Part shown: one piece after another, positions 1 through 64,000 of the stretch
Layout: every line of letters starts with the position of its first letter
Numbering within the stretch: position 1 is the first letter of the stretch
DNA from: Candidatus Dojkabacteria bacterium
GTDB taxonomy: Bacteria > Patescibacteriota > Dojkabacteria > B142 > WJKM01
DNA length: 64,000 bases
NCBI GenBank assembly: GCA_014729085.1
Contig: WJKM01000019.1
Coordinates: forward strand, 836 to 64,835
Direction of reading: 5' to 3'
Made by a program: the position numbers and the translations under genes
Notes under the pieces: generated by a model
What the model was told of the DNA's origin: nothing
Databases searched by the model: none
The model's input: only the letters and a program-made list of their open reading frames with translations

Positions 1-1125
1 GTTTCATTAGCTTCTTCTTCTCTATCTTCTTTTTGTTGCTCAAGAACATCTGAATCTACCTTTACAGTTTCACCTTGGATATCAATATTCCATCCTGTTA
101 ATTTTGCAGCAAGCCTTACATTCTGACCGTCTTTTCCGATAGCAAGCGAAAGCTGTTCGTCTGGTACAATGACTTGAATAATTTTATTTTCCCCATCCAA
201 AATCTTTGATTCAATAACTTGAGCTGGACTTAATGCATTGTTTACAAACTGCTCCTCATCTTCATCCCATAAAATTATATCTATCTTTTCCTCATGCTGA
301 CCCATTTTCAGTTCATTCATAATTGCCATAATTCTTACACCCTTTTGTCCAACGCAGGAACCAATTGGATCTACTCCTTCAACATTTGATTTAACTGCAA
401 CTTTTGATCTTTGACCTGCTTCTCTCGCAATAGATTTTATCTCCAACGTTTCCGATAAAAGCTCAGGAACCTCTAATCTAAACAGTGCCTTTAAAAATTC
501 AGGATCTGCTCTCGAAACAAAAATTGTCTTGCCTCTTGGGGTATCCTTAATGTCCTTAATTAAAACTTTATACTTAGCTCCGCTTTTATAGTATTCGTTT
601 GGAATTCTTTCAGAAGCCGGCATTACAGCTGTTGCTTTTCCAAGTTCAAACAAAACTGAATCTCCATCCATCCTTTGTGCAATTGCTGTCTCGATTTCTC
701 CAATACTTCCAAGAAATTTTTGTATTTGACTTTCCTTTTCAGCCTCTCTCAACTTCTGCATAATAACTTGCTTTGCAGTCTGGGCAGCCACTCGTCCAAA
801 ATCCCCTTCCGGCGTAATATCTATTTCAACATGATCACCCACTTCTAATTTAGACTCTAGATCACGGGCTTTTTTCAACGAAATCTGGGTCGCTTTGTTT
901 GTAACTTTCTCAACTACCTTTTTATCTACAAATACGGTAACCGCTCCATCAGTTTCATCTATCTCAACACTTATTTCAGCTCCTTCTTCTTCAGAATAGT
1001 CTTTCTTAAATCCTGATTTAATTGCATGCTTTACTGCATCTAATATTTCATCTGCATCGATTCCTCTTTCAGCAGCTATCTGGTTTACTGCCATTAAAAA
1101 TTCTGATTGAATTGCCATAATTTAT
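1..1125 (-). CDS. nusA: Transcription termination/antitermination factor NusA (C-terminus runs off the window start)
   Basis: Reverse-strand translation from the ATG at 1125-1123 gives MAIQSEFLMAVNQIAAERGIDADEILDAV... with S1- and KH-like segments typical of NusA. Not in the ORF track because it is open at the window edge. Confidence 0.85.
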
Positions 1126-1271
1126 TTAAGTAATAAGTTAATACAGTTATTAATATTTCTAAGATTTAAAAGTTACTTACATTCTACCACTTTTTATTTT
1201 TATATGATTATACCTCCTTTTCTAAATTCTCAAATATATTTTTTTTGAGGTTTAATCGAGATTATTCCCAA

Positions 1272-1296
1272 TAAAAAAGGCGGACACTGTCCACCG
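1272..1296 (-). terminator. Rho-independent terminator downstream of the chorismate mutase gene
   Basis: A-run on the plus strand followed by the hairpin ggcggaca/tgtccacc; in minus-strand sense this is a hairpin followed by a U-tract. Confidence 0.5.
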
Positions 1297-1367
1297 TAAT
1301 AAAATCTACTCATTGCTTCTTCTCAAAGATTATAACTTAAATACTGGCTAAAACACAAAACTGCAAA

Positions 1368-1634
1368 TTAACTCCCTTCTTCTATCCTTAACGATTCTTT
1401 GTGTATTAGATCCCAAATATCTTCAACCAAGTCAGGACTTAGGTTCATTTCTAATGCTTGCGATCTAATATTATTAATGAGCCGATTCCATCTTTTTGAA
1501 TCTTGGGGAGGCAACTTCTTTTCTTTTTTGTAATCTCCAATTTTACTGACAATGTCCATTCTTTCTGAGAGAAGTTCAACAATCATCTGGTCAATTAAAT
1601 CAATTTTAACTCTGTAATCATAAAGAGTGGTCAT
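1368..1634 (-). CDS. Chorismate mutase (AroQ class)
   Basis: ...KIDLIDQMIVELLSERMDIVSKIGDYKKEKKLPPQDSKRWNRLINN... matches the AroQ helix-bundle signature. Start most likely at the internal Met (MTTLYDY), not the track's 1655. Confidence 0.7.
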   Translation of the reverse strand: MTTLYDYRVKIDLIDQMIVELLSERMDIVSKIGDYKKEKKLPPQDSKRWNRLINNIRSQALEMNLSPDLVEDIWDLIHKESLRIEEGS

Positions 1635-1779
1635 AATCAATATAATTAAGCACATAATCCTCGCTACGCTCGGAATTATTTGCCTTCATCCCGTAAAACA
1701 GGATTTCGGCAGCTTGTATGTAAAATGTAAATTTTAAAAATTTCCAATTTCCGTAACAATAAAATATACAATCATTATA

Positions 1780-2091
1780 CTAAAAATTTTCCTCCCAAAA
1801 AGCACAATCCCCAGGTGTCCATGCAAAGCATGCGAACTTTGATTTATTAGGTCCCGATTCAATTACCCTCACTGGGTAACCTAATTCTTGAGCATCTGGA
1901 CATTGACATCTCACAGGATACCTGTGCGACCATCCATGGATTCGATATTTACAATCTTTTCCCGCGAACCTTCTTGCAGACTTAGATAAAGGATCCGCAT
2001 AGTGAGATGCACAACCAGGGATTCCATGTGAAGGTCGCTCGTCTGGCCGTACTCTCTGGAATGGTGGTGTTGATGGTATCCTATCTTCCAT
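1780..2091 (-). CDS. Hypothetical Cys/His/Trp-rich small protein with atypical (GC-richer) composition
   Basis: 103-aa ORF overlapping the racemase stop by 11 nt, with 7 Cys and several His/Trp. No family recognised. Confidence 0.4.
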   Translation of the reverse strand: MEDRIPSTPPFQRVRPDERPSHGIPGCASHYADPLSKSARRFAGKDCKYRIHGWSHRYPVRCQCPDAQELGYPVRVIESGPNKSKFACFAWTPGDCAFWEENF

Positions 2092-2785
2092 GCATCACTG
2101 ATAAAAGTTTATCAACAGAAGATTGGACTAAAATTTCCATAGTATCGATTACTTTTATCCCCTTAATTTCTTTTACTACTAATTGAAGATCTGTACACGC
2201 CAATACCAAGGTTTCTAACTTATTTCTCTCAAATTTATTAATAATTCTCTCAATTTCTTTCTTTTCTTTTATTGTATCTAAACTCCATACTAATTTATTT
2301 ATAAGCACCCCAAGTTTTTCCTGATCTTTTTCTGAAGGTAGAGAAATTTGGATTCCAGCTTTATCAAAAAGCTTCTGGTAAATTTTCGAATTAAGCGTTG
2401 TCTTCGTGGCCAAAAAACCAACTTTATTGATTTTTTGATCTACTAGAAAATTCTCAGTCTCTTCAGCAATATTCAAAATTGGAATATCCACCGACTCCCG
2501 AATTATACTTATAAATTTATGAACAGAATTACATGGTATTACAATAAAATCAGCTCCTCCTTTCTCTAATCTTTTTGCAGCATCTACGAGGTATGGTATA
2601 TAACGTTCTTCATCTTTAGCATCTCTTATGAGTTCTTTTTCGATTTGAAACTTGAGCGGAACACTCCACATCAAAACTCCCGGTCTCTGACTTTCATTTC
2701 TTTTAAAAGTTTCAAATAATAACTTAAGATAAAATTTTGCTGTTGTTTCAGGACCTAATCCGCCGATTATTCCGACTGTATTCAT
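2081..2785 (-). CDS. Aspartate/glutamate racemase family protein
   Basis: N-terminal IGIIGGLGPETT plus later conserved Cys/Thr regions typical of Asp/Glu/hydantoin racemases. Confidence 0.85.
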   Translation of the reverse strand: MNTVGIIGGLGPETTAKFYLKLLFETFKRNESQRPGVLMWSVPLKFQIEKELIRDAKDEERYIPYLVDAAKRLEKGGADFIVIPCNSVHKFISIIRESVDIPILNIAEETENFLVDQKINKVGFLATKTTLNSKIYQKLFDKAGIQISLPSEKDQEKLGVLINKLVWSLDTIKEKKEIERIINKFERNKLETLVLACTDLQLVVKEIKGIKVIDTMEILVQSSVDKLLSVMHGR

Positions 2786-2789
2786 TTTA

Positions 2790-4208
2790 TTAAGTTAAGA
2801 TTTTATTTGCCGAAAGAACGTTTATTAGAACATCTTTTAATACCTGTTTATTCTCAATCCCGCCCTCATCTTCAAGTTTTTGCAACAAAACTCTTGAAGG
2901 TTCCATTTCTGCAAGATTTTCTTTAAAAAAGGCTTCAATTTCTGCAGTATCTCCGCTTCCGGTAGCAACTAAACCTTCAATTGCTTTCCTAATTTCTATA
3001 TCCCTCATCTCCCATCCGCTTACTTCCCTTATTTCCCAATTATCCCCAACTTTTTCGCTTACTGTAAATTTCCCGTCTAAACCCAATTTTTGAGCTTGTG
3101 ATGAATTATTTTCCACAGCTTCAAAATCCAGCAAAGGCTCTTCATTCTCTAAAGCCCAAAGCAACCTACCAATAGATAAAGTCATTGCAGCTGCATTAGC
3201 CTCAGGTGACTGCTGCGTTGAAATTGGTCTGAATTCTACTAACAATCTTTCGATATCCAAATCTTCATCTGTAATGAATTTAAGTTTTGAGGCAAGCCAA
3301 TTCGTCCCTGTTGCTATTGCTAAGGCTTCGAACTCATTAGAGGGTTCAAGTATCAATGGATGTTTTGCCATATGTTCGAAAACATCCTCGACATCATCGA
3401 AAAAACCATCTGGCAAAAATACCCTATGCCCTGTTTCCGTCAAATGAGTCATATCCCACAATCTATTCCTCGGTTCATTCCATCCAGTATCAACTCCTTC
3501 AGCAAATCTCGAATTACCCGTAATAGCTACTAAAAAAGGTGACATTTGTATGGACCAGTTCACCAAATCAACAGCTTCTTCCGGACTTGTAGCTGACATA
3601 TTAAACTGAATTGAATTGCAAGCGCTTACAACAGTAGCATCAGGCTCTTCCTCTAATCCCAGTTCTTCCATTAAAACAAAGGAATCTTCTACCCTATTCT
3701 CTATATGATGATTTGGAACTTGCTCATATTTTGGCTTGCTTGTTCTAACAATATTATTGAGCTCAAGTGTCGGATGCAGCCCCATCTTTAATACACTTGC
3801 ACCCTTATCATTTGCAGCATCTACCAAACAATCATCCAACCACGTAAACAACTCAACCATTTTATCCGGCGAAAATCCCTGTGAAAATATTTCCTCCTGA
3901 TTAGCCTCAATTTGAAAGGCTCCCAATTCCGGTTGAAAGGAAAATAAACCACCTCTCTCATTAGACAATAAATTTGCATCATCTATAATCTGGTCTCTCA
4001 AACTTTCGTCAATAGGACTTAAATCTGAGTGCACTAAACTAAACTCAGCCTCTATACCAATAGTTCTAGGATTATGTCCCTTGAAAGGAGATTGTAAAGT
4101 CAACTTTTCAAAAGCATTTCCCAAATAATTCCCTGCACGCCTTTCTTGGGGAGTACTAGTTAAAATATTTTGCGCTCTAATATTTTGTATTTGCTCATTT
4201 ATATTCAT
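2790..4208 (-). CDS. Carboxylate-amine ligase, glutamate-cysteine ligase family 2 (GCS2/YbdK-like)
   Basis: TIGIEAEFSLV motif and length fit GCS2. Start placed at MNINEQ (4208), because the track's upstream extension to 4319 runs through a terminator hairpin. Confidence 0.65.
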   Translation of the reverse strand: MNINEQIQNIRAQNILTSTPQERRAGNYLGNAFEKLTLQSPFKGHNPRTIGIEAEFSLVHSDLSPIDESLRDQIIDDANLLSNERGGLFSFQPELGAFQIEANQEEIFSQGFSPDKMVELFTWLDDCLVDAANDKGASVLKMGLHPTLELNNIVRTSKPKYEQVPNHHIENRVEDSFVLMEELGLEEEPDATVVSACNSIQFNMSATSPEEAVDLVNWSIQMSPFLVAITGNSRFAEGVDTGWNEPRNRLWDMTHLTETGHRVFLPDGFFDDVEDVFEHMAKHPLILEPSNEFEALAIATGTNWLASKLKFITDEDLDIERLLVEFRPISTQQSPEANAAAMTLSIGRLLWALENEEPLLDFEAVENNSSQAQKLGLDGKFTVSEKVGDNWEIREVSGWEMRDIEIRKAIEGLVATGSGDTAEIEAFFKENLAEMEPSRVLLQKLEDEGGIENKQVLKDVLINVLSANKILT

Positions 4209-4267
4209 TTTATTTAATTCAAAAATAATATTTAGTAAGTTAGAATTTATTACATATTTGAAAGTGA

Positions 4268-4356
4268 TAAAAAACCCACCTTTCGGTGGGTTAAAAATCA
4301 ATACAGATATATACCTCACCGAAAGGAAAGTTCTGAATAATAGTAATAATAATTTT
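4268..4356 (-). promoter_or_regulatory. Leader/terminator unit A: A-tract, hairpin cccacc-tttc-ggtggg, then a segment (cctcaccgaaagg) complementary to the hairpin loop and 3' stem
   Basis: Seen directly. Hairpin 4277-4292; the 4313-4325 segment can pair with cctttcggtg at 4281-4290. Confidence 0.5.
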
Positions 4357-4398
4357 GTGTGATAAATTTAAAAACCATATTTAATCAACTTAATATAA

Positions 4399-4490
4399 AA
4401 AGAAAAAACCACTCTTGGCGAGTGGTATATTCAAAAACTACAATATCCAATCACTCACCCAAGGGTAAGTTTTGAATAATAATAGTTTTT
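4399..4490 (-). promoter_or_regulatory. Leader/terminator unit B: a paralogous copy of unit A
   Basis: A-tract plus hairpin ccactc-ttggc-gagtgg (4410-4426), then tcactcacccaagggtaagttttgaataataatag. This aligns with unit A's tcaccgaaaggaaagttctgaataatagtaataat. Confidence 0.5.
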
Positions 4491-4567
4491 ATTTAATGAT
4501 GTCAATTTCATGATTATTTGATTTGTAACAATATTACTATAACACATTATAGGATTGTTTGTAAATA

Positions 4568-4969
4568 TCAAACCTTCTCTAAAATAAAATTGTCTTCTTC
4601 TGCAATTTCAGTGAAATTCTTCGTATGCTTTACTTCTTCTAAAACTGGACTTCCAATTTCAGTAAAATGAATCTTTTCTTCAGTTACTTTATGAATTTCA
4701 AGCACATTATAAGTATCATAACTCATCAGTGCATTAAGATCTTGTGTATTTATAATAATTAGTCTCTGCTTATTACCTTCTGGAGTTACAACCCATTTAG
4801 GAATTGCAACTATTGTTCCATCATCAGACCACTTTGGCGGACTACCGCACCTGTATGCAATAAAATATCTATCTTTATCAAGTTGTAAATATGCTGTACC
4901 TTCTAAGGGGAGTCCTGCCATGATATGCTTTAAATGCTCGTAGACAATCTTATTATCACCTTTTTTCAA
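4568..4969 (-). CDS. Hypothetical protein
   Basis: 133-aa ORF with no recognisable motif, co-oriented with neighbours. Confidence 0.4.
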   Translation of the reverse strand: MKKGDNKIVYEHLKHIMAGLPLEGTAYLQLDKDRYFIAYRCGSPPKWSDDGTIVAIPKWVVTPEGNKQRLIIINTQDLNALMSYDTYNVLEIHKVTEEKIHFTEIGSPVLEEVKHTKNFTEIAEEDNFILEKV

Positions 4970-5060
4970 GCTATCAAGATTGTTGTCAAAACGCCATGGA
5001 TCTGTAATTTTTTTAATTCAGAAGTAAATGTTTTATAGTATTCATTAGATAAATCAAAAA

Positions 5061-5777
5061 CTAGGATTCAAGCGTCCATCTTGCTTTCCCTTCCTCTTGC
5101 TTGTAAAACATATTTACTGACTTCAACACTCTTCTCCAAAAGTAAAGCAATATTTCTGAAGGATTTTGTTCTAACTTTTTAATATTAATATTTGAACTCA
5201 AAAATGCTTCATATTCCTTTTTCTCAATCGGCATCCTTGGATAACGCATAAATTGAAGAGCATGAATAATTTCATGTTCTAAATTATTAATTTGTTTATA
5301 CACTTCATATTCAGATTCTGGCCTTTTTAAATCAATAAATACGTCCCTGCTATCTGTTGAGTATGTACCCTCAGCCCCTGACTCTTCAAACCATTCTTCT
5401 AATTCATATTCTGCCCTAACAGAAATACTATTATTTTTTGCGACTTTCATAAGTCTTCTACGATATTCTGCTGGATCAGAATACAACAAATCTCGTGGAG
5501 GTAAACCATATTTTGCCTTAATAATCTGATGATCTTCCACCATTCTTGCAATGAGTTTTTCAGTTTTATGGTAAGGAATACCTGTTACGTACTCAGTCAC
5601 TTTTGACAAGAATCTTTCAGTTTCAGCTTGATACTCTTCAGCAGTTTTACAAGCAGATTCATTCATATCGGTCAGTTCTTGTGCTACTCTTTCATCTTCT
5701 ATAAAATGTTGCCCATCAATATTATGAACTGCTGGCTCTTTTCTACCCCCTCCTTCTTCAACTAGTTTGTTTTTCAT
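5061..5777 (-). CDS. Hypothetical protein with an HExxH (HEIIH) zinc-metallopeptidase-like motif
   Basis: 238 aa; HEIIHALQF with downstream Glu residues. No signal peptide. Confidence 0.4.
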   Translation of the reverse strand: MKNKLVEEGGGRKEPAVHNIDGQHFIEDERVAQELTDMNESACKTAEEYQAETERFLSKVTEYVTGIPYHKTEKLIARMVEDHQIIKAKYGLPPRDLLYSDPAEYRRRLMKVAKNNSISVRAEYELEEWFEESGAEGTYSTDSRDVFIDLKRPESEYEVYKQINNLEHEIIHALQFMRYPRMPIEKKEYEAFLSSNINIKKLEQNPSEILLYFWRRVLKSVNMFYKQEEGKARWTLES

Positions 5778-5836
5778 ATTCTATTCTTTCAAATATTTCA
5801 AATATTATAACCAATATTTGAAGTCAATGTTCACAT

Positions 5837-7678
5837 TTAACTAACAATTCCTCTCAGCTTGAGTTCTTTTTCTATTCTCAAGCCCTCAATAAAGGCTTTT
5901 TCGGGACTCTCTCCGACAATACCAAACATTCCCCATCCGGGAGCTACTGCGGTTAAAAGTCTGATGTCCTCTCTATTAAGGTTTAATTCTTCAGCAATAA
6001 CGCTTAGTGCATTGTCAACATCTTGGTAGTCAATTCCAATATTAGGTTTAATCACCAATGTAGCAAAAGGCATCTCTTTTCCATACATTCTTTCAACTAT
6101 TTTTCCGAAACCTCGAGCTGTATCACCCCCATTTGTCCTAATATTCATATCTTGAAGAGCATTTACTTTCTTCTCCCCCCATCTTGTTTGTATAGTCCCT
6201 ATTGCCATATCAATACCACCCCTGGAAAAACCTTCCGGACCATAATATTCAGCCATCTTTTTAATTGTATCAATTCCCGTATCATATTCCTCTTGGGTCA
6301 TTCCAAGTATTCTATCTCCATTGTGACCATTATTTCGAATATAATCCCTTGGTGCATATACATGTCCTCCCCATTCAGTTGTCTCCTTTATTTCTCCGTT
6401 CTCATCCTCTTCAGTAATAAATATCTGAACTAATTTAGTATCATATCCATTTCCACCTCTGACATGAACTGAAGGAGCAACATTTCTTACCTGATCGATT
6501 CCTTTCCCTTTCAGTTCCATCGTTCTATAATTGACAAAAGACTCAATAACCCAGGAATGGCCCTTACTATGCATCTCTCTTGCAATTTTATCCACATCAT
6601 AACCACCATTTGGATATACTGGAAATGCGCCTTTTCCATCAGATCCTCTAACAGGTTTACAGTAATTTTTCTCGCTGCCCCATCTATCTTTTAGTAAACT
6701 GAGACCAAGTGCAACCCGCTGTTTGAAGACTTCATAGTCAGGATCCCAGACAATACTATAACCAGGCATTCTTGGTGTCTCCTCTCCCATTTCTATTTCA
6801 ATAGGTGAAAGTTTGCCTTCAGCTTCTAACCAAGACTCGTATGTATCTTCCTCAACTTGAATTTCTCCAGCTGCTTCTGGTGTTGGGTAAAGATAACCTT
6901 TATTTGCAAGTTTTTTAGTGATTTCTGCACTATTTGCATCTACATTTAATTTATCGATTGGTTCAAGTCCGCTTGCTTCTCTGACTTTATTTACCTTATC
7001 TCTTAAATACAACAATAGCATACTTGTTTCCTCATCTGTTATATAAACCTGTAAGACAGTTTCGGGATTTTGAGCAAGTTCATTAACAATAATTTGAATA
7101 TCCTTATCCGATGGCTCTTCTTCTCCAACACACTCAAGCGCTTTGTATAACCACTTATGTGAGTTATAATTTAGGAGGCCTTTTCCAATTGCATGAGTTT
7201 CAACATCAGGCCTTGTTTGTGCGACTTGCCTCCAAGCATCGGAATTTCCAAAAGCAATGTCTCCTGGATTTGCAAGAGCTAATTCCCTGCTTGCAATTGC
7301 CGCATTTATACCAATTCCATTACCAGTTGCCTGTATAACGTCTAATTCTATTTGTCTAACACTGATGGACTCTGTTCCACCAGAGATAATAATTTTTCTT
7401 GCCTCTTTACCATTAGCAATATAAGGCTCCCATGCTTCTTTCGCATCCAATAATATCTTATCTTTTGATTCTCCGAACAATACTTGGGCTACTGTTTCCA
7501 ATCCACCTTCCAAACCAGGAAGATCTTCAAGCATATAGGGACCATCTTGCTGATCTTTCCATAAAAGCTCGTTCGTTTCATTCGTTACTTTATTTTTTAC
7601 AAGAATTTCTCCTTCTGCTTTAGTAGGCCATGTGTAACCACCTGTTTTTGGAGAAACTATATATGGATTATCTTCCAT
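5837..7678 (-). CDS. Large hypothetical protein (613 aa), Gly-rich enzyme-like regions, family not recognised
   Basis: Long uninterrupted ORF in AT-rich DNA. IISGGTES, GGNGYD and NGGDTARGFG segments suggest nucleotide or phosphate binding. Confidence 0.5.
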   Translation of the reverse strand: MEDNPYIVSPKTGGYTWPTKAEGEILVKNKVTNETNELLWKDQQDGPYMLEDLPGLEGGLETVAQVLFGESKDKILLDAKEAWEPYIANGKEARKIIISGGTESISVRQIELDVIQATGNGIGINAAIASRELALANPGDIAFGNSDAWRQVAQTRPDVETHAIGKGLLNYNSHKWLYKALECVGEEEPSDKDIQIIVNELAQNPETVLQVYITDEETSMLLLYLRDKVNKVREASGLEPIDKLNVDANSAEITKKLANKGYLYPTPEAAGEIQVEEDTYESWLEAEGKLSPIEIEMGEETPRMPGYSIVWDPDYEVFKQRVALGLSLLKDRWGSEKNYCKPVRGSDGKGAFPVYPNGGYDVDKIAREMHSKGHSWVIESFVNYRTMELKGKGIDQVRNVAPSVHVRGGNGYDTKLVQIFITEEDENGEIKETTEWGGHVYAPRDYIRNNGHNGDRILGMTQEEYDTGIDTIKKMAEYYGPEGFSRGGIDMAIGTIQTRWGEKKVNALQDMNIRTNGGDTARGFGKIVERMYGKEMPFATLVIKPNIGIDYQDVDNALSVIAEELNLNREDIRLLTAVAPGWGMFGIVGESPEKAFIEGLRIEKELKLRGIVS

Positions 7679-7695
7679 TAAACTTCATACAAATA

Positions 7696-7722
7696 TAAAA
7701 AAATCCGCCTTTTGGCGGATAT
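7696..7722 (-). terminator. Rho-independent terminator (A7 + atccgcc-ttttg-gcggat) downstream of the transketolase C-terminal-section gene
   Basis: Perfect 7-bp stem preceded by an A-tract on the plus strand. A near-duplicate imperfect hairpin lies at 7752-7769. Confidence 0.6.
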
Positions 7723-7889
7723 ACTAAATTACCTAGAATCAAACAAATTCTATCCGCCTAGTGGTGGATTTCAAAAAAGAAAAAGAATTTGTTATTTTCC
7801 TGGTATATATTCATTATGTGTATATTATACCCTATAATATATTCTCTGTCAACTACTTAATTAATAGCTAGTATATTAACAAAGCATAT

Positions 7890-8867
7890 CTAAAAAATCA
7901 AGCTCGAAATTTGCTTTCTCAGACTCTTCCGATCAAGACCATATTTAGACCACAAATCTCTATGACTTCCAGACTCTCCAAAAGTATCCTTTATACCTAT
8001 GCATTTAATTTCAACAGGATGCTTTTCTCCTAACAATCTTGCAACGCTTTCTCCAAGACCGCCCCAAATGTTATGTTCTTCTACTACTATCACTTTGTTC
8101 GTTTTTTTGGCTGATTTTAATATTATTTCCTTATCAAGTGGCTTAACTGTATGAATATTCAATAAATCAATACTCAATCCATCTTCAATTAAAGGAAGTA
8201 ATGCCTGTATAGTCTCATAAACCATAGATCCCGTTGCTATTACAGTTAAATCATCTCCTTTTATTAGTTTTTGTGCTTTACCTATTTCAAATTCCGAATC
8301 CGGTTTTAGAAATACTGGAAATTTTGCTCTAGTGACCCGTAGATAGGCTGGCCCCTTCATTTCTGAGATTAGCTTTGTAGCCTGCATTGCTTGATTATAA
8401 TCGGCTGGTGTGATAATTGTGATACCTGCAAGCGACTTCATCATGCCTAAATCGGAATTCATCTGAGCACTAGCACCGTCCTCTCCAACATTCAAACCAT
8501 AATGTGATCCAACTACTTTAATATTTTGTTTACAAATTGCAGCTAAACGAATCTGGCTGAAATTTAATCCCGGGCTAAATGCTGCAAAAGATGTAATAAA
8601 AGGAATTTTTCCAACTATTTCCAAACCAGTTGCAATGCCAGCCATATTCTGTTCAGCAACTCCTACCTGAACAAACTGATTAGGTAGCTCTTTTTCAAAT
8701 TTCTTAACCCTCAAAGATCCCGGTAAGTCTGCATTTAAAACAATAATATCTTTATTATCTTTCCCAAGTTTTAAAATCATTTCTCCAAAACCATCTCGTA
8801 ATGCTTTTTGTTCAAGCTTTGATTCGTTTTTCCAATCTCTTAAAAAATAGTTCGACATTTTATTCAT
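7890..8867 (-). CDS. Transketolase, C-terminal section (pyrimidine-binding and C-terminal domains)
   Basis: ...QVGVAEQNMAGIATGLEIVGKIPFITSFAAFS... typical of TktB-type split transketolase. Confidence 0.85.
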   Translation of the reverse strand: MNKMSNYFLRDWKNESKLEQKALRDGFGEMILKLGKDNKDIIVLNADLPGSLRVKKFEKELPNQFVQVGVAEQNMAGIATGLEIVGKIPFITSFAAFSPGLNFSQIRLAAICKQNIKVVGSHYGLNVGEDGASAQMNSDLGMMKSLAGITIITPADYNQAMQATKLISEMKGPAYLRVTRAKFPVFLKPDSEFEIGKAQKLIKGDDLTVIATGSMVYETIQALLPLIEDGLSIDLLNIHTVKPLDKEIILKSAKKTNKVIVVEEHNIWGGLGESVARLLGEKHPVEIKCIGIKDTFGESGSHRDLWSKYGLDRKSLRKQISSLIF

Positions 8868-8905
8868 TTAGTAAATTAAAACACTAACCTAACGTTACAT
8901 TCTGT

Positions 8906-9613
8906 TTAATAGGTAACATGCACCTCATGGATCCATATCTTCTCAGGTCTTAACAACATATACTTAACCACATCTGCAAGATCAGCGGGATCAGTAAATT
9001 TGTCAATAGGTACTTCTTCCTCCGTTTTTTCAAACATTTTCGTATTTGTTCCACTTTGATAAACTGCCCCAACTCTTACATTTGTGTCTTTCAAATCTTC
9101 CTTTAGTACATCAGTAAAACCCTTAACACCCCACTTGCTAGCTGTATAAACTGACTGTCCTTTCTGAGCTGTGACACCTGATTTGGATGAAATATTTATA
9201 ATTGCTGCATCTTCTTCCTCTCTTAAAATTGGAAGTGTGGATTGAGTAACATGAATAACTGCTGTTAAATTTGTCGCAATTACTTCCTCAATAGTCTCAG
9301 GGTGTATTTCATCTAAGTCCATCATTTTTTGCCAAATTCCAGCATTATTAATTAAGATATTAATTTTCCCAAAGTCATTCTTTATTGATTCTACTGCAGA
9401 TCCAATTCTTTCTTTGTCTTTCAAATCACAAATATAATATTTAACTTTTGGACTTCCTAATTGTTCACATTCTGATTTGACTTGTTCCAGTCGTTTTTCT
9501 GACCTGGCAACTAATGCAATTTCCACTTCTTCTTCTGCCAACCTCAAAGCTATCTGTTTACCTATTCCATCGCTAGAACCTGTGATAATCGCAACCTTAT
9601 TTTTAAGTTTCAC
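8906..9613 (-). CDS. SDR-family short-chain dehydrogenase/reductase
   Basis: TGSSDGIG cofactor motif, NNAG, and a YxxxK active site (YTASKWGVKG). Confidence 0.85.
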   Translation of the reverse strand: MKLKNKVAIITGSSDGIGKQIALRLAEEEVEIALVARSEKRLEQVKSECEQLGSPKVKYYICDLKDKERIGSAVESIKNDFGKINILINNAGIWQKMMDLDEIHPETIEEVIATNLTAVIHVTQSTLPILREEEDAAIINISSKSGVTAQKGQSVYTASKWGVKGFTDVLKEDLKDTNVRVGAVYQSGTNTKMFEKTEEEVPIDKFTDPADLADVVKYMLLRPEKIWIHEVHVTY

Positions 9614-9672
9614 TATTTTTTTATTAATAATTTAAAATAGAAATTACTACAAAAATAATATAATTATTGACT

Positions 9673-10506
9673 TTAATACAAATCAGATAATTTCTGCCTC
9701 AATTGCCTTAAGGCTTCTTTGACCTCTTCACCATCATCAGTCCAATCATGGTACTCGAATTTATTCTCCATAAAATCTACACCTTTTCCAGGAGTTGTAT
9801 GTGCAATAATTAAAGTAGGCTGTTTTTTAATCTTGTTTACAAATTCAAAACAAGATAATAAATGCTCTATATTATGACCGTTTACATCTAAAACCATCCA
9901 GCCAAAATCCTCATATTTATTTTTCAAATCACCCAGAGGCATAATATCTGAAATATTCCCATCTATTTGAATCTTGTTGTAATCAATTATGCCAACTAAA
10001 TTATCAAGGAAATATTTGGATGCTGACATTGCAGCTTCCCAAGTCTGTCCCTCTTGTTGTTCACCATCTGACATTATGCAGAAAACTTTATTCTTCATTT
10101 TTTTCATTTTCAGACCTAATGCAACTCCAACAGCTTGAGACAGACCATGCCCAAGCATACCGCTTGAATTCTCGACTCCAGGTATATTTATTTTGGGATG
10201 TCCCTGCAATAATGAATCAACTTTTCTGAGCTTATCTAGTTTTTTTCTATCAAAATATCCTATATTGGCTAAAATTGCGTACCAAATAGGACAGATATGG
10301 CCATTTGATACTAAAATGTAATCCCTTTCTTTCCAGTCTGGTTTTTTAGGATCAATATTGGCTATTTCATTGTATAAAAGAGTAAAAATCTCTGCCATGC
10401 CAAATGCACCCCCGACATGGCCGGATCCCGCTTTATCAAGCATTTTGATCACATCTATTTTCAGCTCTATAGATTTCTTTTTAAGTTCTTTGATTTTTTT
10501 ATTCAT
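9673..10506 (-). CDS. Transketolase, N-terminal section (thiamine diphosphate-binding)
   Basis: GHVGGAFGMAEIFTLLY, GHGLSQAVGVALG and the DGEQQEGQTWEA ThDP-binding region. Confidence 0.85.
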   Translation of the reverse strand: MNKKIKELKKKSIELKIDVIKMLDKAGSGHVGGAFGMAEIFTLLYNEIANIDPKKPDWKERDYILVSNGHICPIWYAILANIGYFDRKKLDKLRKVDSLLQGHPKINIPGVENSSGMLGHGLSQAVGVALGLKMKKMKNKVFCIMSDGEQQEGQTWEAAMSASKYFLDNLVGIIDYNKIQIDGNISDIMPLGDLKNKYEDFGWMVLDVNGHNIEHLLSCFEFVNKIKKQPTLIIAHTTPGKGVDFMENKFEYHDWTDDGEEVKEALRQLRQKLSDLY

Positions 10507-10525
10507 AATAAATTTTATATTATTT

Positions 10526-11020
10526 CTAAGTTACTTTTTTAGTCATATCAATAAAAGTTTCTTTATACCCGCTTTTCTTATATATGTCATGAGCAATATG
10601 ATTGCCCGCCGCAACTCCCAGTTTCAGTATTTTACATCCTTTCGAAAGCAAATATTTTTCCATTTTCTTAAAAAGAGTAGATCCAATCCCTTTGTTACGA
10701 TACTTCTCTTTAATAAAAATCCTTGAAATTTCGCCAACCTTGTTATCACCTAATTCAATCAAAGACCTTTCTGTTTTCTCTTTAATATAACAAGCTCCAA
10801 ATCCAATTAAATGTTCTTTATATTCTACTACATAAAAAATTCCATTATTAGAATTTACCTTATCCAAAATATATCTAACAAAAAACTCACCATAATTGGT
10901 ATCTGTTTTTCTTAAATCAAAAGGATACAATTTAATATGATAATCTTCATTGATAACCATTAAATTCAACAGATCTTGATAATCTGACTTATTATATTCC
11001 CTTATTTGATAACCTTGCAT
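10526..11020 (-). CDS. GNAT-family N-acetyltransferase
   Basis: RNKGIGSTLFKKMEKYLLSKGC (acetyl-CoA-binding motif A). Confidence 0.75.
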   Translation of the reverse strand: MQGYQIREYNKSDYQDLLNLMVINEDYHIKLYPFDLRKTDTNYGEFFVRYILDKVNSNNGIFYVVEYKEHLIGFGACYIKEKTERSLIELGDNKVGEISRIFIKEKYRNKGIGSTLFKKMEKYLLSKGCKILKLGVAAGNHIAHDIYKKSGYKETFIDMTKKVT

Positions 11021-11036
11021 AGCAATTATATTAAGT

Positions 11037-11531
11037 TTAGATTGCTTTAATCATCTCTCTAAAAAACACTTTATATCTATATTTTTTATACATATTAAAA
11101 GCTCTTTTATTAGGACCAAAGACACTAAGTAATATAAACTTGCATCCTTTTTGTTTTAACCAATCTTCCATTTTATCCATAAGCTCACTTCCAATTCCCT
11201 GATTTCTATAAATTTTCTTAATAAAAAACTTACTGATTTTACCAATTTTTTCTATTCGTAACTCCAGTAGTTCCTGATCATTATAAGTCTTTACATAACA
11301 GGAACCACAACCAATGACCTCATTCTTGTATTCAACTATATAAATCTTTCCCTTTCCACTAATATGCCTTTCTAATTGTTTCTTAATAATCACTTCTCCA
11401 TACCCGTTCTTTCTTTCCCTCAGTCCTGTAAAATCCATATTGATATGGAAATCCTGATTCTTTAGGAGTATTTCTTTCAAGGCTTCTCTATCCTCCTGAA
11501 TGTACTCTCTGATTTTATAATCCAAACTCAT
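11037..11531 (-). CDS. GNAT-family N-acetyltransferase (tandem paralogue)
   Basis: RNQGIGSELMDKMEDWLKQKGC; same length and architecture as the neighbouring GNAT. Confidence 0.75.
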   Translation of the reverse strand: MSLDYKIREYIQEDREALKEILLKNQDFHINMDFTGLRERKNGYGEVIIKKQLERHISGKGKIYIVEYKNEVIGCGSCYVKTYNDQELLELRIEKIGKISKFFIKKIYRNQGIGSELMDKMEDWLKQKGCKFILLSVFGPNKRAFNMYKKYRYKVFFREMIKAI

Positions 11532-11561
11532 GTTTAGTTATTAATAAAAATAATTTGATAT

Positions 11562-12182
11562 TTAAAGATTTTTTAAAAAAATTCTCAACTCTTTATATAT
11601 TTCCGCATGCCCTTTAGCGTTTGCATGAAGACCATCTTCTGCAAGATAAGAGTTATAGTCTATTTTCAACCATTTGCTCATAATATCTAGATAAGGTATT
11701 TCGTTTTCTTTACAAATTTCTTTTGCAATATTTTCGTACTTAATAACCTCGTATAGCAAATAATATATGTCTTTTCCTTGGATCGGTGTTGTCTTTGAGT
11801 CATCTATTGGATATACACCAATGAAAATAGTATCAGCAATTTCTAATGATTTTTCTATTATCTTTTTGATATTTTTTTTATAGAGATCTTCAAAAATATC
11901 GGGCGGATTATTTTTATCTTCAACTCTCTTACAATCATTGGAACCAAGAGACCATATAATAAGCCTGGGATTCCTAGGTATTATTTCTTCGGACATACGT
12001 TCTAAATAATCATTAGTGTTATTTCCAGATATTCCCAAGTTATAGACTTTTGTGTTCTTTAATTGTTGCGACTCAAGCCACATCCTAAATCTATGAACAA
12101 ACCCACCTTCTTCAGTATCGCACCTACCATAAACGGAGCTAGCACCAATAAATACAACGGGTCCCTCGAGTTTCATCTTCAT
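11562..12182 (-). CDS. SGNH/GDSL-family hydrolase
   Basis: GASSVYG (block I Ser), GSNDC (block III) and DGLH (block V). Confidence 0.75.
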   Translation of the reverse strand: MKMKLEGPVVFIGASSVYGRCDTEEGGFVHRFRMWLESQQLKNTKVYNLGISGNNTNDYLERMSEEIIPRNPRLIIWSLGSNDCKRVEDKNNPPDIFEDLYKKNIKKIIEKSLEIADTIFIGVYPIDDSKTTPIQGKDIYYLLYEVIKYENIAKEICKENEIPYLDIMSKWLKIDYNSYLAEDGLHANAKGHAEIYKELRIFLKNL

Positions 12183-12270
12183 ATTTTTTGTAAATATTAA
12201 TATATAGTATAATTTTCCTGCATATTTCCCAAATATTTGGAAATTAAAAATTATTTATTAATTAGATTAT

Positions 12271-13425
12271 ATGAAAATTAGAAAAATATTTCCTTTAGTA
12301 TTCATAATTTCTTTTATAGTTATAGGAGCAACTTTTTATTATAAAAACATTTCAGCAGCTACAAAAGAATACAAAATAGGAGATCAAGGCATACGTCTAA
12401 CCCTAGGATACTGCGACTTTGATTTGATGTGGTGTTATGGTGAAGAAGGTGATCCTCAACTCGAAGTAGAAAGTGGAGTTTCTCAATGGATTACAATGTA
12501 TACGCAGTACAACGATGCCGATGCTTGTATCTCGACTACATTAGAATATCCAAGTAATGATATGATTCTTGTGAATTCGGCTTCCAGACCATATAAAGTA
12601 TCCTCTGAAATCAAGGATGGTTCTATGATTCAGCATTCAATACTTACTCAAGCAGGAGGGGACAGATTTACTCCTACAAGTCAACAAACTCTTATGGATT
12701 GGACTTTTTATATAAATCCATCTCAGCCAAAAACAATAACTCTTTATCAGAATGTAGAAATATATGATTCAACATGCACAACAAAGCAGGAAACTTTGTC
12801 TATTCCTCTCGAGATTATTGTAACTACAGGATCTGGTGAACAACAACCAAGCGATAAATTAACGGACATAAATGGTGATCAATTTGAAACTTATATTAGA
12901 AGTCTTGCAAATGAATTAATTGTATCTGGATATTCCGATAATACATATAGATCGGGAACTCATGTTACGAGAAATCAAATGGCTAAATTTGTAACCAATG
13001 CATTTAATTTTACTGTCAATCGTGGTGGTACTGCATTTCCTGACGTTCCAATCAATGAGGATGCTTTCAATCCGATAGAACTTGCCTGGTATGTACAAAC
13101 TTTAAAAAATCTTGAAATCATCAGCGGATATTCAGATGGATATTACAAACCTGAAAATCTTGTAACTAGAGGTCAGGTTACAAAATATATAGTTAATTCC
13201 TTAATTGAAAAAGGCGTATCTGTTGATTTATCACTAACACCTAACTATCCTGATGTACCAGCTGACCATACTTTTGCAAAAGAGATAGCGTATCTCTCAA
13301 GTGTTACAGTAGATGGAGAAAAAGTTATTAGAGGTTACTCTAATGGAAATTATGGTCCAGATGATCCACTAACAAGAGGACAAATGGCAAAAATAATTGA
13401 CAACTCAAGAAAAATCTTAGATTAA
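12271..13425 (+). CDS. Cell-surface protein with N-terminal signal/anchor and three C-terminal SLH (S-layer homology) domains
   Basis: Hydrophobic N-terminus. Repeats GYSDNTYRSGTHVTRNQMAKFV, GYSDGYYKPENLVTRGQVTKYI and GYSNGNYGPDDPLTRGQMAKII match the SLH consensus. Confidence 0.7.
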   Translation: MKIRKIFPLVFIISFIVIGATFYYKNISAATKEYKIGDQGIRLTLGYCDFDLMWCYGEEGDPQLEVESGVSQWITMYTQYNDADACISTTLEYPSNDMILVNSASRPYKVSSEIKDGSMIQHSILTQAGGDRFTPTSQQTLMDWTFYINPSQPKTITLYQNVEIYDSTCTTKQETLSIPLEIIVTTGSGEQQPSDKLTDINGDQFETYIRSLANELIVSGYSDNTYRSGTHVTRNQMAKFVTNAFNFTVNRGGTAFPDVPINEDAFNPIELAWYVQTLKNLEIISGYSDGYYKPENLVTRGQVTKYIVNSLIEKGVSVDLSLTPNYPDVPADHTFAKEIAYLSSVTVDGEKVIRGYSNGNYGPDDPLTRGQMAKIIDNSRKILD

Positions 13426-13463
13426 CTTTAAACTTGAACAGGGACATATTGTCCCTGTTCAAA

Positions 13464-14756
13464 TCATACTGCTTTAAATCTTTCAATTAAGGATTTCGTA
13501 ATATATTCATCTTCTCCAAAAACACTTATCATAGATAAATTATCACCTCCATCGGTTCCAGGATCTTGAACCACCACAATAATACCTTCCGGATTACCAT
13601 TCTGATTTAACCTAAATCCTTTAGGCTGACCTGTGCTCGTATCATAACTTATCAAGCCTAGACCTAACTCGTCGAGATGCTGTTGAAGTTCTTTACCATT
13701 ATAATTTGGTACTTCATTTTCATATAACAATGCAGTTTCTGCAAACTTTGGTTCTAATCCCGCCTCTCTTAAAACTTCCATTTGATAATACAAATACATA
13801 TTACCTGGCATTCTGATATTTGGATCAAGCAGTGCCATTTCCTCTTCATCAGATTCATTCTTATAGATTGCAAAATCAAGTCCAAAAATAACAGGTTTTG
13901 AACCAAATCTCTCTTCCAGTATCCCAGCAAATTTATCAGCATAAATAAGAGCTTCCCGAGTGAATTTATCGGTATTTTCGGGATTACCATTTCTATATGG
14001 TAAAGTGTTTCCTCTCCATCTATTGTCATCTTCTGGTTTATCCCTTTCTTTCATGACTCCAAGTACTCCATTCATATACTGAACAGACATTGTGTGATCG
14101 ATATCAAGTCTTTCCTCTACAACTACGGGAAAACTTTCTACTTCTTCAAAATTTGTAGTGATCCCATTCCCATCTGTACCACCTGGGTCTTTAAAAATAC
14201 AGTCTTTACCTAACTTTTTGAAAAGTAAAATGATTCTTTGAGCTTCTTCCTTTGTTTTACAAAGTGCTCCGGGAGCAACTGGAATTCCTTCAACACTCCC
14301 AGTGTTTTCTAATTCTATTGGGTTATTTATATTTTTGGAACTTCGATGTAAAACTTCTTTACCAATATTGAGAGATGAGGGATTTCCAATAATCTTTGCT
14401 CCTCCTACCTGCTCGATTTCACGCTCAATTTCATTACTATTCCTATACAAAAAAATGCTTGGACTATCAATTCCATATCTAGATTCCAAAAGATCAATAT
14501 TATCAAGATCTATAATTTTATATTCAATGTCAAGCACATCATGAAAATCCATAGCTGTCCAGATGGAATTTTGAAGTACCGAGTCCTCTCCTTTCCTTAT
14601 TAAGTCGCCAAGCCGGGCCCGAAGAGCCGGGGCCATATGTGCTCCGCGACCTCGAACCCACTCTGCATATTTCTCCGGTATTCCAAACGGTTCCGGATAT
14701 GAAATAAGATTATTCTCCTTCACTATTTGGTTGTATGTTCTTGTTTCATAGGTCAT
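13464..14756 (-). CDS. Hypothetical enzyme, possibly an ATP-dependent (ATP-grasp-like) ligase, operonic with a racemase
   Basis: 430 aa with Gly-rich GGTDGNGITT and GTDGGDN segments, immediately downstream of a racemase gene. Family assignment is inference. Confidence 0.35.
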   Translation of the reverse strand: MTYETRTYNQIVKENNLISYPEPFGIPEKYAEWVRGRGAHMAPALRARLGDLIRKGEDSVLQNSIWTAMDFHDVLDIEYKIIDLDNIDLLESRYGIDSPSIFLYRNSNEIEREIEQVGGAKIIGNPSSLNIGKEVLHRSSKNINNPIELENTGSVEGIPVAPGALCKTKEEAQRIILLFKKLGKDCIFKDPGGTDGNGITTNFEEVESFPVVVEERLDIDHTMSVQYMNGVLGVMKERDKPEDDNRWRGNTLPYRNGNPENTDKFTREALIYADKFAGILEERFGSKPVIFGLDFAIYKNESDEEEMALLDPNIRMPGNMYLYYQMEVLREAGLEPKFAETALLYENEVPNYNGKELQQHLDELGLGLISYDTSTGQPKGFRLNQNGNPEGIIVVVQDPGTDGGDNLSMISVFGEDEYITKSLIERFKAV

Positions 14757-14797
14757 CTCATCAGTAGATAATATACTAAAAATATTGAACCTGCTGT

Positions 14798-15517
14798 TTA
14801 ATTATTTCTGTAGTAATAGTCAACTATATTTTCGGCTAAAACTTCCATGGAGTTTATAACTCTACCTCCAAGAGCTTCATAATTAATAGCTAAAGGTAAT
14901 TCGGTACATCCCAAAATTATGCCCTCAGCTCCCTTATCAATAAAATCATTAAGAATATTGATATATTTTTTTCTCTCCTTTCCGTTATCTTCTCCGGCCA
15001 TTATTAACCCTATTATTTCTTTTATTGTATTTTGTTGATTCGAATCCGGAATAATTGGTTTAATCCCTTCTGCCATTAACGCTTGAGAGTACAGTCCATA
15101 TTTTAAAGCAACCGGACTTGCTAATACTCCAACTTTTTTATATTCAAGGTTACGGACTTCCTTAACTACTGACTCAATAATTGAAATAAATTCGATATTG
15201 GTCTTTTCCTGTAATTCATTTAACAAAACATGAACTGTGTTACATGCAATACATAGCTTTTTCGCTCCTGCATTTTCAAGTATCTTTACAGACTTAGTAA
15301 GCATTTCGGTTGACTGCGAAATCATTTCTGTATTTGAAATAAAATCAGGTATGGGTATAGATTCAATAATCATATATGGGTAATCCTCATTTTTTTCAGC
15401 TCCATATTTTCTTTGTGATTGTTTAGTAATATAGTTATAAAAACACATTGTTGCCTGTGGACCTACCCCTCCTATAATTCCTATTTTTTTCGTTTTTATT
15501 GTTTTACTATTTTTCAT
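14798..15517 (-). CDS. Aspartate/glutamate racemase family protein (second copy)
   Basis: IGIIGGVGPQATMCFY. Start placed at MKNSK, because the longer track ORF runs into a terminator hairpin. Confidence 0.8.
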   Translation of the reverse strand: MKNSKTIKTKKIGIIGGVGPQATMCFYNYITKQSQRKYGAEKNEDYPYMIIESIPIPDFISNTEMISQSTEMLTKSVKILENAGAKKLCIACNTVHVLLNELQEKTNIEFISIIESVVKEVRNLEYKKVGVLASPVALKYGLYSQALMAEGIKPIIPDSNQQNTIKEIIGLIMAGEDNGKERKKYINILNDFIDKGAEGIILGCTELPLAINYEALGGRVINSMEVLAENIVDYYYRNN

Positions 15518-15543
15518 GGACAAATAAATATTCAAATTAAAAT

Positions 15544-15570
15544 AAAAAAATCTCCGAATACGGAGATTTT
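15544..15570. terminator. Bidirectional-looking terminator (A7 + tctccg-aata-cggaga + T4)
   Basis: Perfect 6-bp stem flanked by an A-tract and a T-tract, between the racemase start and the trpR-like gene end. Confidence 0.6.
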
Positions 15571-15661
15571 CAAATAAACACAATTATACCCGTACTCAGC
15601 AGAGTCGAGTTTTCCACCATTTGTTATTTATTTGTTTAAAAAATTTGTTGTACATATTTAT

Positions 15662-15970
15662 TTACTTTTGTAAAATTTTGAACCTTCCTTTTTGTAATTC
15701 TTTGGATCCTCTTGTTACAGTTGCAATACCAACGCCTAATTCTTCCGCTATTTCTCTCTGAGGAATTCCCTGAATCAACATTTTTACTATTTGAACTCTG
15801 ATTGGAATATCCCTAATCTCTTTAAATGTCAACAATCCTTCTAAAAAATCTGCCATTACTTCTTTATCCTCTATTTTTAAAAGTATTTCAACCAATTCAT
15901 TTAAAAATTGTTTGTTTTTTGTATCTTTGTACATACGTACTAGTATACTAGAATTCAAATATTTTGTCAA
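15662..15970 (-). CDS. TrpR/YerC-YecD-family DNA-binding protein
   Basis: IPQREIAEELGVGIATVTRGSKEL helix-turn-helix, characteristic of the Trp-repressor-like YerC family. Confidence 0.7.
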   Translation of the reverse strand: MTKYLNSSILVRMYKDTKNKQFLNELVEILLKIEDKEVMADFLEGLLTFKEIRDIPIRVQIVKMLIQGIPQREIAEELGVGIATVTRGSKELQKGRFKILQK

Positions 15971-16062
15971 CTAATATTTATATAAGCTACAATGATGTAT
16001 ATCTTTACTTTTAATTAAAAAAATCTAATAATAGAATACTTATATATTTTATTTTCACTAAT

Positions 16063-17745
16063 ATGAAAAAAATCAACGTTCAACTTATTATTGCATTCAT
16101 CTTCTTAGTATTTTTTGTTCCCTTAAATCAAGTCTCAGCAGAAGCTTCCGGAGAAATAATCGAAGATGGTACTGTGGATTACGCCGATATCGATCCAGAA
16201 AGTGATATCGTAACTGAATGTATGGGAGTATTTGTAGATATGAACCAAGCAGACATTTTTTGTCCCTATGCTGAATACCTATATCATCAGAAAGTAATTT
16301 CTGGAAATCAACAAAGGGAATATATGGCCGAAAATTCTTTGACTAGAGGAGCACTTGCAAAATATGTTGTAAATGCTTTTGATATTCCAATTAAACTTGA
16401 AACTGAACCATTCCCAGATGTTTCCGAAGATCACACCTTTTATAACTATATTATGGCTCTAAAACATGCAGGAATAATTAATGGTTATTCCGATGGTAAT
16501 TATAAACCGGATAGATATGTAACTCGAGGAGAACTTTCAAAATTTATAGTTAATGTAACAGAATCTGAAAAACCGGATTTATTTGCCAACATTTGTGTTT
16601 GCGAAAAAATAACCTTAGAGGATGGCGAGTCGATTTATGCATGTCCTAAATGTGCCAAAGACGTAGAGGTTTTCCCAGATGTAACTTTTGAAAATGTCTT
16701 CTATACATATATTATTAAATTGTATAGTGCAACTAAAGACGATAATAATTTTTTAAAAATTATTGGGGGTTATTCCGATGGTACTTTTCGACCAGAAGCA
16801 AATGTAACAAGAGGACAAGTTGCAAAAATCGTAGCAAATACAATGAAATTTGGTTCTTTTAGAAATATCAAATGTGCACGCTATTTTTGCCAGGATAGAT
16901 TTGATGAAAACTTGCTGGAACCTGATTTACCTGAAAATATGGAGGTAATAAAGGATTTTTCGAATATTTCTAATGCACAGATCTCAGATATTGAAATAGT
17001 AAATTCAGATGTCTACATATCAGATTATGGAAATGGAGAAATATATAAATTAAATCAATATGGAGATAATTCAGAAACTATAGCTCAAAACCTTACTTCA
17101 CCTTTATCAATATCTGTCTCAGATCTAAATGAATTACTATTTATTCAAGATAATTCAGATCAGGTTGTAGGAATAGTTAAGCTAGATTCAAATAATGAAC
17201 TTAGATTTATTGATGGTGTTACACAATCCAATCTAGGTGACGCCTTCGAACTAGACGCTTATACAGTTGGTACCAATGATTATCGTGTCTATGCAATCAC
17301 TACCTCAAACTTAGTAAAACAGATGAATCAAAGTGGAGATTCTTATGGATTACCAAGTTTACGTATGGACCGAAACGATCTCAACCAACTTCAGGATATT
17401 GAAATATACGATGGAAGAATATATCTCGTTATTCAAGATCAAGGATTTGTTACATATTATGGAAGCTCACAAGAAACAAATACAATCTCGGGCCTTCCAG
17501 AAGAAGGTACTTTAGATAATGTTTCTAGTATTTCCATTAAAAATGGATATATTTATCTCGGTGATTCAATCAATGAGAAAATATATGAATTAAAAATGAG
17601 TGATTTTAGTAATTCAGTTATTGATTTTACTAATCAATATGATTTATCAAATATTTCAGGAGAGATTCATGATCTGGTTCCTGATAATACAAATACATAT
17701 CTGTATGTGATTGTAGATAATAAATTAGTAAAAATTGGATTATAA
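16063..17745 (+). CDS. Secreted surface protein: signal peptide, three SLH domains, C-terminal repeat (beta-propeller-like) region
   Basis: Signal peptide MKKINVQLIIAFIFLVFFVPLNQVSA. SLH-like repeats NSLTRGALAKYVVNAF, GYSDGNYKPDRYVTRGELSKFIVN and GYSDGTFRPEANVTRGQVAKIVAN. C-terminal repeated YI/IY-D motifs. Confidence 0.7.
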   Translation: MKKINVQLIIAFIFLVFFVPLNQVSAEASGEIIEDGTVDYADIDPESDIVTECMGVFVDMNQADIFCPYAEYLYHQKVISGNQQREYMAENSLTRGALAKYVVNAFDIPIKLETEPFPDVSEDHTFYNYIMALKHAGIINGYSDGNYKPDRYVTRGELSKFIVNVTESEKPDLFANICVCEKITLEDGESIYACPKCAKDVEVFPDVTFENVFYTYIIKLYSATKDDNNFLKIIGGYSDGTFRPEANVTRGQVAKIVANTMKFGSFRNIKCARYFCQDRFDENLLEPDLPENMEVIKDFSNISNAQISDIEIVNSDVYISDYGNGEIYKLNQYGDNSETIAQNLTSPLSISVSDLNELLFIQDNSDQVVGIVKLDSNNELRFIDGVTQSNLGDAFELDAYTVGTNDYRVYAITTSNLVKQMNQSGDSYGLPSLRMDRNDLNQLQDIEIYDGRIYLVIQDQGFVTYYGSSQETNTISGLPEEGTLDNVSSISIKNGYIYLGDSINEKIYELKMSDFSNSVIDFTNQYDLSNISGEIHDLVPDNTNTYLYVIVDNKLVKIGL

Positions 17746-17768
17746 ATATTACCTCTGTGATTGTTTTC

Positions 17769-17800
17769 AAAAAGAGTAAGTAAACACTTACTCTTTTTTT
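17769..17800. terminator. Bidirectional terminator (agagtaagt-aaaca-cttactct flanked by A- and T-tracts)
   Basis: Perfect 8-9-bp stem with A5 upstream and T7 downstream. Confidence 0.65.
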
Positions 17801-17901
17801 ATTGTCTTCCAGATATCTAAGAACTAATCATGATTATATATAGACAGTATATATAAACTTATAGTATAATAATATATATTATATTATCAATATATATTAT
17901 T

Positions 17902-19146
17902 ATGGAAGATACAATCCTTAATATTGAATCCACTATAAACCCTACACTCTTCGGAATGTGGGATCATGATGGTGATGGAATTGGATTTTTTACTGAAATC
18001 CGATATGGCACAAATCCCAATTTAGCAGATACTGATGGTGATAATTTGGGCGATTATATAGAGATATACGATCCAATGTTTGATCCTACAAATAAAGACT
18101 CTGATGGCGATAATATATATGACTATACTGAATACCATTTACAACAGAGGCTCAATCCTAAGCTCAGAAATCGCATAGTTTTTAGCACAACACCAGATGA
18201 AGGATCTGAGGAGATAATGACTCCATTTGTTGGGGATCTAGACGACGAGATAATTACTACAATAGCAAACTCCTTAAATAATTTATCTGATCAACTTCCG
18301 CTTACTTGTGAGGATTTAATTGATCAATCTAATCCTCAACTAATTGTGAATCTATTCAACCATTACGAAGGACGTGGAGGCTTTGTCGAATTTCCAGATA
18401 AAGCTCCAAATATAATTAATATTGGTTTAAATACTAATCTATCTCTTAGGAATATAATAGCTCATGAATCATCTCATGCTTTATGTGATATCTCTACTGA
18501 TAATAGAGATACACCGACTTATGATCCACTAACTATTCCGCTCGAATATCGCCACTCAAGTAGAAACTTTGAAGTACATGGAATAAGAGAAGGACAACTT
18601 TTATTATCAGTTTATAACGAAAAAAAGGCATCCGAAATAAGAGAATGGCTTTCTTTCCAATATGGTGTAGAAGAATCTGCTCAAATTGGTGATAATGAAA
18701 TATTTCAAGTTCACACCCTATATTTCGATAATACTTTAATGGAAGTAAATGCAGTTTTTAATACTTATAGAGACTCAGAAGGCAAAATTGATCTTAGTGC
18801 ATTAGAAAGTGATTACGAAAGAAAAGCTTTAACTTTTTATGAAGAAATAAGCTCATATATAGAAAACATTTCTGGAAAAAATATGGACTTAAATGAATTC
18901 GGAAGGCTCATAAATGAATCACACAGTTATCCAGATCATAATGCTTCAGGAGATGTACTAACATATTTTTACGAAGCTTTGATCGAATATGCAGGGATTG
19001 AAGATGATCCAAATGCTAGACTTGATCTAAATAACAGAATTATGAATAGCTTGGGTAAATACATATTCATTGGACCAAGTAATATAATAACTAGACCTAA
19101 TGAAAATATTAATATAGAAAAATATTTCGAGTTACAGGATTATTAA
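17902..19146 (+). CDS. Hypothetical protein with Asp-rich calcium-binding (thrombospondin-type-3-like) repeats and an HExxH motif
   Basis: DHDGDGIGFF, DTDGDNLGDY and DSDGDNIYDY repeats; IAHESSHALCD. No obvious signal peptide at the annotated start. Confidence 0.5.
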   Translation: MEDTILNIESTINPTLFGMWDHDGDGIGFFTEIRYGTNPNLADTDGDNLGDYIEIYDPMFDPTNKDSDGDNIYDYTEYHLQQRLNPKLRNRIVFSTTPDEGSEEIMTPFVGDLDDEIITTIANSLNNLSDQLPLTCEDLIDQSNPQLIVNLFNHYEGRGGFVEFPDKAPNIINIGLNTNLSLRNIIAHESSHALCDISTDNRDTPTYDPLTIPLEYRHSSRNFEVHGIREGQLLLSVYNEKKASEIREWLSFQYGVEESAQIGDNEIFQVHTLYFDNTLMEVNAVFNTYRDSEGKIDLSALESDYERKALTFYEEISSYIENISGKNMDLNEFGRLINESHSYPDHNASGDVLTYFYEALIEYAGIEDDPNARLDLNNRIMNSLGKYIFIGPSNIITRPNENINIEKYFELQDY

Positions 19147-19147
19147 T

Positions 19148-20974
19148 CTATCTAACTTTAGTACCAGATTCAATTTCTTTATCTGGATTAAGTAAAACTA
19201 CTTTTCCAGAGTCATCTGCTGCTAAAATCATTCCTTGGCTTTCTAAACCTCTAATAACTTTAGGCTCTAAATTAAACAAAACCGGAATTTGTTTTCCCAC
19301 CAGTTCTTCCGGAGAATAAAACTCTGCCAGTCCGGCCATAAGCTGTCTCTCTTCCTTACCTAGATCAACAATTAATTTTAGTAATTTATCTGCAGACTCT
19401 ACTTCTTCAGCCTTCTTAATTGTTCCAACACGGATATCCAATTTTGCAAAATCCTCATAACCAATTACAGCTTTTTCTTCTTTGTTTATATCTATATTAG
19501 CAGCTTTACTCAAACCAACAGCTTTTCTAATTTTTGCAAAAAGTTTGTCTGCAATTTTATTTGCTTTTTCTGCTCCCTTGATTCTCATGTCCTTTACATA
19601 ATCAATATTGTTTAATAATTCTTTCTTCTTTTTTCTAACATCTTTAAAATAATCCATGAAGGTTTCATATAATTTTTCCTTAATCTCCACATCTCCAATA
19701 TTTCCTGTTTTATATTTATCTTTCATCTCTTTTAATTCATCATTATTGTATTCCAGTAACTCAAGATAACTAAATGCAACATTTTTCTTTGGATCCCCTG
19801 GATCTGTAGGGTGTACTCTGGCAGGGTCGGTTGTAATTTTCATAATCTGTTGTCTTATCTTCTCCTCTTCTCCAAAAATAGATATGTCATTACCCAACGA
19901 CTTACTCATCTTTCTTTCTCCATCAATTCCCTTTACTCTAGCTACGTTTTTTCTAACGTATAATTTTGGAAGTTTAAGTGTTTTTCCATACCTTTTATTA
20001 AAATTACGTGCCATATCTCTGCATATCTCAACATGCTGAGTCTGGTCCTCGCCAACGGGTATTAAATCTGGTTCCAAAATTAAAATGTCAGCTGCCATTA
20101 AAACTGGATAAGAGAAAAGCCCCATACTAATATTGTCCTGAGCCACCTCTTTTTGTAATTTATCTTTATATGCATGCATTCTCTTAAGTTCCGCTATGGA
20201 TGTAACGTTATTTAAGATTGTCTGCAAATATGGAATTGCAGGTATATCGGATTGAACATAAAATGTAGTTTTTTCGGGGTCTATTCCAAATGCAATCCAT
20301 TCCATAAAAACATTCATAGTATTTTTCTCAACTTCCTTAGGATTAAATACAGTATTTAGAGCATGTATATTTGCAACAAAATAAAAACATTCTCCTCTAT
20401 CTTGAAATTCAACCTGTGGTTTTACAGCTCCGAAATAATTTCCAAGATGAAGACCTTTTGGAGAACTTGGAGTAATACCTGAAAGTACTCTTTTCTGTCC
20501 TCTAATGTATTGATAACTACAATCTACAACTTTCGGATTTGTCAATTTTTTAAGATCTTCGGGCCTCATCTTAATGTCCCATTCTGGATCCCCAAAACCT
20601 GAATAAACATATTCCTTCTCTAAAAGCGCCTTATCCATCACGTATTCTAAGTCTTCATGAAAAATGCTTACTGTACCTTTGTCAAAACCAAACTTTTTCT
20701 TTATTACTTCAGTATCTGCTGGCTGAATCTGTTTTAAATTTAATATTTTCTTCAACTTATTAATATCCACTTTTGTATCATCTCTCCTATAAACCCCAAT
20801 ATATCCTTTATCAGTTTTGAAAATCAAGGTAGATAATCCCTGATCATAGGTAAGGCCCATCTCAAAAATATACTCATCCACATCCGTCATTGGAGCATGC
20901 TTAATAAATTCGAAATCGTTAATGCCTAACTCTCTTAATAACTTCTCCTGTTCCTGAATATTTTTCGGCTTCAT
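19148..20974 (-). CDS. trpS: Tryptophanyl-tRNA synthetase with N-terminal YbaK/ProX-like deacylase domain and C-terminal EMAP/Trbp111-type tRNA-binding domain
   Basis: Class I core SGITPSSPKGLHLGNYFGA (TrpRS-type HxGN) and KMSKS. Residues ~40-150 align with the YbaK pattern KTLlv...D..klak.lg....A....V...tGy..G.vSp. The C-terminal GYEDFAKLDIRVGTIKKAEEV...GLESQGMILAA is an EMAP/MetRS-C-type OB fold. Confidence 0.8.
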   Translation of the reverse strand: MKPKNIQEQEKLLRELGINDFEFIKHAPMTDVDEYIFEMGLTYDQGLSTLIFKTDKGYIGVYRRDDTKVDINKLKKILNLKQIQPADTEVIKKKFGFDKGTVSIFHEDLEYVMDKALLEKEYVYSGFGDPEWDIKMRPEDLKKLTNPKVVDCSYQYIRGQKRVLSGITPSSPKGLHLGNYFGAVKPQVEFQDRGECFYFVANIHALNTVFNPKEVEKNTMNVFMEWIAFGIDPEKTTFYVQSDIPAIPYLQTILNNVTSIAELKRMHAYKDKLQKEVAQDNISMGLFSYPVLMAADILILEPDLIPVGEDQTQHVEICRDMARNFNKRYGKTLKLPKLYVRKNVARVKGIDGERKMSKSLGNDISIFGEEEKIRQQIMKITTDPARVHPTDPGDPKKNVAFSYLELLEYNNDELKEMKDKYKTGNIGDVEIKEKLYETFMDYFKDVRKKKKELLNNIDYVKDMRIKGAEKANKIADKLFAKIRKAVGLSKAANIDINKEEKAVIGYEDFAKLDIRVGTIKKAEEVESADKLLKLIVDLGKEERQLMAGLAEFYSPEELVGKQIPVLFNLEPKVIRGLESQGMILAADDSGKVVLLNPDKEIESGTKVR

Positions 20975-21025
20975 TTAATTTACTTAAAAATTTATATATT
21001 AATTTTACTTAAATTTGGTTTATAT

Positions 21026-21053
21026 AAAAAACAAAAAACCTCCTGTACGGAGG
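21026..21053 (-). terminator. Rho-independent terminator (A-tract + cctccgtacaggagg hairpin)
   Basis: 6-bp stem; in minus-strand sense it is followed by a U-tract. Lies downstream of the frameshifted Cys-rich gene. Confidence 0.5.
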
Positions 21054-21180
21054 AATACTAGAAAGACATGCTGACATAATCCGTACAATCAAATACGTTT
21101 CTGCCACCACATATTTTTTAATAAGAATATTTTATTTTTCATAACTGAATCTATTATAGCAGAACTGTTGCTGTATGTCC

Positions 21181-21935
21181 CTAAGGTTCAGAAAATAAAG
21201 GAAGAAGCGGATCGGTAAAACGCGTTTGAACTCCTGCATTGTACCTATTTGGGAACCTTAATTCGCTTCCTTTTTTAGGTATACGACCAGGCTTAGGTTG
21301 GCATAAAGGTTGAAATATACATCTAGGGCAATTTTCTTGTATCAACTTTTTTGAACTCTTATCTGCAACAGCACTTACTTCCCCATATGAGTCCCCTCGT
21401 AATAAAGGTTGCTCCAAAAGCACCACATTTGCTTCTGGCCATGGAAACCCCAGTGGCATTATAGTTGAGGGAAATCCTATCCTTACATTCGGAACAGAAC
21501 TAATTCTACATCCTCCTACATCATTTGTTAAGAAACCTTCCCCTCTGTTTGTTACATAGCTTACTGAACTATCTAGATGATGTTCTAATAAGGCTTCACC
21601 CAGGATACTTTTAATAATTACAGGCGTCTTTGGGTCTTGTCTATATCCTAAAAGCCTCAAAATTTCTGTATATTCTGCTTTACTATATTCTTTATATTTC
21701 TCCATTTCAAAAAAATTTATCCTATAAGTTTTGTACTTGGTGTATCGCTCCCCCCACCAAGCTTCCCTGCATCTGTAGCTCCACAGGAAGGCATTTGTCC
21801 TCCATATTCTGGCCATATTTGTGCTGCTCTTTGCCATACTTTTGGATCAAACCTATCCATAGGAACAGGATCATCATTGCATATACAACCCGATAAAGGT
21901 TGTCCACACCCCCAACATCTTGGTTCTAGTTCCAT
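21181..21935 (-). pseudogene. Cys-rich hypothetical protein gene disrupted by a frameshift at a C6/G6 homopolymer (~21750-21755); atypical GC-richer composition
   Basis: Two overlapping minus-strand ORFs in different frames (21717-21935 and 21181-21837) join smoothly across cttggtggggggagcg. N-terminal CWGCGQPLSGCIC and C-terminal CPRCIFQPLC cysteine clusters. Confidence 0.5.
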
Positions 21936-22053
21936 TCTATTTTTATAAATTATTTAATTATCCTTCTATTACAACTTTATCCTCAAACTCTTTCACAATC
22001 AAATTATTAATTTAACTTAATATGTAACCCAGTCTTCTCCGTCCCTCAAATCT

Positions 22054-22075
22054 AAAAAACCTCCATTTCTGGAGG
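22054..22075 (-). terminator. Rho-independent terminator (A6 + cctcca-tttc-tggagg)
   Basis: 6-bp stem with an A-tract on the plus strand, downstream of the WecA/MraY-like gene. Confidence 0.5.
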
Positions 22076-22286
22076 TTCAATAAAAAACAAATCAAATACA
22101 TATTAAACCTCCGTTACCTGTCTAACCCAGTTAGGATAGTAGGGGAGAAACTTAATTGTATTAGTAAATTGATTTGTATTCACGAGTCTTGTTAAAACCG
22201 ATTGTAAAATAACTTATTTATGTTATCAAGAATTATAACGAAAAAAAACTTGTAAAGTGTCGTTAAGAGTGTGTATGGCGAAGAAA

Positions 22287-23510
22287 TTAATAAGCATAAA
22301 CACTTTCTGGGGACTTCTTAACCTCGGAGGGCTCAACTCCTCCCTTATCTTTTTCAGACTCTTGTACATTTACACGCTTTACCCGCAAGAATGTAAGAAG
22401 TGCAAAAAACAATAGTAGAGCAACTATTGCTGCAAAAACTATAATAGCTAAAATATTAAATCCTGCAAAGTAATATGCAGCAAGCGCAAACAAACTAAAT
22501 ATTGAAATCTCAATTAATAATACCTGTTTTACAGTAAAGCCAAGCTTCATCAATCGATGATGAAAATGATGTTCGCCACTTATATTCATAAGTTTCCAGG
22601 GATTAAACTGCTTATATTTAATTAACCGACCAACCAAAACCCATATAAAATCTATAATTGGAAGAGCCAATAAAAGTATTGACGTAGTCATCTTACCATC
22701 TATCTTAATAGCAAAAATACCTAGTAGTATACCAAGTATTGTATTACCAATAGTACCGCCAATTATATATGCAGGAGGGAAATTAAATACCCAGAAGCCT
22801 AATACAGCACCTGTAAAAATTGCAGTTTGGGCTAACATATCATCCTTCCCAAATCTAATAGAAAGAAGCATTAATGTAGCTCCTGCAACTACGGACATAG
22901 TCTCCTCTAATGCATCAATACCTGCAACCCAATTCATGGAATTAATAATTACAATAAACCAAATGATTGTAATAATATCGGCAGGAAAAACAACCTTAAT
23001 TAAACCTTCCCAAAACGGTAATGAGAGTGTATATGCATCAAAGCTAAAAGAATGTCCAAAGATATGTATTGAAGTAATCCTTATGCCCCCAAGCACAATA
23101 ACCATAACTGCAAGAACCTGAAATGTCATTTGAATTCCACCATTGAGGTCTTTTATATCATCTATCAAGCCAACAATCATTAAAATAGTTAATCCAATAC
23201 CAATAGAGATTGAATATACTGTAAAGCCATTAATGAAAAACATTAAAACAATAAAAGCTATATATATTGCTAAACCACCTAAACGTGGTCTACTTTTAAG
23301 TGTCTTATCTTTTTTCCCCGTAATTTTTATCCTTCTTTTTGCAAACTTAGGTATATCGATTGCTTTTAAATACTTCGCTATTTTTGCAACAACTGGGGTC
23401 AGTATTAAGACAATGATGAAGCTTGTCGCTAATAAAGGAAAGACTTCTAATAATTTTTCGAAAATATATTCAAAGTTGATCATACTAATAATAAAACCAT
23501 TATCTGCCAA
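22287..23510 (-). CDS. Glycosyltransferase family 4 (WecA/MraY-type polyprenyl-phosphate N-acetylhexosamine-1-phosphate transferase)
   Basis: Multi-pass membrane protein with GLIDDIKDL (DDxxD) and NSMNWVAGIDAL motifs. The true start may be the internal Met near 23483. Confidence 0.75.
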   Translation of the reverse strand: MADNGFIISMINFEYIFEKLLEVFPLLATSFIIVLILTPVVAKIAKYLKAIDIPKFAKRRIKITGKKDKTLKSRPRLGGLAIYIAFIVLMFFINGFTVYSISIGIGLTILMIVGLIDDIKDLNGGIQMTFQVLAVMVIVLGGIRITSIHIFGHSFSFDAYTLSLPFWEGLIKVVFPADIITIIWFIVIINSMNWVAGIDALEETMSVVAGATLMLLSIRFGKDDMLAQTAIFTGAVLGFWVFNFPPAYIIGGTIGNTILGILLGIFAIKIDGKMTTSILLLALPIIDFIWVLVGRLIKYKQFNPWKLMNISGEHHFHHRLMKLGFTVKQVLLIEISIFSLFALAAYYFAGFNILAIIVFAAIVALLLFFALLTFLRVKRVNVQESEKDKGGVEPSEVKKSPESVYAY

Positions 23511-23971
23511 ATAAAAATAAAATAAAGGGAAGAAATAAATATAATAGAAATATTTAAAAATTTGGATAACCTACGGTCAAATATATATATTTTGTAAGAT
23601 AAAAAAAAGATTGCTAATTCTAAAAATCCTATTAGTACAGGGAAAAAATAGAAAGATTCCTTTGGATAAGTATCTCTAACCGAAATTTCCTGAACAAAGA
23701 AAAAAGGTACTTCGTAAGGAAGTTTATTCCAAAAAACATAGGTAATCATAATAGGTACAATAATTGTAAAGAATATGGACACTAAGGAAAATACATTAAC
23801 GAAACTCTTCCAAAATATTGCTGTTTCAAACTTCCTTTCAAAGTCATATAAAGTATTTTTCAAGTTGTAAAAAAATTCAAACCTATTTTTTTCGAGCTCC
23901 ATTTTCATTTGAGGGCTTTTTTGTTCCAAAGGATGTGATTTTTCTTCTTTTTGTTTTTTTTGAAAAAACAT
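23480..23971 (-). CDS. Hypothetical membrane protein
   Basis: 163 aa with three or more hydrophobic helices and no known motif. Confidence 0.4.
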   Translation of the reverse strand: MFFQKKQKEEKSHPLEQKSPQMKMELEKNRFEFFYNLKNTLYDFERKFETAIFWKSFVNVFSLVSIFFTIIVPIMITYVFWNKLPYEVPFFFVQEISVRDTYPKESFYFFPVLIGFLELAIFFLSYKIYIFDRRLSKFLNISIIFISSLYFIFIWQIMVLLLV

Positions 23972-23992
23972 ATAAATGCCTATTTACTCAAA

Positions 23993-24685
23993 TTAGTTAT
24001 TCAATAAAGCCCATAATTTTTTGACTATTAACAATTCATTTGAAACAAACCCCTCCTCTTTTATAAGAATACCTGAATTCTTCTCTAGGTTTACAAGCAC
24101 AATTATTTTAGAATTAACTATTCTAAAAAAGTTTGGCTCCAGCTTTAATCCATCTGTAGAGGAATCCGACATTTTTTCCAGATTCACAAAATTTGTCCTC
24201 TCAATAAGCTTCTTAGCATCATTAAACAATCCATCTTTGACTTTACTTGATTCTTTTAAAACTCCAATTGCATATAATTCATTTTCTCTCTGTATTATCT
24301 TAAACAGTTCCTTGAGTTCTCTTTCCCCATTAAAAAATTTAACTTTAAATGCGCTCTCATTTTTGTTAAAAATAGCTGTAAGCTCTGAATATTTGGATTC
24401 CAAGCTACTTAGAATATAATTGACTTCATTCTTTTTCTTATAGACCAACTGAATTAAATGATCAGGAGAAGTTGCCTTAAAAAAACGACTTTTTCCAACC
24501 TGTCTTTCCTCGACTAATCCGAGTTTCATCAGTGTTGGAAGATATTCATAACAAGATGTTCTAGGAAGATCCGTGTGTTTTGCAATATCAATTACTCTCA
24601 ACATACCTTCTTCCAATAAACAAGTATATATTTTTGAATATTCAGAACCTAAGTTTAAATTATTAAATACATCATTTAAATTCAA
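23993..24685 (-). CDS. TrmB-family transcriptional regulator
   Basis: N-terminal wHTH: YSKIYTCLLEEGMLRVIDIAKHTDLPRTSCYEYLPTLMKLGLVEE. Confidence 0.65.
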   Translation of the reverse strand: MNLNDVFNNLNLGSEYSKIYTCLLEEGMLRVIDIAKHTDLPRTSCYEYLPTLMKLGLVEERQVGKSRFFKATSPDHLIQLVYKKKNEVNYILSSLESKYSELTAIFNKNESAFKVKFFNGERELKELFKIIQRENELYAIGVLKESSKVKDGLFNDAKKLIERTNFVNLEKMSDSSTDGLKLEPNFFRIVNSKIIVLVNLEKNSGILIKEEGFVSNELLIVKKLWALLNN

Positions 24686-24786
24686 GAAAAAGAAGATAAC
24701 AATTATTTCATATTATGGAATATCTATAATACATTTATACCACAATCAGTCAATTTTTACATATCCTAACTATTTATTTTAATACT

Positions 24787-26199
24787 TTACCTTACATAAA
24801 TAGCTATGTCTTCATCGCTTTTTGGACTCATACTCTGATTTGGTCTATAAACGCTAACCTCCAAAGAATTTTGAAGATAATTCAGTGTGTTATTTTTTTC
24901 TCCCTCTGAGTAATCAACTATATACACATCTTCATCTACCACATTGTCGAAAGTCTTGTTACTTTGAATTAAATTATAGATAGGATGTTCTGTTTCCAAC
25001 CAGTATTCAAACCAAACTGGTATATCTTCAAACTGGCCATTTACAGAATAAACAGCAACCTTTGCCTCCTCATCGTATACTTCGGGATTATCAATTATAG
25101 TCCTTATTAAATTTTTCACTTTGTAATAATTATCGTCCCTACAGCAAGGTTGATCATAATGTATTGGAGTCAGATAAAAACCAGGTCTGTTATGGATACC
25201 GTCTGGTGGACTATATGCGGGCCGTGCAATATAGTTATTTTTTCCACCTAATGAATCATCAAGGTAAATATGATATATTTTTGCATTCTTCGCTTTTGGA
25301 GCAAGAGTAAGACCTGCAATGATCTCCTCTATGTCTATCTTGGAATAAAGAGCTGTATCCCGGAATGAATCATATATATCTTTGATTTTTTGAGGAGAAG
25401 TAATACCTAACTTAATTAGACGATTTTTGAAAGTTTCAAGTATTATATGCTGTCTTCTGGAACGTACAAAATCGGAAGTGTTTTGCCTAGATCTGGCATA
25501 TCTTAAAAGTTGTTCACTATTTAAAAACTGAAGACCTTTTGATAATTCAAAATATTCGTATCCATCATCTACAGGATACATTTCATAAACATTTTCTGGA
25601 ATATCGATCCACAAGCCTTTCTCTCCCTTGAATTCTTCGCCCACCACATTAAAAATTTCATAATAAGTCTCAAATGAAATTAGGGAATAATAATTATTTT
25701 TAAAGCCAGTTATCTTTTCTGTATATTTAGTTAAGAAATCTATTCCATCTTCTCTGCAGTTTGAATCTTGTCCGTACTTATAAAATCTATTAATAGCTTT
25801 GTCATAGCCTTGGTTTGCACAATCCTCTTCAATCTCATAACCGGTATCCCTAGGAATTGTAATTAAAAATATATTATTCGTTTCATAATCATAAATTGCC
25901 TGAATAATAGTATCTACATTTCTATCCTTACCTGAAAATTCATATCCGTCAAAATCCAGTTCTCTGCTGTCGATCCCCATCAGTAAGACTGTAGTAAAGC
26001 CATTTGTTTTCTCAATATTTTCCAAAGTTGTATCTTGGAACATACCTAATACATTACCAAACTGTGTTTCAACATATTTTTTACTTTCCGCTAGAGGATC
26101 TACCTTTGAAATCATTAAATATGATCCTCCGAAAGAGATAACAAACAAGCATAAAAAGAATATTTTATATTTTGATAAAATTTTTATTATATTTTTCAT
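24787..26199 (-). CDS. LytR-CpsA-Psr (LCP) family cell-envelope phosphotransferase
   Basis: N-terminal TM anchor, then TVLLMGIDSR...RNVDTIIQAIYD...LITIPRDT, matching the LCP core. Confidence 0.65.
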   Translation of the reverse strand: MKNIIKILSKYKIFFLCLFVISFGGSYLMISKVDPLAESKKYVETQFGNVLGMFQDTTLENIEKTNGFTTVLLMGIDSRELDFDGYEFSGKDRNVDTIIQAIYDYETNNIFLITIPRDTGYEIEEDCANQGYDKAINRFYKYGQDSNCREDGIDFLTKYTEKITGFKNNYYSLISFETYYEIFNVVGEEFKGEKGLWIDIPENVYEMYPVDDGYEYFELSKGLQFLNSEQLLRYARSRQNTSDFVRSRRQHIILETFKNRLIKLGITSPQKIKDIYDSFRDTALYSKIDIEEIIAGLTLAPKAKNAKIYHIYLDDSLGGKNNYIARPAYSPPDGIHNRPGFYLTPIHYDQPCCRDDNYYKVKNLIRTIIDNPEVYDEEAKVAVYSVNGQFEDIPVWFEYWLETEHPIYNLIQSNKTFDNVVDEDVYIVDYSEGEKNNTLNYLQNSLEVSVYRPNQSMSPKSDEDIAIYVR

Positions 26200-26364
26200 A
26201 ATCTATAAATTATACGATATATAAATCAATCTGTTACAATTAATTTAACCCGAATTACATTAATAATCTTTTAAGAAAGAATAGTATATTCGAAGATTAT
26301 CCACTGTTATCTATCAATATTCGGCTCATTGTATAATATACAACTTAAATCTCAAAATCAATAA

Positions 26365-27093
26365 ATGCTAGAAATAAAAAATCTCGAAGTAAGAACTGGA
26401 GATAAATTAATAATCAATAATTTTAACTTGGATATAAACCCAGGAGAGACGCATGTTCTAATGGGACCAAATGGAAGCGGAAAAAGTACTCTATGCAAGG
26501 CAATAATGGGACATCCAAAATACACAATCACTAAGGGATCAATTAGTGTTAATAAAAAAAATATTAAAAATTTGGAATCACACGAAAGAGCAAAACTTGG
26601 ACTATTTGTTGCAATGCAACATCCAACAGAAATCCCCGGTGTAAACTTCTCGAACTTTTTAAGGCTTGCATATAATTCAAGATTTGGAAAGGATAAAAAG
26701 ATACCGGTTTTTAAGTTTAGAAAAATACTTAAAGATAAACTAAAAATTTTAGATTTCTCTGAAAAATTTCTTGAAAGAAATCTAAACGAAGGATTTTCGG
26801 GCGGGGAAAAAAAGAAAGCGGAGATTCTACAGCTTGCGGTATTGGAACCTAAATATGCTATTTTAGATGAAACAGACTCCGGTTTAGATATAGACGCACT
26901 AAAAACAGTTTTTAATGGATTGAAAGAAATCCAGAACAAAAATAAGCAAATGGCTTTTCTTATAATTACTCATTATGAAAAAATCTTTGAATTCATCAGT
27001 CCAGATTTTATTCATGTTTTTAAAGACGGGAGTATAGTAGAAACCGGAGGAATGGAAATTATAGAGAAAATTCATAAGCAAGGATATCTATAA
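26365..27093 (+). CDS. sufC: Fe-S cluster assembly ATPase SufC
   Basis: MLEIKNLEVRTGDKLIINNFNLDINPGETHVLMGPNGSGKSTL...GHPKY, ABC signature FSGGEKKK, and H-loop ITHY. Confidence 0.9.
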   Translation: MLEIKNLEVRTGDKLIINNFNLDINPGETHVLMGPNGSGKSTLCKAIMGHPKYTITKGSISVNKKNIKNLESHERAKLGLFVAMQHPTEIPGVNFSNFLRLAYNSRFGKDKKIPVFKFRKILKDKLKILDFSEKFLERNLNEGFSGGEKKKAEILQLAVLEPKYAILDETDSGLDIDALKTVFNGLKEIQNKNKQMAFLIITHYEKIFEFISPDFIHVFKDGSIVETGGMEIIEKIHKQGYL

Positions 27094-27230
27094 AATACAC
27101 CGTGCTAAAGCATACAGTTTCAATTCGGAACATTGATCCTTCCATTTTTCGGTTACTTTCTAAAAAACTTACTGATATTATGTATACTGAATAAATTTTC
27201 CAGACATAATATTAACCTTTATATCCATCC

Positions 27231-27812
27231 ATGAAAAAATATATTGCAATAGTTGGAACAATTGCGGCCGGAAAAACCACTGCCTGCAAATATTTTCAAC
27301 AAAAAGGCTATATCCACTATAAACTGAGCCAAGGAATTTATGATGAAGCTGATAAAAGAGGACTTGACAGAACAGACAGAGTAATACTGCAAGACCTGGG
27401 AGATGAACTTAGAGAAAACCACGGAGTAGATGTACTTGCAAAGATTATTATCAAAAAAATTAAAAAAGATGATGACTCGAAAAAGTATGTGTTTGATAGC
27501 ATTAGAAATCATAATGAGATACTTACTTTACAAAAAGCTTTTGGTAAGGATCTAGTCGTAATAGCAATAGATGCCCCAATCAAGCTGAGGTATAAACGTG
27601 CTGTGGAACGCAAGGGTCAGTATAAAGAACAAAATCTTACCTTCCAAGAATTCAAAAAAAATAATGATAGAGATTTAGGAAAGGGAAATGCAGAAAATGA
27701 ACAAAACGTAATTAAATGCATAAGCCTTGCTGATTACAACGTACAAAATACAGGTAGTTTAAAGCAACTCAAATCTAAACTGGATAAAATATCCCAAAAG
27801 GAAAATGAATAA
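27231..27812 (+). CDS. P-loop nucleoside/nucleotide kinase-like protein
   Basis: Walker A IAIVGTIAAGKTT. Small, overlaps the downstream Nudix gene by 8 nt. Substrate unknown. Confidence 0.5.
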   Translation: MKKYIAIVGTIAAGKTTACKYFQQKGYIHYKLSQGIYDEADKRGLDRTDRVILQDLGDELRENHGVDVLAKIIIKKIKKDDDSKKYVFDSIRNHNEILTLQKAFGKDLVVIAIDAPIKLRYKRAVERKGQYKEQNLTFQEFKKNNDRDLGKGNAENEQNVIKCISLADYNVQNTGSLKQLKSKLDKISQKENE

Positions 27813-28311
27813 TTACTTAAGATATACTCAAGCCTCTGTAACCAATTTTTTGCATTATGAGGATTATTATCTTTTTATCAAACGTAAAAATAACAAACGT
27901 ATAGATCCTGGACGGTTGAATGGTATTGGAGGTAGACTTGAGCAAGGGGAGAATTACTTGGATGCATGTATTAGAGAAACAAAAGAAGAAACAGGTCTAA
28001 ACCCAAATATTAACGACATAAAATTCTCAGGCCTTGTAAGACTTCAAGAAGGTTATAGCGAAGATTGGATCATGGGTTTTTTTAAAATTAAAGTTAAGTC
28101 AAAAAAGATACCAAAAAAACACACTGAGGATGGAAAATTAGTTTGGATAAAAAAAGACAAAGTACTAGAATCAAAATTTGAACTTGTAGATGATTTATAT
28201 TATTGCTTTAATGATATTGTAGAAGGAAAAAGTATTTTCTTCATAAGTGCTATTTTGGACGAAAACGAAAAAATCAAAAAAATTCAAAAAAATCTGTTAC
28301 CTGTATATTAA
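27805..28311 (+). CDS. NUDIX hydrolase
   Basis: Nudix box GGRLEQGENYLDACIRETKEETGL. Confidence 0.75.
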   Translation: MNNYLRYTQASVTNFLHYEDYYLFIKRKNNKRIDPGRLNGIGGRLEQGENYLDACIRETKEETGLNPNINDIKFSGLVRLQEGYSEDWIMGFFKIKVKSKKIPKKHTEDGKLVWIKKDKVLESKFELVDDLYYCFNDIVEGKSIFFISAILDENEKIKKIQKNLLPVY

Positions 28312-28402
28312 CTAAGATACTATACTTTTTTTTACTGCCCGATGTACGCGATTTTTTTATTCAATAATTTCTTAACTTTATATATTATCTTTCTAATTAA
28401 TA

Positions 28403-29041
28403 ATGTCTAAAGGAAAATACATAATTTTTGAGGGCATAGTCGGTACAGGTAAAAGTACTCAATCCAAACAAATTTACAGCTATCTAGAAGATAAATATCC
28501 TAATAAAAAATTTATATGGACATTTGAGCCAGGAGGATCTGAAATAGCAGATGAAATTAGAAGGGTTGTGCAAGCAACAGAATACGAGGAGAAAATGGAT
28601 CCTATTTGTGAAGCCTATTTATATGCTTCTTCAAGAGCACAAACAATAAGAAAAATTATTAAACCAAATTTAGAAAAAGGAAATATTGTGATTGCCGATC
28701 GAAGTTTTTTAACAAGCATTGCTTACCAGGGTTTTGCCCGAGAATTGGGCCCTGAATTAATTTTAAAAATAAATGAATCTGCATTAGATGATTGTTTTCC
28801 TGACTTAGTACTTTTTCTCGATCTTGATATTAAACCTGCTCTACAACGTACTTTTGACTTTGATGGTGATAAGTTCGAAAAAGAAAGCGTTGATTTTTTT
28901 AAAAAAGCACTTAAAGGCTATAAATATGCCTCTCAATTATCTAAGCTTAAGAATAAATGGGTAACGATTAATGCCAGAGGCAACATTGACGAAGTATACC
29001 AAAGGATTATTAAGGTCTTGAATAAGAGACTAGAATTCTGA
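28403..29041 (+). CDS. tmk: Thymidylate kinase
   Basis: IIFEGIVGTGKSTQ P-loop, FEPGGS, and DRSFLTSIAYQG (DRxxxS lid region). Confidence 0.85.
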   Translation: MSKGKYIIFEGIVGTGKSTQSKQIYSYLEDKYPNKKFIWTFEPGGSEIADEIRRVVQATEYEEKMDPICEAYLYASSRAQTIRKIIKPNLEKGNIVIADRSFLTSIAYQGFARELGPELILKINESALDDCFPDLVLFLDLDIKPALQRTFDFDGDKFEKESVDFFKKALKGYKYASQLSKLKNKWVTINARGNIDEVYQRIIKVLNKRLEF

Positions 29042-29110
29042 TTTTTTTCAAATCCTGCTAGAATATATAAAATTATATCTATTGACTTTATACTTATTAA
29101 AAATTTATAA

Positions 29111-29704
29111 ATGCAAAATAATGTATTTGAAGAAACGCCTACAATTGTGGTCTTTGCAGGAACTCACTATGGAAATGACAGCGGATTCCAATATTTAGCA
29201 TACGAAACCGGCAAACTCATTGCTGAATCTGGTTTTAATTTGGCAAATGGAGCAGGACTCGGGCTTATGGAAGAGGTAAGTAAAGGAGCAAAAGATGCAG
29301 GAGGTAGGGTTTTTGGAGTTGGACTCAAGGGTCAATCTCCCAATCAATACCTCGATGTATATCACGAAAGAGTTGGTATTCACTCAAGACAAAGTTACCT
29401 CTTCAGTAGGGGAGATGCCTTTATTGCTCTACCCGGTGGTATGGGAACGCTTTATGAAACAATCGAAACCGCTGAACTCAAAAAACTCTCCGAAGTTGAA
29501 CAGGAACCATTAATCATTATTAACTATAAAGGTTTTTATAATGATTTGAAATATCAATTAGAAAAAATGAGAAATAGTGGATTTATTGTACACGCACTCG
29601 ATCGATATATCGAATTTGTAGAGGAACCAACTGAAGCAATAAGAATAATTAAACAATTCTATAAAATGAATTCCAAACTTGAAAATAAGGCAAACTCCAA
29701 GTAA
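29111..29704 (+). CDS. LOG-family (TIGR00730) nucleotide 5'-monophosphate nucleosidase-like protein
   Basis: GAGLGLMEEV and PGGMGTLYE motifs of the LOG / lysine-decarboxylase-like family. Confidence 0.7.
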   Translation: MQNNVFEETPTIVVFAGTHYGNDSGFQYLAYETGKLIAESGFNLANGAGLGLMEEVSKGAKDAGGRVFGVGLKGQSPNQYLDVYHERVGIHSRQSYLFSRGDAFIALPGGMGTLYETIETAELKKLSEVEQEPLIIINYKGFYNDLKYQLEKMRNSGFIVHALDRYIEFVEEPTEAIRIIKQFYKMNSKLENKANSK

Positions 29705-29710
29705 TTAATA

Positions 29711-30061
29711 CTATTCAAGAGGACGGCCTTCTAAATGAGATATAAATTCCATTATTCTTAACTTTGCTTCTGATATGATTTCTGCTTTATCAGATGAACG
29801 GAAATTTATTTCATATTTTCCCGGAATTGTATTTTCATAAAAATAGACAATGATACCGAAATAGTCTAATTCGGTTCCTTTAAGCTCTTCATAGCTTTTA
29901 CCAAACTCTTCTTCAACATTTCGGATAGTTAAATCATCAAATTCTGCGGTTATATTTACCAGAACTGTATCGTCTACTTTCTTTTCATTATTGTTATTAT
30001 TCTCGTTTTCTGGTATATAATTTGTTTCGGCAGGGGAAATACCAACCATATCTGCATGCAA
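29711..30061 (-). CDS. Hypothetical protein
   Basis: 116-aa ORF convergent with the LOG gene; no motif. Confidence 0.3.
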   Translation of the reverse strand: MHADMVGISPAETNYIPENENNNNNEKKVDDTVLVNITAEFDDLTIRNVEEEFGKSYEELKGTELDYFGIIVYFYENTIPGKYEINFRSSDKAEIISEAKLRIMEFISHLEGRPLE

Positions 30062-30110
30062 TATTTAAAATACTGAGAGTAAATTAATTGTATTATACTA
30101 ATTGTCATAA

Positions 30111-31202
30111 ATGAAAGAAAATTATTTAAACCAAATTTCAAAACCCATAATAGGACTTGCACCAATGGATGGAGTTACTGATGCTCCATTTAGGTATATT
30201 CATTCAAAATATGGGAATCCTCCTCCAGATATAATTTACACTGAATTTGTTTCAACTGAAGGCATAATAAGAGGAATTGAAAGATTATTTGAGAAATTAA
30301 TTTGGCATGATTTTAAAATACCAATTATTGCTCAGATTTTTGGAAATCGACCACAAGCGTTTTTTGAAGCAGCCCAAATTATTTGTGAATTTGGTTTTGC
30401 AGGAGTAGATATCAATATGGGATGCCCAGCAAGAAACATTGCTAAAAAAGGAGGAGGAGCAAGCTTAATTTCAACACCCAAATTAGCTAAAAGCATAGTT
30501 GAATATACAAACCAAGGAATTGAATATTGGGTGGAAAACGGCTTGACTCCAAATGGAGACTTTTTAGATCAGAAAGTGGTAGACAAGGTAAATAGATTTA
30601 TTGAAGACAAAAAGTTAAAGAAAAATATACCCAGAAAAAAAATACCTGTATCAATAAAAACACGTATAGGAATAAAAGAACCAATAACAGAAAACTGGAC
30701 CCAACAATTAATAAAAATGGAACCTTCGGTAATTTCTATGCATGGTAGAACATTAAAGCAAGCATATAAAGGTGAGGCAGATTGGCAAGAATTAGCTAAG
30801 GCTTCTAGATTAATTAATAATAATTCCGGTATTTTATTTTTTGCAAATGGGGATGTTACTAATCCTGATTCAGCAAAAAAATGTTTAGAGGTAACAAATG
30901 CGGATGGACTTTTAATTGGAAGAGCTGCCTATGGCAATCCATGGATTATTGGTAATATTATCAATTCACTGAGAGGCAAGAAAACTGCACAAAGATCTCA
31001 GCAATCTTTGAAAAAAGTAATGATTGAACATGCTCAAGTATATAACCAAACAAAAAGTCCGAAAAGTTTTTATGAAATGAGGAAACATCTTGCCTGGTAT
31101 ATTAAGAATAAACCAAATGCTTCTCAATTGAGATCTGCTCTTGTTAAGGTGAACAACATAAATGATTTAGAACAGATAATCAATAAATTTCAAATTTCAT
31201 AA
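30111..31202 (+). CDS. tRNA-dihydrouridine synthase
   Basis: GLAPMDGVTDAPFRYI N-terminus; DINMGCP (catalytic Cys) and MHGRT motifs. Confidence 0.85.
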   Translation: MKENYLNQISKPIIGLAPMDGVTDAPFRYIHSKYGNPPPDIIYTEFVSTEGIIRGIERLFEKLIWHDFKIPIIAQIFGNRPQAFFEAAQIICEFGFAGVDINMGCPARNIAKKGGGASLISTPKLAKSIVEYTNQGIEYWVENGLTPNGDFLDQKVVDKVNRFIEDKKLKKNIPRKKIPVSIKTRIGIKEPITENWTQQLIKMEPSVISMHGRTLKQAYKGEADWQELAKASRLINNNSGILFFANGDVTNPDSAKKCLEVTNADGLLIGRAAYGNPWIIGNIINSLRGKKTAQRSQQSLKKVMIEHAQVYNQTKSPKSFYEMRKHLAWYIKNKPNASQLRSALVKVNNINDLEQIINKFQIS

Positions 31203-31282
31203 TTTTACTCTTGACAGAGAACGATTCTATCTATTAATCTACAGAAGAAAAAGCTATTACCTTAACATTTTAATCTTGAAAC

Positions 31283-31432
31283 ATGGATGACGACGGATGG
31301 GCATATGATGCAGAAGACGCACAATTTGAAAAAGATTACAATGAATATATCAATGATGAAGATGATGAAGGTTATAATGACTATGTAGATGATTATGTAA
31401 AAAACGGGGAATCAATCAGAATAGATGATTAA
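31283..31432 (+). CDS. Possible small, highly acidic protein (49 aa, D/E/Y-rich)
   Basis: MDDDGWAYDAEDAQFEKDYNEYINDEDDEGYNDYVDDYVKNGESIRIDD. Below the track threshold, in the intergenic gap between dus and tig. Confidence 0.25.
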   Translation: MDDDGWAYDAEDAQFEKDYNEYINDEDDEGYNDYVDDYVKNGESIRIDD

Positions 31433-31535
31433 TTAAATCTTCTTTATACATATTCCATTTATTTGGTTATAATACGAAGTATTTTCTTGTTATTTTATTT
31501 ACTCAAAGACAAATTTTATTTTTTTAAATATATTA

Positions 31536-32567
31536 ATGGATAATAAACAATACAATTATAAACATGAAACTGACTCTGACTCTGTCACTAAAATTGAGGT
31601 TAAAATTGATAAAAACCTCTTTAATAAAGAAAAAACAAAAACCTTACAAGTTCTAGCAAAAGATGTTGATCTCAAAGGATTCAGACCTGGTAAAGCACCA
31701 CAGAATGTAATTGAAACAAAGCTAGGTCCTAAGTTATATGAAGAAACCTTGAATAATATACTTCCTCAAGTTACATATGAAATCATCACAGAACTAGAGA
31801 TGGAGCCAATATCACGAGTAGATTACAAAGTAACAAAATATGAACCGGAAACAGGATTAGAATTCGAGGCTTCCTTCACCGCATTTCCGGAAATCAAAAT
31901 AGGAAACTTAAAGAAAATTAAAGTTGAAAAAGAGGAGACCAAAATTACATCAGAAGATATCCAAAAGGTTATTGACAACATGTTTAAAGATTATCAAGAA
32001 AAAAATGAGAAACAGAAAGATAAAATTTCAAAACCTAATGACGAATGGGTAAAAAAATTAGGTATGGAGAATATTAATAATTTAGAAGAATTAAAAGAAC
32101 AGATTAAACTCACTTTAGAAAACCAAAGAAAGGTATTGAATCAAGAAAAATATACAAAACAAATACTTGAAAAAGCAATTGAACTAAGTAATATCAAAGC
32201 ACCTAAACAACTAGTCGACGCAGAATTGGATCTTAGAGAAAAAGATTACTCTAAAAGAATTGAGGATCTAGGACTAAAGATTGAAGATTTTCTAAAAAGT
32301 CAAAATACTACAATGGAAAAATTAAAAAAAGATTGGAGAGAAGAAACTGAAAATAAAATCAAGATCGAATTACTTCTTATTCAAGCCATTAAAGATAACA
32401 AATTTAAAGTTTCAGAAGAAGAAGTGGAAAAGGAATTGGATAAAATCAAAGATCAGAACTTAAAAAAGGAATATTCAACAAAACAAGGAAAACAAAAGAT
32501 ACAAAGTACAATCTTGAAACAAAAAGCTTTAAATTGGATAATCAACCAATCTGAAGAGAAGAAGTAG
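31536..32567 (+). CDS. tig: Trigger factor lacking the central FKBP/PPIase domain
   Basis: Ribosome-binding signature GFRPGKAPQNVIE in the N-domain, followed directly by a helical, K/E-rich C-terminal arm region. No Gly-rich FKBP segment; 343 aa versus ~430 typical. Confidence 0.65.
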   Translation: MDNKQYNYKHETDSDSVTKIEVKIDKNLFNKEKTKTLQVLAKDVDLKGFRPGKAPQNVIETKLGPKLYEETLNNILPQVTYEIITELEMEPISRVDYKVTKYEPETGLEFEASFTAFPEIKIGNLKKIKVEKEETKITSEDIQKVIDNMFKDYQEKNEKQKDKISKPNDEWVKKLGMENINNLEELKEQIKLTLENQRKVLNQEKYTKQILEKAIELSNIKAPKQLVDAELDLREKDYSKRIEDLGLKIEDFLKSQNTTMEKLKKDWREETENKIKIELLLIQAIKDNKFKVSEEEVEKELDKIKDQNLKKEYSTKQGKQKIQSTILKQKALNWIINQSEEKK

Positions 32568-32595
32568 GATCATTATATTTGATTGATTAAGCAAA

Positions 32596-33717
32596 TTGAG
32601 AATTTCATTTCTTAAACTTACCAACTTTAAAAATATAAGTGGGGAATTTTCTCTATCTCCGTCAATAAATCTGGTTATAGGCAAAAATGGGACGGGCAAA
32701 ACAAATTTTTTAGAATCTATTTATTATCTCTCTCGTACCCAATCATTTAGAAATAACAACGATAGAACCCTGATTCAGAGGGATACAAAGATTAATTATT
32801 GCAAAGTAGAAGCAAAAGTAGAAAAAACTGATTCTTCTATGCTTACTGAAGAAAAAAAACTTACTTATATAATTGCCGACGATATTGGAATATTAAAGAA
32901 AAAATTTTTAATTAGTGGTGTAAAAAAAACCACATCTGAATTTATTAACTATATTCCCTGCATCTTGTTCCTTCCTCAAAATATTGACCTAATTAGTGGC
33001 TCACCTGATGGAAGGCGGAGGGAAATCGACGACTTTCTTTCAATTATATATCCAGATTTCAGTGATATTGAACTAGAGTATAGAAAGATACTAAAAAATC
33101 GTAACAAACTACTAAAACAGATAAGGAAAGGAAGTGCCAAAAAAAATGAACTCGAATATTGGAATGAAGGTTTGATTCAAAAGGGATCAAAAATTATTTC
33201 TTTAAGACTGAAGACTTTACAGGCTTTTCTTCCAAATGTAAAAACATTTGCAGAAAAGCTTTTTAGAACTGATCTTCAAGATTTAAAATTTAGATATAAA
33301 TCAAAATTAGCAAGTAATGAAAAAACCACCCTTGAAGATATAAGCAATACTTTCGAGTATAAAATTAATAATGGACAAATCAAAGAAATAAATGCAGGGA
33401 TGACACTTTACGGCCCCCAACGAGATGATATTGATTTCTTAAATAAACATGGGAGTCTTTCTGAATTTGCATCCCGAGGTGAACAAAGGCTTGTTTCCTT
33501 TATTTTCAAACTTGTAATGTTTGAATTCTATAAAAATAAACATGAAACCAATCCAATCTTACTACTTGATGATATTATGTCCGAACTTGATCAAAACCAT
33601 AGGAAAAAAGTAGAAGAAACACTGAAGAATCTAGATACTCAGGTGATCGCAACGAGTACCACTAAAGAAGATTTTACACAAAAGTTTTTAGGAACTGCCA
33701 ACACCCTGATTTTTTGA
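32596..33717 (+). CDS. recF: DNA replication and repair protein RecF
   Basis: MRISFLKLTNFKNI...LVIGKNGTGKTNFLESIYYLS Walker A; C-terminal LLLDDIMSELD (Walker B/D-loop). Confidence 0.85.
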   Translation: MRISFLKLTNFKNISGEFSLSPSINLVIGKNGTGKTNFLESIYYLSRTQSFRNNNDRTLIQRDTKINYCKVEAKVEKTDSSMLTEEKKLTYIIADDIGILKKKFLISGVKKTTSEFINYIPCILFLPQNIDLISGSPDGRRREIDDFLSIIYPDFSDIELEYRKILKNRNKLLKQIRKGSAKKNELEYWNEGLIQKGSKIISLRLKTLQAFLPNVKTFAEKLFRTDLQDLKFRYKSKLASNEKTTLEDISNTFEYKINNGQIKEINAGMTLYGPQRDDIDFLNKHGSLSEFASRGEQRLVSFIFKLVMFEFYKNKHETNPILLLDDIMSELDQNHRKKVEETLKNLDTQVIATSTTKEDFTQKFLGTANTLIF

Positions 33718-34083
33718 ATCCTTTGTGTTTTTTACTTTCAAATCCGGAAACATTTTCCCAAATATAATGTCTTCGTCTAGAAAGTTAAAGAAGTCAATAG
33801 CATCATCTTTACTTATAGGAGGCATATTTGCAAATTTTTCTACTTCCTTTGCATCTTTTAAATCAAGTACAAGTGGCATCCTTTGACTCCCTACCCCAAC
33901 ATTATTTGTAAAAGCATTAATTACATATGTATTTCCGCATTTCGAGCAGTTCAAATGAATCAATGCTGAATTATCAGCAGCCTTCAAAATCTTAAAACTA
34001 TCTGGCGTATATCTCTGTCCACAGTTATCACAGAATTTTGGTGTTACCTTTCTTATATTTTTTAACAATTGCTTGTCTGACAT
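33688..34083 (-). CDS. Zinc-ribbon-containing hypothetical protein
   Basis: CDNCGQRY...CSKCGNTY two CxxC pairs. Convergent 30-nt overlap with the recF end. Confidence 0.45.
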   Translation of the reverse strand: MSDKQLLKNIRKVTPKFCDNCGQRYTPDSFKILKAADNSALIHLNCSKCGNTYVINAFTNNVGVGSQRMPLVLDLKDAKEVEKFANMPPISKDDAIDFFNFLDEDIIFGKMFPDLKVKNTKDSKNQGVGSS

Positions 34084-34199
34084 TTATATAATATTCATTA
34101 AGTTATCTAATCTTATTATAAACTAATTTAACGATTCGTCAAAACTTTTCAAATATAATAACGCGGAAAATCTATACGTATCATATGGGGATCACTACT

Positions 34200-34568
34200 T
34201 TACTTGTTATTGATTGCATTTTGAACTGTAAGAAGACCTAAATGAGCGCATTTTTTACGCGAAGGTGAAAGTTCTATACCAATCAATTTCTCTACATTCG
34301 ATATATCTAGTTTACTTATATAATCCAATGTTTTTCCTTTTATATCCTCAAATGTCATGGAGGCGCTGGCAAGACATATTGCACATCCTTTTCCCTGAAA
34401 TTTAATATCCGACAATTTATCATCTTTAACCCTTAGATATACCTTTATCTCGTCCCCACATGAAATATTCTCCAGTTCAGATGTGTGCGTAGGATTATCC
34501 ATCTCTCCTTCATTTCGTGGGTTTTTATAATGGTCAAGCATTTGCTGTCTATACATTTGGTTGGACAT
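34200..34568 (-). CDS. sufU: Fe-S cluster assembly scaffold SufU/IscU-like
   Basis: HYKNPRN, ISCGDEI and GKGCAICLASAS conserved Cys sites. Confidence 0.8.
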   Translation of the reverse strand: MSNQMYRQQMLDHYKNPRNEGEMDNPTHTSELENISCGDEIKVYLRVKDDKLSDIKFQGKGCAICLASASMTFEDIKGKTLDYISKLDISNVEKLIGIELSPSRKKCAHLGLLTVQNAINNK

Positions 34569-34645
34569 GGTTTATATTGTTTAAAATTGTTTAAATCTAC
34601 TTAATCGTCTTGGTCTGCAAGAATCTGTGACTATTATTCTCAATT

Positions 34646-35863
34646 TTATTTAAAAATACCTATCACTTTTTTCAAAGCTCTAATAAGTTTATCTATATCA
34701 TCCTCATCATTATATATACCAATACTAGCTCTAGTAGTCGCTTGTACATCCAAGACACTTTTCATTAAAACTTGACAACAATGATGTCCTGCTCTCACAG
34801 CAACTCCCTCATCTGCCAATATTTGAGCAATATCATGAGAATGAACGCCTTCCAGATCAAAAGAAAAGACTCCCTGTCTGTTTTTTAAAATATCTGGCCC
34901 AAACAGAGTTAGTTCTGGAATTTCCTTCAGACGAGCATATGCATATTCCTTTATTTCATTTTCATGTTTGATTATTTTTTTATATCCAACTTCTGACACA
35001 TATTTCAAAGCTTCTCCTAATCCAATAGCATCAGCAATATTTGGTGTACCGGCTTCATATTTCTCTGGAATTTCGGCCCAAATGGAATCATCGGAATTTA
35101 CAACCCGAATCATACCGCCACCATATCTAAATGGGATCATTTCCTTTACCAAAATCTCCTCTTTAGCCCAAAGAACTCCAATACCAGTTGGACCATATAC
35201 TTTATGTCCTGAAAAAGCTACAAAGTCAACTCCCAGATCCTGAACATCTACAGGTAAATGAGGGATTCCTTGTGCTGAGTCTAGTAAAATCCTTGTATCT
35301 GGAGAATGCTTTTTCACAATCTCTATAATCTTTTTTACAGGATTAATAGTACCTAAAACATTGGAGACATGTGTGAAAGAAAAAAGAATTGGCTTGAATT
35401 TTTTAATTTTATTTTGAATATCTGACAAATCAAGTTTAAAATTATCCCTAACCTTGATTAAATCAAAATTTACATCTGTCCGCATTTTACAAATCTGCTG
35501 CCACGGTACTAAATTTGAATGGTGTTCCATTTGAGTTGACAAAACCGTATCACCTTTTGTTACATTTCGTAACAACCATGAATAAGCTACAAAATTGATT
35601 GAATCCGTAGTGCCTCCTGTGAAAATAATTTCCTTTTCAGAGTTTGCATTTATAAATTCTTTTACAATATTCCTTGTTTTTTCATATTCTTGAGTAGCAT
35701 TTTCTGAAAGTTCATATATGCCTCTGTGAACATTAGCATTTTCATATTCATAGTATTTTTTTAGTCTATCGATTACACTTTGTGGCTTTTGGGAAGTTGC
35801 TCCTGAGTCAAGATATACTAAATTGGGATTATTCTTAAAAATAGGGAAATCCTTTTTGTTCAT
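34646..35863 (-). CDS. sufS: Cysteine desulfurase SufS (class V aminotransferase)
   Basis: HRGIYELS, FSGHKVYGPTGIGVLW (PLP Lys) and RAGHHC (active-site Cys). Confidence 0.85.
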   Translation of the reverse strand: MNKKDFPIFKNNPNLVYLDSGATSQKPQSVIDRLKKYYEYENANVHRGIYELSENATQEYEKTRNIVKEFINANSEKEIIFTGGTTDSINFVAYSWLLRNVTKGDTVLSTQMEHHSNLVPWQQICKMRTDVNFDLIKVRDNFKLDLSDIQNKIKKFKPILFSFTHVSNVLGTINPVKKIIEIVKKHSPDTRILLDSAQGIPHLPVDVQDLGVDFVAFSGHKVYGPTGIGVLWAKEEILVKEMIPFRYGGGMIRVVNSDDSIWAEIPEKYEAGTPNIADAIGLGEALKYVSEVGYKKIIKHENEIKEYAYARLKEIPELTLFGPDILKNRQGVFSFDLEGVHSHDIAQILADEGVAVRAGHHCCQVLMKSVLDVQATTRASIGIYNDEDDIDKLIRALKKVIGIFK

Positions 35864-36029
35864 TACAATAATTTAATAAGTATTGATATGGAGAAAATTT
35901 ATAAATTATATTCTTATACTATCTAAGTTTAATCCGGGATCTCACTCCTATGAACAAAACCCCTGCTTCCTAGAAAGACATAAGAGAAATGTAATAATTT
36001 TACAATTTTCCTGATCCAGTATAATCTTA

Positions 36030-36536
36030 TCACAATTCAATTTTTTCCAATTCTTTCTCAAATCCGATTGGAACATAGCCTTCAAACTTTTTCTCAATAT
36101 CTTTAATAAAACCTGAAGCTATTACTTTTTCAGCCTTCTTCTTTGAAAAACCTCTTGACTCAAGATAAAAAAGCTGTTCAGGGTCAACGGAACCGATAGT
36201 TGTGCTATGCGAAGCTTTTATGTCATCTTCATGTATTTCCATACTTGGAAGTACTTTTGCAGACGAATTCTTAGAAACTAGCAATACTTCAATTTTCAAG
36301 TCAGTTTTAATATTCTTTATCCCTTTGTCTACTTTTACCAGGCAATCTAAATCCAATGAGGATTGGTCGAAAAGGACAGCTTTAATCAAAATCATAGATT
36401 CTTCTTTAGGCTCGGTTAACTCGAATTTTAATTTGGATTTTATTGATTTATTGTTAAATCCAATAAAATAAGCAAAATAGTTACCTGAACTAATTTTAAT
36501 TGTCTGGTCTTTTATTTCAAATTTTTTTACTTTCAT
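36030..36536 (-). CDS. Truncated SufD-like protein (SufB/SufD C-terminal domain only)
   Basis: C-terminal EQLFYLESRGFSKKKAEKVIASGFI parallels the SufB motif [25 protein letters not shown] in this window. Only 168 aa. Confidence 0.55.
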   Translation of the reverse strand: MKVKKFEIKDQTIKISSGNYFAYFIGFNNKSIKSKLKFELTEPKEESMILIKAVLFDQSSLDLDCLVKVDKGIKNIKTDLKIEVLLVSKNSSAKVLPSMEIHEDDIKASHSTTIGSVDPEQLFYLESRGFSKKKAEKVIASGFIKDIEKKFEGYVPIGFEKELEKIEL

Positions 36537-36602
36537 ACTTAATTATAATTCATTTATTCATAACGGGAAAATATTCTAGATAGAAGCAATATGGAGAATT
36601 TT

Positions 36603-37346
36603 TCAGACTTCGTGTCCTAAACTCCAAAGAAAATTAAAGAGGTTATCATAAGTTTCTGCAAATTCTGAACTTACGATTTTAATTATAAATTTTGAACTTC
36701 CCCTAGGTGTAATCCAAACAGTTTTGCCATAATTGAAAAGTCCAGAAACCAATGGTTTCATACCTTTTAAGTATTTTACTTCTCTTAGGAATTTTTTATT
36801 GTTATGTTTTGTATATCTGTCTCCCAAATCAAGAATCCCCTCTGAGCTTATTATTTGATTTCTAATTCCCTTATCTCGTCTTCTTTTCTGATAACCATCT
36901 ATACGATTCCCATAACTTTCATGTGTAGTACTCATATCCCCTATGTATCTTGTTAATCTGTTTGTGTTATTGATTAAGGATTCTTCATGTAGCTTATAAA
37001 TTCCCTCTTTGTGTTCAAAAAAAATTACTTGAGAATCTGAGCTTTCCTTTTTGTAAATTTCCTGGAGGCTGTTTACTAAATTCTTGCAAGATTGTAATTT
37101 TTTTTCTTGAATATCTATTATCGTATTCGGAGGCTCTGCAAAATAAGTAGGCTTTCCTTTATCGAAACCCTTTCTTACTAAGCCAAGCTCACATAAACTA
37201 TTCAAATGCCCGTAAACTGTTGTTCTTGGTATTTCTACCTCCTCTGCAATAATTTGGGCACGTCCTTTTCCAAGTTCTAGAATTTTCAAGTACGTGTTGA
37301 TTTCATTCGTATTTACCCCAAAATCTAATAATAATTTTTTTATCAT
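36603..37346 (-). CDS. TrmB-like transcriptional regulator (second copy)
   Basis: N-terminal wHTH INTYLKILELGKGRAQIIAEEVEIPRTTVYGHLNSLCELGLVRK. Confidence 0.55.
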   Translation of the reverse strand: MIKKLLLDFGVNTNEINTYLKILELGKGRAQIIAEEVEIPRTTVYGHLNSLCELGLVRKGFDKGKPTYFAEPPNTIIDIQEKKLQSCKNLVNSLQEIYKKESSDSQVIFFEHKEGIYKLHEESLINNTNRLTRYIGDMSTTHESYGNRIDGYQKRRRDKGIRNQIISSEGILDLGDRYTKHNNKKFLREVKYLKGMKPLVSGLFNYGKTVWITPRGSSKFIIKIVSSEFAETYDNLFNFLWSLGHEV

Positions 37347-37500
37347 GTGGAAAAATTTCGTCTAAAATAATCTCGAATGGGCTTATTAGACGTCAATTAT
37401 AACAGTATACTAAAATTTTGTCGACATTTTTAGATTTGGTTTATAAAAAATTATAAAATATCTTTCATCCTAGAATATATTTATTTCAAATAAAGAAAAC

Positions 37501-37725
37501 ATGAGAAATAAGCTATTAGACGATATCAAAACTATGAAAACAAGAATAAGTAATATATACAGAAAAACAAAAAATCTAGAAAATTTTAATAAATTAAATC
37601 ATAAGGAATTACAAGAAGTGATACTAGAAATAAAAACTCTACAAAGAGACGTATTTATGCTTAAAAGTCAATATGTTGAATATAGTCAACTAACACAAAA
37701 AATATCTGATAATAATATTAATTGA
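37501..37725 (+). CDS. Hypothetical small coiled-coil protein
   Basis: 74-aa K/E/L-rich ORF. Confidence 0.3.
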   Translation: MRNKLLDDIKTMKTRISNIYRKTKNLENFNKLNHKELQEVILEIKTLQRDVFMLKSQYVEYSQLTQKISDNNIN

Positions 37726-37846
37726 CTTAATTAAGAGTGATTTCCTTGTTTCATTATATTTATTCTAAAAATTAATAACTGTTAGTTTATCTGGAATAAA
37801 TATTTAAAAACATTCAAAACAATGTGGTATTTAGTACCACAGGCAA

Positions 37847-38113
37847 TTGACTTATAGTATACAAACTTTGTATAATATGTTTTTAATATTTTTAAATATG
37901 GAAGAATTAACTACACTTAACGGACTTAATCCAGCAAAAAGGGGTGAAGTTTTTGCTGATTTCGGAACAAGGGACAAAATACTTGAATTACTTGGATACC
38001 CACCCGGCTCTGTTGATGACCGAAAACTTTGGGTAAGGGTTGGAGATACACAGTTTCCTTTTTCTAACAAGCAAAGGGGACCTTTAATTGGTGGGCTGAT
38101 GGAAATTTTTTAG
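37847..38113 (+). CDS. Hypothetical protein; reading frame may continue in the +2 frame to ~38289
   Basis: The ORF ends at 38113, but an open +2-frame stretch (NWWADGNFLGTTYYEPEQATFLSPQQQKILRGADSEFWTDWLGPRLGALAAQ...) overlaps and continues to 38289. Confidence 0.3.
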   Translation: MTYSIQTLYNMFLIFLNMEELTTLNGLNPAKRGEVFADFGTRDKILELLGYPPGSVDDRKLWVRVGDTQFPFSNKQRGPLIGGLMEIF

Positions 38114-38406
38114 GAACTACATACTATGAACCCGAACAAGCAACATTCTTAAGCCCGCAACAACAAAAAATCTTAAGAGGAGCAGATTCAGAATTTTGGA
38201 CTGATTGGCTAGGACCTAGATTAGGTGCTTTGGCAGCTCAAACAAACTTTACAGATTTCATTATTGATTTTATACCAGGAGGTACTTAAAAGGATATCAA
38301 CAGAATGATAGTTTGTATTGTTAGAATTTTCCTGGATTAGCATATAGTCTCTTATGTTATTGTTTCTTTTTTCCTTATAAATATTGATTTACTACTAATA
38401 TGATTA

Positions 38407-38631
38407 ATGACTGAAAATTTACCAATTCAATGCCTACATCCAGATTTAGAATGTCCATTCCGAACTGAGATGGACAATGGGTATTGCCTTATTTCCGCTG
38501 CAAACAGAGGAGATTCTAAACATGGGAAAACTCCCCGAGCAAGAGAATTATGGTATACAATTGGCTATGGTGCCCCATGTACGCTTTTACCTCCCCAATG
38601 TAAACTTTCAACTCGCTTAACTCTAGATTAA
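38407..38631 (+). CDS. Hypothetical Cys-rich small protein (atypical composition)
   Basis: 74 aa with 6 Cys; no recognised family. Confidence 0.3.
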   Translation: MTENLPIQCLHPDLECPFRTEMDNGYCLISAANRGDSKHGKTPRARELWYTIGYGAPCTLLPPQCKLSTRLTLD

Positions 38632-38761
38632 GAATAGTTTGTACTCCAACACAATGACTTCAACTTTTATTTCTGATATAAATATCTCTAATAAGAGGCC
38701 TCAGGATATACTTGGTAAATCTACATTTACCTGCTATTACTTTATCTATTAAATTTAAATC

Positions 38762-39106
38762 ATGCGAGCAAATCAATATGCAATTGTTAAGGGGCGACTA
38801 ACATCAGATGCAGAGGTAAACACTTCAGATACCGGTAAATCTTATATTAGAGTCGGTCTTGCTGTTAACAATAAAAGGAAAAATAAAGAAGGAAAAGAAG
38901 AGGAAATTGCCACTTTCTACAATATTGTGTGTTTCGACAAAATGGCAGAAATTTATGGTAACCTTGAAAAAGGCGACTTTGTAAGAGCTGAGGGCAGACT
39001 GGAAGTCTCCCCCTATCTCAGCAGTAAAAAGAAAGAACCAAAAGTTGATTTAACAATTATTGCCAACGAAATCATGCGAAGCGACTATGTAGGTGGTGAA
39101 AAATAA
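38762..39106 (+). CDS. ssb: Single-stranded DNA-binding protein (OB fold), short form without an acidic tail
   Basis: MRANQYAIVKGRLTSDAEV...IRVGLAVNNKRK...FYNIVCFDKMAEI...GDFVRAEGRLEV, an SSB OB-fold pattern. Confidence 0.7.
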   Translation: MRANQYAIVKGRLTSDAEVNTSDTGKSYIRVGLAVNNKRKNKEGKEEEIATFYNIVCFDKMAEIYGNLEKGDFVRAEGRLEVSPYLSSKKKEPKVDLTIIANEIMRSDYVGGEK

Positions 39107-39120
39107 AATATTCATTATTA

Positions 39121-39147
39121 AGGGAGCAGGTTAAAGCCTGCTCCCTT
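39121..39147 (+). terminator. Terminator-like hairpin downstream of ssb (agggagcagg-ttaaa-gcctgctccct)
   Basis: 11-bp near-perfect stem 15 nt after the ssb stop. The downstream U-tract is weak. Confidence 0.45.
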
Positions 39148-39361
39148 ATAAATAAGCCTTAATGCAGATTATATAAAGAGCTCCTTAGGCTCAAATCTTC
39201 TGAAACTTATGTACACTCAATATAACTATAAGTCTACCAATAAATAAATATAGAGGGCTCACTAGTTAGATTCTCTCTCTATTTTTTAAATCGGAAAAAA
39301 TTTTAACAAAAACTCAATATATGCTATAATATTATCCTATATTATTCAATTTTTACTAATT

Positions 39362-39637
39362 ATGGAAATATTTCGTCCAAACCGATACTCTCTTGCAGAA
39401 GCATTAGGACAACCTTTGCCAATGGATACCGTTCCACCATTGGAGTTTATTATTGACCCAAGAATTGTTCCAGCAAAATTTTCAGCTGTTATGTCAACTC
39501 CCACAGCTCTTAATACTCACATTGGAACAAACCACTGTTGGTCATGCCCAAACTTTTTTCAGAATTTATGTGGTCAACATTTGTTTTCCTCCCAAACAGA
39601 AGAAGGATGCTTTACAGTTAATATTACTGGAAAGTAA
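39362..39637 (+). CDS. Hypothetical protein
   Basis: 91-aa ORF of atypical composition; a TATAAT-like box at ~39326. Confidence 0.25.
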   Translation: MEIFRPNRYSLAEALGQPLPMDTVPPLEFIIDPRIVPAKFSAVMSTPTALNTHIGTNHCWSCPNFFQNLCGQHLFSSQTEEGCFTVNITGK

Positions 39638-39850
39638 TTTCCGAAGCAGACTATTCTTAACTTTACTCTTCTACTCTTAGTCCCATATTAATGATATATC
39701 TATATATTCCTCATACTTCCCTCCATTGCAGTCCTTTTTTGTTAATACTTCAGAGGTTCATATATCAAAACTAATCAATAGTATTTTGCATGTTCATCAT
39801 CTTTCTTTAAAACTAAGTAGTATTCTTCTAACTATAACGCAAGCGATGGA

Positions 39851-41287
39851 TTAAACAATGCTTCCCTCCATACTCATTTGTATCAGTGCATTCAGTTCCA
39901 TTGCATATTCCATTGGAAGTTCCTTTACAACCGGCTCAATAAAACCAGAGACTACTAAAGCAGATGCCTCCTCTTCTGTTAGACCTCGCGACATAAGATA
40001 GAACAACTGGTCTTCAGACACCTTACTTACACTGGCCTCATGTTCAACTCTACTTTTCTTTTCATCTACCTCATTGGTTGGATAAGTATCAGTCTGGGAT
40101 TCATCATCTAATATTAATGCATCACAGTTAATCTTAGATTTTGTACCTTCAGCACCCTTACATATTTTAAGCAGTCCTCTATAACTTGAACGCCCTCCGT
40201 CCTTACAAATTGACTTAGAATTTATAATGGATGAAGTACCTTTTGCCTTATGAATAATTTTTGCACCAGCATCCTGATGTTGACCTTCTCCTGCTAAAGC
40301 AATAGACAAAACCTCCCCATGTGAGTTATCTCCTATCAGATGTACGGAAGGATACTTCATTGTAACCTTTGATCCAAGATTACAATCTACCCACTCCATA
40401 TTTGCGTTTTCATATACATATGCTCTTTTGGTAACAAGATTGTAAACATTGGTAGACCAGTTCTGAAGTGTAGTGTATCTAAATTTTGCCTCAGGCATAC
40501 AAACAATCTCCACAACAGCAGCATGCAGGGAATCTGTTGAATACACAGGTGCCGTACAGCCTTCTATATAGTGAATTTCAGATCCCTCATCTGCAATTAT
40601 CAGGGTTCTTTCAAACTGCCCCATATTCTGTGCGTTTATACGGAAATATGCCTGCAGAGGCATCTCAAGCTTCAATCCTTTTGGAACATAGATAAAAGTA
40701 CCACCAGACCATACAGCTGTATTTAAAGCAGCGAGCTTATTGTCTGAATAGGGAACGATTTTGCCAAAATATTTTTTGAAAATATCCGAATGCTTTTTAA
40801 GGGCAGTATCAGTATCTTCAAAAATTATTCCCTGTTTCTGCCACTTTTCTTTTAATTTATGATATACAACTTCGGACTCATACTGAGATGCAACACCTGC
40901 TAAAAATTTCCTCTCTGCCTGAGGGACTCCAAGTCTCTCAAATGTATTTTTTATTTCTTCCGGCACTTCCTCCCAGCTTTTCTTGGCTTCATCTGTTGCT
41001 CGGACAAAATAATGTATTTTATCGTAATCGATTCCAGAAAGATCAGGGCCCCATTTGGGATTCTTTTTTTTCGTGAAATATTCAAAAGCTTTCAATCGTT
41101 TCCTCAGCATCCATTTTGGTTCTTTTTTTAACTCTGAAATTTTTTTTATTTTTTTCTTATCTATACCTTCTCCTAAATCCCGAATTTTCTTATATTCATT
41201 CGAAAACCCATATTTCCCTTTATAGTCTGTATTAATGTCTCGTACATTTTTAGGTAGTAGTGTTTCTAATTTTTCAGTTTTATTCAT
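39851..41287 (-). CDS. sufB: Fe-S cluster assembly protein SufB
   Basis: 478 aa; ...[13 protein letters not shown]..., C-terminal [28 protein letters not shown], and the double-stranded beta-helix region typical of SufB. Confidence 0.85.
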
Positions 41288-41366
41288 AATAATTTTAATG
41301 AATTACCTAAGAAATTATAACAGTAACGATTGAATATAAACTTGAAGATAATATACTGCCCTTAAA

Positions 41367-42029
41367 TCAGGATGCCCGCCTTGTCTTCGACTCCGGCAAG
41401 AAAGAATTTTTGTAAATAGTTAATTTATTACCAAACAAAGAGCTTGAAGAGGATAACCTGTTAAATACAATGATACTTACAAGGGTTAAGGGCACTATAA
41501 ATAAATTCCCCAAGAATTGATTCCGTAGGAAAGGCAACGCATTTATATAGCTTTGAATTAACCCTTCAACATCTTTAGAATACATATTTGTAAGCAATAC
41601 AACTCCTAAATTAGTCCATATGTAAAAAATCAATGTAGAAATGACTCCTCCAGCAGTACTTAAAGTAACAGTTCTTGATAATCGCGTTCTATCTTTCTTT
41701 GCTATATATCTATCTATCATGATTCCAATAACAGGACCTGCTAAAAACCCGCTCCATGTAAACCAAAAAATGTTCGTATTGCCGATAATTAAGTCTGAAA
41801 AAAACATAATCAGAAAAGGAACCAGAAAAGAAATTCTCTTATTCTTGAAAAAAAATCCTGCAGATATAGAAAGTCCTGTCACAAATTCAATATTTGCACC
41901 AATATGAAAAGTTGTTCTAGTTAGGATTCCAATTAGAATAAAGACTGCGGTATAAAAGATATCTTTTTCATTTATCTTAACGTTATTCTTAATCTTATTA
42001 CTATCTTTATATTTATTCGTCATTCCCAT
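41367..42029 (-). CDS. Hypothetical integral membrane protein (possible small-molecule transporter)
   Basis: 220 aa with ~6 predicted TM helices. Confidence 0.45.
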   Translation of the reverse strand: MGMTNKYKDSNKIKNNVKINEKDIFYTAVFILIGILTRTTFHIGANIEFVTGLSISAGFFFKNKRISFLVPFLIMFFSDLIIGNTNIFWFTWSGFLAGPVIGIMIDRYIAKKDRTRLSRTVTLSTAGGVISTLIFYIWTNLGVVLLTNMYSKDVEGLIQSYINALPFLRNQFLGNLFIVPLTLVSIIVFNRLSSSSSLFGNKLTIYKNSFLPESKTRRAS

Positions 42030-42504
42030 AATTGTCTATAATATCAATCTCAAATTTTAATTCGTCTTCTTTTTCTACTTTATAAGAACTTACACCTACT
42101 GGAGATTCTTCATTGTTAATAAAAAATTCCCAAAATGAATCTTCATCAGGAGTTATTTCATTTATCGTGGTAATCATATTCCCAGCTTCACCATATTCTT
42201 CATATTCAAAGCTGAAAGACCCATCTTGCTCTTGCAATCTTTCCAACAGCATAAAAGCTGTCTCGTCTTCTTTATAAACTATTTCATATTCTTCCTTTTC
42301 TTCCTCCCCGCTTTCCACAATCAATTTTACAATCTCCTCCTTCTCCTCTTCACTCTCTCCTTGTTCATAGATAATTGGCTCATCTTTTGTTTTTGGAAGG
42401 TACTTCTGTTTAAATATAAATGCTCCACTCCAAAATATAAGAATTGGGAATGCGATTATCAAACCTGCCGAGATTTTTTTTATTAATTTCTTATCTAGTT
42501 TCAT
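42013..42504 (-). CDS. Membrane-anchored, highly acidic (Glu-rich) hypothetical protein
   Basis: N-terminal TM helix followed by EEEKEEIVKLIVESGEEEKEEYE. Confidence 0.4.
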   Translation of the reverse strand: MKLDKKLIKKISAGLIIAFPILIFWSGAFIFKQKYLPKTKDEPIIYEQGESEEEKEEIVKLIVESGEEEKEEYEIVYKEDETAFMLLERLQEQDGSFSFEYEEYGEAGNMITTINEITPDEDSFWEFFINNEESPVGVSSYKVEKEDELKFEIDIIDNYGNDE

Positions 42505-42593
42505 AAATATTATAGATTAAAAATTTATTGGTGCTAATACAGTTAATACAGGCAGTATAATAACACAAATCACTTCTCTACTCTACCCAATAT

Positions 42594-43394
42594 TTATACT
42601 CCCATTATCTTCTTAACTAGTTTAACTAATCCAGGTTTCAAATATTTATTAGATGCAATTACTCTTCTTGTGCTGTTTGTAATTTGCTGTCCTGTGAAAT
42701 CAACAACTTCAAGTCCTGCTTCTTTTGCAAGTAAGGTTCCTGCATAAAGTTCTTGTAATTCATCTTCAAAACAAATTACAGCATTTATTTTTCCCTCTGC
42801 AAGTAAACCCCAATCCACAACCGGTGCCCACATTTTAATTACTCTCCTAAATTGGCCTTCAAGCTTCTCCTCAAGATTATTTCCCTCCTCTAGTAAGGTT
42901 TGCACTGAAAAAGTTCTATGTCCCCGGATAAAACAAATAGTTGCCTTAGTTAAATTCTGAACTTCATTTTTATTTTGAATCTTATTTTCATTAATCTCGG
43001 CTCCTTGATTTCGTACTGCACAATACATTTTTTCCAAAATTGTATTGTAAATAACTGACAACACTATTGAACCTTCATGCGATAGTGCTATTGAACTTGC
43101 AAAATAAGGGATTCCCGAAAAATAATTGTTCGTTCCATCAAGTGGATCAATATACCAAACAAATGAATTGTCAATATTTCTTTCTCCACTTTCTTCTGTA
43201 TTAAACCCATGTGTGGGAAATTTTTTTTCAATTTCTTCTATCATTTTTTGTTCGGCTTTTTTGTCAATTGCAAGCCTCACATCATGACCCTCTTTACTGA
43301 TTACAGTCAGCGTTTTTGAAAAATTATCTATTATTAGGTTTTGAGGTGCCAATATTGCTTGTTTAGCAATTTTTAAATGTTTTTTGTAATTCAT
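42594..43394 (-). CDS. Inositol monophosphatase family protein (IMPase/SuhB-like)
   Basis: WYIDPLDGTNNY metal-binding motif. Confidence 0.8.
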   Translation of the reverse strand: MNYKKHLKIAKQAILAPQNLIIDNFSKTLTVISKEGHDVRLAIDKKAEQKMIEEIEKKFPTHGFNTEESGERNIDNSFVWYIDPLDGTNNYFSGIPYFASSIALSHEGSIVLSVIYNTILEKMYCAVRNQGAEINENKIQNKNEVQNLTKATICFIRGHRTFSVQTLLEEGNNLEEKLEGQFRRVIKMWAPVVDWGLLAEGKINAVICFEDELQELYAGTLLAKEAGLEVVDFTGQQITNSTRRVIASNKYLKPGLVKLVKKIMGV

Positions 43395-43412
43395 ATAAAA
43401 TCATCAATTAAA

Positions 43413-45089
43413 CTAGCTCCTATCAATAAATTCATGTTTGCTTGCTGGATCAGGCTTTTCATTCTTGGAGAATTTCAACATTGACACAAATTTATCTGCT
43501 TTAGAAGCTTTTTCAGCCATTTGATAAGCTAAAATTCTATAATTTATATGTCCGCCCGGTCTTACCCTAAGTCTTGTTATATAACTTAATTCCTTGACTG
43601 ATCCATGCAAATACAGTCGACAAATATTTGCAAATGGAAGTAATTGTACTAACAGACTCTTTGGAAACCATTGCTCAGACTCAACTTTCTTAATAAAAAC
43701 TTCTAATTTCTTATAATAACCTTTTAAATCGTTTTCGAATTCATCTACAATTGAATTTTTGATATTATCGTTATCTGTTAAATAAGCAGGAAGTGTATAT
43801 CCATCAAACATGTAATTTTCCAGATCTTTGACGGCGGAAAGCATTGGGACAAATCTACCCCAGGCTCTGTGTCTATTTAAATCTCTTGCCTCGGCAACAG
43901 AAGAAATAAGTTCAAAAGTATAATGATTTACCCTAAATTGATTGCCCATCTGTTTATGATGACAGAAATCATTGCAAATAATATCGGATAACTTTTCTCG
44001 TTCTTCTTGCTTTAAATTTTTCAACCACTTGATAAGCCAGTCAGTATCAACAAGAGGAAAAAGAGACATAATATTCTGCATTACAGCCTTCAAGCCGGCT
44101 GTTAAATCAAGGTCAAACAAGTTTACTTTGATTGGTTTGAATTTGTTCTCAGTATAAAAAAGAGCCTCTTCTTCGAAATTAATTTTTTTTAAATAATTTC
44201 CTAAGGCACTCAAATTGTTTGCTGTAGTTTCATCGTAATTTGTGTGCCTGATGAGATCTGGTGCTTCAGGAGTGTATCCAATCTTTTGAGCACATTCTTG
44301 ATCAGGAGCAAATAAGATCTCTAGCTGTTCGCCTAAATAATTCAAGTACAAATCTTTACAGGACTTAAGCATTGAAATGATGCGTGCCCATTCTCTTCCG
44401 GATGTTATATATGCAAGCGAGGTTTTTATGTTCATACCAGAAAGTAAAAAATATCTTGCAGAATCAAAAACTCTTGCCTGAAGAGCACTTCTTTGTTTTT
44501 TATCGCTCGTGTCAATTTCATATACTTTTTCATATTCTTTACTAAGTATTTCCTTATATTTCTCGTAATGCTCAAGACTATAACTTTGCAGTTCCTGTAA
44601 TTGCTTATCAATCTGCTTGTATGCATCCTTGGAAACCTTATCCTTTTTAAAATAATGTTTATAATCTTTAAGTGACATAAAGGCGCTGGAACTGAAATCC
44701 TGATATCTAGTTGACCTTTCTTGTCCACCCCCAACAGAAGTTTCATAAAAAAACTTAAATGCGTAAATTTGAGGAATATTTTCTATATAAGCAAAAAGCA
44801 TTGCCATATCAGCTACAGAGGCATGACCATAATTTTTAAATATATTGGCTAATTTTTTATTTGCATTCTTTCCTGAATCTCTGATTTCTTTAAACAATTC
44901 TCTAGCCGACAAATCAGAACGGGAGTATCTCGCACCTGCAAAAGCCATTATTGAGGCAGTTTGTTTTCCGTGGTTAGGTAATGCAGTTCTTACAGTAAAA
45001 TTTGTGCGCTTGTCATGCAAACTTACAATTACCAAGTCTGTCTCATCTGGATCTGAAATGGAAAACTCAAAATTTTCATATCTCTGCAT
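43413..45089 (-). CDS. ThyX-family (flavin-dependent thymidylate synthase-like) protein, long tandem-domain form
   Basis: C-terminal half: HYTFELISSVAEARDLNRHRAWGRF resembles the ThyX HxxFxF...RHR region. N-terminal half: GHASVADMAMLFAYIENIP...GQERSTRY resembles a degenerate second ThyX repeat without RHR. Confidence 0.45.
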   Translation of the reverse strand: MQRYENFEFSISDPDETDLVIVSLHDKRTNFTVRTALPNHGKQTASIMAFAGARYSRSDLSARELFKEIRDSGKNANKKLANIFKNYGHASVADMAMLFAYIENIPQIYAFKFFYETSVGGGQERSTRYQDFSSSAFMSLKDYKHYFKKDKVSKDAYKQIDKQLQELQSYSLEHYEKYKEILSKEYEKVYEIDTSDKKQRSALQARVFDSARYFLLSGMNIKTSLAYITSGREWARIISMLKSCKDLYLNYLGEQLEILFAPDQECAQKIGYTPEAPDLIRHTNYDETTANNLSALGNYLKKINFEEEALFYTENKFKPIKVNLFDLDLTAGLKAVMQNIMSLFPLVDTDWLIKWLKNLKQEEREKLSDIICNDFCHHKQMGNQFRVNHYTFELISSVAEARDLNRHRAWGRFVPMLSAVKDLENYMFDGYTLPAYLTDNDNIKNSIVDEFENDLKGYYKKLEVFIKKVESEQWFPKSLLVQLLPFANICRLYLHGSVKELSYITRLRVRPGGHINYRILAYQMAEKASKADKFVSMLKFSKNEKPDPASKHEFIDRS

Positions 45090-45135
45090 TAAAATAAGAC
45101 TAATAAATTAAATTTAAATTGATTGATATGTAATA

Positions 45136-45897
45136 TTATGACTCGTAAGTAGTCAGCATTAAGCTCTTTCTAAGCAGCATTAACTCATCCTCAGAAATAC
45201 CTTCTGAGTATGTTGCAGAAACTGTAAACGCTCGTGTTATCTTATTATCCTTCACATAATATCTGTGTCGCTGTTCAATATAAAACTGGATCCTTTCCCC
45301 GCTGAACTGCAAGATATAGAAAAGACATTCCTGGTTATTCACTGACTGAATATTTACTATCTGTTGTCTAGTTTTTAGTTTACTAACTGCTGTCGTAGCA
45401 ATTTCCCCAACTTTTTGACAAAACTGTGTATCTATCAATTCATTTTGGATAATCAGATCATCCTCTTTAAAATCACTAAAAATATAGTGAATGAAATTTG
45501 AAGTATTCTGTTGAGGATTTTTTATTGTGAACGTTCCCTCTTTTCCAGTATTATCATCACTTGGTTCATAGTTCGCTGGATGTACAACCAAGGTATTCCC
45601 ATACCTAGTTTTATCTAAGTTTTTATCCATATCTATATCAAGATTCTTCCAAAAATACTTAAAAGAAATAATTCTATCAGTATTTACATTTCTAAGTGTC
45701 TGGTCATCCGTTAAATCATAATCTATATCTTCATTTTTTTGGACAATGCTCAAATCATCTGTTGGGGGATCAATGAAATAGAAATATACAAAAACTGCTA
45801 AAGATGCAAATAAGGTAAAAAGAATTACCTCGGATAAAATATCAACAAGACGTATATCTTTCATGAATATGAATCTTAGAATTTGTTTATTATACAA
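45136..45897 (-). CDS. Hypothetical membrane-anchored protein
   Basis: N-terminal TM helix, no motif. Confidence 0.4.
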   Translation of the reverse strand: MYNKQILRFIFMKDIRLVDILSEVILFTLFASLAVFVYFYFIDPPTDDLSIVQKNEDIDYDLTDDQTLRNVNTDRIISFKYFWKNLDIDMDKNLDKTRYGNTLVVHPANYEPSDDNTGKEGTFTIKNPQQNTSNFIHYIFSDFKEDDLIIQNELIDTQFCQKVGEIATTAVSKLKTRQQIVNIQSVNNQECLFYILQFSGERIQFYIEQRHRYYVKDNKITRAFTVSATYSEGISEDELMLLRKSLMLTTYES

Positions 45898-45958
45898 TGG
45901 TTAGAAATATTAAAATAGGGCAAAGTATTCAAACCCCAATCTCTAACTAAACCAATCT

Positions 45959-46474
45959 TTACTTATTATCATATTTTTGCTCTTCATCATATAAAACTTC
46001 CATTTCTATCCTTCCCTGTTTAAATATTTCCCGTGTTCTTTGTGCTCTATGATACCTTCTTTGACAGACTACTCTTTTAATGCCAGCATTGACAATCATT
46101 TTGGCACAAACATAACAAGGTTCCATCCTACAATAAAGTGTAGCTCCATCTATGCTAATGCCAACTCTTGCAGCCTGGACAATTGCATTTTGTTCTGCAT
46201 GTGTCGTTCTTATACAATGTTTCGATTTACTTCCATCTAGATTGATTACTTCATGTATCTCATGGCCTACTTCGTCGCAATGAGGTAAACCTCTTGGTGC
46301 CCCAACATACCCTGTTGTCAGAATTTGCTTGTTTTTTACAATTACACATCCACTCCTTCCCCGATCACAAGTTGCTCTTTTGGCAACCTCTTCCATAATA
46401 TCCATAAAATATTCGTCCCAACTTGGACGTAAATATTCCGTTTCCTGTTTTTTAGACATGGTGCATTTGGTCAA
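45959..46474 (-). CDS. dCMP deaminase (CMP/dCMP deaminase zinc-binding family)
   Basis: HAEQNAI...PCYVCAKMIVNAGIKRVV zinc ligands. Confidence 0.8.
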   Translation of the reverse strand: MTKCTMSKKQETEYLRPSWDEYFMDIMEEVAKRATCDRGRSGCVIVKNKQILTTGYVGAPRGLPHCDEVGHEIHEVINLDGSKSKHCIRTTHAEQNAIVQAARVGISIDGATLYCRMEPCYVCAKMIVNAGIKRVVCQRRYHRAQRTREIFKQGRIEMEVLYDEEQKYDNK

Positions 46475-46532
46475 AATTTAAATTCTGAAAACAAAAAAAG
46501 TTTATCAATAAAAAATGAATACAACAAGATGA

Positions 46533-47309
46533 CTAAGAGAGAAACTTAATATTTTTTAGTCTTTGAAGTTCTTTACGATGTGTAAATTCTACTTTACAAG
46601 GGGTAACAGTAATACTATTTTTTACTAATTCACCGGAATCAGTACCTCGTGCCCATCCCTTACGCTCTACAACTGGTCTGTACTTAAAACTTTTATCGTC
46701 AATATCTTGGTAATTAGGCCAGTATCCGTCTTCAGCTGTCCTAACAATTTCGATTTTACTAGTCTTTTGAGATGGAAAATTCACATTCCAGAAAATTCTC
46801 TCTGGAATTCCCAATTCAAGGGCTCTTTTAATAATTTTTTCTATTATCTCGCCGGGATACTCAAGCAAGCTAGAATCAAAACTCCCATCGTGATCTTTAA
46901 GCCAATGTTTTGAACTACAAACCATGGAGAATGCAATACATGGTGTTTGTCTGGATTCTGCTGCGGCTATGGCAGCTCCAATTGTACCCGATGAGCACAT
47001 ACCATTGGAAACATTTTCACCAAAATTCAAACCGGATATAACAAGATCTGGCGATTTTTCTAAATAATCAAAAGCAAAGAAAACGCTATCTGCTGGAGTT
47101 CCATCAAGCCATATTACTTCTACACCATCTACAACTTCTTTTCCCCATTCTCCACCTTTTAAACTGAGTTTTGCTCCACATGCTGAATGTTGTTCTTTGG
47201 TTGCAATTATTTGAAAGTCAGCAAATTTTTCGACAATTCTCTTTATTAAAATTAAACCTTCCGCCCTTACAGAATCATCTCCAGTTAAAAGTAAAAATGG
47301 CTTTGTCAT
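46533..47309 (-). CDS. surE: 5'/3'-nucleotidase SurE
   Basis: MTKPFLLLTGDDSVRAEGL N-terminal DD motif and overall length. Confidence 0.8.
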   Translation of the reverse strand: MTKPFLLLTGDDSVRAEGLILIKRIVEKFADFQIIATKEQHSACGAKLSLKGGEWGKEVVDGVEVIWLDGTPADSVFFAFDYLEKSPDLVISGLNFGENVSNGMCSSGTIGAAIAAAESRQTPCIAFSMVCSSKHWLKDHDGSFDSSLLEYPGEIIEKIIKRALELGIPERIFWNVNFPSQKTSKIEIVRTAEDGYWPNYQDIDDKSFKYRPVVERKGWARGTDSGELVKNSITVTPCKVEFTHRKELQRLKNIKFLS

Positions 47310-47393
47310 ATTAGATACAAAATAAACAAAATAAAAACAAACATAAAATTATACTAAAAATCACTTCAGTAAAATTTCCTCTCATCCGATTAT

Positions 47394-47768
47394 TTAATAT
47401 ACTGCATTCTGAATCCATTCAATTTCAGTATTTCTACTGTCTTTCATTAATATACCGACAACATCAATTCTCCAATCCACTTCTTCTTTTTCTTGAGATT
47501 CCAACCAATATTTTGCGGTATTAATCAATGAACTTTTTTGTTTGAAAGTGATTAATTGTCTGAGATCTATATCTTTTGAAGTTCGAGTTTTTACCTCAAC
47601 AAAAACATATTCAATATTATCCTTCATAATTATGTCTATTTCTCCTCCCCAGATCGTGAAGTTTTGTTCAATCAATTCCAAATTATTCTTCTTCAAGAAA
47701 TTAAGAGCTAGCATTTCTCCTTTCTTCCCTAGTTCTTTCTTACTTTTTGAATTCTGATTATGGTTCAC
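47394..47768 (-). CDS. YraN/UPF0102-family endonuclease-like protein
   Basis: GGEIDIIMKD...VFVEVKTRTS core. Confidence 0.7.
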   Translation of the reverse strand: MNHNQNSKSKKELGKKGEMLALNFLKKNNLELIEQNFTIWGGEIDIIMKDNIEYVFVEVKTRTSKDIDLRQLITFKQKSSLINTAKYWLESQEKEEVDWRIDVVGILMKDSRNTEIEWIQNAVY

Positions 47769-48540
47769 TTTTTAAATTATTTGAATCCTTAAATATTTTA
47801 ATAAATAAAAAAGTAGCACTAATACTTGCTATCGGAATATACAAGAAATTAACTACAGGTATTGTAAATAATAAAGTAGAAATCAACCCAAAGATAATAA
47901 ACAAATCGACATTTGATAAGATTGTTGTTGCTTTTTGTTTGAAAGAATAATGAATTCGTTCAAAAGAAGGGTCTGTTAAGTCAAGAATATTAATAAAAAT
48001 ATTAAATCCATAATTAATGCAAACAAAGAATATATTTCCCACTACTGGAATTAAGTTTATTAATGAAGTTACAATAAAGATCAAAATTGTTAATAGTATT
48101 TTAATGAATTCAAATTTGATAGCCCTTCCCATCTCAAATATGAGAAGTTTCACTCCTTTATATCGCTGTACTTTTTGAATACGGTGTTCTTTAAGAATTT
48201 TCTCAATAATAATACCGTTAAATGGAGCGCTTATTATCATTCCCATTAGTAGAAAAAACCACAAAACAATAATCAAAGTAAAAATTATTCCAAAGAATCT
48301 CGCTAAATCCGGAATAAATGCAAAATCTTCTAGTTGTATATAATTAAGTCCTGAATTTATTAATTCCAAAATCCTTGAATAGAAAAAAATGAAAATAACG
48401 ATTGATAATATGAGATTAAGAATAAACGGAAGAATCAATAAAGGCCAAATTTGAATATTTCTTAAAATATATTTAACAGATTTTAGAATAACTCCGAAGG
48501 AAAAAAATATTCTTCTAATAATCCTTAAGAACTTCATCAA
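47758..48540 (-). CDS. Hypothetical polytopic membrane protein
   Basis: 260 aa with ~6-7 hydrophobic helices. Confidence 0.45.
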   Translation of the reverse strand: MMKFLRIIRRIFFSFGVILKSVKYILRNIQIWPLLILPFILNLILSIVIFIFFYSRILELINSGLNYIQLEDFAFIPDLARFFGIIFTLIIVLWFFLLMGMIISAPFNGIIIEKILKEHRIQKVQRYKGVKLLIFEMGRAIKFEFIKILLTILIFIVTSLINLIPVVGNIFFVCINYGFNIFINILDLTDPSFERIHYSFKQKATTILSNVDLFIIFGLISTLLFTIPVVNFLYIPIASISATFLFIKIFKDSNNLKSEP

Positions 48541-48998
48541 TATTTATTAATAGTAAAATCTATCAATTTCGAGCCTGAATGTACAAATTTGGCAGTAAAG
48601 AAATTAGGTTTTTCAAGAAGAGCAAAAATATGTTCGTAACTTGGCCAGATATTAAGCTTGCATAGATTATTATTTTCAATCCATTTTAACTCCCCTTCTT
48701 TACATTTTTGAATTTGTCCCGAATAACGATTTACAAGAAAAACATAACCGTACCATACTACTTTTTCATGTACGAATATTGCTAGACCTCTAAAATAAGC
48801 ATTTTGAACTAAAAGACCCGTTTCTTCTTTAACTTCTCTTGAAAGAGCTTCTTCCGGACTTTCTCCGACCTCGATTCCGCCACCTATACCTAGCCACTTA
48901 CCTTTGTGTAGATCATTTATTTTCTTGTTCCTATAAAGCATTAGGGTTTTATTACGCTTCTTAATAAAACCTAATACTCCCTGATTTTGTTTTTTCAT
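48537..48998 (-). CDS. NUDIX hydrolase
   Basis: GGGIEVGESPEEALSREVKEETGL Nudix box. Confidence 0.75.
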   Translation of the reverse strand: MKKQNQGVLGFIKKRNKTLMLYRNKKINDLHKGKWLGIGGGIEVGESPEEALSREVKEETGLLVQNAYFRGLAIFVHEKVVWYGYVFLVNRYSGQIQKCKEGELKWIENNNLCKLNIWPSYEHIFALLEKPNFFTAKFVHSGSKLIDFTINKY

Positions 48999-49051
48999 TT
49001 TAATTGAATAATTATATCCGAAGTTAGTCTTAACGCAAGCATCTTATATAT

Positions 49052-49360
49052 CTATCTCACCAACTTATTAATCTCATCTATAAATAAACTTTTGGGATGA
49101 ATACCCTCAATTTTTAATTTAGGTTTCTTATCTAAAAATATACCAAAAGAGGGTATTTTATTAATTCCAAACTCCTTTGCTATCTCTGGATTTTCATCTA
49201 CATTCAGCTTGTAAACATAAACCTTATTACTAAACTCATTCGTTAGTTCTTGCAAAATAGTATCAACCTTTTTATGTTCTTTTTGATACTTTGCATAAAA
49301 GGCAACTACAACAATACCATCATGAATTGCATCAGAAAAACTTGAGTTTTCAATTTCCAT
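49052..49360 (-). CDS. Thioredoxin-fold protein lacking the CxxC active site
   Basis: Thioredoxin-like spacing (VVVAFYAKYQKEHKK...KLNVDENPEIAKEFGINKIPSF), but YAKYQ replaces WCGPC; no Cys in the protein. Confidence 0.5.
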   Translation of the reverse strand: MEIENSSFSDAIHDGIVVVAFYAKYQKEHKKVDTILQELTNEFSNKVYVYKLNVDENPEIAKEFGINKIPSFGIFLDKKPKLKIEGIHPKSLFIDEINKLVR

Positions 49361-49521
49361 AAATATTAAACCTTAAAATATTGGACTATATCAATTTTAT
49401 AATTTATTAATCTTTTTGTACATTCTGTAAAAGAAATAAACTATTTGTTTAAAAGTAAATAGATTGATACTTGACTAAATAATAGAATATAATTATCACA
49501 CATTAAATTAAAACAAAAAAA

Positions 49522-49908
49522 ATGAAAGATTTTATAAAAAACAATTGGATTCTAATGATTGCTATAGTTTACATACTCCTCCCTGTTGACGTCATTCCCG
49601 ATTCAATACCATTAGTAGGAACAGGAGATGATTTTGTATTAATATTTGGAGAATTCATTAGAAGGTTAATTACTCAATATAAACAAGGGAAGAAAGTATT
49701 CAAAAGCAACTGGTTTCTAGTATTTGTACTGATCTATCTAATTTTAAGAATTGATCTACTTCCAGATATTATTCCAATTTTAGGTACTGGTGATGACGCA
49801 AGCTTAGTTGGAATAGAAATTATACGAAGACTTTTTGAAAATAAAAATCAAGAAAAAACTTCTAATAAAAAGCTCTTAAATAATTCCGAGAAACATTCTG
49901 AAAATTGA
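49522..49908 (+). CDS. DUF1232/YkvA-like membrane protein with an internal duplication
   Basis: Two copies of the motif LPVDVIPDSIPLVGTGDD and LLPDIIPILGTGDD. Confidence 0.6.
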   Translation: MKDFIKNNWILMIAIVYILLPVDVIPDSIPLVGTGDDFVLIFGEFIRRLITQYKQGKKVFKSNWFLVFVLIYLILRIDLLPDIIPILGTGDDASLVGIEIIRRLFENKNQEKTSNKKLLNNSEKHSEN

Positions 49909-50004
49909 CACCTTCTGTTCAAATCTTTATTATGTATATATACGTGCATTCAATCCAAAATTAGTTATTAAATTTTCCATTTTTTAATTTTTAAGATTTA
50001 CAAC

Positions 50005-50703
50005 GTGCAACCAAATAATCCACAACAACCAAATCAACAGCAACCAAATAACCCACAACAGCCAAATCAACAACAAGCAAATAATCCACAGCAGCCGAAG
50101 CAACAGCAACCGAACCCACCTACTCAACAAACACCAACAACTAATCAGCCCGCCCAATCTATGCAATCTAGTCAGCCTGCTCAACCAGCGCAGCAAACCC
50201 AAGCTCCTAATCAGCAAGCACAACCAGGAGCTAGTAATATTGCAGGGCCAATATCAACACCTACTACAACTCAAACACCTCCACAACAAAAAACCCCTGT
50301 CACACCGGGAACAAGTCCAGCAACAGGTGGAACTGCTGGAGGAGGACTACCACCTATTAAACCCAATAAACCAGCGGGAATGGGGAACTCACCAACTGGA
50401 TCAAAACCGAAGAATTCTAATGTAATGCTCATTGTAGTTGTACTATTCGTAATAATAGCTGGTATTGGAGGATTTTTAGGATACCAATTCATGTTTAGTA
50501 ATCAGCCTACTGATGAAAATCCAACACCAACTCCAACTCAAATGATTGAAGAAACCCAACCTGCAACACCAGATGATCTAATACCAACAAGCGGAGATAC
50601 ACTGGAGGAAACAGCAACACCGGAGGTTACAGAAATGGAAGAAGATGATTCCGAAACAATGCTTGATGAAGATATGACAGATACTGAAGCACCTGTTGAA
50701 TAA
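50005..50703 (+). CDS. Q/P/N/T-rich low-complexity protein with a single TM helix and acidic C-terminus
   Basis: MQPNNPQQPNQQQPNNPQQPNQQQANNPQQP...; TM VMLIVVVLFVIIAGIGGFLGYQF. Underlying imperfect ~30-33-bp nucleotide repeats. Confidence 0.55.
   Translation: MQPNNPQQPNQQQPNNPQQPNQQQANNPQQPKQQQPNPPTQQTPTTNQPAQSMQSSQPAQPAQQTQAPNQQAQPGASNIAGPISTPTTTQTPPQQKTPVTPGTSPATGGTAGGGLPPIKPNKPAGMGNSPTGSKPKNSNVMLIVVVLFVIIAGIGGFLGYQFMFSNQPTDENPTPTPTQMIEETQPATPDDLIPTSGDTLEETATPEVTEMEEDDSETMLDEDMTDTEAPVE
50008..50130 (+). repeat. Imperfect tandem repeats encoding (P-Q-Q-P-N-Q-Q-Q-x-N-N)n
   Basis: caaccaaataa(t/c)ccacaacagccaaatcaacagcaa-type units repeated about 3.5 times. Confidence 0.6.
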
Positions 50704-50822
50704 GAAAGAATAAACTTAAAATATTTTAAAAAGGGGTTCTGTAACTGGAGCCCCTGTTTATATCAAAATGGTCAGTGATATAATTGATCAAATTATTACT
50801 TTAAAATATAAGAGTATTTTCA

Positions 50823-53800
50823 ATGTTTAAACCCATAGATCCCAAGCAAAATTTTCCAGAGTTAGAAACAGAAATAATAAAATTTTGGAAAGAAAACGAT
50901 ATTTTTGAAAAACAGGTTGAATCAAAACCAGAAGATAATAAATTTGTATTCTATGATGGTCCTCCTTTTATCACTGGACTTCCACATTATGGACATTTAT
51001 TAGGAAGTATTGCAAAAGATATAATCCCACGATACCACGCTATGCTTGGTAGTAGAGTTGAACGTGTTTGGGGCTGGGATTGTCATGGGCTTCCAATAGA
51101 AAATAAAGTGGAAAAAAAGCTTGGTTTACGTAACAGAAGAGAAATTGAAGAACTAGGAATAGATAAGTTCATAAGTCACTGTTATGAATATACCAGAGAT
51201 GTATCCGCTGAATGGAATTGGTATGTAGACAGAATTGGAAGATGGGCAGACATGGATAATGCATATAGGACAATGGATCAAAACTATATGGAAACTGTAA
51301 TGTGGATTTTTAAACAACTTTACAAAAAAGATCTCATATATGAAGGTGTGAGAACTTCTCTTTTCTGTACAAGATGCGGGACTCCAGTTTCAAATTTTGA
51401 AATTGCTATGGATAATTCATATACAAACATGAAAGATCCTGGAGTTACAATAAAGTTTCAAATTAACGAGAATAAAATAAAAAGCCAGAATCCCAACAAA
51501 ACTATTTTTTTAATATCTGGGAAATATGCTTTTGCAAGTAATAATTACTTCCCAAGAATTAAAGACTTATTAGAAGCAAAAGGTTTCAATGTTCAGATTA
51601 TTGACCATAAAGAGCCAGAATCACCACAATTATCTGATAATTTAAAATTTTTTAATAAATTTGATTTTTCCAAATCAATTGTTATCACTCATTCACTTGG
51701 AGCTCTTACGCTGCTTCATCATCTAGCAGATAATCCAAATCAAAAAATCGATGAACTTATCATGCTTGCTCCACCACATCCAGAACGATATGGCGGATCT
51801 AATAAGGAATGGGCTGATAATTCAGGATATTTTGATGATGATACACAGATCAATTTAGATATAATTTCAAAACGAATCTCAAAAGCAACCATAATATATT
51901 CAGATGATGAACTGGTACATAAAAATGAATTCGAAGATTTAGCAGAAAAACTAAATGCTAAATTAATAATGGAAAAGAATAAAAAACATTTCTTTGCAAA
52001 GAATTATGAACATGAACCTGAATTTCTTCAAAAATATCTTGAAAAACTGCAAAATAAAGCTAATGCGAAAGAAACAAATAGTAAAATTCCTACTTATCTT
52101 CTAGCTTGGACAACAACTCCATGGACCCTGCCGTCAAACCGGGCTTTGGTTGTAGATCCAAAAGGAGATTACGTAAAAATACAAAGAGAAGTAGAGGTAA
52201 AAGAAAGAATTGGTGCAGGTGGATTTATTTATAATCCTAAGAAAAAGCAATTTTTAGTTCTAAAACACAAAAACGGGATAACTTTTACTTCTTTAGTACA
52301 AGGTGTCAAAGAAGAAGGTGAGACATATGAACAAACAATAATGAGGGAGGCAATCGAAGAAACCGGTTATACCGACATGAAGATTGTCAAGGAACTCGGA
52401 GAATCTCATTATCAATGGCCATGGAAAGGAAATACTATCAGCGACAGAAAATATAAATATTTTCTTTTGGAGCTTGAAAGTGGAAAAAGACAGAAACAAC
52501 AACTTGAAGAGGGAGAGGAATTTGAAATAGCCTGGGTCACCTATGATCAATTAATTGACCGTCTTTCATTTGATGATCTTAAAATATTCGCCAAAAAAGT
52601 AATCAACCATTATGAAGGGAAGGATGATGATCAGCTAATAAAAACAGAAAATTATATTATTACTAACTCCAGTTTTAAAGAGAACTTAATACTTGGAAAA
52701 AATCGTATTGAGGAAACTCTTGGAGACTGTGAATATAAAATCATAGAGGAATTTAAGGGGAAGAAACTATTGGGACTTTCATATGAACCTATATATGATT
52801 TTATCCCGGGTAATGAAAATGATTTTAAAGTGTATGCCTATGAAGATATGGTACAAGCAGACGAAGGAGTCGGAATTGTCCATTCAGCTCCAGGATTTGG
52901 CGAAATTGACAGTGAAATGGGAAAGGAGCTTGGACTCACTATGATGCTTACCATTAATGATGAAGGAAAATTCAAATCCGAAATCAAAGACTATTCCGGA
53001 ATGTACTTTAAAAAAGCCGATCTACCGATAGTGATCGACCTAATTAGTCGAAATATCTTGTTTAAACTTGAAGAGATTGAACACAGATATCCATTCTGTT
53101 ATAGATGCGAAACTCCCCTACTTCAAAAAGCACAGAAATCTTGGTTTTTGAATATTCAAAAAATAAAAGATAATTTAATCGAAAATAATGAATATATAAA
53201 TTGGGTACCCGATCATATAAAAGAAGGAAGATTTAAAAAGGGACTTGAAACTGCTCCTGATTGGTGTATATCAAGGTCTAGATATTGGGGAACCCCTATG
53301 CCTATTTGGCAGGCCAAAGATACAAATGGGCATATTACTGAAAGATTGGTAATAGGTTCTCGAGATGAACTTATGGAAAGAAATGACAAAATTACAAAAA
53401 TAATATTTGTTCGACATGGTGATCGAGAAGAAGGTCTCAATGGAGCTTTAACTGATAAAGGAAAAAAGCAGGCAGAAAAACTAACTGAATATTTAACAGA
53501 CCAGGACATTGACTTAATTATAAGTAGTGAGGTTGACCGTTGTATAAAAACTGCAGAACCTCTTTCTAAAAAACTTGGAATCGATATTAAAACTGATCCA
53601 AGATTTGGATCTTCAGAAAGAAAAAAACTTATAGATGACATAAAGAAAAAAGATAACACAACTAATTTTAGAGAACTATCTGACAAAGCCCTCAAGGAAT
53701 ACAAAGATCAGTTATTTGCAAAGGATAAACAGGCACTAATTGAATTAAATAAAAACTTTGAGGGTAAAACTATTGTTGTATTCACACATGCTGAGGTAAT

Positions 53801-55439
53801 TGCCTCTGCATCTCACATTCTCGAAGGAGGGAAATTATCAAATCATATGAAAAGATCCCCTAAACCGGGCGAACACTATACAATGTATATGTATGAAGGT
53901 GAATTACTTGATCTTCATAGACCAGTTATTGATAATATAGTTCTTAAAGGTGACAAAGAAAATGAATTAAAACGTATATCTGAAACACTAGATGTTTGGA
54001 TGGAATCTGCTTCCATGCCATACGCTCCAAAACATTATCCATTTGAAAATAAAAAAGATGTTGAAGACAATTTCCCAGCTGATTACATCTCGGAATACAT
54101 AGCTCAAACTCGTGCATGGTTTTACGTGATGCATGTAGTATCCACTGCTTTGGTTGATTCCCATTGTTTTAAAAATTGTGTTGTATCCGGTGTGATCATG
54201 GGAAATGATGGAAGAAAAATGAGCAAAAGCTTTGGTAACTATCCAGATCCTAAAGGTGTTCTTGAATCCTATGGTGGAGATGCATTAAGAATGTACCTGC
54301 TTTCAACACCATTACTAAAAGCAGAAAATGTTGATATTGATGAACAAGATATTAAGGGACAAATACGAGATTTTATACTCCCTCTTTGGCACACATACAA
54401 ATTTCTACTTACATATGCCAAAATTTACAATTGGACACCTAATGCAAATCTTATTAGTAAAGAAAGAGACAAACAGAATAAAGACAGCATTTGGGAAAAT
54501 GTTCCATTTACGGATGAACAAAATGAACTTGATAGATGGATTGTGGCTAGATTACAAAAATGTATTCGAGATATCAAAATTAAATTGGATGAATATGATA
54601 TTCCAGGAGCAACAAATGAACTCCCAACCTTTTTAAATGACATATCAAGATGGTATATTCGAAGATCTAGAAACAGATTTAAAAATGGAGACAGGAAAGC
54701 CCTTGACACATTATATTTTGTACTGGTGGAATATATTAAGCTAATCGCTCCATTTACTCCTTTTATATCTGAAGCTATTTATCAAAATCTCGTAAAAAAT
54801 TGTGAGGTTTTTGAAAATGAACCAGAATCAGTCCACCTTTGTGACTATCCAAGGCAGGATCTTGCCTATTTAGAAAATAATCTAGAACTGCTATTTAATA
54901 TGGAAACAGTTCGAGCAATATGTGCACTTGGGCAATCACTGAGAGTCGAAAATGGACTAAAAGTAAGGCAACCACTTGCAAAAATTGAAGTTAGTGTAGA
55001 CAGGGAAGTTGAGGAAGAGAGAGAAATTCAAACATGGATGAAAAAAATAATTAAAAAAGAGCTTAATGTAAAGGAGGTAGTTGAAATTTTAAGAGCAGAC
55101 GAACAATTGAAAGGAAACAATTTTGTTTCAGCAACTGACCAAAAAGCAAAGATAAAAATTACAATGGATTTAAATCTAACCGAAGAATTAAAAGAAGAAG
55201 GACTCTACCGTGAAATTGTTCGAAATATACAATCACATAGAAAAAAACAGGGGTTAAAATTTGGAGAAAAGGTTGGAATTACAATTTATTCCAAATCAAA
55301 GGAAATAAATAAATGCATGGAAAAACATGAGAAAGAACTAAAGAAAGATGTGACACTGTCAGATCTAATAATCGGAAAAAATGATGGAAAAGAAATCAAA
55401 ATAAATGGAGAATCAACAAAAATAAAAATAAACAAATAA
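50823..55439 (+). CDS. ileS: Isoleucyl-tRNA synthetase (type 2) with three inserted hydrolase domains, 1538 aa
   Basis: IleRS core: FVFYDGPPFITGLPHYGHLL (HIGH), WTTTPWTLPSN (CP1), SRSRYWGTPMPIW, DVWMESASMPYA, KMSKS (RKMSKSFGNYPDP). Insert 1 (~51468-52097): YdeN/RBBP9-type serine hydrolase with ITHSLGA (GxSxG) and KKHFF. Insert 2 (~52143-52637): Nudix with REAIEETG. Insert 3 (~53328-53987): histidine phosphatase with FVRHGDRE and VVFTHAEVI. Confidence 0.85.
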   Translation: MFKPIDPKQNFPELETEIIKFWKENDIFEKQVESKPEDNKFVFYDGPPFITGLPHYGHLLGSIAKDIIPRYHAMLGSRVERVWGWDCHGLPIENKVEKKLGLRNRREIEELGIDKFISHCYEYTRDVSAEWNWYVDRIGRWADMDNAYRTMDQNYMETVMWIFKQLYKKDLIYEGVRTSLFCTRCGTPVSNFEIAMDNSYTNMKDPGVTIKFQINENKIKSQNPNKTIFLISGKYAFASNNYFPRIKDLLEAKGFNVQIIDHKEPESPQLSDNLKFFNKFDFSKSIVITHSLGALTLLHHLADNPNQKIDELIMLAPPHPERYGGSNKEWADNSGYFDDDTQINLDIISKRISKATIIYSDDELVHKNEFEDLAEKLNAKLIMEKNKKHFFAKNYEHEPEFLQKYLEKLQNKANAKETNSKIPTYLLAWTTTPWTLPSNRALVVDPKGDYVKIQREVEVKERIGAGGFIYNPKKKQFLVLKHKNGITFTSLVQGVKEEGETYEQTIMREAIEETGYTDMKIVKELGESHYQWPWKGNTISDRKYKYFLLELESGKRQKQQLEEGEEFEIAWVTYDQLIDRLSFDDLKIFAKKVINHYEGKDDDQLIKTENYIITNSSFKENLILGKNRIEETLGDCEYKIIEEFKGKKLLGLSYEPIYDFIPGNENDFKVYAYEDMVQADEGVGIVHSAPGFGEIDSEMGKELGLTMMLTINDEGKFKSEIKDYSGMYFKKADLPIVIDLISRNILFKLEEIEHRYPFCYRCETPLLQKAQKSWFLNIQKIKDNLIENNEYINWVPDHIKEGRFKKGLETAPDWCISRSRYWGTPMPIWQAKDTNGHITERLVIGSRDELMERNDKITKIIFVRHGDREEGLNGALTDKGKKQAEKLTEYLTDQDIDLIISSEVDRCIKTAEPLSKKLGIDIKTDPRFGSSERKKLIDDIKKKDNTTNFRELSDKALKEYKDQLFAKDKQALIELNKNFEGKTIVVFTHAEVIASASHILEGGKLSNHMKRSPKPGEHYTMYMYEGELLDLHRPVIDNIVLKGDKENELKRISETLDVWMESASMPYAPKHYPFENKKDVEDNFPADYISEYIAQTRAWFYVMHVVSTALVDSHCFKNCVVSGVIMGNDGRKMSKSFGNYPDPKGVLESYGGDALRMYLLSTPLLKAENVDIDEQDIKGQIRDFILPLWHTYKFLLTYAKIYNWTPNANLISKERDKQNKDSIWENVPFTDEQNELDRWIVARLQKCIRDIKIKLDEYDIPGATNELPTFLNDISRWYIRRSRNRFKNGDRKALDTLYFVLVEYIKLIAPFTPFISEAIYQNLVKNCEVFENEPESVHLCDYPRQDLAYLENNLELLFNMETVRAICALGQSLRVENGLKVRQPLAKIEVSVDREVEEEREIQTWMKKIIKKELNVKEVVEILRADEQLKGNNFVSATDQKAKIKITMDLNLTEELKEEGLYREIVRNIQSHRKKQGLKFGEKVGITIYSKSKEINKCMEKHEKELKKDVTLSDLIIGKNDGKEIKINGESTKIKINK

Positions 55440-55497
55440 ATATTGCGCATTAAGCAAATATTATTTATCCTAGATTGATAAGGTTTTAAAAATAGAT

Positions 55498-56127
55498 ATG
55501 TCAAAAAATCCATTTCTGCACGATTTACCAAAACCAAAGAAAAAAATTACGAAAATTTTTCTTGATATTTTGCAATTTATAGTAATATTACTTGCCTTAG
55601 TAGTAGTTTGTTACTTATTTTTGGTTATTCCAAATCAAGTTGATGGAGATTCGATGTTGCCAAATTTCCATGATAAAGAACTATTATTGACAAACAAAAT
55701 AATACAACTAATTGGTGACAAAAAATTTATGGAAAAATATGACTATAACTATAAGAGAGGAGATGTTGTGATTTTCCAAAAACCTGACCACCCTGATTTT
55801 ATAAAAAGAGTAATTGCTCTACCTGGGGATAAAATTATGATTCAGGGAGGATATATATACATAAATGGCCAAAAAATAACCGAGGCTTATTTACCAAAAG
55901 ATAGACAAACAAGAACCTACTCCTTCATGTCTGAAGGCGAAACGAAAATCGTACCTGAAGATCAATATTTTCTTATGGGAGATAATAGAAACAACAGCAA
56001 AGACTCTAGATTCTCAGATATTGGTTTTGTTTCAAGAGAACATCTTAAAGGTCGAGTTTTTCTGAGATATTGGCCACTCGACTCTTTTGAGGTAATAAAA
56101 ACCGGAGAAATAAACTATTCTAATTAA
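55498..56127 (+). CDS. lepB: Signal peptidase I
   Basis: GDSMLPNF (catalytic Ser), KRVIALPGD (Lys) and GDNRNNSKDSR boxes. Confidence 0.85.
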   Translation: MSKNPFLHDLPKPKKKITKIFLDILQFIVILLALVVVCYLFLVIPNQVDGDSMLPNFHDKELLLTNKIIQLIGDKKFMEKYDYNYKRGDVVIFQKPDHPDFIKRVIALPGDKIMIQGGYIYINGQKITEAYLPKDRQTRTYSFMSEGETKIVPEDQYFLMGDNRNNSKDSRFSDIGFVSREHLKGRVFLRYWPLDSFEVIKTGEINYSN

Positions 56128-56138
56128 CTTCTTTTAAA

Positions 56139-56810
56139 ATGCAGAAAAATAACAAACCAGAAAAATTTAAGAACTTTCTTAAGGAAACAGCACAAACTAT
56201 TATTACTTCATTATTATTGACCTTTTTCATTTATCAATTCATTGCACGGCCGAATCAAGTAAAAGGTGCATCCATGATCCCCAATATTCAACATAATGAA
56301 TTAATTTTTACAAACCAAATGAAGCATATAGTAAGCAATACAGCCCTTGGGCACAAAATGCATTGGGAATACAAAAGAGGTGAAATCGTTATATTTCAAC
56401 TCCCCGGATACGAACCGTATATTAAAAGAATAATAGCTCTTCCAGGAGAAAATATAACTATACAAAATAGAAAGGTTTATATAAATGGTAAACTCTTAAT
56501 TGAAGAATATTTACCAGAGGGAGAAGTTACTTTACAAGGGGATTTTCTTACTGAAGGTACCACCCGCAGGGTTCCTGCGAATTCTTATGTTATGCTTGGC
56601 GATAATCGAACAAATAGTCGCGATTCAAGGTATTCATCTGTTGGTTTTGTACCGCATGCATACATAATTGGTCCAGCAGCTTTAAGGATATTGCCCCTGA
56701 CAAGAATTGGGTTTGTCCATATTGGAGATTATCATCTTGATTCAAAGCGTAAAGTACTTAATATTAAACCACAGGGTACGGAAATATCAGGTGAAATTTT
56801 AGGAGAATAA
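56139..56810 (+). CDS. Signal peptidase I (tandem paralogue)
   Basis: GASMIPNI, KRIIALPGE and GDNRTNSRDSR. Confidence 0.85.
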   Translation: MQKNNKPEKFKNFLKETAQTIITSLLLTFFIYQFIARPNQVKGASMIPNIQHNELIFTNQMKHIVSNTALGHKMHWEYKRGEIVIFQLPGYEPYIKRIIALPGENITIQNRKVYINGKLLIEEYLPEGEVTLQGDFLTEGTTRRVPANSYVMLGDNRTNSRDSRYSSVGFVPHAYIIGPAALRILPLTRIGFVHIGDYHLDSKRKVLNIKPQGTEISGEILGE

Positions 56811-56825
56811 ATTAATAATATATTC

Positions 56826-57602
56826 ATGATTATTTCATTTGCAAATCAAAAAGGTGGGGTTGGAAAGACAACTACAACTATTAATCTTGGTATATATTTA
56901 GCTGCTGCTGGAAAAAAAGTATGTCTAATAGATATTGATCCTCAATCTAATCTCACTTCAGGCTTAGGTTATGGAGCTCATAACTCAGAAGAAGATAACC
57001 AAAAATCAATCTATGATATTTTAGTAAATAAAGCAAAAGTTGAAGAAGTCATATTTAAAACTCGCTTTGAAAATATCCATCTAATTCCCGCACATATTGA
57101 ACTTGCTGGCGCGGAAATTGAATTGGTAAATATGGTATCCAGAGAAAATAGCTTAAAAGAATCTCTGGAAGCAATAAAACAAAATTACGATTTTATTTTA
57201 ATTGACTGTCCGCCTTCACTAGGATTATTAACAATTAATGCATTGACAGCTTCGGATGAAATCATTATACCTGTCCAAACTGAGTATTATGCCTTAGAAG
57301 GACTTGGGCAATTGCTTAATACAGTTAAACTCGTCAAAACAAAATTAAACTCAAATCTAAAAATTGGCGGTGTGATTCTCACTATGTATGATGCAAGAAC
57401 AAATCTTTCTAAACAAGTAAGTGATGAAGTAGAAAAAGTATTTGGAGATAAAGTCTTTGTATCAATTATTCCAAGAAATGTTAGATTGTCTGAATCCCCA
57501 TCTCATGGACAACCAATTAAGGAATACGCCCCAAGCTCAACGGGAGCAAAAGCATATGAAAAGCTAGCTAAAGAATTTATTAAAAAGAAAAGTAATTACT
57601 AA
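56826..57602 (+). CDS. ParA/Soj-family ATPase
   Basis: Deviant Walker A FANQKGGVGKTTTTINLG; overall ParA length. Confidence 0.85.
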   Translation: MIISFANQKGGVGKTTTTINLGIYLAAAGKKVCLIDIDPQSNLTSGLGYGAHNSEEDNQKSIYDILVNKAKVEEVIFKTRFENIHLIPAHIELAGAEIELVNMVSRENSLKESLEAIKQNYDFILIDCPPSLGLLTINALTASDEIIIPVQTEYYALEGLGQLLNTVKLVKTKLNSNLKIGGVILTMYDARTNLSKQVSDEVEKVFGDKVFVSIIPRNVRLSESPSHGQPIKEYAPSSTGAKAYEKLAKEFIKKKSNY

Positions 57603-57621
57603 TATTTCTTAACTCAAAACT

Positions 57622-58224
57622 ATGCCTAAAAAATGGAATAAATTTTACAGAAAACAAGGCAGATTTTACCTACTTCCACATCCTGATTTTAAAAAGGTAG
57701 TGGATATTTTCAAAGAAGATAAAATATTAAAAATAATAGATATTGGTTGTGGTAGCGGCAGACACTTAATTGAACTTGCCGAAAATGATTTCCTAGTAAC
57801 TGGCCTAGACTACTCACCTATAGCTGGACATATTGCAGAAGACTGGCTTCATCAAAAAGATCTCAAAGGAAAGGTTTATATTGGAGACTACGAAGAGGAC
57901 TTAAAACATTTCGAAGACGAAAGTTTCGATGCAGCAATTTCTGTAAATAGTTTACAATACGTAGATTCAATAGAAAAACTACAACATATATTAAAAGAAA
58001 TTAGAAGAATACTTAGAAAAAATGCAAAATTTTTCTTAGTTTTTCCCTCACAATCCACGCTTATAATCCAACCAAATACCACACAACTATTGTTGGAGAA
58101 ACATGAAATAGAAGCTGTTATTTCTAAATTTTTTAATATTCATGAATTTTATCAGGATCAAAATAAAGCCTGGGTAATATTTACTTCAAAAACAGACGAT
58201 AAACAAAAAAATTTAGACAATTAG
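57622..58224 (+). CDS. Class I SAM-dependent methyltransferase
   Basis: Motif I IIDIGCGSGRH; post-I acidic residue LDYS. Confidence 0.7.
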   Translation: MPKKWNKFYRKQGRFYLLPHPDFKKVVDIFKEDKILKIIDIGCGSGRHLIELAENDFLVTGLDYSPIAGHIAEDWLHQKDLKGKVYIGDYEEDLKHFEDESFDAAISVNSLQYVDSIEKLQHILKEIRRILRKNAKFFLVFPSQSTLIIQPNTTQLLLEKHEIEAVISKFFNIHEFYQDQNKAWVIFTSKTDDKQKNLDN

Positions 58225-58280
58225 AATTTATACAGTATAATTAATCTATTCGACATTTAATTTATTAATAATCTAACTAA

Positions 58281-59474
58281 ATGATTTATTATGTGGTTCC
58301 TGAATTAAAATTACAACCTACATGGGGAGGAGACTATATTTCAAACAAAAAAAATCTCAAAATTTCTGATTCCAAAATTGGACAAGCCTACGAATTTTAC
58401 TCCGAATCCAAGGTGATTCCAGCGCATTTACTTAAAGATACAGCAGCATCGAAATATCCATATATAGTGATTGATAAAGATAATAAAAAAGATGAATCTG
58501 CTTTAAAAAAGTATAAAAAAGATGTAAAAAAATTAAGTAAATTGAAAATGAAGGAAATTTTTGGACAAAAAGATATTCCCAATATACTAATAAAATTTTC
58601 TCAAGCTAAAGGTACTTCGTTTCAGATTCATACCAAGGAAAAAACAAAGAAATTCCTACCAAAACCAGAAGCCTGGTATTTCTTTAATAAAGGGAAAGTA
58701 ACTTTAGGACTAAAACCAAAAATAGATATAGATGAATATAAAAAAACATGTAAAAACATCTATAAACTCACAAAAACAATTTCCAAAGAAGTAAAAAAGA
58801 AAGATAAATCCATAGAAGAAGCAAGAAAGGAATTAAGTCAATATATAGAAATGAATAATCCACTTGAATATGTCAATACTGTGATTCTAGAAAAAGAAAA
58901 AATAGTCGATAATACTTTAGGTGGGATCCATCATTCTTGGGAAGAGGATGAAGCTTTAATTCCTTTTGGCAATATTATTTATGAAGTCCAACAAGATGTA
59001 AGTGATGAAAAATCCACCATTCGGGCATACGATAAAGGGAAACTGCTTGATGATGGTTCTCATAGGAAATTACAAATAGATGATTACTTTGAAAATATCA
59101 AAAAAGGTCGAAAAAATAATAAACCTAAAACTTCAATTAAAGCAAAAATTAGACTCAAGGAAGTGAAAAAATGGACTCTAAATAAAATTTTCGACACAAA
59201 ATATTTCCAAATGGATGAATTACTAGTTAAAAAAGATTATGATGTGGAAAAATTAGGTTTCAGACATATATTTGTAAGAAGAGGAAGTGGAAGCTTAATT
59301 ACTGAGGACGAGGAGATTGAACTACAGACTGGATGCTCTTATATCCTCCCCCATAACACACAAGAGGTCAGAATTAAGAACGCAAAAAAAGTTGATCCTA
59401 AAGACCGTACAAATAAAAATGCCCTTGTATTATTATTAACATACAAAGAATTCATAGATTTAGAAAAAAAATAA
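58281..59474 (+). CDS. Cupin-type (class I mannose-6-phosphate isomerase-like) protein, Lys-rich
   Basis: N-terminal LKLQPTWGGDYISNKK...GQAYEFYSES resembles the Bacillus-type PMI-I N-terminus (K..IWGG......G...SESTGECWAIS). The rest is very K-rich. Confidence 0.4.
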   Translation: MIYYVVPELKLQPTWGGDYISNKKNLKISDSKIGQAYEFYSESKVIPAHLLKDTAASKYPYIVIDKDNKKDESALKKYKKDVKKLSKLKMKEIFGQKDIPNILIKFSQAKGTSFQIHTKEKTKKFLPKPEAWYFFNKGKVTLGLKPKIDIDEYKKTCKNIYKLTKTISKEVKKKDKSIEEARKELSQYIEMNNPLEYVNTVILEKEKIVDNTLGGIHHSWEEDEALIPFGNIIYEVQQDVSDEKSTIRAYDKGKLLDDGSHRKLQIDDYFENIKKGRKNNKPKTSIKAKIRLKEVKKWTLNKIFDTKYFQMDELLVKKDYDVEKLGFRHIFVRRGSGSLITEDEEIELQTGCSYILPHNTQEVRIKNAKKVDPKDRTNKNALVLLLTYKEFIDLEKK

Positions 59475-59501
59475 AAAACTTAAAATCTTAACTGCCCTTC
59501 G

Positions 59502-60578
59502 ATGGATTTAGATAATATAAGAAAAATACAAAAGCTGGATAAAAAGAATATCAACTCCTCATTAATGCATTTTATAGATCAGTGCAAACAAGGCTGGACA
59601 GAAGCATCTAACCTTCCCCTCAACTACTCATACAAAGATTTGAATCACATTATTACATGTGCCATGGGGGGTTCCCTACTTGGAGCAAGAATATTAAGAC
59701 ATGTCTTTCATCAAGACATAAAAATTCCTTTTAATTATTATGCTCAGTATAATATTCCAGGCTATGTAAATGATAAAACTCTTGCAATTATAATAAGCAA
59801 CTCCGGAAACACAGAAGAAACGCTTTCTGCATATGACCAAGCAAAAAAAATTACTAATAAAATCATAGGAATAACTAAAGGCGGTAAACTTGGCCCTCTC
59901 TGTAAAAAGGATGGTTTCCCGGTTTATTTAATAGATGACAGAGATTTAAACCCCTCATCTGTTCCAAGAGTTGCTGTTGGTTTCCAAATTGGGGCTATTA
60001 CAGCTATTCTGAATAAAATAAACTTAATCCCGATTCCTGAAAAACGTTTTTTCAACATACTTAATAAAGTTAAAAAACAGCTGAAACCTTTATACCCAGA
60101 AGTCAAATCTAACAGTAATCCTGCAAAACAATCTGCCGAGAAGACTTTTGGGAAAATACCAATAATTATTTCCAGCCAACATCTAACTGGAGTTGGAAAA
60201 AGCATAAATAATCAAATAAATGAATCTGGAAAGAATTTTTCTGCTTATTTTGAACTGCCTGAACAAAATCACCACCAACTAGAAGGATTACAATTTCCAA
60301 CTACAAATTCCCAATATCTGCAGTATCTTCTCTTGGAATCAGATCAGTATCATCCAAGAATTTCAAAACGATACAAAATACTGAAATCAATTCTTGATGA
60401 AGAAGGCATCTCACATATCAGTTTGAGATCAGAGCAAGATACTATGCTCGGGGAAGCTCTCGATACATTACAATTTGGAGGATATTACACCTACTATTTA
60501 GGTCTTTTAAATGAAGTTGATCCAGCTCCAAATCCTTATGTAGATAAATTTAAGAAAATGTTAGGGACATACTCTTAA
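59502..60578 (+). CDS. Bifunctional phosphoglucose/phosphomannose isomerase (SIS domain, PGI/PMI family)
   Basis: IITCAMGGSLLGARIL, AIIISNSGNTEETLSAY, and the overall archaeal-type PGI/PMI pattern. Confidence 0.7.
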   Translation: MDLDNIRKIQKLDKKNINSSLMHFIDQCKQGWTEASNLPLNYSYKDLNHIITCAMGGSLLGARILRHVFHQDIKIPFNYYAQYNIPGYVNDKTLAIIISNSGNTEETLSAYDQAKKITNKIIGITKGGKLGPLCKKDGFPVYLIDDRDLNPSSVPRVAVGFQIGAITAILNKINLIPIPEKRFFNILNKVKKQLKPLYPEVKSNSNPAKQSAEKTFGKIPIIISSQHLTGVGKSINNQINESGKNFSAYFELPEQNHHQLEGLQFPTTNSQYLQYLLLESDQYHPRISKRYKILKSILDEEGISHISLRSEQDTMLGEALDTLQFGGYYTYYLGLLNEVDPAPNPYVDKFKKMLGTYS

Positions 60579-60588
60579 TACTTATGTC

Positions 60589-61848
60589 TTAGAAGCCATC
60601 TTCCGGATTATATAATCTATCAATTGTTATAGCACTACTTAAACCATTAGCTATTGTATCTATATAAAACATGAAATTTTCATCAGATAAATCATCAAGA
60701 CCTAGAGCTTCAGACATTTCTCCTAATAGCAGATCTTGTTCTTGAGGTTCTAGACTCAGTACAAGAGACCTAAATACACCAGACACAAGTTCATTTTCGA
60801 GGGTAAGTTCAAATATCTGTTCGGGAGTATATGGATAGTCACTATGACGATTGAAAACCTGTGCTCTAGTATGCTCCGGAATAATCCTTATTAAAAATTG
60901 ATCAGGCTCGACCCTTCTTAAATCGAGGCTTTGGCCAGATGGTAGATCAGGATCGTGAACAAAACCTGTATTCCTCGACACTAAATCATAACCACCATCG
61001 AAAGGTAATACTGTACTTCCTTGCAAAGCTTGAAGTATTTCTATTTTTTCCCCATAATCTTCAACTCCCATTTCGTCGAGTAAACATCCAAGTGGAGGAA
61101 GGGAAACAAGACCTCCCTCAATATCTACAGCTTCAAGTAATTGACTTAGCTCCTGTTCATTACTATATTCTCCTTCCTGAAAGTCTTCTGGTAAATTCTG
61201 AGAGCATGCTTCAGATGGATCATAAAAATTTGCAGGTATCATGGGAGCACCATAAGAAAAAGAAATCTTATTATAGACTGCAACAGAAATGTCAGCGTTG
61301 TCCACCAGTTCATTTGTCCTTTGAACCACATCTTCGCCGTACTCAATTCCAGTATATTCTTCAATGTAATCAAAAACATTCATTGTAGTCTCATCAACCA
61401 TTCTCTCGAGTTCTGGCTGAGTTAATGTATATTCACCCCCTCCTATAGTAAAAATAGTTCTATCAGCACTTTCATAATTCTGAACGTGATCTATTGAAAT
61501 ATCATTATGATCCCAATAATATTTAGGATTCTCTCCTGGAACAACGGGTATATTAGGATTTAATTCCGTATCTACAACTATTTTTCCATATTCCCCAACT
61601 CTCAAACCTTCTGACAAATTCAGCCCTGGTTCTGTATCCCAATGATATGGATTAGTATCATTCGCATTTATTAGGCCATCTCCATCTTCATCTCCATTTG
61701 GATCAAGAGCTACGGATGTTGGCTCAACTAGTTGAGTGTCAGGTGTTGGATTCGATTCTCCTGTCGCACCAGCACAACCTGCACCAAATAACACAAGGGA
61801 GGTTGGTAGAATCCAACGTAAATGTTTACTTAAATTTTCCTGTTCCAT
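60589..61848 (-). CDS. Lipoprotein (signal peptide + lipobox FGAGCAG) with Asp-rich calcium-binding motif
   Basis: MEQENLSKHLRWILPTSLVLFGAGCAG; DPNGDEDGDGLINANDTNPY. Confidence 0.6.
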   Translation of the reverse strand: MEQENLSKHLRWILPTSLVLFGAGCAGATGESNPTPDTQLVEPTSVALDPNGDEDGDGLINANDTNPYHWDTEPGLNLSEGLRVGEYGKIVVDTELNPNIPVVPGENPKYYWDHNDISIDHVQNYESADRTIFTIGGGEYTLTQPELERMVDETTMNVFDYIEEYTGIEYGEDVVQRTNELVDNADISVAVYNKISFSYGAPMIPANFYDPSEACSQNLPEDFQEGEYSNEQELSQLLEAVDIEGGLVSLPPLGCLLDEMGVEDYGEKIEILQALQGSTVLPFDGGYDLVSRNTGFVHDPDLPSGQSLDLRRVEPDQFLIRIIPEHTRAQVFNRHSDYPYTPEQIFELTLENELVSGVFRSLVLSLEPQEQDLLLGEMSEALGLDDLSDENFMFYIDTIANGLSSAITIDRLYNPEDGF

Positions 61849-61944
61849 AATTTATGCAATAATATATTGTTTAATGATTATGCCAACTTATAGTCATAAA
61901 AACAATATTTATGTTATATTAAATATCTAAAATTATTAATAAAG

Positions 61945-62496
61945 ATGGTTAAACCATACAAAACTATATCCTCAAAAACTGTTTATAAATCAAAGTTTAT
62001 TGAAATCAAGAAAGATAACTTTGTGGCTCCTAATGGCATTCAAGGCGAATACTAGTATATGAGCGATAAAGCTCAGAGAGTGCATGCAATAGGCCTGGAT
62101 AAGGATAAGAACTTCATTCTTACTAAACAGTATCGCTATCCAATAAAAACCGTAGTGATTGATGTCGCCGGAGGAGTACCTGAACAAAATGAATCCACTC
62201 AACAAGCCGCAGAAAGAGAATTCTTTGAAGAAACAGGCTATAAAGGTCAGAAAATAATTCATTTAGGTAAATGTTCTATAGAACAGGCAAAAGCGGATTA
62301 TTGGCTATATGAATACTTAATTCTAGATTGTTCTCAAAAAGGGAAAATTCATGGTGGTGAAAAAGTCGAGGAAACCGAAGTTTTTAAGCTTCCTGTAAAT
62401 AAGGCATGGAATTATATAAAAAATAATAGAATAGTTTCCTGCCATTCGATTTCAACAATTACTAAAGCTTTGCTATACCTCCAAATAAAAAAATAA
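61945..62496 (+). pseudogene. NUDIX (ADP-ribose-pyrophosphatase-like) gene interrupted by a single in-frame TAG at 62053-62055
   Basis: MVKPYKTISSKTVYKSKFIEIKKDNFVAPNGIQGEY-TAG-YMSDKAQRVHAIGLDKDKNFILTKQYRYP...EREFFEETGYKG. Both parts are in the same frame, and together match the ADPRase N-terminal beta strands plus Nudix box. Confidence 0.6.
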
Positions 62497-62703
62497 TCTC
62501 TTTGTAATTAAATCAGATAAGTCTAGTTTTTTACATTAAATATGAATAGTAGGTGCATTATATATTTATAAAAAAGTGATGTATAATGTGCACAAAGTCT
62601 CCTCCTATGATAGGAGGAATTTATTTCAAGATAACGTAAATGTAGGTTTCTCTATCAAAAATAGATAGATAAACTGTAATTTTTTATTTTTAATAATTAT
62701 CCA

Positions 62704-63792
62704 ATGAAAATAATTATCTTTGCTGGAGGATCAGGCAAAAGATTTTGGCCCTTATCTCGGAAAAAATATCCAAAGCAGTTCCAACCAATAATAAATAACA
62801 AATCTACAATCGAACTAATGGTGGAATGTGTTGCCAAAAAATATGGCTGGGAAAATATTTATATCCCAACTACGGAACTGCTTGTATCACTAATAAAGAA
62901 TACCTTCCCTTCTCTTCCAATAACTAATATTTTTACAGAACCGGTTAGAAGAGATTTGGGAGCTGCTGTGGGTTATGCGATGGTAAAACTCAGAAAAATA
63001 GGTGCAGAAAATGAGCCAGTAACAATTCTTTGGAGTGACAATTTCCCAGGAAATGTTAAAGCTTTCACTAAAAGCATACAAGCAGGAGAAAATTTAATTA
63101 AGGACGATCCCAATAGAATTATTTTTTTAGGTGAAGAGCCAACATTCCCAAATGATAATCTAGGTTGGATTGAACTTGGAGAGAAGATAGATGAAAAAAA
63201 TAAAATCTCTGCTTATAAACGAAAAAGTTTTAAATACAGACCTTCTGTAAAACAGGCAAAACAATGGTTTAAAAAAGATAATTATGTATGGAACACTGGT
63301 TATTTTGTAACTACACCCAAATTTGTTCTTGAAGAATATGCAAAACAAAAACCAAAAATGTATCTTAAGCTGGAAGAGATTGAAAAAGCTCTAGGTACAG
63401 ATAAGGAAATTGAAGTATTGAAAAAAGTATATCCGGAAATAGAAACCACTCATTTTGACAACGTCGTTCTTGAAGGATTAGACAATAATTTATCTTTGGT
63501 TCTCAAGACCAAATTTGAATGGACAGACCCAGGAACTCTCTATGCTCTTAAAGAATATTTACAGGAAAACCCTGAAGATAATGTTACAAAGGGTCTTGTA
63601 TATCCTTACCAGACAAAGGACTCCCTAGTTTACAATTTTGTAAAAAATCAAATTGTGGCCACAATTGGACTAGATGGTTTTGTTGTAGTAAATACCCCAG
63701 ATGCTCTAATTGTTTTGCATAAAGACAAAATTGGACAAATTAAAGAAATGCTTAAAGAATGGCATGGTACAGAACTTGAAAAATATCTCTAA
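62704..63792 (+). CDS. Mannose-1-phosphate guanylyltransferase (GDP-mannose pyrophosphorylase family)
   Basis: MKIIIFAGGSGKRFWPLSRKKYPKQF nucleotidyltransferase signature; ~360 aa. Confidence 0.75.
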   Translation: MKIIIFAGGSGKRFWPLSRKKYPKQFQPIINNKSTIELMVECVAKKYGWENIYIPTTELLVSLIKNTFPSLPITNIFTEPVRRDLGAAVGYAMVKLRKIGAENEPVTILWSDNFPGNVKAFTKSIQAGENLIKDDPNRIIFLGEEPTFPNDNLGWIELGEKIDEKNKISAYKRKSFKYRPSVKQAKQWFKKDNYVWNTGYFVTTPKFVLEEYAKQKPKMYLKLEEIEKALGTDKEIEVLKKVYPEIETTHFDNVVLEGLDNNLSLVLKTKFEWTDPGTLYALKEYLQENPEDNVTKGLVYPYQTKDSLVYNFVKNQIVATIGLDGFVVVNTPDALIVLHKDKIGQIKEMLKEWHGTELEKYL

Positions 63793-63810
63793 TAAAATTA
63801 TCAATTAATC

Positions 63811-64000
63811 ATGGCTTACAAACATTCAAAATTTACTGGATACAACTCTATAGTTGAAATTATTCAAGAAAATGGAAGTAAATATGTATTAAAAACTATA
63901 CGTATTCCAATGGAACTCTCAGTTGTTCAAGATTTGGAGCAAAGGATACTCCTGCAAAGATCAGCTCTTGAATCTATGGGTATCTCTATTCCCGAGCTCA
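63811..64000 (+). CDS. Hypothetical protein, N-terminal fragment (runs off the window end)
   Basis: ORF from the ATG at 63811, MAYKHSKFTGYNSIVEIIQENGSKYVLKTIRIP...; open at the edge. Confidence 0.3.
   Translation, partial: MAYKHSKFTGYNSIVEIIQENGSKYVLKTIRIPMELSVVQDLEQRILLQRSALESMGISIPEL

Follow-up and report, generated by a model that had tools for sequence, protein, structure and literature searches.

A Lys-less INS/YbaK-fold domain and a Trbp111/MetRS-C-type domain fused to a predicted active tryptophanyl-tRNA synthetase of Candidatus Dojkabacteria

TrpRS and TyrRS are the textbook synthetases without editing domains, and we know of no established editing requirement for a bacterial TrpRS. 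The catalytic or positioning Lys, which is strictly conserved in the INS/YbaK superfamily of deacylases, is K46 in YbaK and K279 in ProRS. Reviews of this superfamily describe all of its characterised deacylases as using a conserved Lys together with a GXXXP loop (PMC11286415) and its members, other than the INS domain of ProRS, as single-domain proteins (PMC11295145). In ProRS, domains of the superfamily are found in cis, both as the INS domain of the bacterial enzyme and as the N-terminal ProXp-ala/INS-like domains of the protozoa Plasmodium and Trypanosoma; the ProRS-fused domains keep the Lys and the GXXXP loop, and deacylation of Ala-tRNAPro has been shown (PMC11286415). The partner in this case is a class II enzyme with a well-known Ala/Cys error, whereas TrpRS, the partner in the protein described here, belongs to class Ic. 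The cytosolic TrpRS of P. falciparum, a eukaryotic-type enzyme, also bears an appendage of an editing fold at its N-terminus, although no need for editing is evident; this appendage, however, has the AlaX fold rather than the INS/YbaK fold, is reported to be unique to alveolates, and has been concluded to function in tRNA binding, not in editing (PMC3240968, PMC3680381). Thus, an editing-type module attached to TrpRS, which a first-pass annotation of the DNA analysed here called unexpected, is unusual but has a precedent. A flexible linker also attaches a tRNA_bind domain to the C-terminus of MetRS, another class I synthetase. Finally, the substrates of E. coli DTD1 include D-Tyr-, D-Trp-, and D-Asp-tRNA (PMC1807948); DTD is unrelated in fold and mechanism to the INS-like modules that sit on TyrRS, TrpRS, and AspRS, and any analogy between them would be functional only. 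Searches of the literature for a bacterial TrpRS-YbaK fusion, for editing domains of CPR synthetases, and for DTD in Patescibacteria returned nothing relevant.

The gene considered here lies in a window of 64,000 nucleotides (the whole stretch of DNA that was analysed) from Candidatus Dojkabacteria bacterium. Its product is 100% identical to MBD3363345.1 (P0001), a tryptophan--tRNA ligase from Candidatus Dojkabacteria bacterium, and is far longer than TrpRS relatives without the added module, which have ~335 aa. The first-pass annotation had described a 608-aa TrpRS extended by a YbaK-pattern region at its N-terminus and by a tRNA-binding domain at its C-terminus, and this layout and its boundaries are borne out by three Pfam domains that score over threshold (Table 1).

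Table 1. Features of the TrpRS gene, with positions in the window
Feature	Position	Strand	Basis or remark
TrpRS gene, 608 aa, three domains	19148..20974	-	complete; stop codon 19148-19150
INS/YbaK-fold domain, aa 1-155, member of the Lys-less clade	20510..20974	-	Pfam, AF2, Foldseek, hhalign
Ser48 codon, site of the superfamily catalytic Lys	20831..20833	-	phmmer, MAFFT, hmmalign, hhalign
R63-R64-D65-D66, charged motif specific to the clade	20777..20788	-	conservation in the fused clade
G100-T-V-S-I104, degenerate counterpart of the GXXXP loop	20663..20677	-	conservation
Bacterial-type TrpRS catalytic core, aa 160-488	19511..20497	-	TIGR00233, PDB 2el7, motifs
HLGN motif, aa 176	20438-20449	-	located in the core
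GEDQ motif, aa 308	20042-20053	-	located in the core
KMSKS motif, aa 355	19898-19912	-	located in the core
Flexible linker, aa 489-505	19460..19510	-	pLDDT <50 at residues 493-501, full-length model
Trbp111/MetRS-C-type OB-fold tRNA-binding domain, aa 506-608	19151..19459	-	Pfam, TIGR00399, PDB, model

An arrangement of this kind might arise as an artefact, in which a wrong start call, a frameshift, or an assembly join had brought together a ybaK-like gene and trpS. The one weak point that could be cited in favor of this reading is that no strong Shine-Dalgarno sequence is present 5' of the TrpRS ATG. The frame, however, is unbroken from this ATG, which is the earliest start available past the upstream stop. 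A true start farther downstream, which would have removed the YbaK-like region from the protein, would truncate the fold of the N-terminal domain (N-domain), because aa 1-28 are part of it; they contain a helix (residues 4-15) and a strand (residues 22-25) in the AF2 model, and conservation of L13 among homologues is at least 90%. In addition to the identical protein in NCBI, among the 120 best TrpRS homologues, 63 have the N-terminal module, on separate contigs whose sources are NCBI, JGI, ENA, and Logan. Because the same fusion, with the same junction, recurs in dozens of independent CPR metagenome contigs, an artefact is extremely improbable; the three-domain fusion is genuine, and chance, a frameshift, and an assembly chimera are ruled out.

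Evidence for an intact synthetase comes from several sources. Pfam tRNA-synt_1b matches aa 161-443 (E 3.5e-60, above the Pfam threshold), NCBIfam trpS TIGR00233 matches aa 160-488 with 295.9 bits, its cutoff being 176.75, and the PDB TrpRS structure 2el7 is matched at E 2.5e-71. The catalytic and Trp-recognition motifs are all kept in the core, and residues H176, N179, D310, K355, M356, and K358 are invariant among 80 homologues. (In B. stearothermophilus TrpRS, the Asp of the GEDQ motif is the residue that reads the indole NH.) The best explanation of the sequence is that the gene product is a predicted active bacterial-type TrpRS to which two tRNA-handling modules have been added.

The C-terminal module, which the first-pass annotation had likened to EMAP, Trbp111, and MetRS-C together, can be placed more narrowly. 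Its 103 aa exceed the curated cutoffs both of Pfam tRNA_bind PF01588, the family anticipated for aa 500-608 (match at aa 514-606, E 1.1e-28, 99.6 bits versus 27), and of metG_C_term TIGR00399 (131.7 bits versus 116.65), and matches in the PDB include 1pyb, which is Trbp111 (E 1.8e-31), and 8vtz (E 1.4e-31). EMAP II/AIMP1 chains, in contrast, match aa 508-600 only at E ~1e-7, and the C-terminal pseudo-dimer extension specific to EMAP II is absent, as the protein stops at aa 608, straight after the ~100-aa OB domain. These results point to a domain of the dimeric Trbp111/MetRS-C type, so that this part of the earlier comparison holds and the EMAP II part does not. In the model, which is of a monomer, the domain is beta-rich, with pLDDT ~90. 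Its position recalls that in MetRS, but here the partner is TrpRS.

The N-domain is matched by Pfam tRNA_edit PF04073 at aa 27-144 (E 7.2e-15, 55.6 bits versus a GA cutoff of 25.5), as had been anticipated for aa 1-160. Its AF2 model has a pLDDT of 94.5, and Foldseek matches it to structures of the 2cx5/2z0k, 1wdv, and 2dxa/1dbx types with TM 0.77-0.87 and E ~1e-12 (TM 0.81-0.87 for 2cx5, 1wdv, and 2dxa, and 0.83 to 2cx5 and to 1wdv); hhalign of the domain against canonical members gives a probability of 100% and E 1.3e-44. These structures belong to INS/YbaK trans-editing factors, namely ProXp-x/ProX TTHA1699 (2CX5/2Z0K), APE2540 (1WDV), and YbaK (2DXA/1DBX), with which the N-domain shares not only the fold and PF04073, but also the first Gly of GXXXP, D114, and a G-x-G motif. 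Its scores, however, are far under the YbaK equivalog cutoffs (31.6 bits versus 153.25 for YbaK_EbsC TIGR00011 and 19.5 bits versus 243 for PRK10670, NF007951), and it differs from these factors in being covalently fused to TrpRS. The N-domain thus has the YbaK/ProX fold, yet is not YbaK proper. In the model it joins the first Rossmann-fold strand via a very short linker; because the linker is so short, the domain would adjoin the synthetic site.

The site of the N-domain also departs from that of the canonical factors. The K-[TS]-L of 2dxa, 1wdv, and 2cx5 aligns to S-T-L of the N-domain by phmmer, and the same mapping is obtained with MAFFT, hmmalign, and hhalign. A check on conservation of the catalytic Lys, as proposed with the first-pass annotation, consequently fails: K is present at position 48 in 87 of 87 canonical members and is never found there among 70 fused homologues, which have S (48%), A (34%), P (8%), and also G or V. 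The GXXXP loop is degenerate as well, since G100 is 97% conserved, but Pro occupies position 104 in 26 of the 70 fused Lys-less sequences (Ile in the query), versus 97% of canonical members. (K53 was considered as an alternative catalytic Lys and rejected; it is present in only 65% of the fused clade and is as common in canonical members.) What the fused clade does contain is the charged motif R-R-x-D, in which R63 is conserved at 88% (with K in another 10%), R64 at 97%, and D66 at 98%; canonical members have L, I, or V at position 63. A basic residue at 63 is seen in 99 of 118 Lys-less sequences versus 1 of 85 Lys-bearing sequences (99/19 versus 1/84), these being raw sequence counts and statistics that ignore phylogeny; in these counts, loss of the Lys and gain of the basic residue are tightly linked. 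By DSSP of the AF2 models, strand 46-54 makes a hairpin with strand 57-64, across which residue 48 would pair with residue 63, the register having been taken from DSSP rather than from coordinates. Other conserved sites of the fused clade are T49 (94%), D114 (100%), G126 (97%), and G128 (92%), and at T49, R63, R64, D66, G100, D114, G126, and G128 conservation equals or exceeds that of canonical members. Since R63 would lie across the hairpin from S48, the site looks remodelled rather than decayed. In the description of this region as a YbaK-like deacylase, then, the fold stands, the assignment to YbaK does not, and the deacylase activity is conjectural.

The Lys-less clade is distinct, widespread, strongly constrained, and repeatedly fused in several geometries. 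The module is C-terminal to TrpRS in P0144, is present in tandem in P0014, P0028, P0032, P0049, and P0122, is attached to a bacterial TyrRS in P0138, and in P0150 accompanies a B3_4 domain, an editing fold of the PheRS type; free-standing members, with no synthetase attached, also exist (P0128). The tandem copies are of two differing subtypes, each Lys-less, which implies non-redundant specificities. Module-bearing TrpRS cores reach down to 30% identity with the query core, and in the sample the only fusion partners of the Lys-less clade are TrpRS and TyrRS, both class Ic, in several independent arrangements; for Lys-bearing relatives, the fusion partners are TyrRS and AspRS. This Lys-less, fused clade contrasts with the superfamily as it has been described, dependent on Lys and GXXXP and single-domain apart from the INS domain of ProRS (PMC11286415, PMC11295145). 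The module is absent from the nearest TrpRS relatives (P0003-P0013, 65-73% core identity). The idea that it is encoded there by a split gene was rejected, as the locus of P0005, the nearest relative without the N-domain (L001), has only a divergent peptidase upstream and no tRNA_edit gene. Because the closest relatives do without the module and no split gene lies upstream in L001, the module is dispensable. Searches of genome contigs gave zero matches with a single N-domain sequence and 3 loci, all in CPR MAGs, with a profile from a tighter N-domain sub-alignment; an alignment query of a word-indexed protein database gave one match, P0121.

Most likely, the N-domain works without the Lys and, in cis, handles or hydrolyses the CCA end of aminoacylated tRNATrp. 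As an explanation of the full protein, we favor an active TrpRS whose N-domain performs post-transfer proofreading in cis and whose C-terminal module provides tRNA affinity, a reading to which we assign a probability of roughly 0.45. The N-domain would dock the aminoacylated CCA end of tRNATrp; R63, with R64 and D66, would assume the role of the Lys in keeping the A76 phosphate and aminoacyl ester in place, and wrong products would be hydrolysed in cis. The C-terminal domain would dimerise together with the TrpRS dimer, resulting in higher tRNA affinity. The likeliest substrates would be D-Trp-tRNATrp, in chiral proofreading, or Phe/Tyr-tRNATrp formed under Trp scarcity, which are the most plausible because errors of that kind are known for class Ic synthetases. 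Since CPR bacteria are generally reported to have limited biosynthetic capacity, Trp scarcity is a realistic condition for them. The action of E. coli DTD1 on D-Trp-tRNA (PMC1807948) suggests that D-Trp-tRNATrp may be generated by TrpRS itself, and under Trp depletion, human TrpRS (WARS1) has been singled out as the possible source of Trp-to-Phe substitutions (PMC8942854). Proofreading is further supported by the conservation of the remodelled site, by the recurrent and independent fusions, and by the two subtypes of the tandem copies. Several points argue against it: bacterial TrpRS has no established editing requirement, the query is without the conserved Lys and has Ile for the GXXXP Pro, the module is dispensable in the closest relatives, and the Plasmodium AlaX-like appendage, the only studied TrpRS case, was concluded to be tRNA-binding (PMC3680381). 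A bolder form of the proposal, in which CPR class Ic synthetases (TrpRS, and TyrRS in relatives) carry a true cis-proofreading domain from a Lys-independent INS/YbaK branch, with an Arg of the neighbouring strand replacing the Lys and with clearance of either D-Trp-tRNATrp (as a built-in DTD substitute) or the Phe/Tyr-tRNATrp made at Trp scarcity, is possible but less likely than not. If true, it would represent the first editing activity assigned to any TrpRS and a new catalytic solution in the superfamily.

A serious rival to proofreading is a non-catalytic, tRNA-binding role, which we regard as possible, if tentative. The N-domain would then be a catalytically dead YbaK fold, recruited for binding the acceptor end of the tRNA or for product retention, which together with the C-terminal domain makes TrpRS bind tRNATrp more tightly or protects Trp-tRNATrp until it is handed off. 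This would fit the loss of the Lys from every fused homologue and of the GXXXP Pro from all but 26 of 70, the sister lineages that do without the module, and the fact that Foldseek also returns multidomain proteins not described as editing factors, namely SadB (9qzk) and the putative signal-transduction protein Maqu_0641 (3mem); furthermore, the separate gain of a dedicated tRNA-binding domain in the same protein suggests selection for tRNA affinity. On the other hand, the R-R-x-D motif and the pocket glycines are under very strong constraint, two diverged subtypes are maintained in tandem, the module is found next to B3_4, itself a domain of an editing fold, and free-standing members exist with no synthetase attached (P0128). 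Taken together, these properties argue that a specific ligand or catalytic site fits better than generic RNA binding.

It is improbable that the N-domain edits some other tRNA in trans (acting, for example, on Ala-/Cys-tRNAPro or on Ser/Thr-mischarged tRNAs, as ProXp/YbaK do) and is tethered to TrpRS merely so that, in a reduced genome, the two are co-expressed or stabilised. Its nearest structures are indeed those of trans-editing factors, free-standing Lys-less members exist, and characterised free-standing members of the family are often relaxed in tRNA specificity (PMC11295145). However, the sampled Lys-less fusions, in several independent arrangements, are confined to TrpRS and TyrRS, which suggests that the role is specific to the partner; the linker, short and rigid, would bring the domain to the active site of TrpRS, and the Lys of all characterised ProXp/YbaK enzymes is missing. 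The literal first-pass reading, a canonical YbaK-type, Lys-dependent deacylase of the Cys/Ala-tRNAPro style fused to TrpRS, can draw on the tRNA_edit and YbaK-fold matches, but it can hardly be correct, being refuted at the level of sequence by the low TIGR00011 and PRK10670 scores, by Ser48 in place of the catalytic Lys, and by Ile104 in place of the Pro.

The fusion hints at a step of quality control or tRNA handling, so far unstudied, in an enzyme believed to need none. Two outcomes are open: fidelity may be a problem for these class Ic enzymes, because of D-amino acids or of aromatic near-cognates, and be solved in cis by episymbionts with reduced genomes, or an editing fold may have been put to new use in tRNA handling. 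Either outcome would refine which residues count as essential in the INS/YbaK deacylase family. A tblastn search of the 64-kb window, a genome fragment, with an E. coli DTD query gave no match, and no tRNA genes were found within the window. The region upstream of the gene (21040-22060) was considered as a candidate ncRNA and rejected, having no Rfam match and a fold z-score of +0.9. The same window also encodes an IleRS (50823-55439) with three hydrolase-type inserts: Ser_hydrolase, NUDIX, and His_Phos_1. The TrpRS fusion joins this IleRS as evidence that Dojkabacteria build unusually ornate synthetases, in agreement with the earlier suggestion that the lineage decorates these enzymes with extra hydrolytic modules.

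The reverse-strand trpS gene encodes a tryptophanyl-tRNA synthetase (TrpRS) in a single unbroken frame whose ATG is the first possible start past the upstream stop. The three-domain make-up that the first-pass annotation had read from the sequence holds, as an N-terminal tRNA_edit domain, the TrpRS core and a C-terminal tRNA_bind domain all pass their Pfam gathering thresholds (Table). The TrpRS itself is intact: NCBIfam names the centre trpS (TIGR00233, 295.9 bits, cutoff 176.75), a PDB sequence search matches bacterial TrpRS chains to aa 160-490 (2el7, E 2.5e-71), and the HLGN (aa 176), GEDQ (aa 308) and KMSKS (aa 355) motifs are kept, their residues being invariant among 80 homologues. The tail, carried on a disordered linker (aa 489-505), is metG_C_term by NCBIfam (TIGR00399, 131.7 bits, cutoff 116.65); its PDB matches over aa 499-608 are Trbp111 and MetRS-C chains (1pyb, E 1.8e-31), whereas EMAP II chains reach only ~1e-7, which places the tail in the Trbp111/MetRS-C subtype rather than the EMAP II type. 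The linker between the N-domain (aa 1-155) and the first Rossmann-fold strand of TrpRS is very short. (The protein is already public under a generic name only; the identical MBD3363345.1 is annotated merely as 'tryptophan--tRNA ligase [Candidatus Dojkabacteria bacterium]', Dojkabacteria (WS6) being a candidate phylum.) The 3' end of a convergent gene and that of trpS abut (19146-19150), leaving no space for a terminator between them.

Positions of the domains, genes and other features discussed
Feature	Position	Strand	Remarks
trpS	19148..20974	-	608 aa
tRNA_edit (PF04073) of TrpRS	aa 27-144	-	Pfam E 7.2e-15, 55.6 bits, gathering threshold 25.5
tRNA-synt_1b of TrpRS	aa 161-443	-	Pfam E 3.5e-60
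tRNA_bind (PF01588) of TrpRS	aa 514-606	-	Pfam E 1.1e-28
trpS stop codon	19148-19150	-	
Convergent gene	17902-19146	+	No Pfam match; ends 1 base short of trpS stop codon
Isoleucyl-type class I synthetase	50823-55439	+	1,538 aa; tRNA-synt_1, Anticodon_1, DUF5915
Ser_hydrolase insert of the same	aa 259-393	+	Pfam
NUDIX insert of the same	aa 462-589	+	Pfam
His_Phos_1 insert of the same	aa 860-1013	+	Pfam
Interval, glycosyltransferase gene to trpS	21040-22060	-	~1 kb; GC 0.37-0.41
Terminator-like hairpins flanking it	22078-22057, 21053-21039		
SLH-repeat proteins	12271-13425, 16063-17745	+	S-layer homology
Double Thy1 ORF	43413-45089	-	558 aa
P0128, free-standing Lys-less protein	L006 4001-4474		157 aa; CP025011.1, complete 1.45-Mb genome

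That the fusion is an artefact is very improbable. In the predicted structure, which is of high confidence (pLDDT 94.5 for the N-domain, 90.4 at full length), residues 1-28 make up the first helix and strand of the N-domain; by MAFFT they also align with homologous N-termini, which makes a downstream start unlikely. Among the 120 best homologues, a set drawn from numerous independent contigs and sources, 46 have the N-domain before TrpRS, 13 add tRNA_bind to this, and four carry tandem N-domains (two with tRNA_bind, two without); TrpRS stands alone (about 335 aa) in 42 and with tRNA_bind in 15. Every named source and every GTDB locus falls within the CPR/Patescibacteria (Dojkabacteria, Woesebacteria, Microgenomates, Doudnabacteria and Saccharibacteria-labelled MAGs).

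The predicted N-domain is unambiguously of YbaK/ProX-type fold; Foldseek matches it to ProX TTHA1699 (2cx5, 2z0k), APE2540 (1wdv) and YbaK of E. coli and H. influenzae (E ~1e-12, TM 0.77-0.87). The 'YbaK-like deacylase' of the first-pass annotation thus stands as regards fold and tRNA_edit match, but the domain does not qualify as YbaK proper (TIGR00011 gives 31.6 bits, far short of the 153 cutoff), and the catalytic Lys, whose conservation that annotation had proposed to check, is absent. The lysine of the superfamily K-[TS]-L motif corresponds to Ser48 ('GLSTLIF') by every alignment method used: phmmer to PDB chains, MAFFT with 59 fused homologues, hmmalign of 205 sequences, and profile-profile hhalign against 34 canonical members (probability 100%, E 1.3e-44), among which K, G and P are the sole invariant columns. 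This position is K in all 87 canonical relatives and never K in 70 fused homologues (S 48%, A 34%, P 8%). The GXXXP-loop Pro, found in 97% of canonical members and 26/70 of the fused ones, is Ile here. All characterised INS-superfamily enzymes use the Lys and the GXXXP loop, according to reviews (PMC11286415), and there is hardly any chance that this is a canonical YbaK.

As judged from conservation, the site is remodelled, not decayed. In the fused clade T49 (94%), R63 (88%, plus K 10%), R64 (97%), D66 (98%), G100 (97%), D114 (100%), G126 (97%) and G128 (92%) are conserved at least as well as in canonical proteins. A basic residue occupies position 63 in 99/118 Lys-less sequences versus 1/85 Lys-bearing ones (Fisher p ~5e-37, a value that ignores kinship of the sequences). 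In both models, full-length and N-domain, strands 46-54 and 57-64 form a hairpin with a two-residue turn, whose register would pair residue 48 with residue 63 and so put their side chains on the same sheet face. We infer from this modelled geometry that the cationic group has moved from the Lys position to R63; the distance of the N-domain from the synthetic site is likewise inferred.

An exhaustive profile search over 1.84 billion representatives recovered 7,979 relatives with E no higher than 1e-3, of which 36 reach 1e-30 or better. The best-ranked are Lys-less; canonical K-bearing proteins start only at ~E 1e-28 and weaker. The Lys-less module lies N-terminal to TrpRS in several proteins (cores down to 30% identity with the query), C-terminal to it in P0144, N-terminal to a bacterial-type TyrRS in P0138, and behind a PheRS-type B3_4 domain on TrpRS in P0150. 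N-terminal tandem pairs on TrpRS (P0014, P0028, P0032, P0049, P0122) combine different subtypes, both without Lys, for example 'AATLLMK..RRGD..GAASVY' and 'VSTLIFQ..RRDDHQ..GYVSPYN'. A genuinely free-standing 'RRDD' member, P0128, has glyoxalase, HxlR and DUF4383 genes as neighbours, with no translation genes nearby. K-bearing tRNA_edit domains occur on archaeal-type TyrRS, N- or C-terminally (P0188, P0178), and C-terminal to AspRS (P0241). (The metagenome representative set also includes P0203, a protein composed of three tRNA_edit domains.) A rough NJ tree of TrpRS cores shows a scattered distribution of the module, with one large clade almost entirely N-bearing; the query's clade is mostly TrpRS plus tRNA_bind, with the module only in the query (P0001) and P0002. 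These two share 71% identity in their cores and only 29% in their N-domains, the query's N-domain being nearer (38-39%) to those of the distant TrpRS lineages P0056, P0077 and P0066; such a mismatch would fit shuffling of domains or very rapid evolution. An upstream split gene for the module was looked for in the nearest N-less relative, and none was found. Together these observations argue that the module has often been gained, lost or shuffled and is not essential.

Our tentative reading, to which we give a probability of roughly 0.45, is that the N-domain would still dock the CCA end of aminoacylated tRNATrp, hydrolysing incorrect products in cis by means of R63, R64 and D66 in place of the superfamily Lys. 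One candidate substrate is D-Trp-tRNATrp: the known targets of E. coli DTD1 include D-Tyr-, D-Trp- and D-Asp-tRNA (PMC1807948), and the synthetases for these three tRNAs are the ones that bear INS-like modules here. Another would be Phe/Tyr-tRNATrp formed when tryptophan is scarce; human WARS1 has been singled out as the enzyme that may produce W>F substitutions when Trp is depleted (PMC8942854), and the co-fused B3_4 domain is a pointer to aromatic substrates. The main rival, somewhat less probable than editing in cis, is a non-catalytic domain that binds tRNA or retains product. In favour of this rival, both signature features are lost, the module is dispensable, a tRNA-binding tail was gained in parallel, and the fold search also recovered two multidomain proteins, SadB and Maqu_0641, that are not described as editing factors; moreover, the appendage of Plasmodium TrpRS, AlaX-like rather than INS/YbaK-fold, was considered a tRNA-binding element (PMC3680381). 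It is unlikely that the N-domain is a tethered trans-editor for other tRNAs.

A literature search found no description of an INS/YbaK-type domain joined to TrpRS or TyrRS in bacteria, nor of a Lys-less branch of this superfamily. A 2024 review describes the INS superfamily, the ProRS INS domain apart, as consisting of single-domain proteins, and ProXp-7, -8 and -9 as still uncharacterised (PMC11295145); the Lys-less clade may be one of these clusters.

The earlier suggestion that this lineage decorates its synthetases gains support from the three hydrolase-type inserts in the isoleucyl-type enzyme. The interval upstream of trpS has higher GC and only odd-looking ORFs, with no Rfam match and a fold z-score of +0.9; its likely products are two small hypothetical proteins, one Cys-rich (72 aa) and one of ~174 aa starting 'MEKYKEYSK'. 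Two SLH-repeat proteins are encoded in this CPR genome, and at the related Dojkabacteria-like locus L001 an SLH-bearing S8 peptidase adjoins trpS. Finally, one ORF contains two stretches of Thy1 (ThyX, flavin-dependent thymidylate synthase) and is ~2x the usual ThyX length.

What the first reader, a model, noticed from the sequence alone, without database searches (positions are those of the whole stretch)
50823..55439. Isoleucyl-tRNA synthetase carrying three inserted hydrolase domains (serine hydrolase, Nudix, histidine phosphatase)
A single uninterrupted 4.6-kb ORF encodes a type-2 IleRS that is ~500 aa longer than normal. All canonical blocks are present in order: HYGH, TTPWTLPSN (CP1 editing), SRSRYWGTPMPIW, DVWMESAS and KMSKS. 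Three complete enzyme domains are inserted at surface-loop positions.
- A YdeN/RBBP9-type alpha/beta serine hydrolase (HSLGA) sits just before the editing domain.
- A Nudix domain (REAIEETG) sits inside CP1.
- A histidine-phosphatase (RHG...H) domain sits between the catalytic core and the KMSKS region.

All three inserts are hydrolases. Class I aaRS make aminoacyl-AMP and Ap4A, and Nudix enzymes are classic Ap4A/NDP-X hydrolases, so these inserts could add nucleotide-by-product clearance, extra proofreading or regulation to the synthetase. That functional idea is inference. Stand-alone Nudix genes also occur four times elsewhere in this window. I am not aware of an IleRS with this architecture.
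Basis: partly seen in the sequence, partly recalled or inferred. Interest (0 to 1): 0.85.

Follow-up and report, generated by a model that had tools for sequence, protein, structure and literature searches.

The report
IleRS carrying three nested hydrolase domains
This is a real isoleucyl-tRNA synthetase gene from a Dojkabacteria (candidate-phyla-radiation) bacterium with three complete small hydrolase enzymes nested in its surface loops, the fullest case found here of a habit, not found described in the searchable literature, in which these bacteria fill the same few loops of IleRS and LeuRS with interchangeable hydrolase modules.

Summary
ORF 50823..55439 (+) encodes a 1538-aa type-2 IleRS with intact HIGH, KMSKS and CP1 editing motifs. 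It scores 759.6 bits on TIGR00392 (cut-off 621.4).

Three domains pass Pfam's curated cut-offs and keep their catalytic motifs:
- Ser_hydrolase, aa 213-424.
- NUDIX, aa 456-619.
- His_Phos_1, aa 857-1026.

AlphaFold2 models the Nudix and His-phosphatase inserts at high confidence. The serine hydrolase is less confident and sits between flexible linkers.

It is not an assembly chimera. An identical protein is in NCBI (Candidatus Dojkabacteria), and independent assemblies carry the same three-insert layout.

The main new point is scope. Patescibacteria IleRS have insertion hot spots whose occupants differ between lineages (Ser hydrolase, Nudix, CYTH, His phosphatase). LeuRS has hot spots at equivalent positions, holding Ser hydrolase, Nudix and probably Ham1. 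The same Ser hydrolase family is also nested in a UvrB and appended to a NusA.

Best reading: a working IleRS that carries autonomous, probably active hydrolase modules. I found three stand-alone Nudix genes in the window, not four. I found no paper describing this. Novelty: new variant of a known kind.

The parts
50823..55439 (+). Whole ileS ORF (1538 aa + stop): type-2 isoleucyl-tRNA synthetase with three nested domains
   Evidence: ORF listing. TIGR00392 ileS scores 759.6 bits against a cut-off of 621.4. Best solved relatives are eukaryotic, T. thermophilus and Priestia type-2 IleRS. Identical to an NCBI Candidatus Dojkabacteria protein.
50823..51458 (+). N-terminal half of the Rossmann catalytic fold, with HIGH motif HYGH (aa 55-58, nt 50985-50996)
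   Evidence: Aligned to human IARS1 residues 6-217. Motif position. Many columns are invariant across 91 homologues.
51459..52094 (+). Insert S0: YdeN/RBBP9-type alpha/beta serine hydrolase (aa 213-424). Putative triad Ser291 (HSLGA), Asp361 or Asp362 (YSDDE), His389 (KKHFF).
   Evidence: Pfam PF06821 scores 35.8 bits against a cut-off of 22. B. subtilis YdeN 1uxo, E=2.6e-7. The Ser, Asp and His columns are invariant in 7 embedded copies. In the AF2 model this region is helices and strands with block-mean pLDDT from 55 to 92, flanked by linkers 220-224 and 416-419 with pLDDT below 50.
52095..52187 (+). Start of the CP1 editing domain, with Thr-rich motif WTTTPWTLPSN (aa 429-439)
   Evidence: Aligned to human IARS1 220-249. 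W429, T430-T432, P433, W434, T435 and N439 are invariant.
52188..52679 (+). Insert S1: Nudix hydrolase (aa 456-619) at the tip of a beta-hairpin inside CP1. Full Nudix box at aa 494-516 (R508, E509, E512, E513).
   Evidence: Pfam PF00293 scores 61.7 bits against a cut-off of 21.1. Closest solved structures are Aquifex Ap4A hydrolase 3i7u (1.9e-6) and T. thermophilus Ndx1 1vc8 (5.4e-5). The Nudix box is kept in 15 of 17 S1 Nudix copies. AF2 block-mean pLDDT is 87-97, mostly 95-97.
52680..53390 (+). Rest of CP1 (editing His687 and Asp696 in HSAPGFGEID) and the second half of the catalytic fold, up to WCISRSRYWGTPMPIW
   Evidence: Aligned to human IARS1 271-489. H687 and D696 are invariant.
53391..53900 (+). 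Insert S2: histidine phosphatase, branch 1 (aa 857-1026). Catalytic set Arg864, His865, Arg906, Asp925, His989.
   Evidence: Pfam PF00300 scores 69 bits against a cut-off of 21.7. Phosphoserine phosphatase 4ij5, E=1.4e-3. Motifs are intact in the query and its closest relatives but lost in roughly a third of Dojkabacteria copies. AF2 block-mean pLDDT is 89-98. The insert replaces a zinc-knuckle loop.
53901..54530 (+). DLHRP, DVWMESAS and KMSKS (aa 1132-1136) region of the catalytic domain
   Evidence: Aligned to human IARS1 from residue 495 onward. K1132, M1133, S1134 and K1135 are invariant.
54531..54980 (+). Anticodon-binding helical domain (aa 1237-1386)
   Evidence: Pfam PF08264 scores 95 bits.
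55140..55436 (+). C-terminal domain found in type-2 IleRS relatives (DUF5915, aa 1440-1538)
   Evidence: Pfam PF19302 scores 60.4 bits. The same domain is listed in all 120 homologues.

Best explanation
The ORF is a working type-2 isoleucyl-tRNA synthetase, probably the organism's own. Its synthetic site (HIGH, KMSKS) and CP1 editing site are intact.

Three complete small hydrolases are nested in its chain at structurally permissive junctions:
- A YdeN/RBBP9-type serine hydrolase in the linker that leads into CP1.
- A Nudix hydrolase at the tip of a beta-hairpin inside CP1.
- A histidine phosphatase in the loop that is a zinc knuckle in insert-free relatives.

This is the fullest example of a Patescibacteria-wide pattern. 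IleRS and its paralogue LeuRS have a few insertion hot spots, two of them at equivalent positions. Different lineages fill them with modules from a small repertoire: Ser hydrolase, Nudix, CYTH, His phosphatase, and Ham1 in LeuRS.

Most likely each module folds on its own and acts as a tethered small-molecule hydrolase, while the core charges tRNA-Ile as usual. The large, essential and presumably constitutively expressed synthetase would serve as a permissive carrier.

Shown: the architecture, the motifs, the fold confidence, and the recurrence across lineages and hosts. Inferred: that the modules are catalytically active, and that they act independently of aminoacylation.
For: Identity of the core:
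- TIGR00392 scores above its cut-off.
- Catalytic and editing residues are invariant across 91 homologues.
- The fold matches type-2 IleRS structures.

The three domains:
- All pass Pfam cut-offs and keep their catalytic motifs.
- AF2 over aa 1-1200 gives mean pLDDT 89.2 and pTM 0.79. The S0 insert is bounded by low-confidence linkers.

Not an artefact:
- An identical NCBI protein exists. The same layout occurs in P0003 and L002, and one- or two-insert forms occur in many independent assemblies.
- Insert G+C matches the core.

Modularity in IleRS:
- S0 holds Ser hydrolase, Nudix or an unknown 129-aa domain.
- S1 holds Nudix (17 proteins) or CYTH (46). The CYTH profile hits NeuTTM 3typ and 2fbl at 3e-13.
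- S2 holds His phosphatase (60), Ser hydrolase (4) or an unknown 80-aa domain (2).
- A fourth site inside CP1 is used in L045.
- His-phosphatase at S2 also occurs in Paceibacteria-type and Gracilibacteria IleRS.

Other hosts:
- LeuRS has three hot spots, two of them equivalent to IleRS S0 and S2. They carry Ser hydrolase and Nudix. Ham1 and, rarely, Y1_Tnp domains are also listed in these LeuRS, but I did not map their sites.
- The same Ser hydrolase family is nested in a UvrB and appended to a NusA. This argues for generic nesting rather than an IleRS-specific function.

Inserts evolve faster than the core but are conserved: 33-48% identity against 63-70% among the closest relatives.
Against: - The repertoire is narrow and consists only of hydrolases, most acting on phosphate esters or anhydrides. 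Six of the eight large hosts I identified among the 150 best Ser hydrolase hits are class Ia synthetases. This looks less like random carriage and more like selection for a function tied to the synthetase.
- Embedded Ser hydrolase copies cluster by host: 13 of 13 IleRS copies and 50 of 53 LeuRS copies have a nearest neighbour in the same host. The query's copy is closest to copies at other sites of IleRS in other phyla.
- Two insert-free ileS loci have a stand-alone His-phosphatase or Ser hydrolase gene beside them. That sample is biased by how the loci were retrieved.
- No enzymatic activity has been measured.
- No model coordinates were available, so I could not check where the modules sit relative to the active sites.
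- I could not test whether this is the only IleRS in the genome.
Confidence: 0.55

Rival explanations
1. Functional coupling. The nested hydrolases act on products or intermediates of the synthetase itself. Nudix (or CYTH in sister lineages) would destroy Ap4A, Ap3A, p4A or PPPi made from the aminoacyl-adenylate. The serine hydrolase would act as an extra esterase on aminoacyl esters such as mischarged tRNA 3' ends. The His-phosphatase would remove a phosphomonoester from a nucleotide product. Together they would form a built-in by-product clearance or quality-control unit on class Ia synthetases.
For: - All inserted families are hydrolases, and Nudix, CYTH, Ham1 and His-phosphatase act on phosphate esters or anhydrides.
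- Nudix and CYTH alternate at exactly the same hairpin, even within subclades.
- The closest solved Nudix relatives are Ap4A and Ap6A hydrolases. The closest CYTH relative is the triphosphatase NeuTTM.
- Hot spots cluster around the CP1 editing domain in both IleRS and LeuRS.
- Embedded Ser hydrolase copies are host-specific lineages that have changed site within IleRS.
- Stand-alone His-phosphatase or Ser hydrolase genes lie next to insert-free ileS in L064 and L038.
- RBBP9, a PF06821 member, is reported to hydrolyse valacyclovir, the valyl ester of a nucleoside analogue (Shenoy et al. 2020, as cited in PMC7730578).
Against: - The same Ser hydrolase family is nested in a UvrB and appended to a NusA.
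- Many IleRS in the clade lack S0, S1 or all inserts.
- About a third of Dojkabacteria His-phosphatase inserts have lost RHG or carry large internal deletions, yet are retained.
- PDB similarities are weak (E about 1e-6) and no NCBIfam equivalog cut-off is met, so substrates are unknown.
- The closest stand-alone Ser hydrolases are not next to ileS.
- The neighbourhood cases are subject to retrieval bias.
Confidence: 0.3
2. Non-catalytic passengers. The inserts were fixed by drift in small-population, genome-reduced epibionts. They now serve only as structural filler or interaction surfaces and are on their way to decay.
For: - The His-phosphatase at S2 shows repeated loss of catalytic residues and internal deletions while its C-terminal roughly 70 aa are always kept. 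This suggests a structural role, and it coincides with loss of the zinc-knuckle cysteines.
- Two Nudix copies are degenerate (P0004 and the S1 copy of P0058).
- Inserts evolve faster than the core.
- Presence and absence are mosaic across lineages.
Against: - In this window's protein all three catalytic motif sets are intact.
- The Ser-Asp-His triad is invariant in all 7 embedded copies compared. The Nudix box is kept in 15 of 17 copies, and the CYTH ExExK glutamates are invariant in 15 of 15.
- The Paceibacteria-type and one of the two Gracilibacteria His-phosphatase inserts keep canonical RHGE and a downstream (S/T)HE/G/D histidine motif.
Confidence: 0.1
3. Assembly or gene-calling artefact. 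Separate hydrolase genes were joined to ileS fragments by misassembly.
For: The source is a metagenome-assembled genome and reads could not be mapped. The look-up of encoding contigs had no record for this exact protein.
Against: - One continuous frame has the inserts inside conserved IleRS blocks that continue in register on both sides.
- The identical protein is in NCBI on a 74.6-kb contig.
- The same three-insert layout is found at about 54% identity in P0003 (Logan assembly) and L002 (NCBI MAG, 44.7-kb contig). P0008 and L001 carry all three inserts in a form truncated at the N-terminus.
- G+C is uniform along the gene.
Confidence: 0.02

Closest known systems
Type-2 (eukaryote-like, mupirocin-resistant type) isoleucyl-tRNA synthetase, e.g. 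Priestia megaterium IleRS2 (8c8u, 8c8v), T. thermophilus IleRS (1ile), yeast and human cytoplasmic IleRS (7d5c, 9w01)
   Same: The core sequence and predicted fold match. HIGH and KMSKS are present, CP1 editing has its Thr-rich motif and His/Asp, and the anticodon-binding domain is present; the C-terminal DUF5915 domain is shared with all 120 homologues. TIGR00392 scores above its cut-off.
   Different: It carries 546 extra residues as three autonomous enzyme domains, at positions corresponding to human IARS1 217/220, 249/271 and 489/495. The zinc-knuckle cysteines flanking the third site are lost.
NCBIfam NF040702 'isoleucine--tRNA ligase, N-acetyltransferase domain-containing' (ileS_w_GNAT)
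   Same: A catalogued case of a bacterial IleRS that contains an extra enzyme domain.
   Different: The extra domain there is a GNAT acetyltransferase, not a hydrolase. The query scores 262.5 bits against a cut-off of 1999, so it is not a member. I did not examine where the GNAT sits.
CP1 editing domain of class Ia synthetases (IleRS, ValRS, LeuRS), the classic hydrolytic domain nested in the Rossmann fold
   Same: A hydrolase inserted into the catalytic fold of the synthetase. The new inserts sit at the CP1 junctions or inside CP1. A 2026 survey notes synthetases among preferred hosts for domain insertion and lists the LeuRS editing domain as an insertion-only module (PMC13114784).
   Different: CP1 is universal, ancient and known to be coupled to aminoacylation. 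The modules here are lineage-specific and interchangeable. They belong to families that normally exist as stand-alone enzymes, and coupling has not been demonstrated.
Stand-alone relatives of the modules: B. subtilis YdeN (1uxo) and human RBBP9; Aquifex Ap4A hydrolase (3i7u) and T. thermophilus Ndx1 (1vc8); phosphoserine phosphatase PspA (4ij5); NeuTTM (3typ, 2fbl) for the CYTH variant
   Same: Same Pfam families, with conserved catalytic motifs.
   Different: Similarity is low (E from 1e-3 to 1e-7 for single sequences) and no equivalog-level match exists, so substrate specificity cannot be transferred. Here the domains are internal segments of another enzyme.

Membership tests
Isoleucyl-tRNA synthetase (class Ia, type 2) | Scores above the curated cut-off of the ileS equivalog model TIGR00392 | tested here: met
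   759.6 bits against a cut-off of 621.4, in four stretches because of the inserts. valS and leuS models fall far below their cut-offs.
Isoleucyl-tRNA synthetase (class Ia, type 2) | Class I signature motifs HIGH and KMSKS | tested here: met
   HYGH at aa 55-58 and KMSKS at aa 1132-1136. K1132 to K1135 are invariant in 91 homologues.
Isoleucyl-tRNA synthetase (class Ia, type 2) | CP1 editing domain with a Thr-rich motif and conserved His/Asp | tested here: met
   WTTTPWTLPSN at aa 429-439, and H687 and D696 in HSAPGFGEID, all invariant.
Isoleucyl-tRNA synthetase (class Ia, type 2) | Overall fold and C-terminal domains of type-2 enzymes | tested here: met
   Foldseek best hits are type-2 IleRS: 6ldk, 7d5c, 8c8v, 1ile (E about 1e-51 to 1e-57). 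Type-1 enzymes score lower. Anticodon_1 and DUF5915 match in Pfam; DUF5915 is shared by all 120 homologues.
Isoleucyl-tRNA synthetase (class Ia, type 2) | Charges tRNA-Ile with isoleucine; sole IleRS of the genome | not testable with these tools
   Needs biochemistry and the complete genome. The window holds no tRNA genes and no second ileS.
Nudix hydrolase (PF00293) | Nudix box GX5EX7REUXEEXGU and a Pfam score above the gathering cut-off | tested here: met
   GVKEEGETYEQTIMREAIEETGY at aa 494-516. 61.7 bits against 21.1.
Ap4A/ApnA-hydrolase subgroup of Nudix | Specific similarity to characterised Ap4A hydrolases, or an equivalog-level match | tested here: inconclusive
   The best PDB hits are Ap4A hydrolase 3i7u (1.9e-6) and Ap6A hydrolase Ndx1 (5.4e-5), but they are weak. 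NCBIfam Nudix equivalogs are far below their cut-offs.
Histidine phosphatase superfamily, branch 1 (PF00300) | RHG nucleophile motif, second Arg, acid residue, second His, and a Pfam score above the cut-off | tested here: met
   R864, H865, G866, R906, D925 and H989. 69 bits against 21.7. No equivalog cut-off is met, for example cobC at 42 against 162.9.
Ser_hydrolase PF06821 (YdeN/RBBP9 alpha/beta hydrolases) | Pfam score above the cut-off and a Ser-Asp-His triad | tested here: met
   35.8 bits against 22. YdeN 1uxo at 2.6e-7. S291, D361/D362 and H389 fall in columns that are invariant in 7 embedded copies. The triad assignment is by alignment, not by structure.
Intein or other self-removing insertion | Cys/Ser/Thr (rarely Ala) as the first insert residue, a C-terminal His-Asn, and Cys/Ser/Thr as the first residue after the insert | tested here: not met
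   The inserts begin with Q, E and I, and end with PT, FK and EG. They are followed by Y, E and E. No Hint or intein family appears among the Pfam hits.
NF040702 ileS_w_GNAT; NF000257/NF000258 MupA/MupB | Score above the curated cut-off | tested here: not met
   262.5 against 1999; 568 and 560 against 1900.

The most novel reading that the evidence does not exclude
Class Ia synthetases of Patescibacteria (IleRS, LeuRS) have evolved a new, modular layer of quality control or by-product control. Interchangeable hydrolase cassettes (Nudix or CYTH, His-phosphatase, YdeN-type esterase, Ham1) are plugged in around the CP1 editing domain. There they would degrade adenylate-derived polyphosphates (Ap4A, p4A, PPPi) and possibly hydrolyse mis-esterified tRNA ends. 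That would be a second, lineage-specific set of editing-like modules on a synthetase.
Probability: 0.28. Interest if true: 0.85.

Novelty: new variant of a known kind. Interest (0 to 1): 0.68.

Why it matters
Aminoacyl-tRNA synthetases are among the most conserved enzymes. In bacteria they rarely carry extra catalytic domains beyond the editing domain.

Here one polypeptide combines a synthetase with up to three further enzymes. Across Patescibacteria the same loops of IleRS and LeuRS behave like sockets for a small set of hydrolase modules.

- If the modules are merely carried, this is a clear natural map of permissive insertion sites in class Ia synthetases. That is useful for protein engineering. 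It is also an example of how genome-reduced epibionts package house-cleaning enzymes.
- If they are coupled to the synthetase, it would be a new kind of built-in control of Ap4A-type alarmones, of nucleotide by-products, or of mischarging. The test is direct and needs one recombinant protein.

The finding also explains why NCBI's annotation names these proteins only 'class I tRNA ligase family protein'.

Tried and rejected
- The look-up of encoding contigs for the exact protein found nothing on record, so I reconstructed the window context from ORFs and Pfam instead.
- The search for homologous proteins with the isolated Ser hydrolase segment returned no scored hit, not even the parent protein. 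I take this as a limit of the word index. It was replaced by an exhaustive profile search.
- Single-sequence Pfam scans of the 186-aa S1 insert of sister lineages found nothing. A profile search against PDB identified it as CYTH/TTM.
- Intein or self-splicing element: rejected on boundary residues.
- Recent horizontal acquisition of the inserts: no compositional signal.
- Origin by duplication of the neighbouring stand-alone Nudix genes: these are only distantly related to the insert, with E from 4e-6 to 1e-4.
- Gene-neighbourhood link: two suggestive loci, L064 and L038, are insert-free; a third, L018, already carries the insert. The loci had been ranked with the three-insert query, so the sample is biased. 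The closest stand-alone Ser hydrolases lie beside unrelated genes such as gyrB, HAD, GDSL, rpiB and hicAB.
- Six literature searches found no description of this architecture.
- The Foldseek search of the whole model returned only synthetases and said nothing about the modules.

Full report
**Observation**

The window holds a single ATG-initiated ORF at 50823..55439 (+) encoding 1538 aa. The DNA is about 32% G+C, where an open frame of 4.6 kb cannot arise by chance.

Pfam finds a split tRNA-synt_1 match, Anticodon_1 and DUF5915. It also finds three further families above their curated cut-offs:
- Ser_hydrolase PF06821: aa 259-393, 35.8 bits against 22.
- NUDIX PF00293: aa 462-589, 61.7 bits against 21.1.
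- His_Phos_1 PF00300: aa 860-1013, 69 bits against 21.7.

NCBIfam's ileS equivalog TIGR00392 scores 759.6 bits against a cut-off of 621.4, and ValRS and LeuRS models fall well below theirs. So the host protein is an IleRS. Its best solved relatives are type-2 enzymes: human, yeast and Candida cytoplasmic IleRS, T. thermophilus IleRS and Priestia IleRS2.

**Anatomy**

I aligned the 120 best homologues and compared them with the 42 insert-free IleRS of under 1000 aa in that set. The extra residues fall at three sites: aa 213-424 (S0), 456-619 (S1) and 857-1026 (S2), 546 aa in all.

On human IARS1 the sites lie between residues 217/220, 249/271 and 489/495:
- S0 is the short linker just before the CP1 motif WTTTPWT.
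- S1 is the tip of a beta-hairpin inside CP1.
- S2 is the loop between WGTPMPIW and DLHRP. In insert-free relatives this loop is flanked by CxxC...CxxC. The His-phosphatase-bearing proteins, including this one, have lost those cysteines.

The catalytic sets of all three modules are intact in the query:
- Serine hydrolase: S291 in HSLGA, D361 or D362, H389.
- Nudix: a perfect box, with R508, E509, E512, E513.
- His-phosphatase: R864, H865, R906, D925, H989.

The synthetase's own HIGH, KMSKS, Thr-rich motif and editing His687/Asp696 are invariant across 91 homologues.

An AlphaFold2 model of aa 1-1200, built with that alignment, has mean pLDDT 89.2 and pTM 0.79. The Nudix and His-phosphatase blocks mostly score 93-98. 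The serine hydrolase scores 55-92 and is bounded by linkers below 50 at aa 220-224 and 416-419. This fits discrete domains on loops. I had no coordinates, so I could not measure where the modules sit relative to the active sites.

**Not an artefact**

The identical protein is in NCBI as 'class I tRNA ligase family protein [Candidatus Dojkabacteria bacterium]' on a 74.6-kb contig. The same three-insert layout occurs at about 54% identity in P0003 (a Logan assembly) and in L002 (an NCBI MAG, 44.7-kb contig). P0008 and L001 carry all three inserts in a form truncated at the N-terminus. The G+C and GC3 of the inserts match the core.

The neighbourhood is ordinary chromosome:
- Upstream lie a Nudix gene, thioredoxin, DUF1232 and a P/Q-rich protein.
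- Downstream lie two signal peptidase I genes, ParA and a methyltransferase.
- The window holds no tRNA genes.

Three stand-alone Nudix genes are present, not four. They are only distantly related to the embedded copy.

**The wider pattern**

The sites are sockets with varying occupants.
- S0: the serine hydrolase (3 proteins), a different Nudix (3) or an unknown 129-aa domain (1).
- S1: Nudix (17), or a 186-aa domain (46) that Pfam misses by single sequence. As a profile that domain hits the CYTH/TTM triphosphatase NeuTTM (3typ, 2fbl) at 3e-13, and its ExExK glutamates are invariant.
- S2: the His-phosphatase (60), a serine hydrolase (4, inserted just upstream of the first CxxC strand) or an unknown 80-aa domain (2).

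A rough NJ tree of the core shows Nudix and CYTH alternating within subclades. It also shows scattered losses, and isolated gains outside the main clade.

About a third of the Dojkabacteria His-phosphatase copies have lost RHG or carry internal deletions, yet keep the C-terminal part of the domain.

The genome scan shows that canonical His-phosphatase inserts at S2 also occur in IleRS of Paceibacteria-type lineages and of Gracilibacteria. The Gracilibacteria genes had to be read with genetic code 25. In a Parcubacteria genome (L045) a serine hydrolase 42% identical to the query's sits at a fourth site inside CP1.

**Other hosts**

I searched a profile of the embedded serine hydrolase against 1.84 billion representative proteins. 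It found 3714 relatives: stand-alone proteins of about 190 aa and embedded copies, at comparable scores. Pfam shows the embedded copies in the following hosts:
- IleRS.
- LeuRS: one with two serine hydrolases plus Nudix, another with Ham1 plus a serine hydrolase.
- A UvrB seen on 12 contigs, beside uvrC.
- A NusA, at its C-terminus.
- A two-domain Nudix plus serine-hydrolase protein.

A survey of the 120 best LeuRS homologues of P0146, those with names being from Patescibacteria, gave about 43 with Ser_hydrolase, 21 with Nudix, 13 with Ham1 and 3 with a Y1 transposase domain (my count). They share three hot spots. Two are the exact counterparts of IleRS S0 (before TTRPDT) and S2 (after RYWGxPIP).

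Embedded serine hydrolases cluster by host: 13 of 13 in IleRS and 50 of 53 in LeuRS have a nearest neighbour in the same host. The query's copy is closest (45-48% identity) to copies at other sites in IleRS of other phyla. The S2 copies form a second group, nearer to stand-alone proteins and to the NusA copy.

**Interpretation**

The solid conclusions:
- This is a bona fide IleRS.
- It has three nested, intact hydrolase domains.
- It is the most loaded member, among the homologues surveyed here, of a clade-wide modular system that uses homologous permissive sites in two paralogous synthetases.

What the modules do is inferred. I favour autonomous, tethered hydrolases carried by a permissive, essential host (0.55), for three reasons. 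The same module occurs in unrelated hosts. Inserts are dispensable in many lineages. One module type often decays.

The repertoire is restricted to hydrolases, mostly of phosphate esters or anhydrides. Nudix and CYTH swap at one hairpin. The sites surround the editing domain. The nearest solved Nudix and CYTH relatives act on Ap4A, Ap6A and PPPi. A PF06821 member, RBBP9, is reported to cleave valacyclovir, the valyl ester of a nucleoside analogue (cited in PMC7730578).

Two insert-free ileS loci have a stand-alone His-phosphatase or serine hydrolase next door. That sample is biased by the retrieval query. The closest stand-alone serine hydrolases are not near ileS.

Pure non-catalytic passengers (0.1) and artefact (0.02) are unlikely for this protein.

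**Comparison with what is known, and novelty**

The core meets every tested defining feature of type-2 IleRS. The modules meet the sequence definitions of Nudix, His-phosphatase branch 1 and PF06821.

No equivalog-level assignment is possible, so substrates cannot be transferred. The protein is not a member of NCBIfam's IleRS-with-GNAT family, nor of MupA or MupB. The inserts lack intein boundary residues.

Domain insertion into synthetases is a known theme: CP1 itself, and the survey in PMC13114784. But six literature searches found no description of hydrolase cassettes nested in IleRS or LeuRS of Patescibacteria. I therefore rate it a new variant of a known kind. Interest is moderately high, because one recombinant protein would decide between carriage and coupling.

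Noticed in passing
window 27805-28311 (+), 48537-48998 (-), 62059-62496 (+): Three stand-alone Nudix genes lie in 64 kb. All have full Nudix boxes and pass Pfam cut-offs. They are only distantly related to the Nudix nested in ileS (E from 4e-6 to 1e-4).
   Followed up: yes
window 50005-50703 (+): Directly upstream of ileS is a 232-aa ORF. Its N-terminal half is a P/Q/N-rich low-complexity repeat (QQPNNPQQPNQQ...), followed by a hydrophobic segment and an acidic tail. It has a GTG start and no family was assigned.
   Followed up: no
window 55498-56127 (+) and 56139-56810 (+): Two tandem signal peptidase I (Peptidase_S26) paralogues lie immediately downstream of ileS, followed by a ParA-type ATPase and a methyltransferase.
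   Followed up: partly
proteins P0318, P0336, P0352 (Patescibacteria LeuRS): Three LeuRS proteins of 974-1133 aa are listed with a Y1_Tnp (PF01797, IS200-type tyrosine transposase) domain in addition to the synthetase domains. A transposase-family domain inside or fused to a synthetase might bear on how cassettes get into these genes.
   Followed up: no
proteins P0146, P0280-P0288, P0302, P0303, P0321, P0389; P0146 aa 255-326: Patescibacteria LeuRS carry a Ham1p_like (ITPase-type nucleotide pyrophosphatase) segment ahead of the editing domain, often together with a serine hydrolase or Nudix. The Pfam match in P0146 covers only profile positions 1-72 of 186.
   Followed up: partly
L081 3001-5538 (protein P0137): A UvrB has a Ser_hydrolase domain inserted at aa 441-609, before the Helicase_C domain. 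It lies near uvrC (one gene between) and was seen on 12 contigs from several sources.
   Followed up: partly
L064 5941-6582 and 7554-10538; L038 5950-8844 and 9145-9747: An insert-free ileS in a Moraniibacteriota MAG has a stand-alone His-phosphatase gene one gene upstream, with argS before that. An insert-free ileS in another Patescibacteria MAG has a stand-alone serine hydrolase directly downstream on the same strand. This is suggestive of linkage, but the loci were ranked with the three-insert query, so the sample is biased.
   Followed up: partly
window 53310-53390 and 53901-53990 (flanks of the His-phosphatase insert): Insert-free IleRS and those with a serine hydrolase at S2 keep the CxxC...CxxC zinc-knuckle cysteines around this loop. 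All the His-phosphatase-bearing Dojkabacteria IleRS shown, the query included, have lost them. The insert may therefore have taken over the structural role of the knuckle.
   Followed up: partly
L079 (Lentisphaerae MAG) match 6001-10583; proteins P0067 aa 217-345, P0075 aa 489-568, P0115 aa 494-574: Several extra segments remain unidentified. They are a 129-aa insert at S0 in P0067, an 80-aa insert at S2 in P0075 and P0115, and an unusually long tblastn span in a Lentisphaerae ileS locus whose longest ORF is only 1067 aa.
   Followed up: no
L014, L015, L023, L032, L054, L078 (Gracilibacteria and Peribacteria MAGs): These ileS genes break into pieces under genetic code 11 and read through under code 25 (UGA as Gly). 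Their IleRS also carry His-phosphatase, and in several cases Nudix segments.
   Followed up: partly
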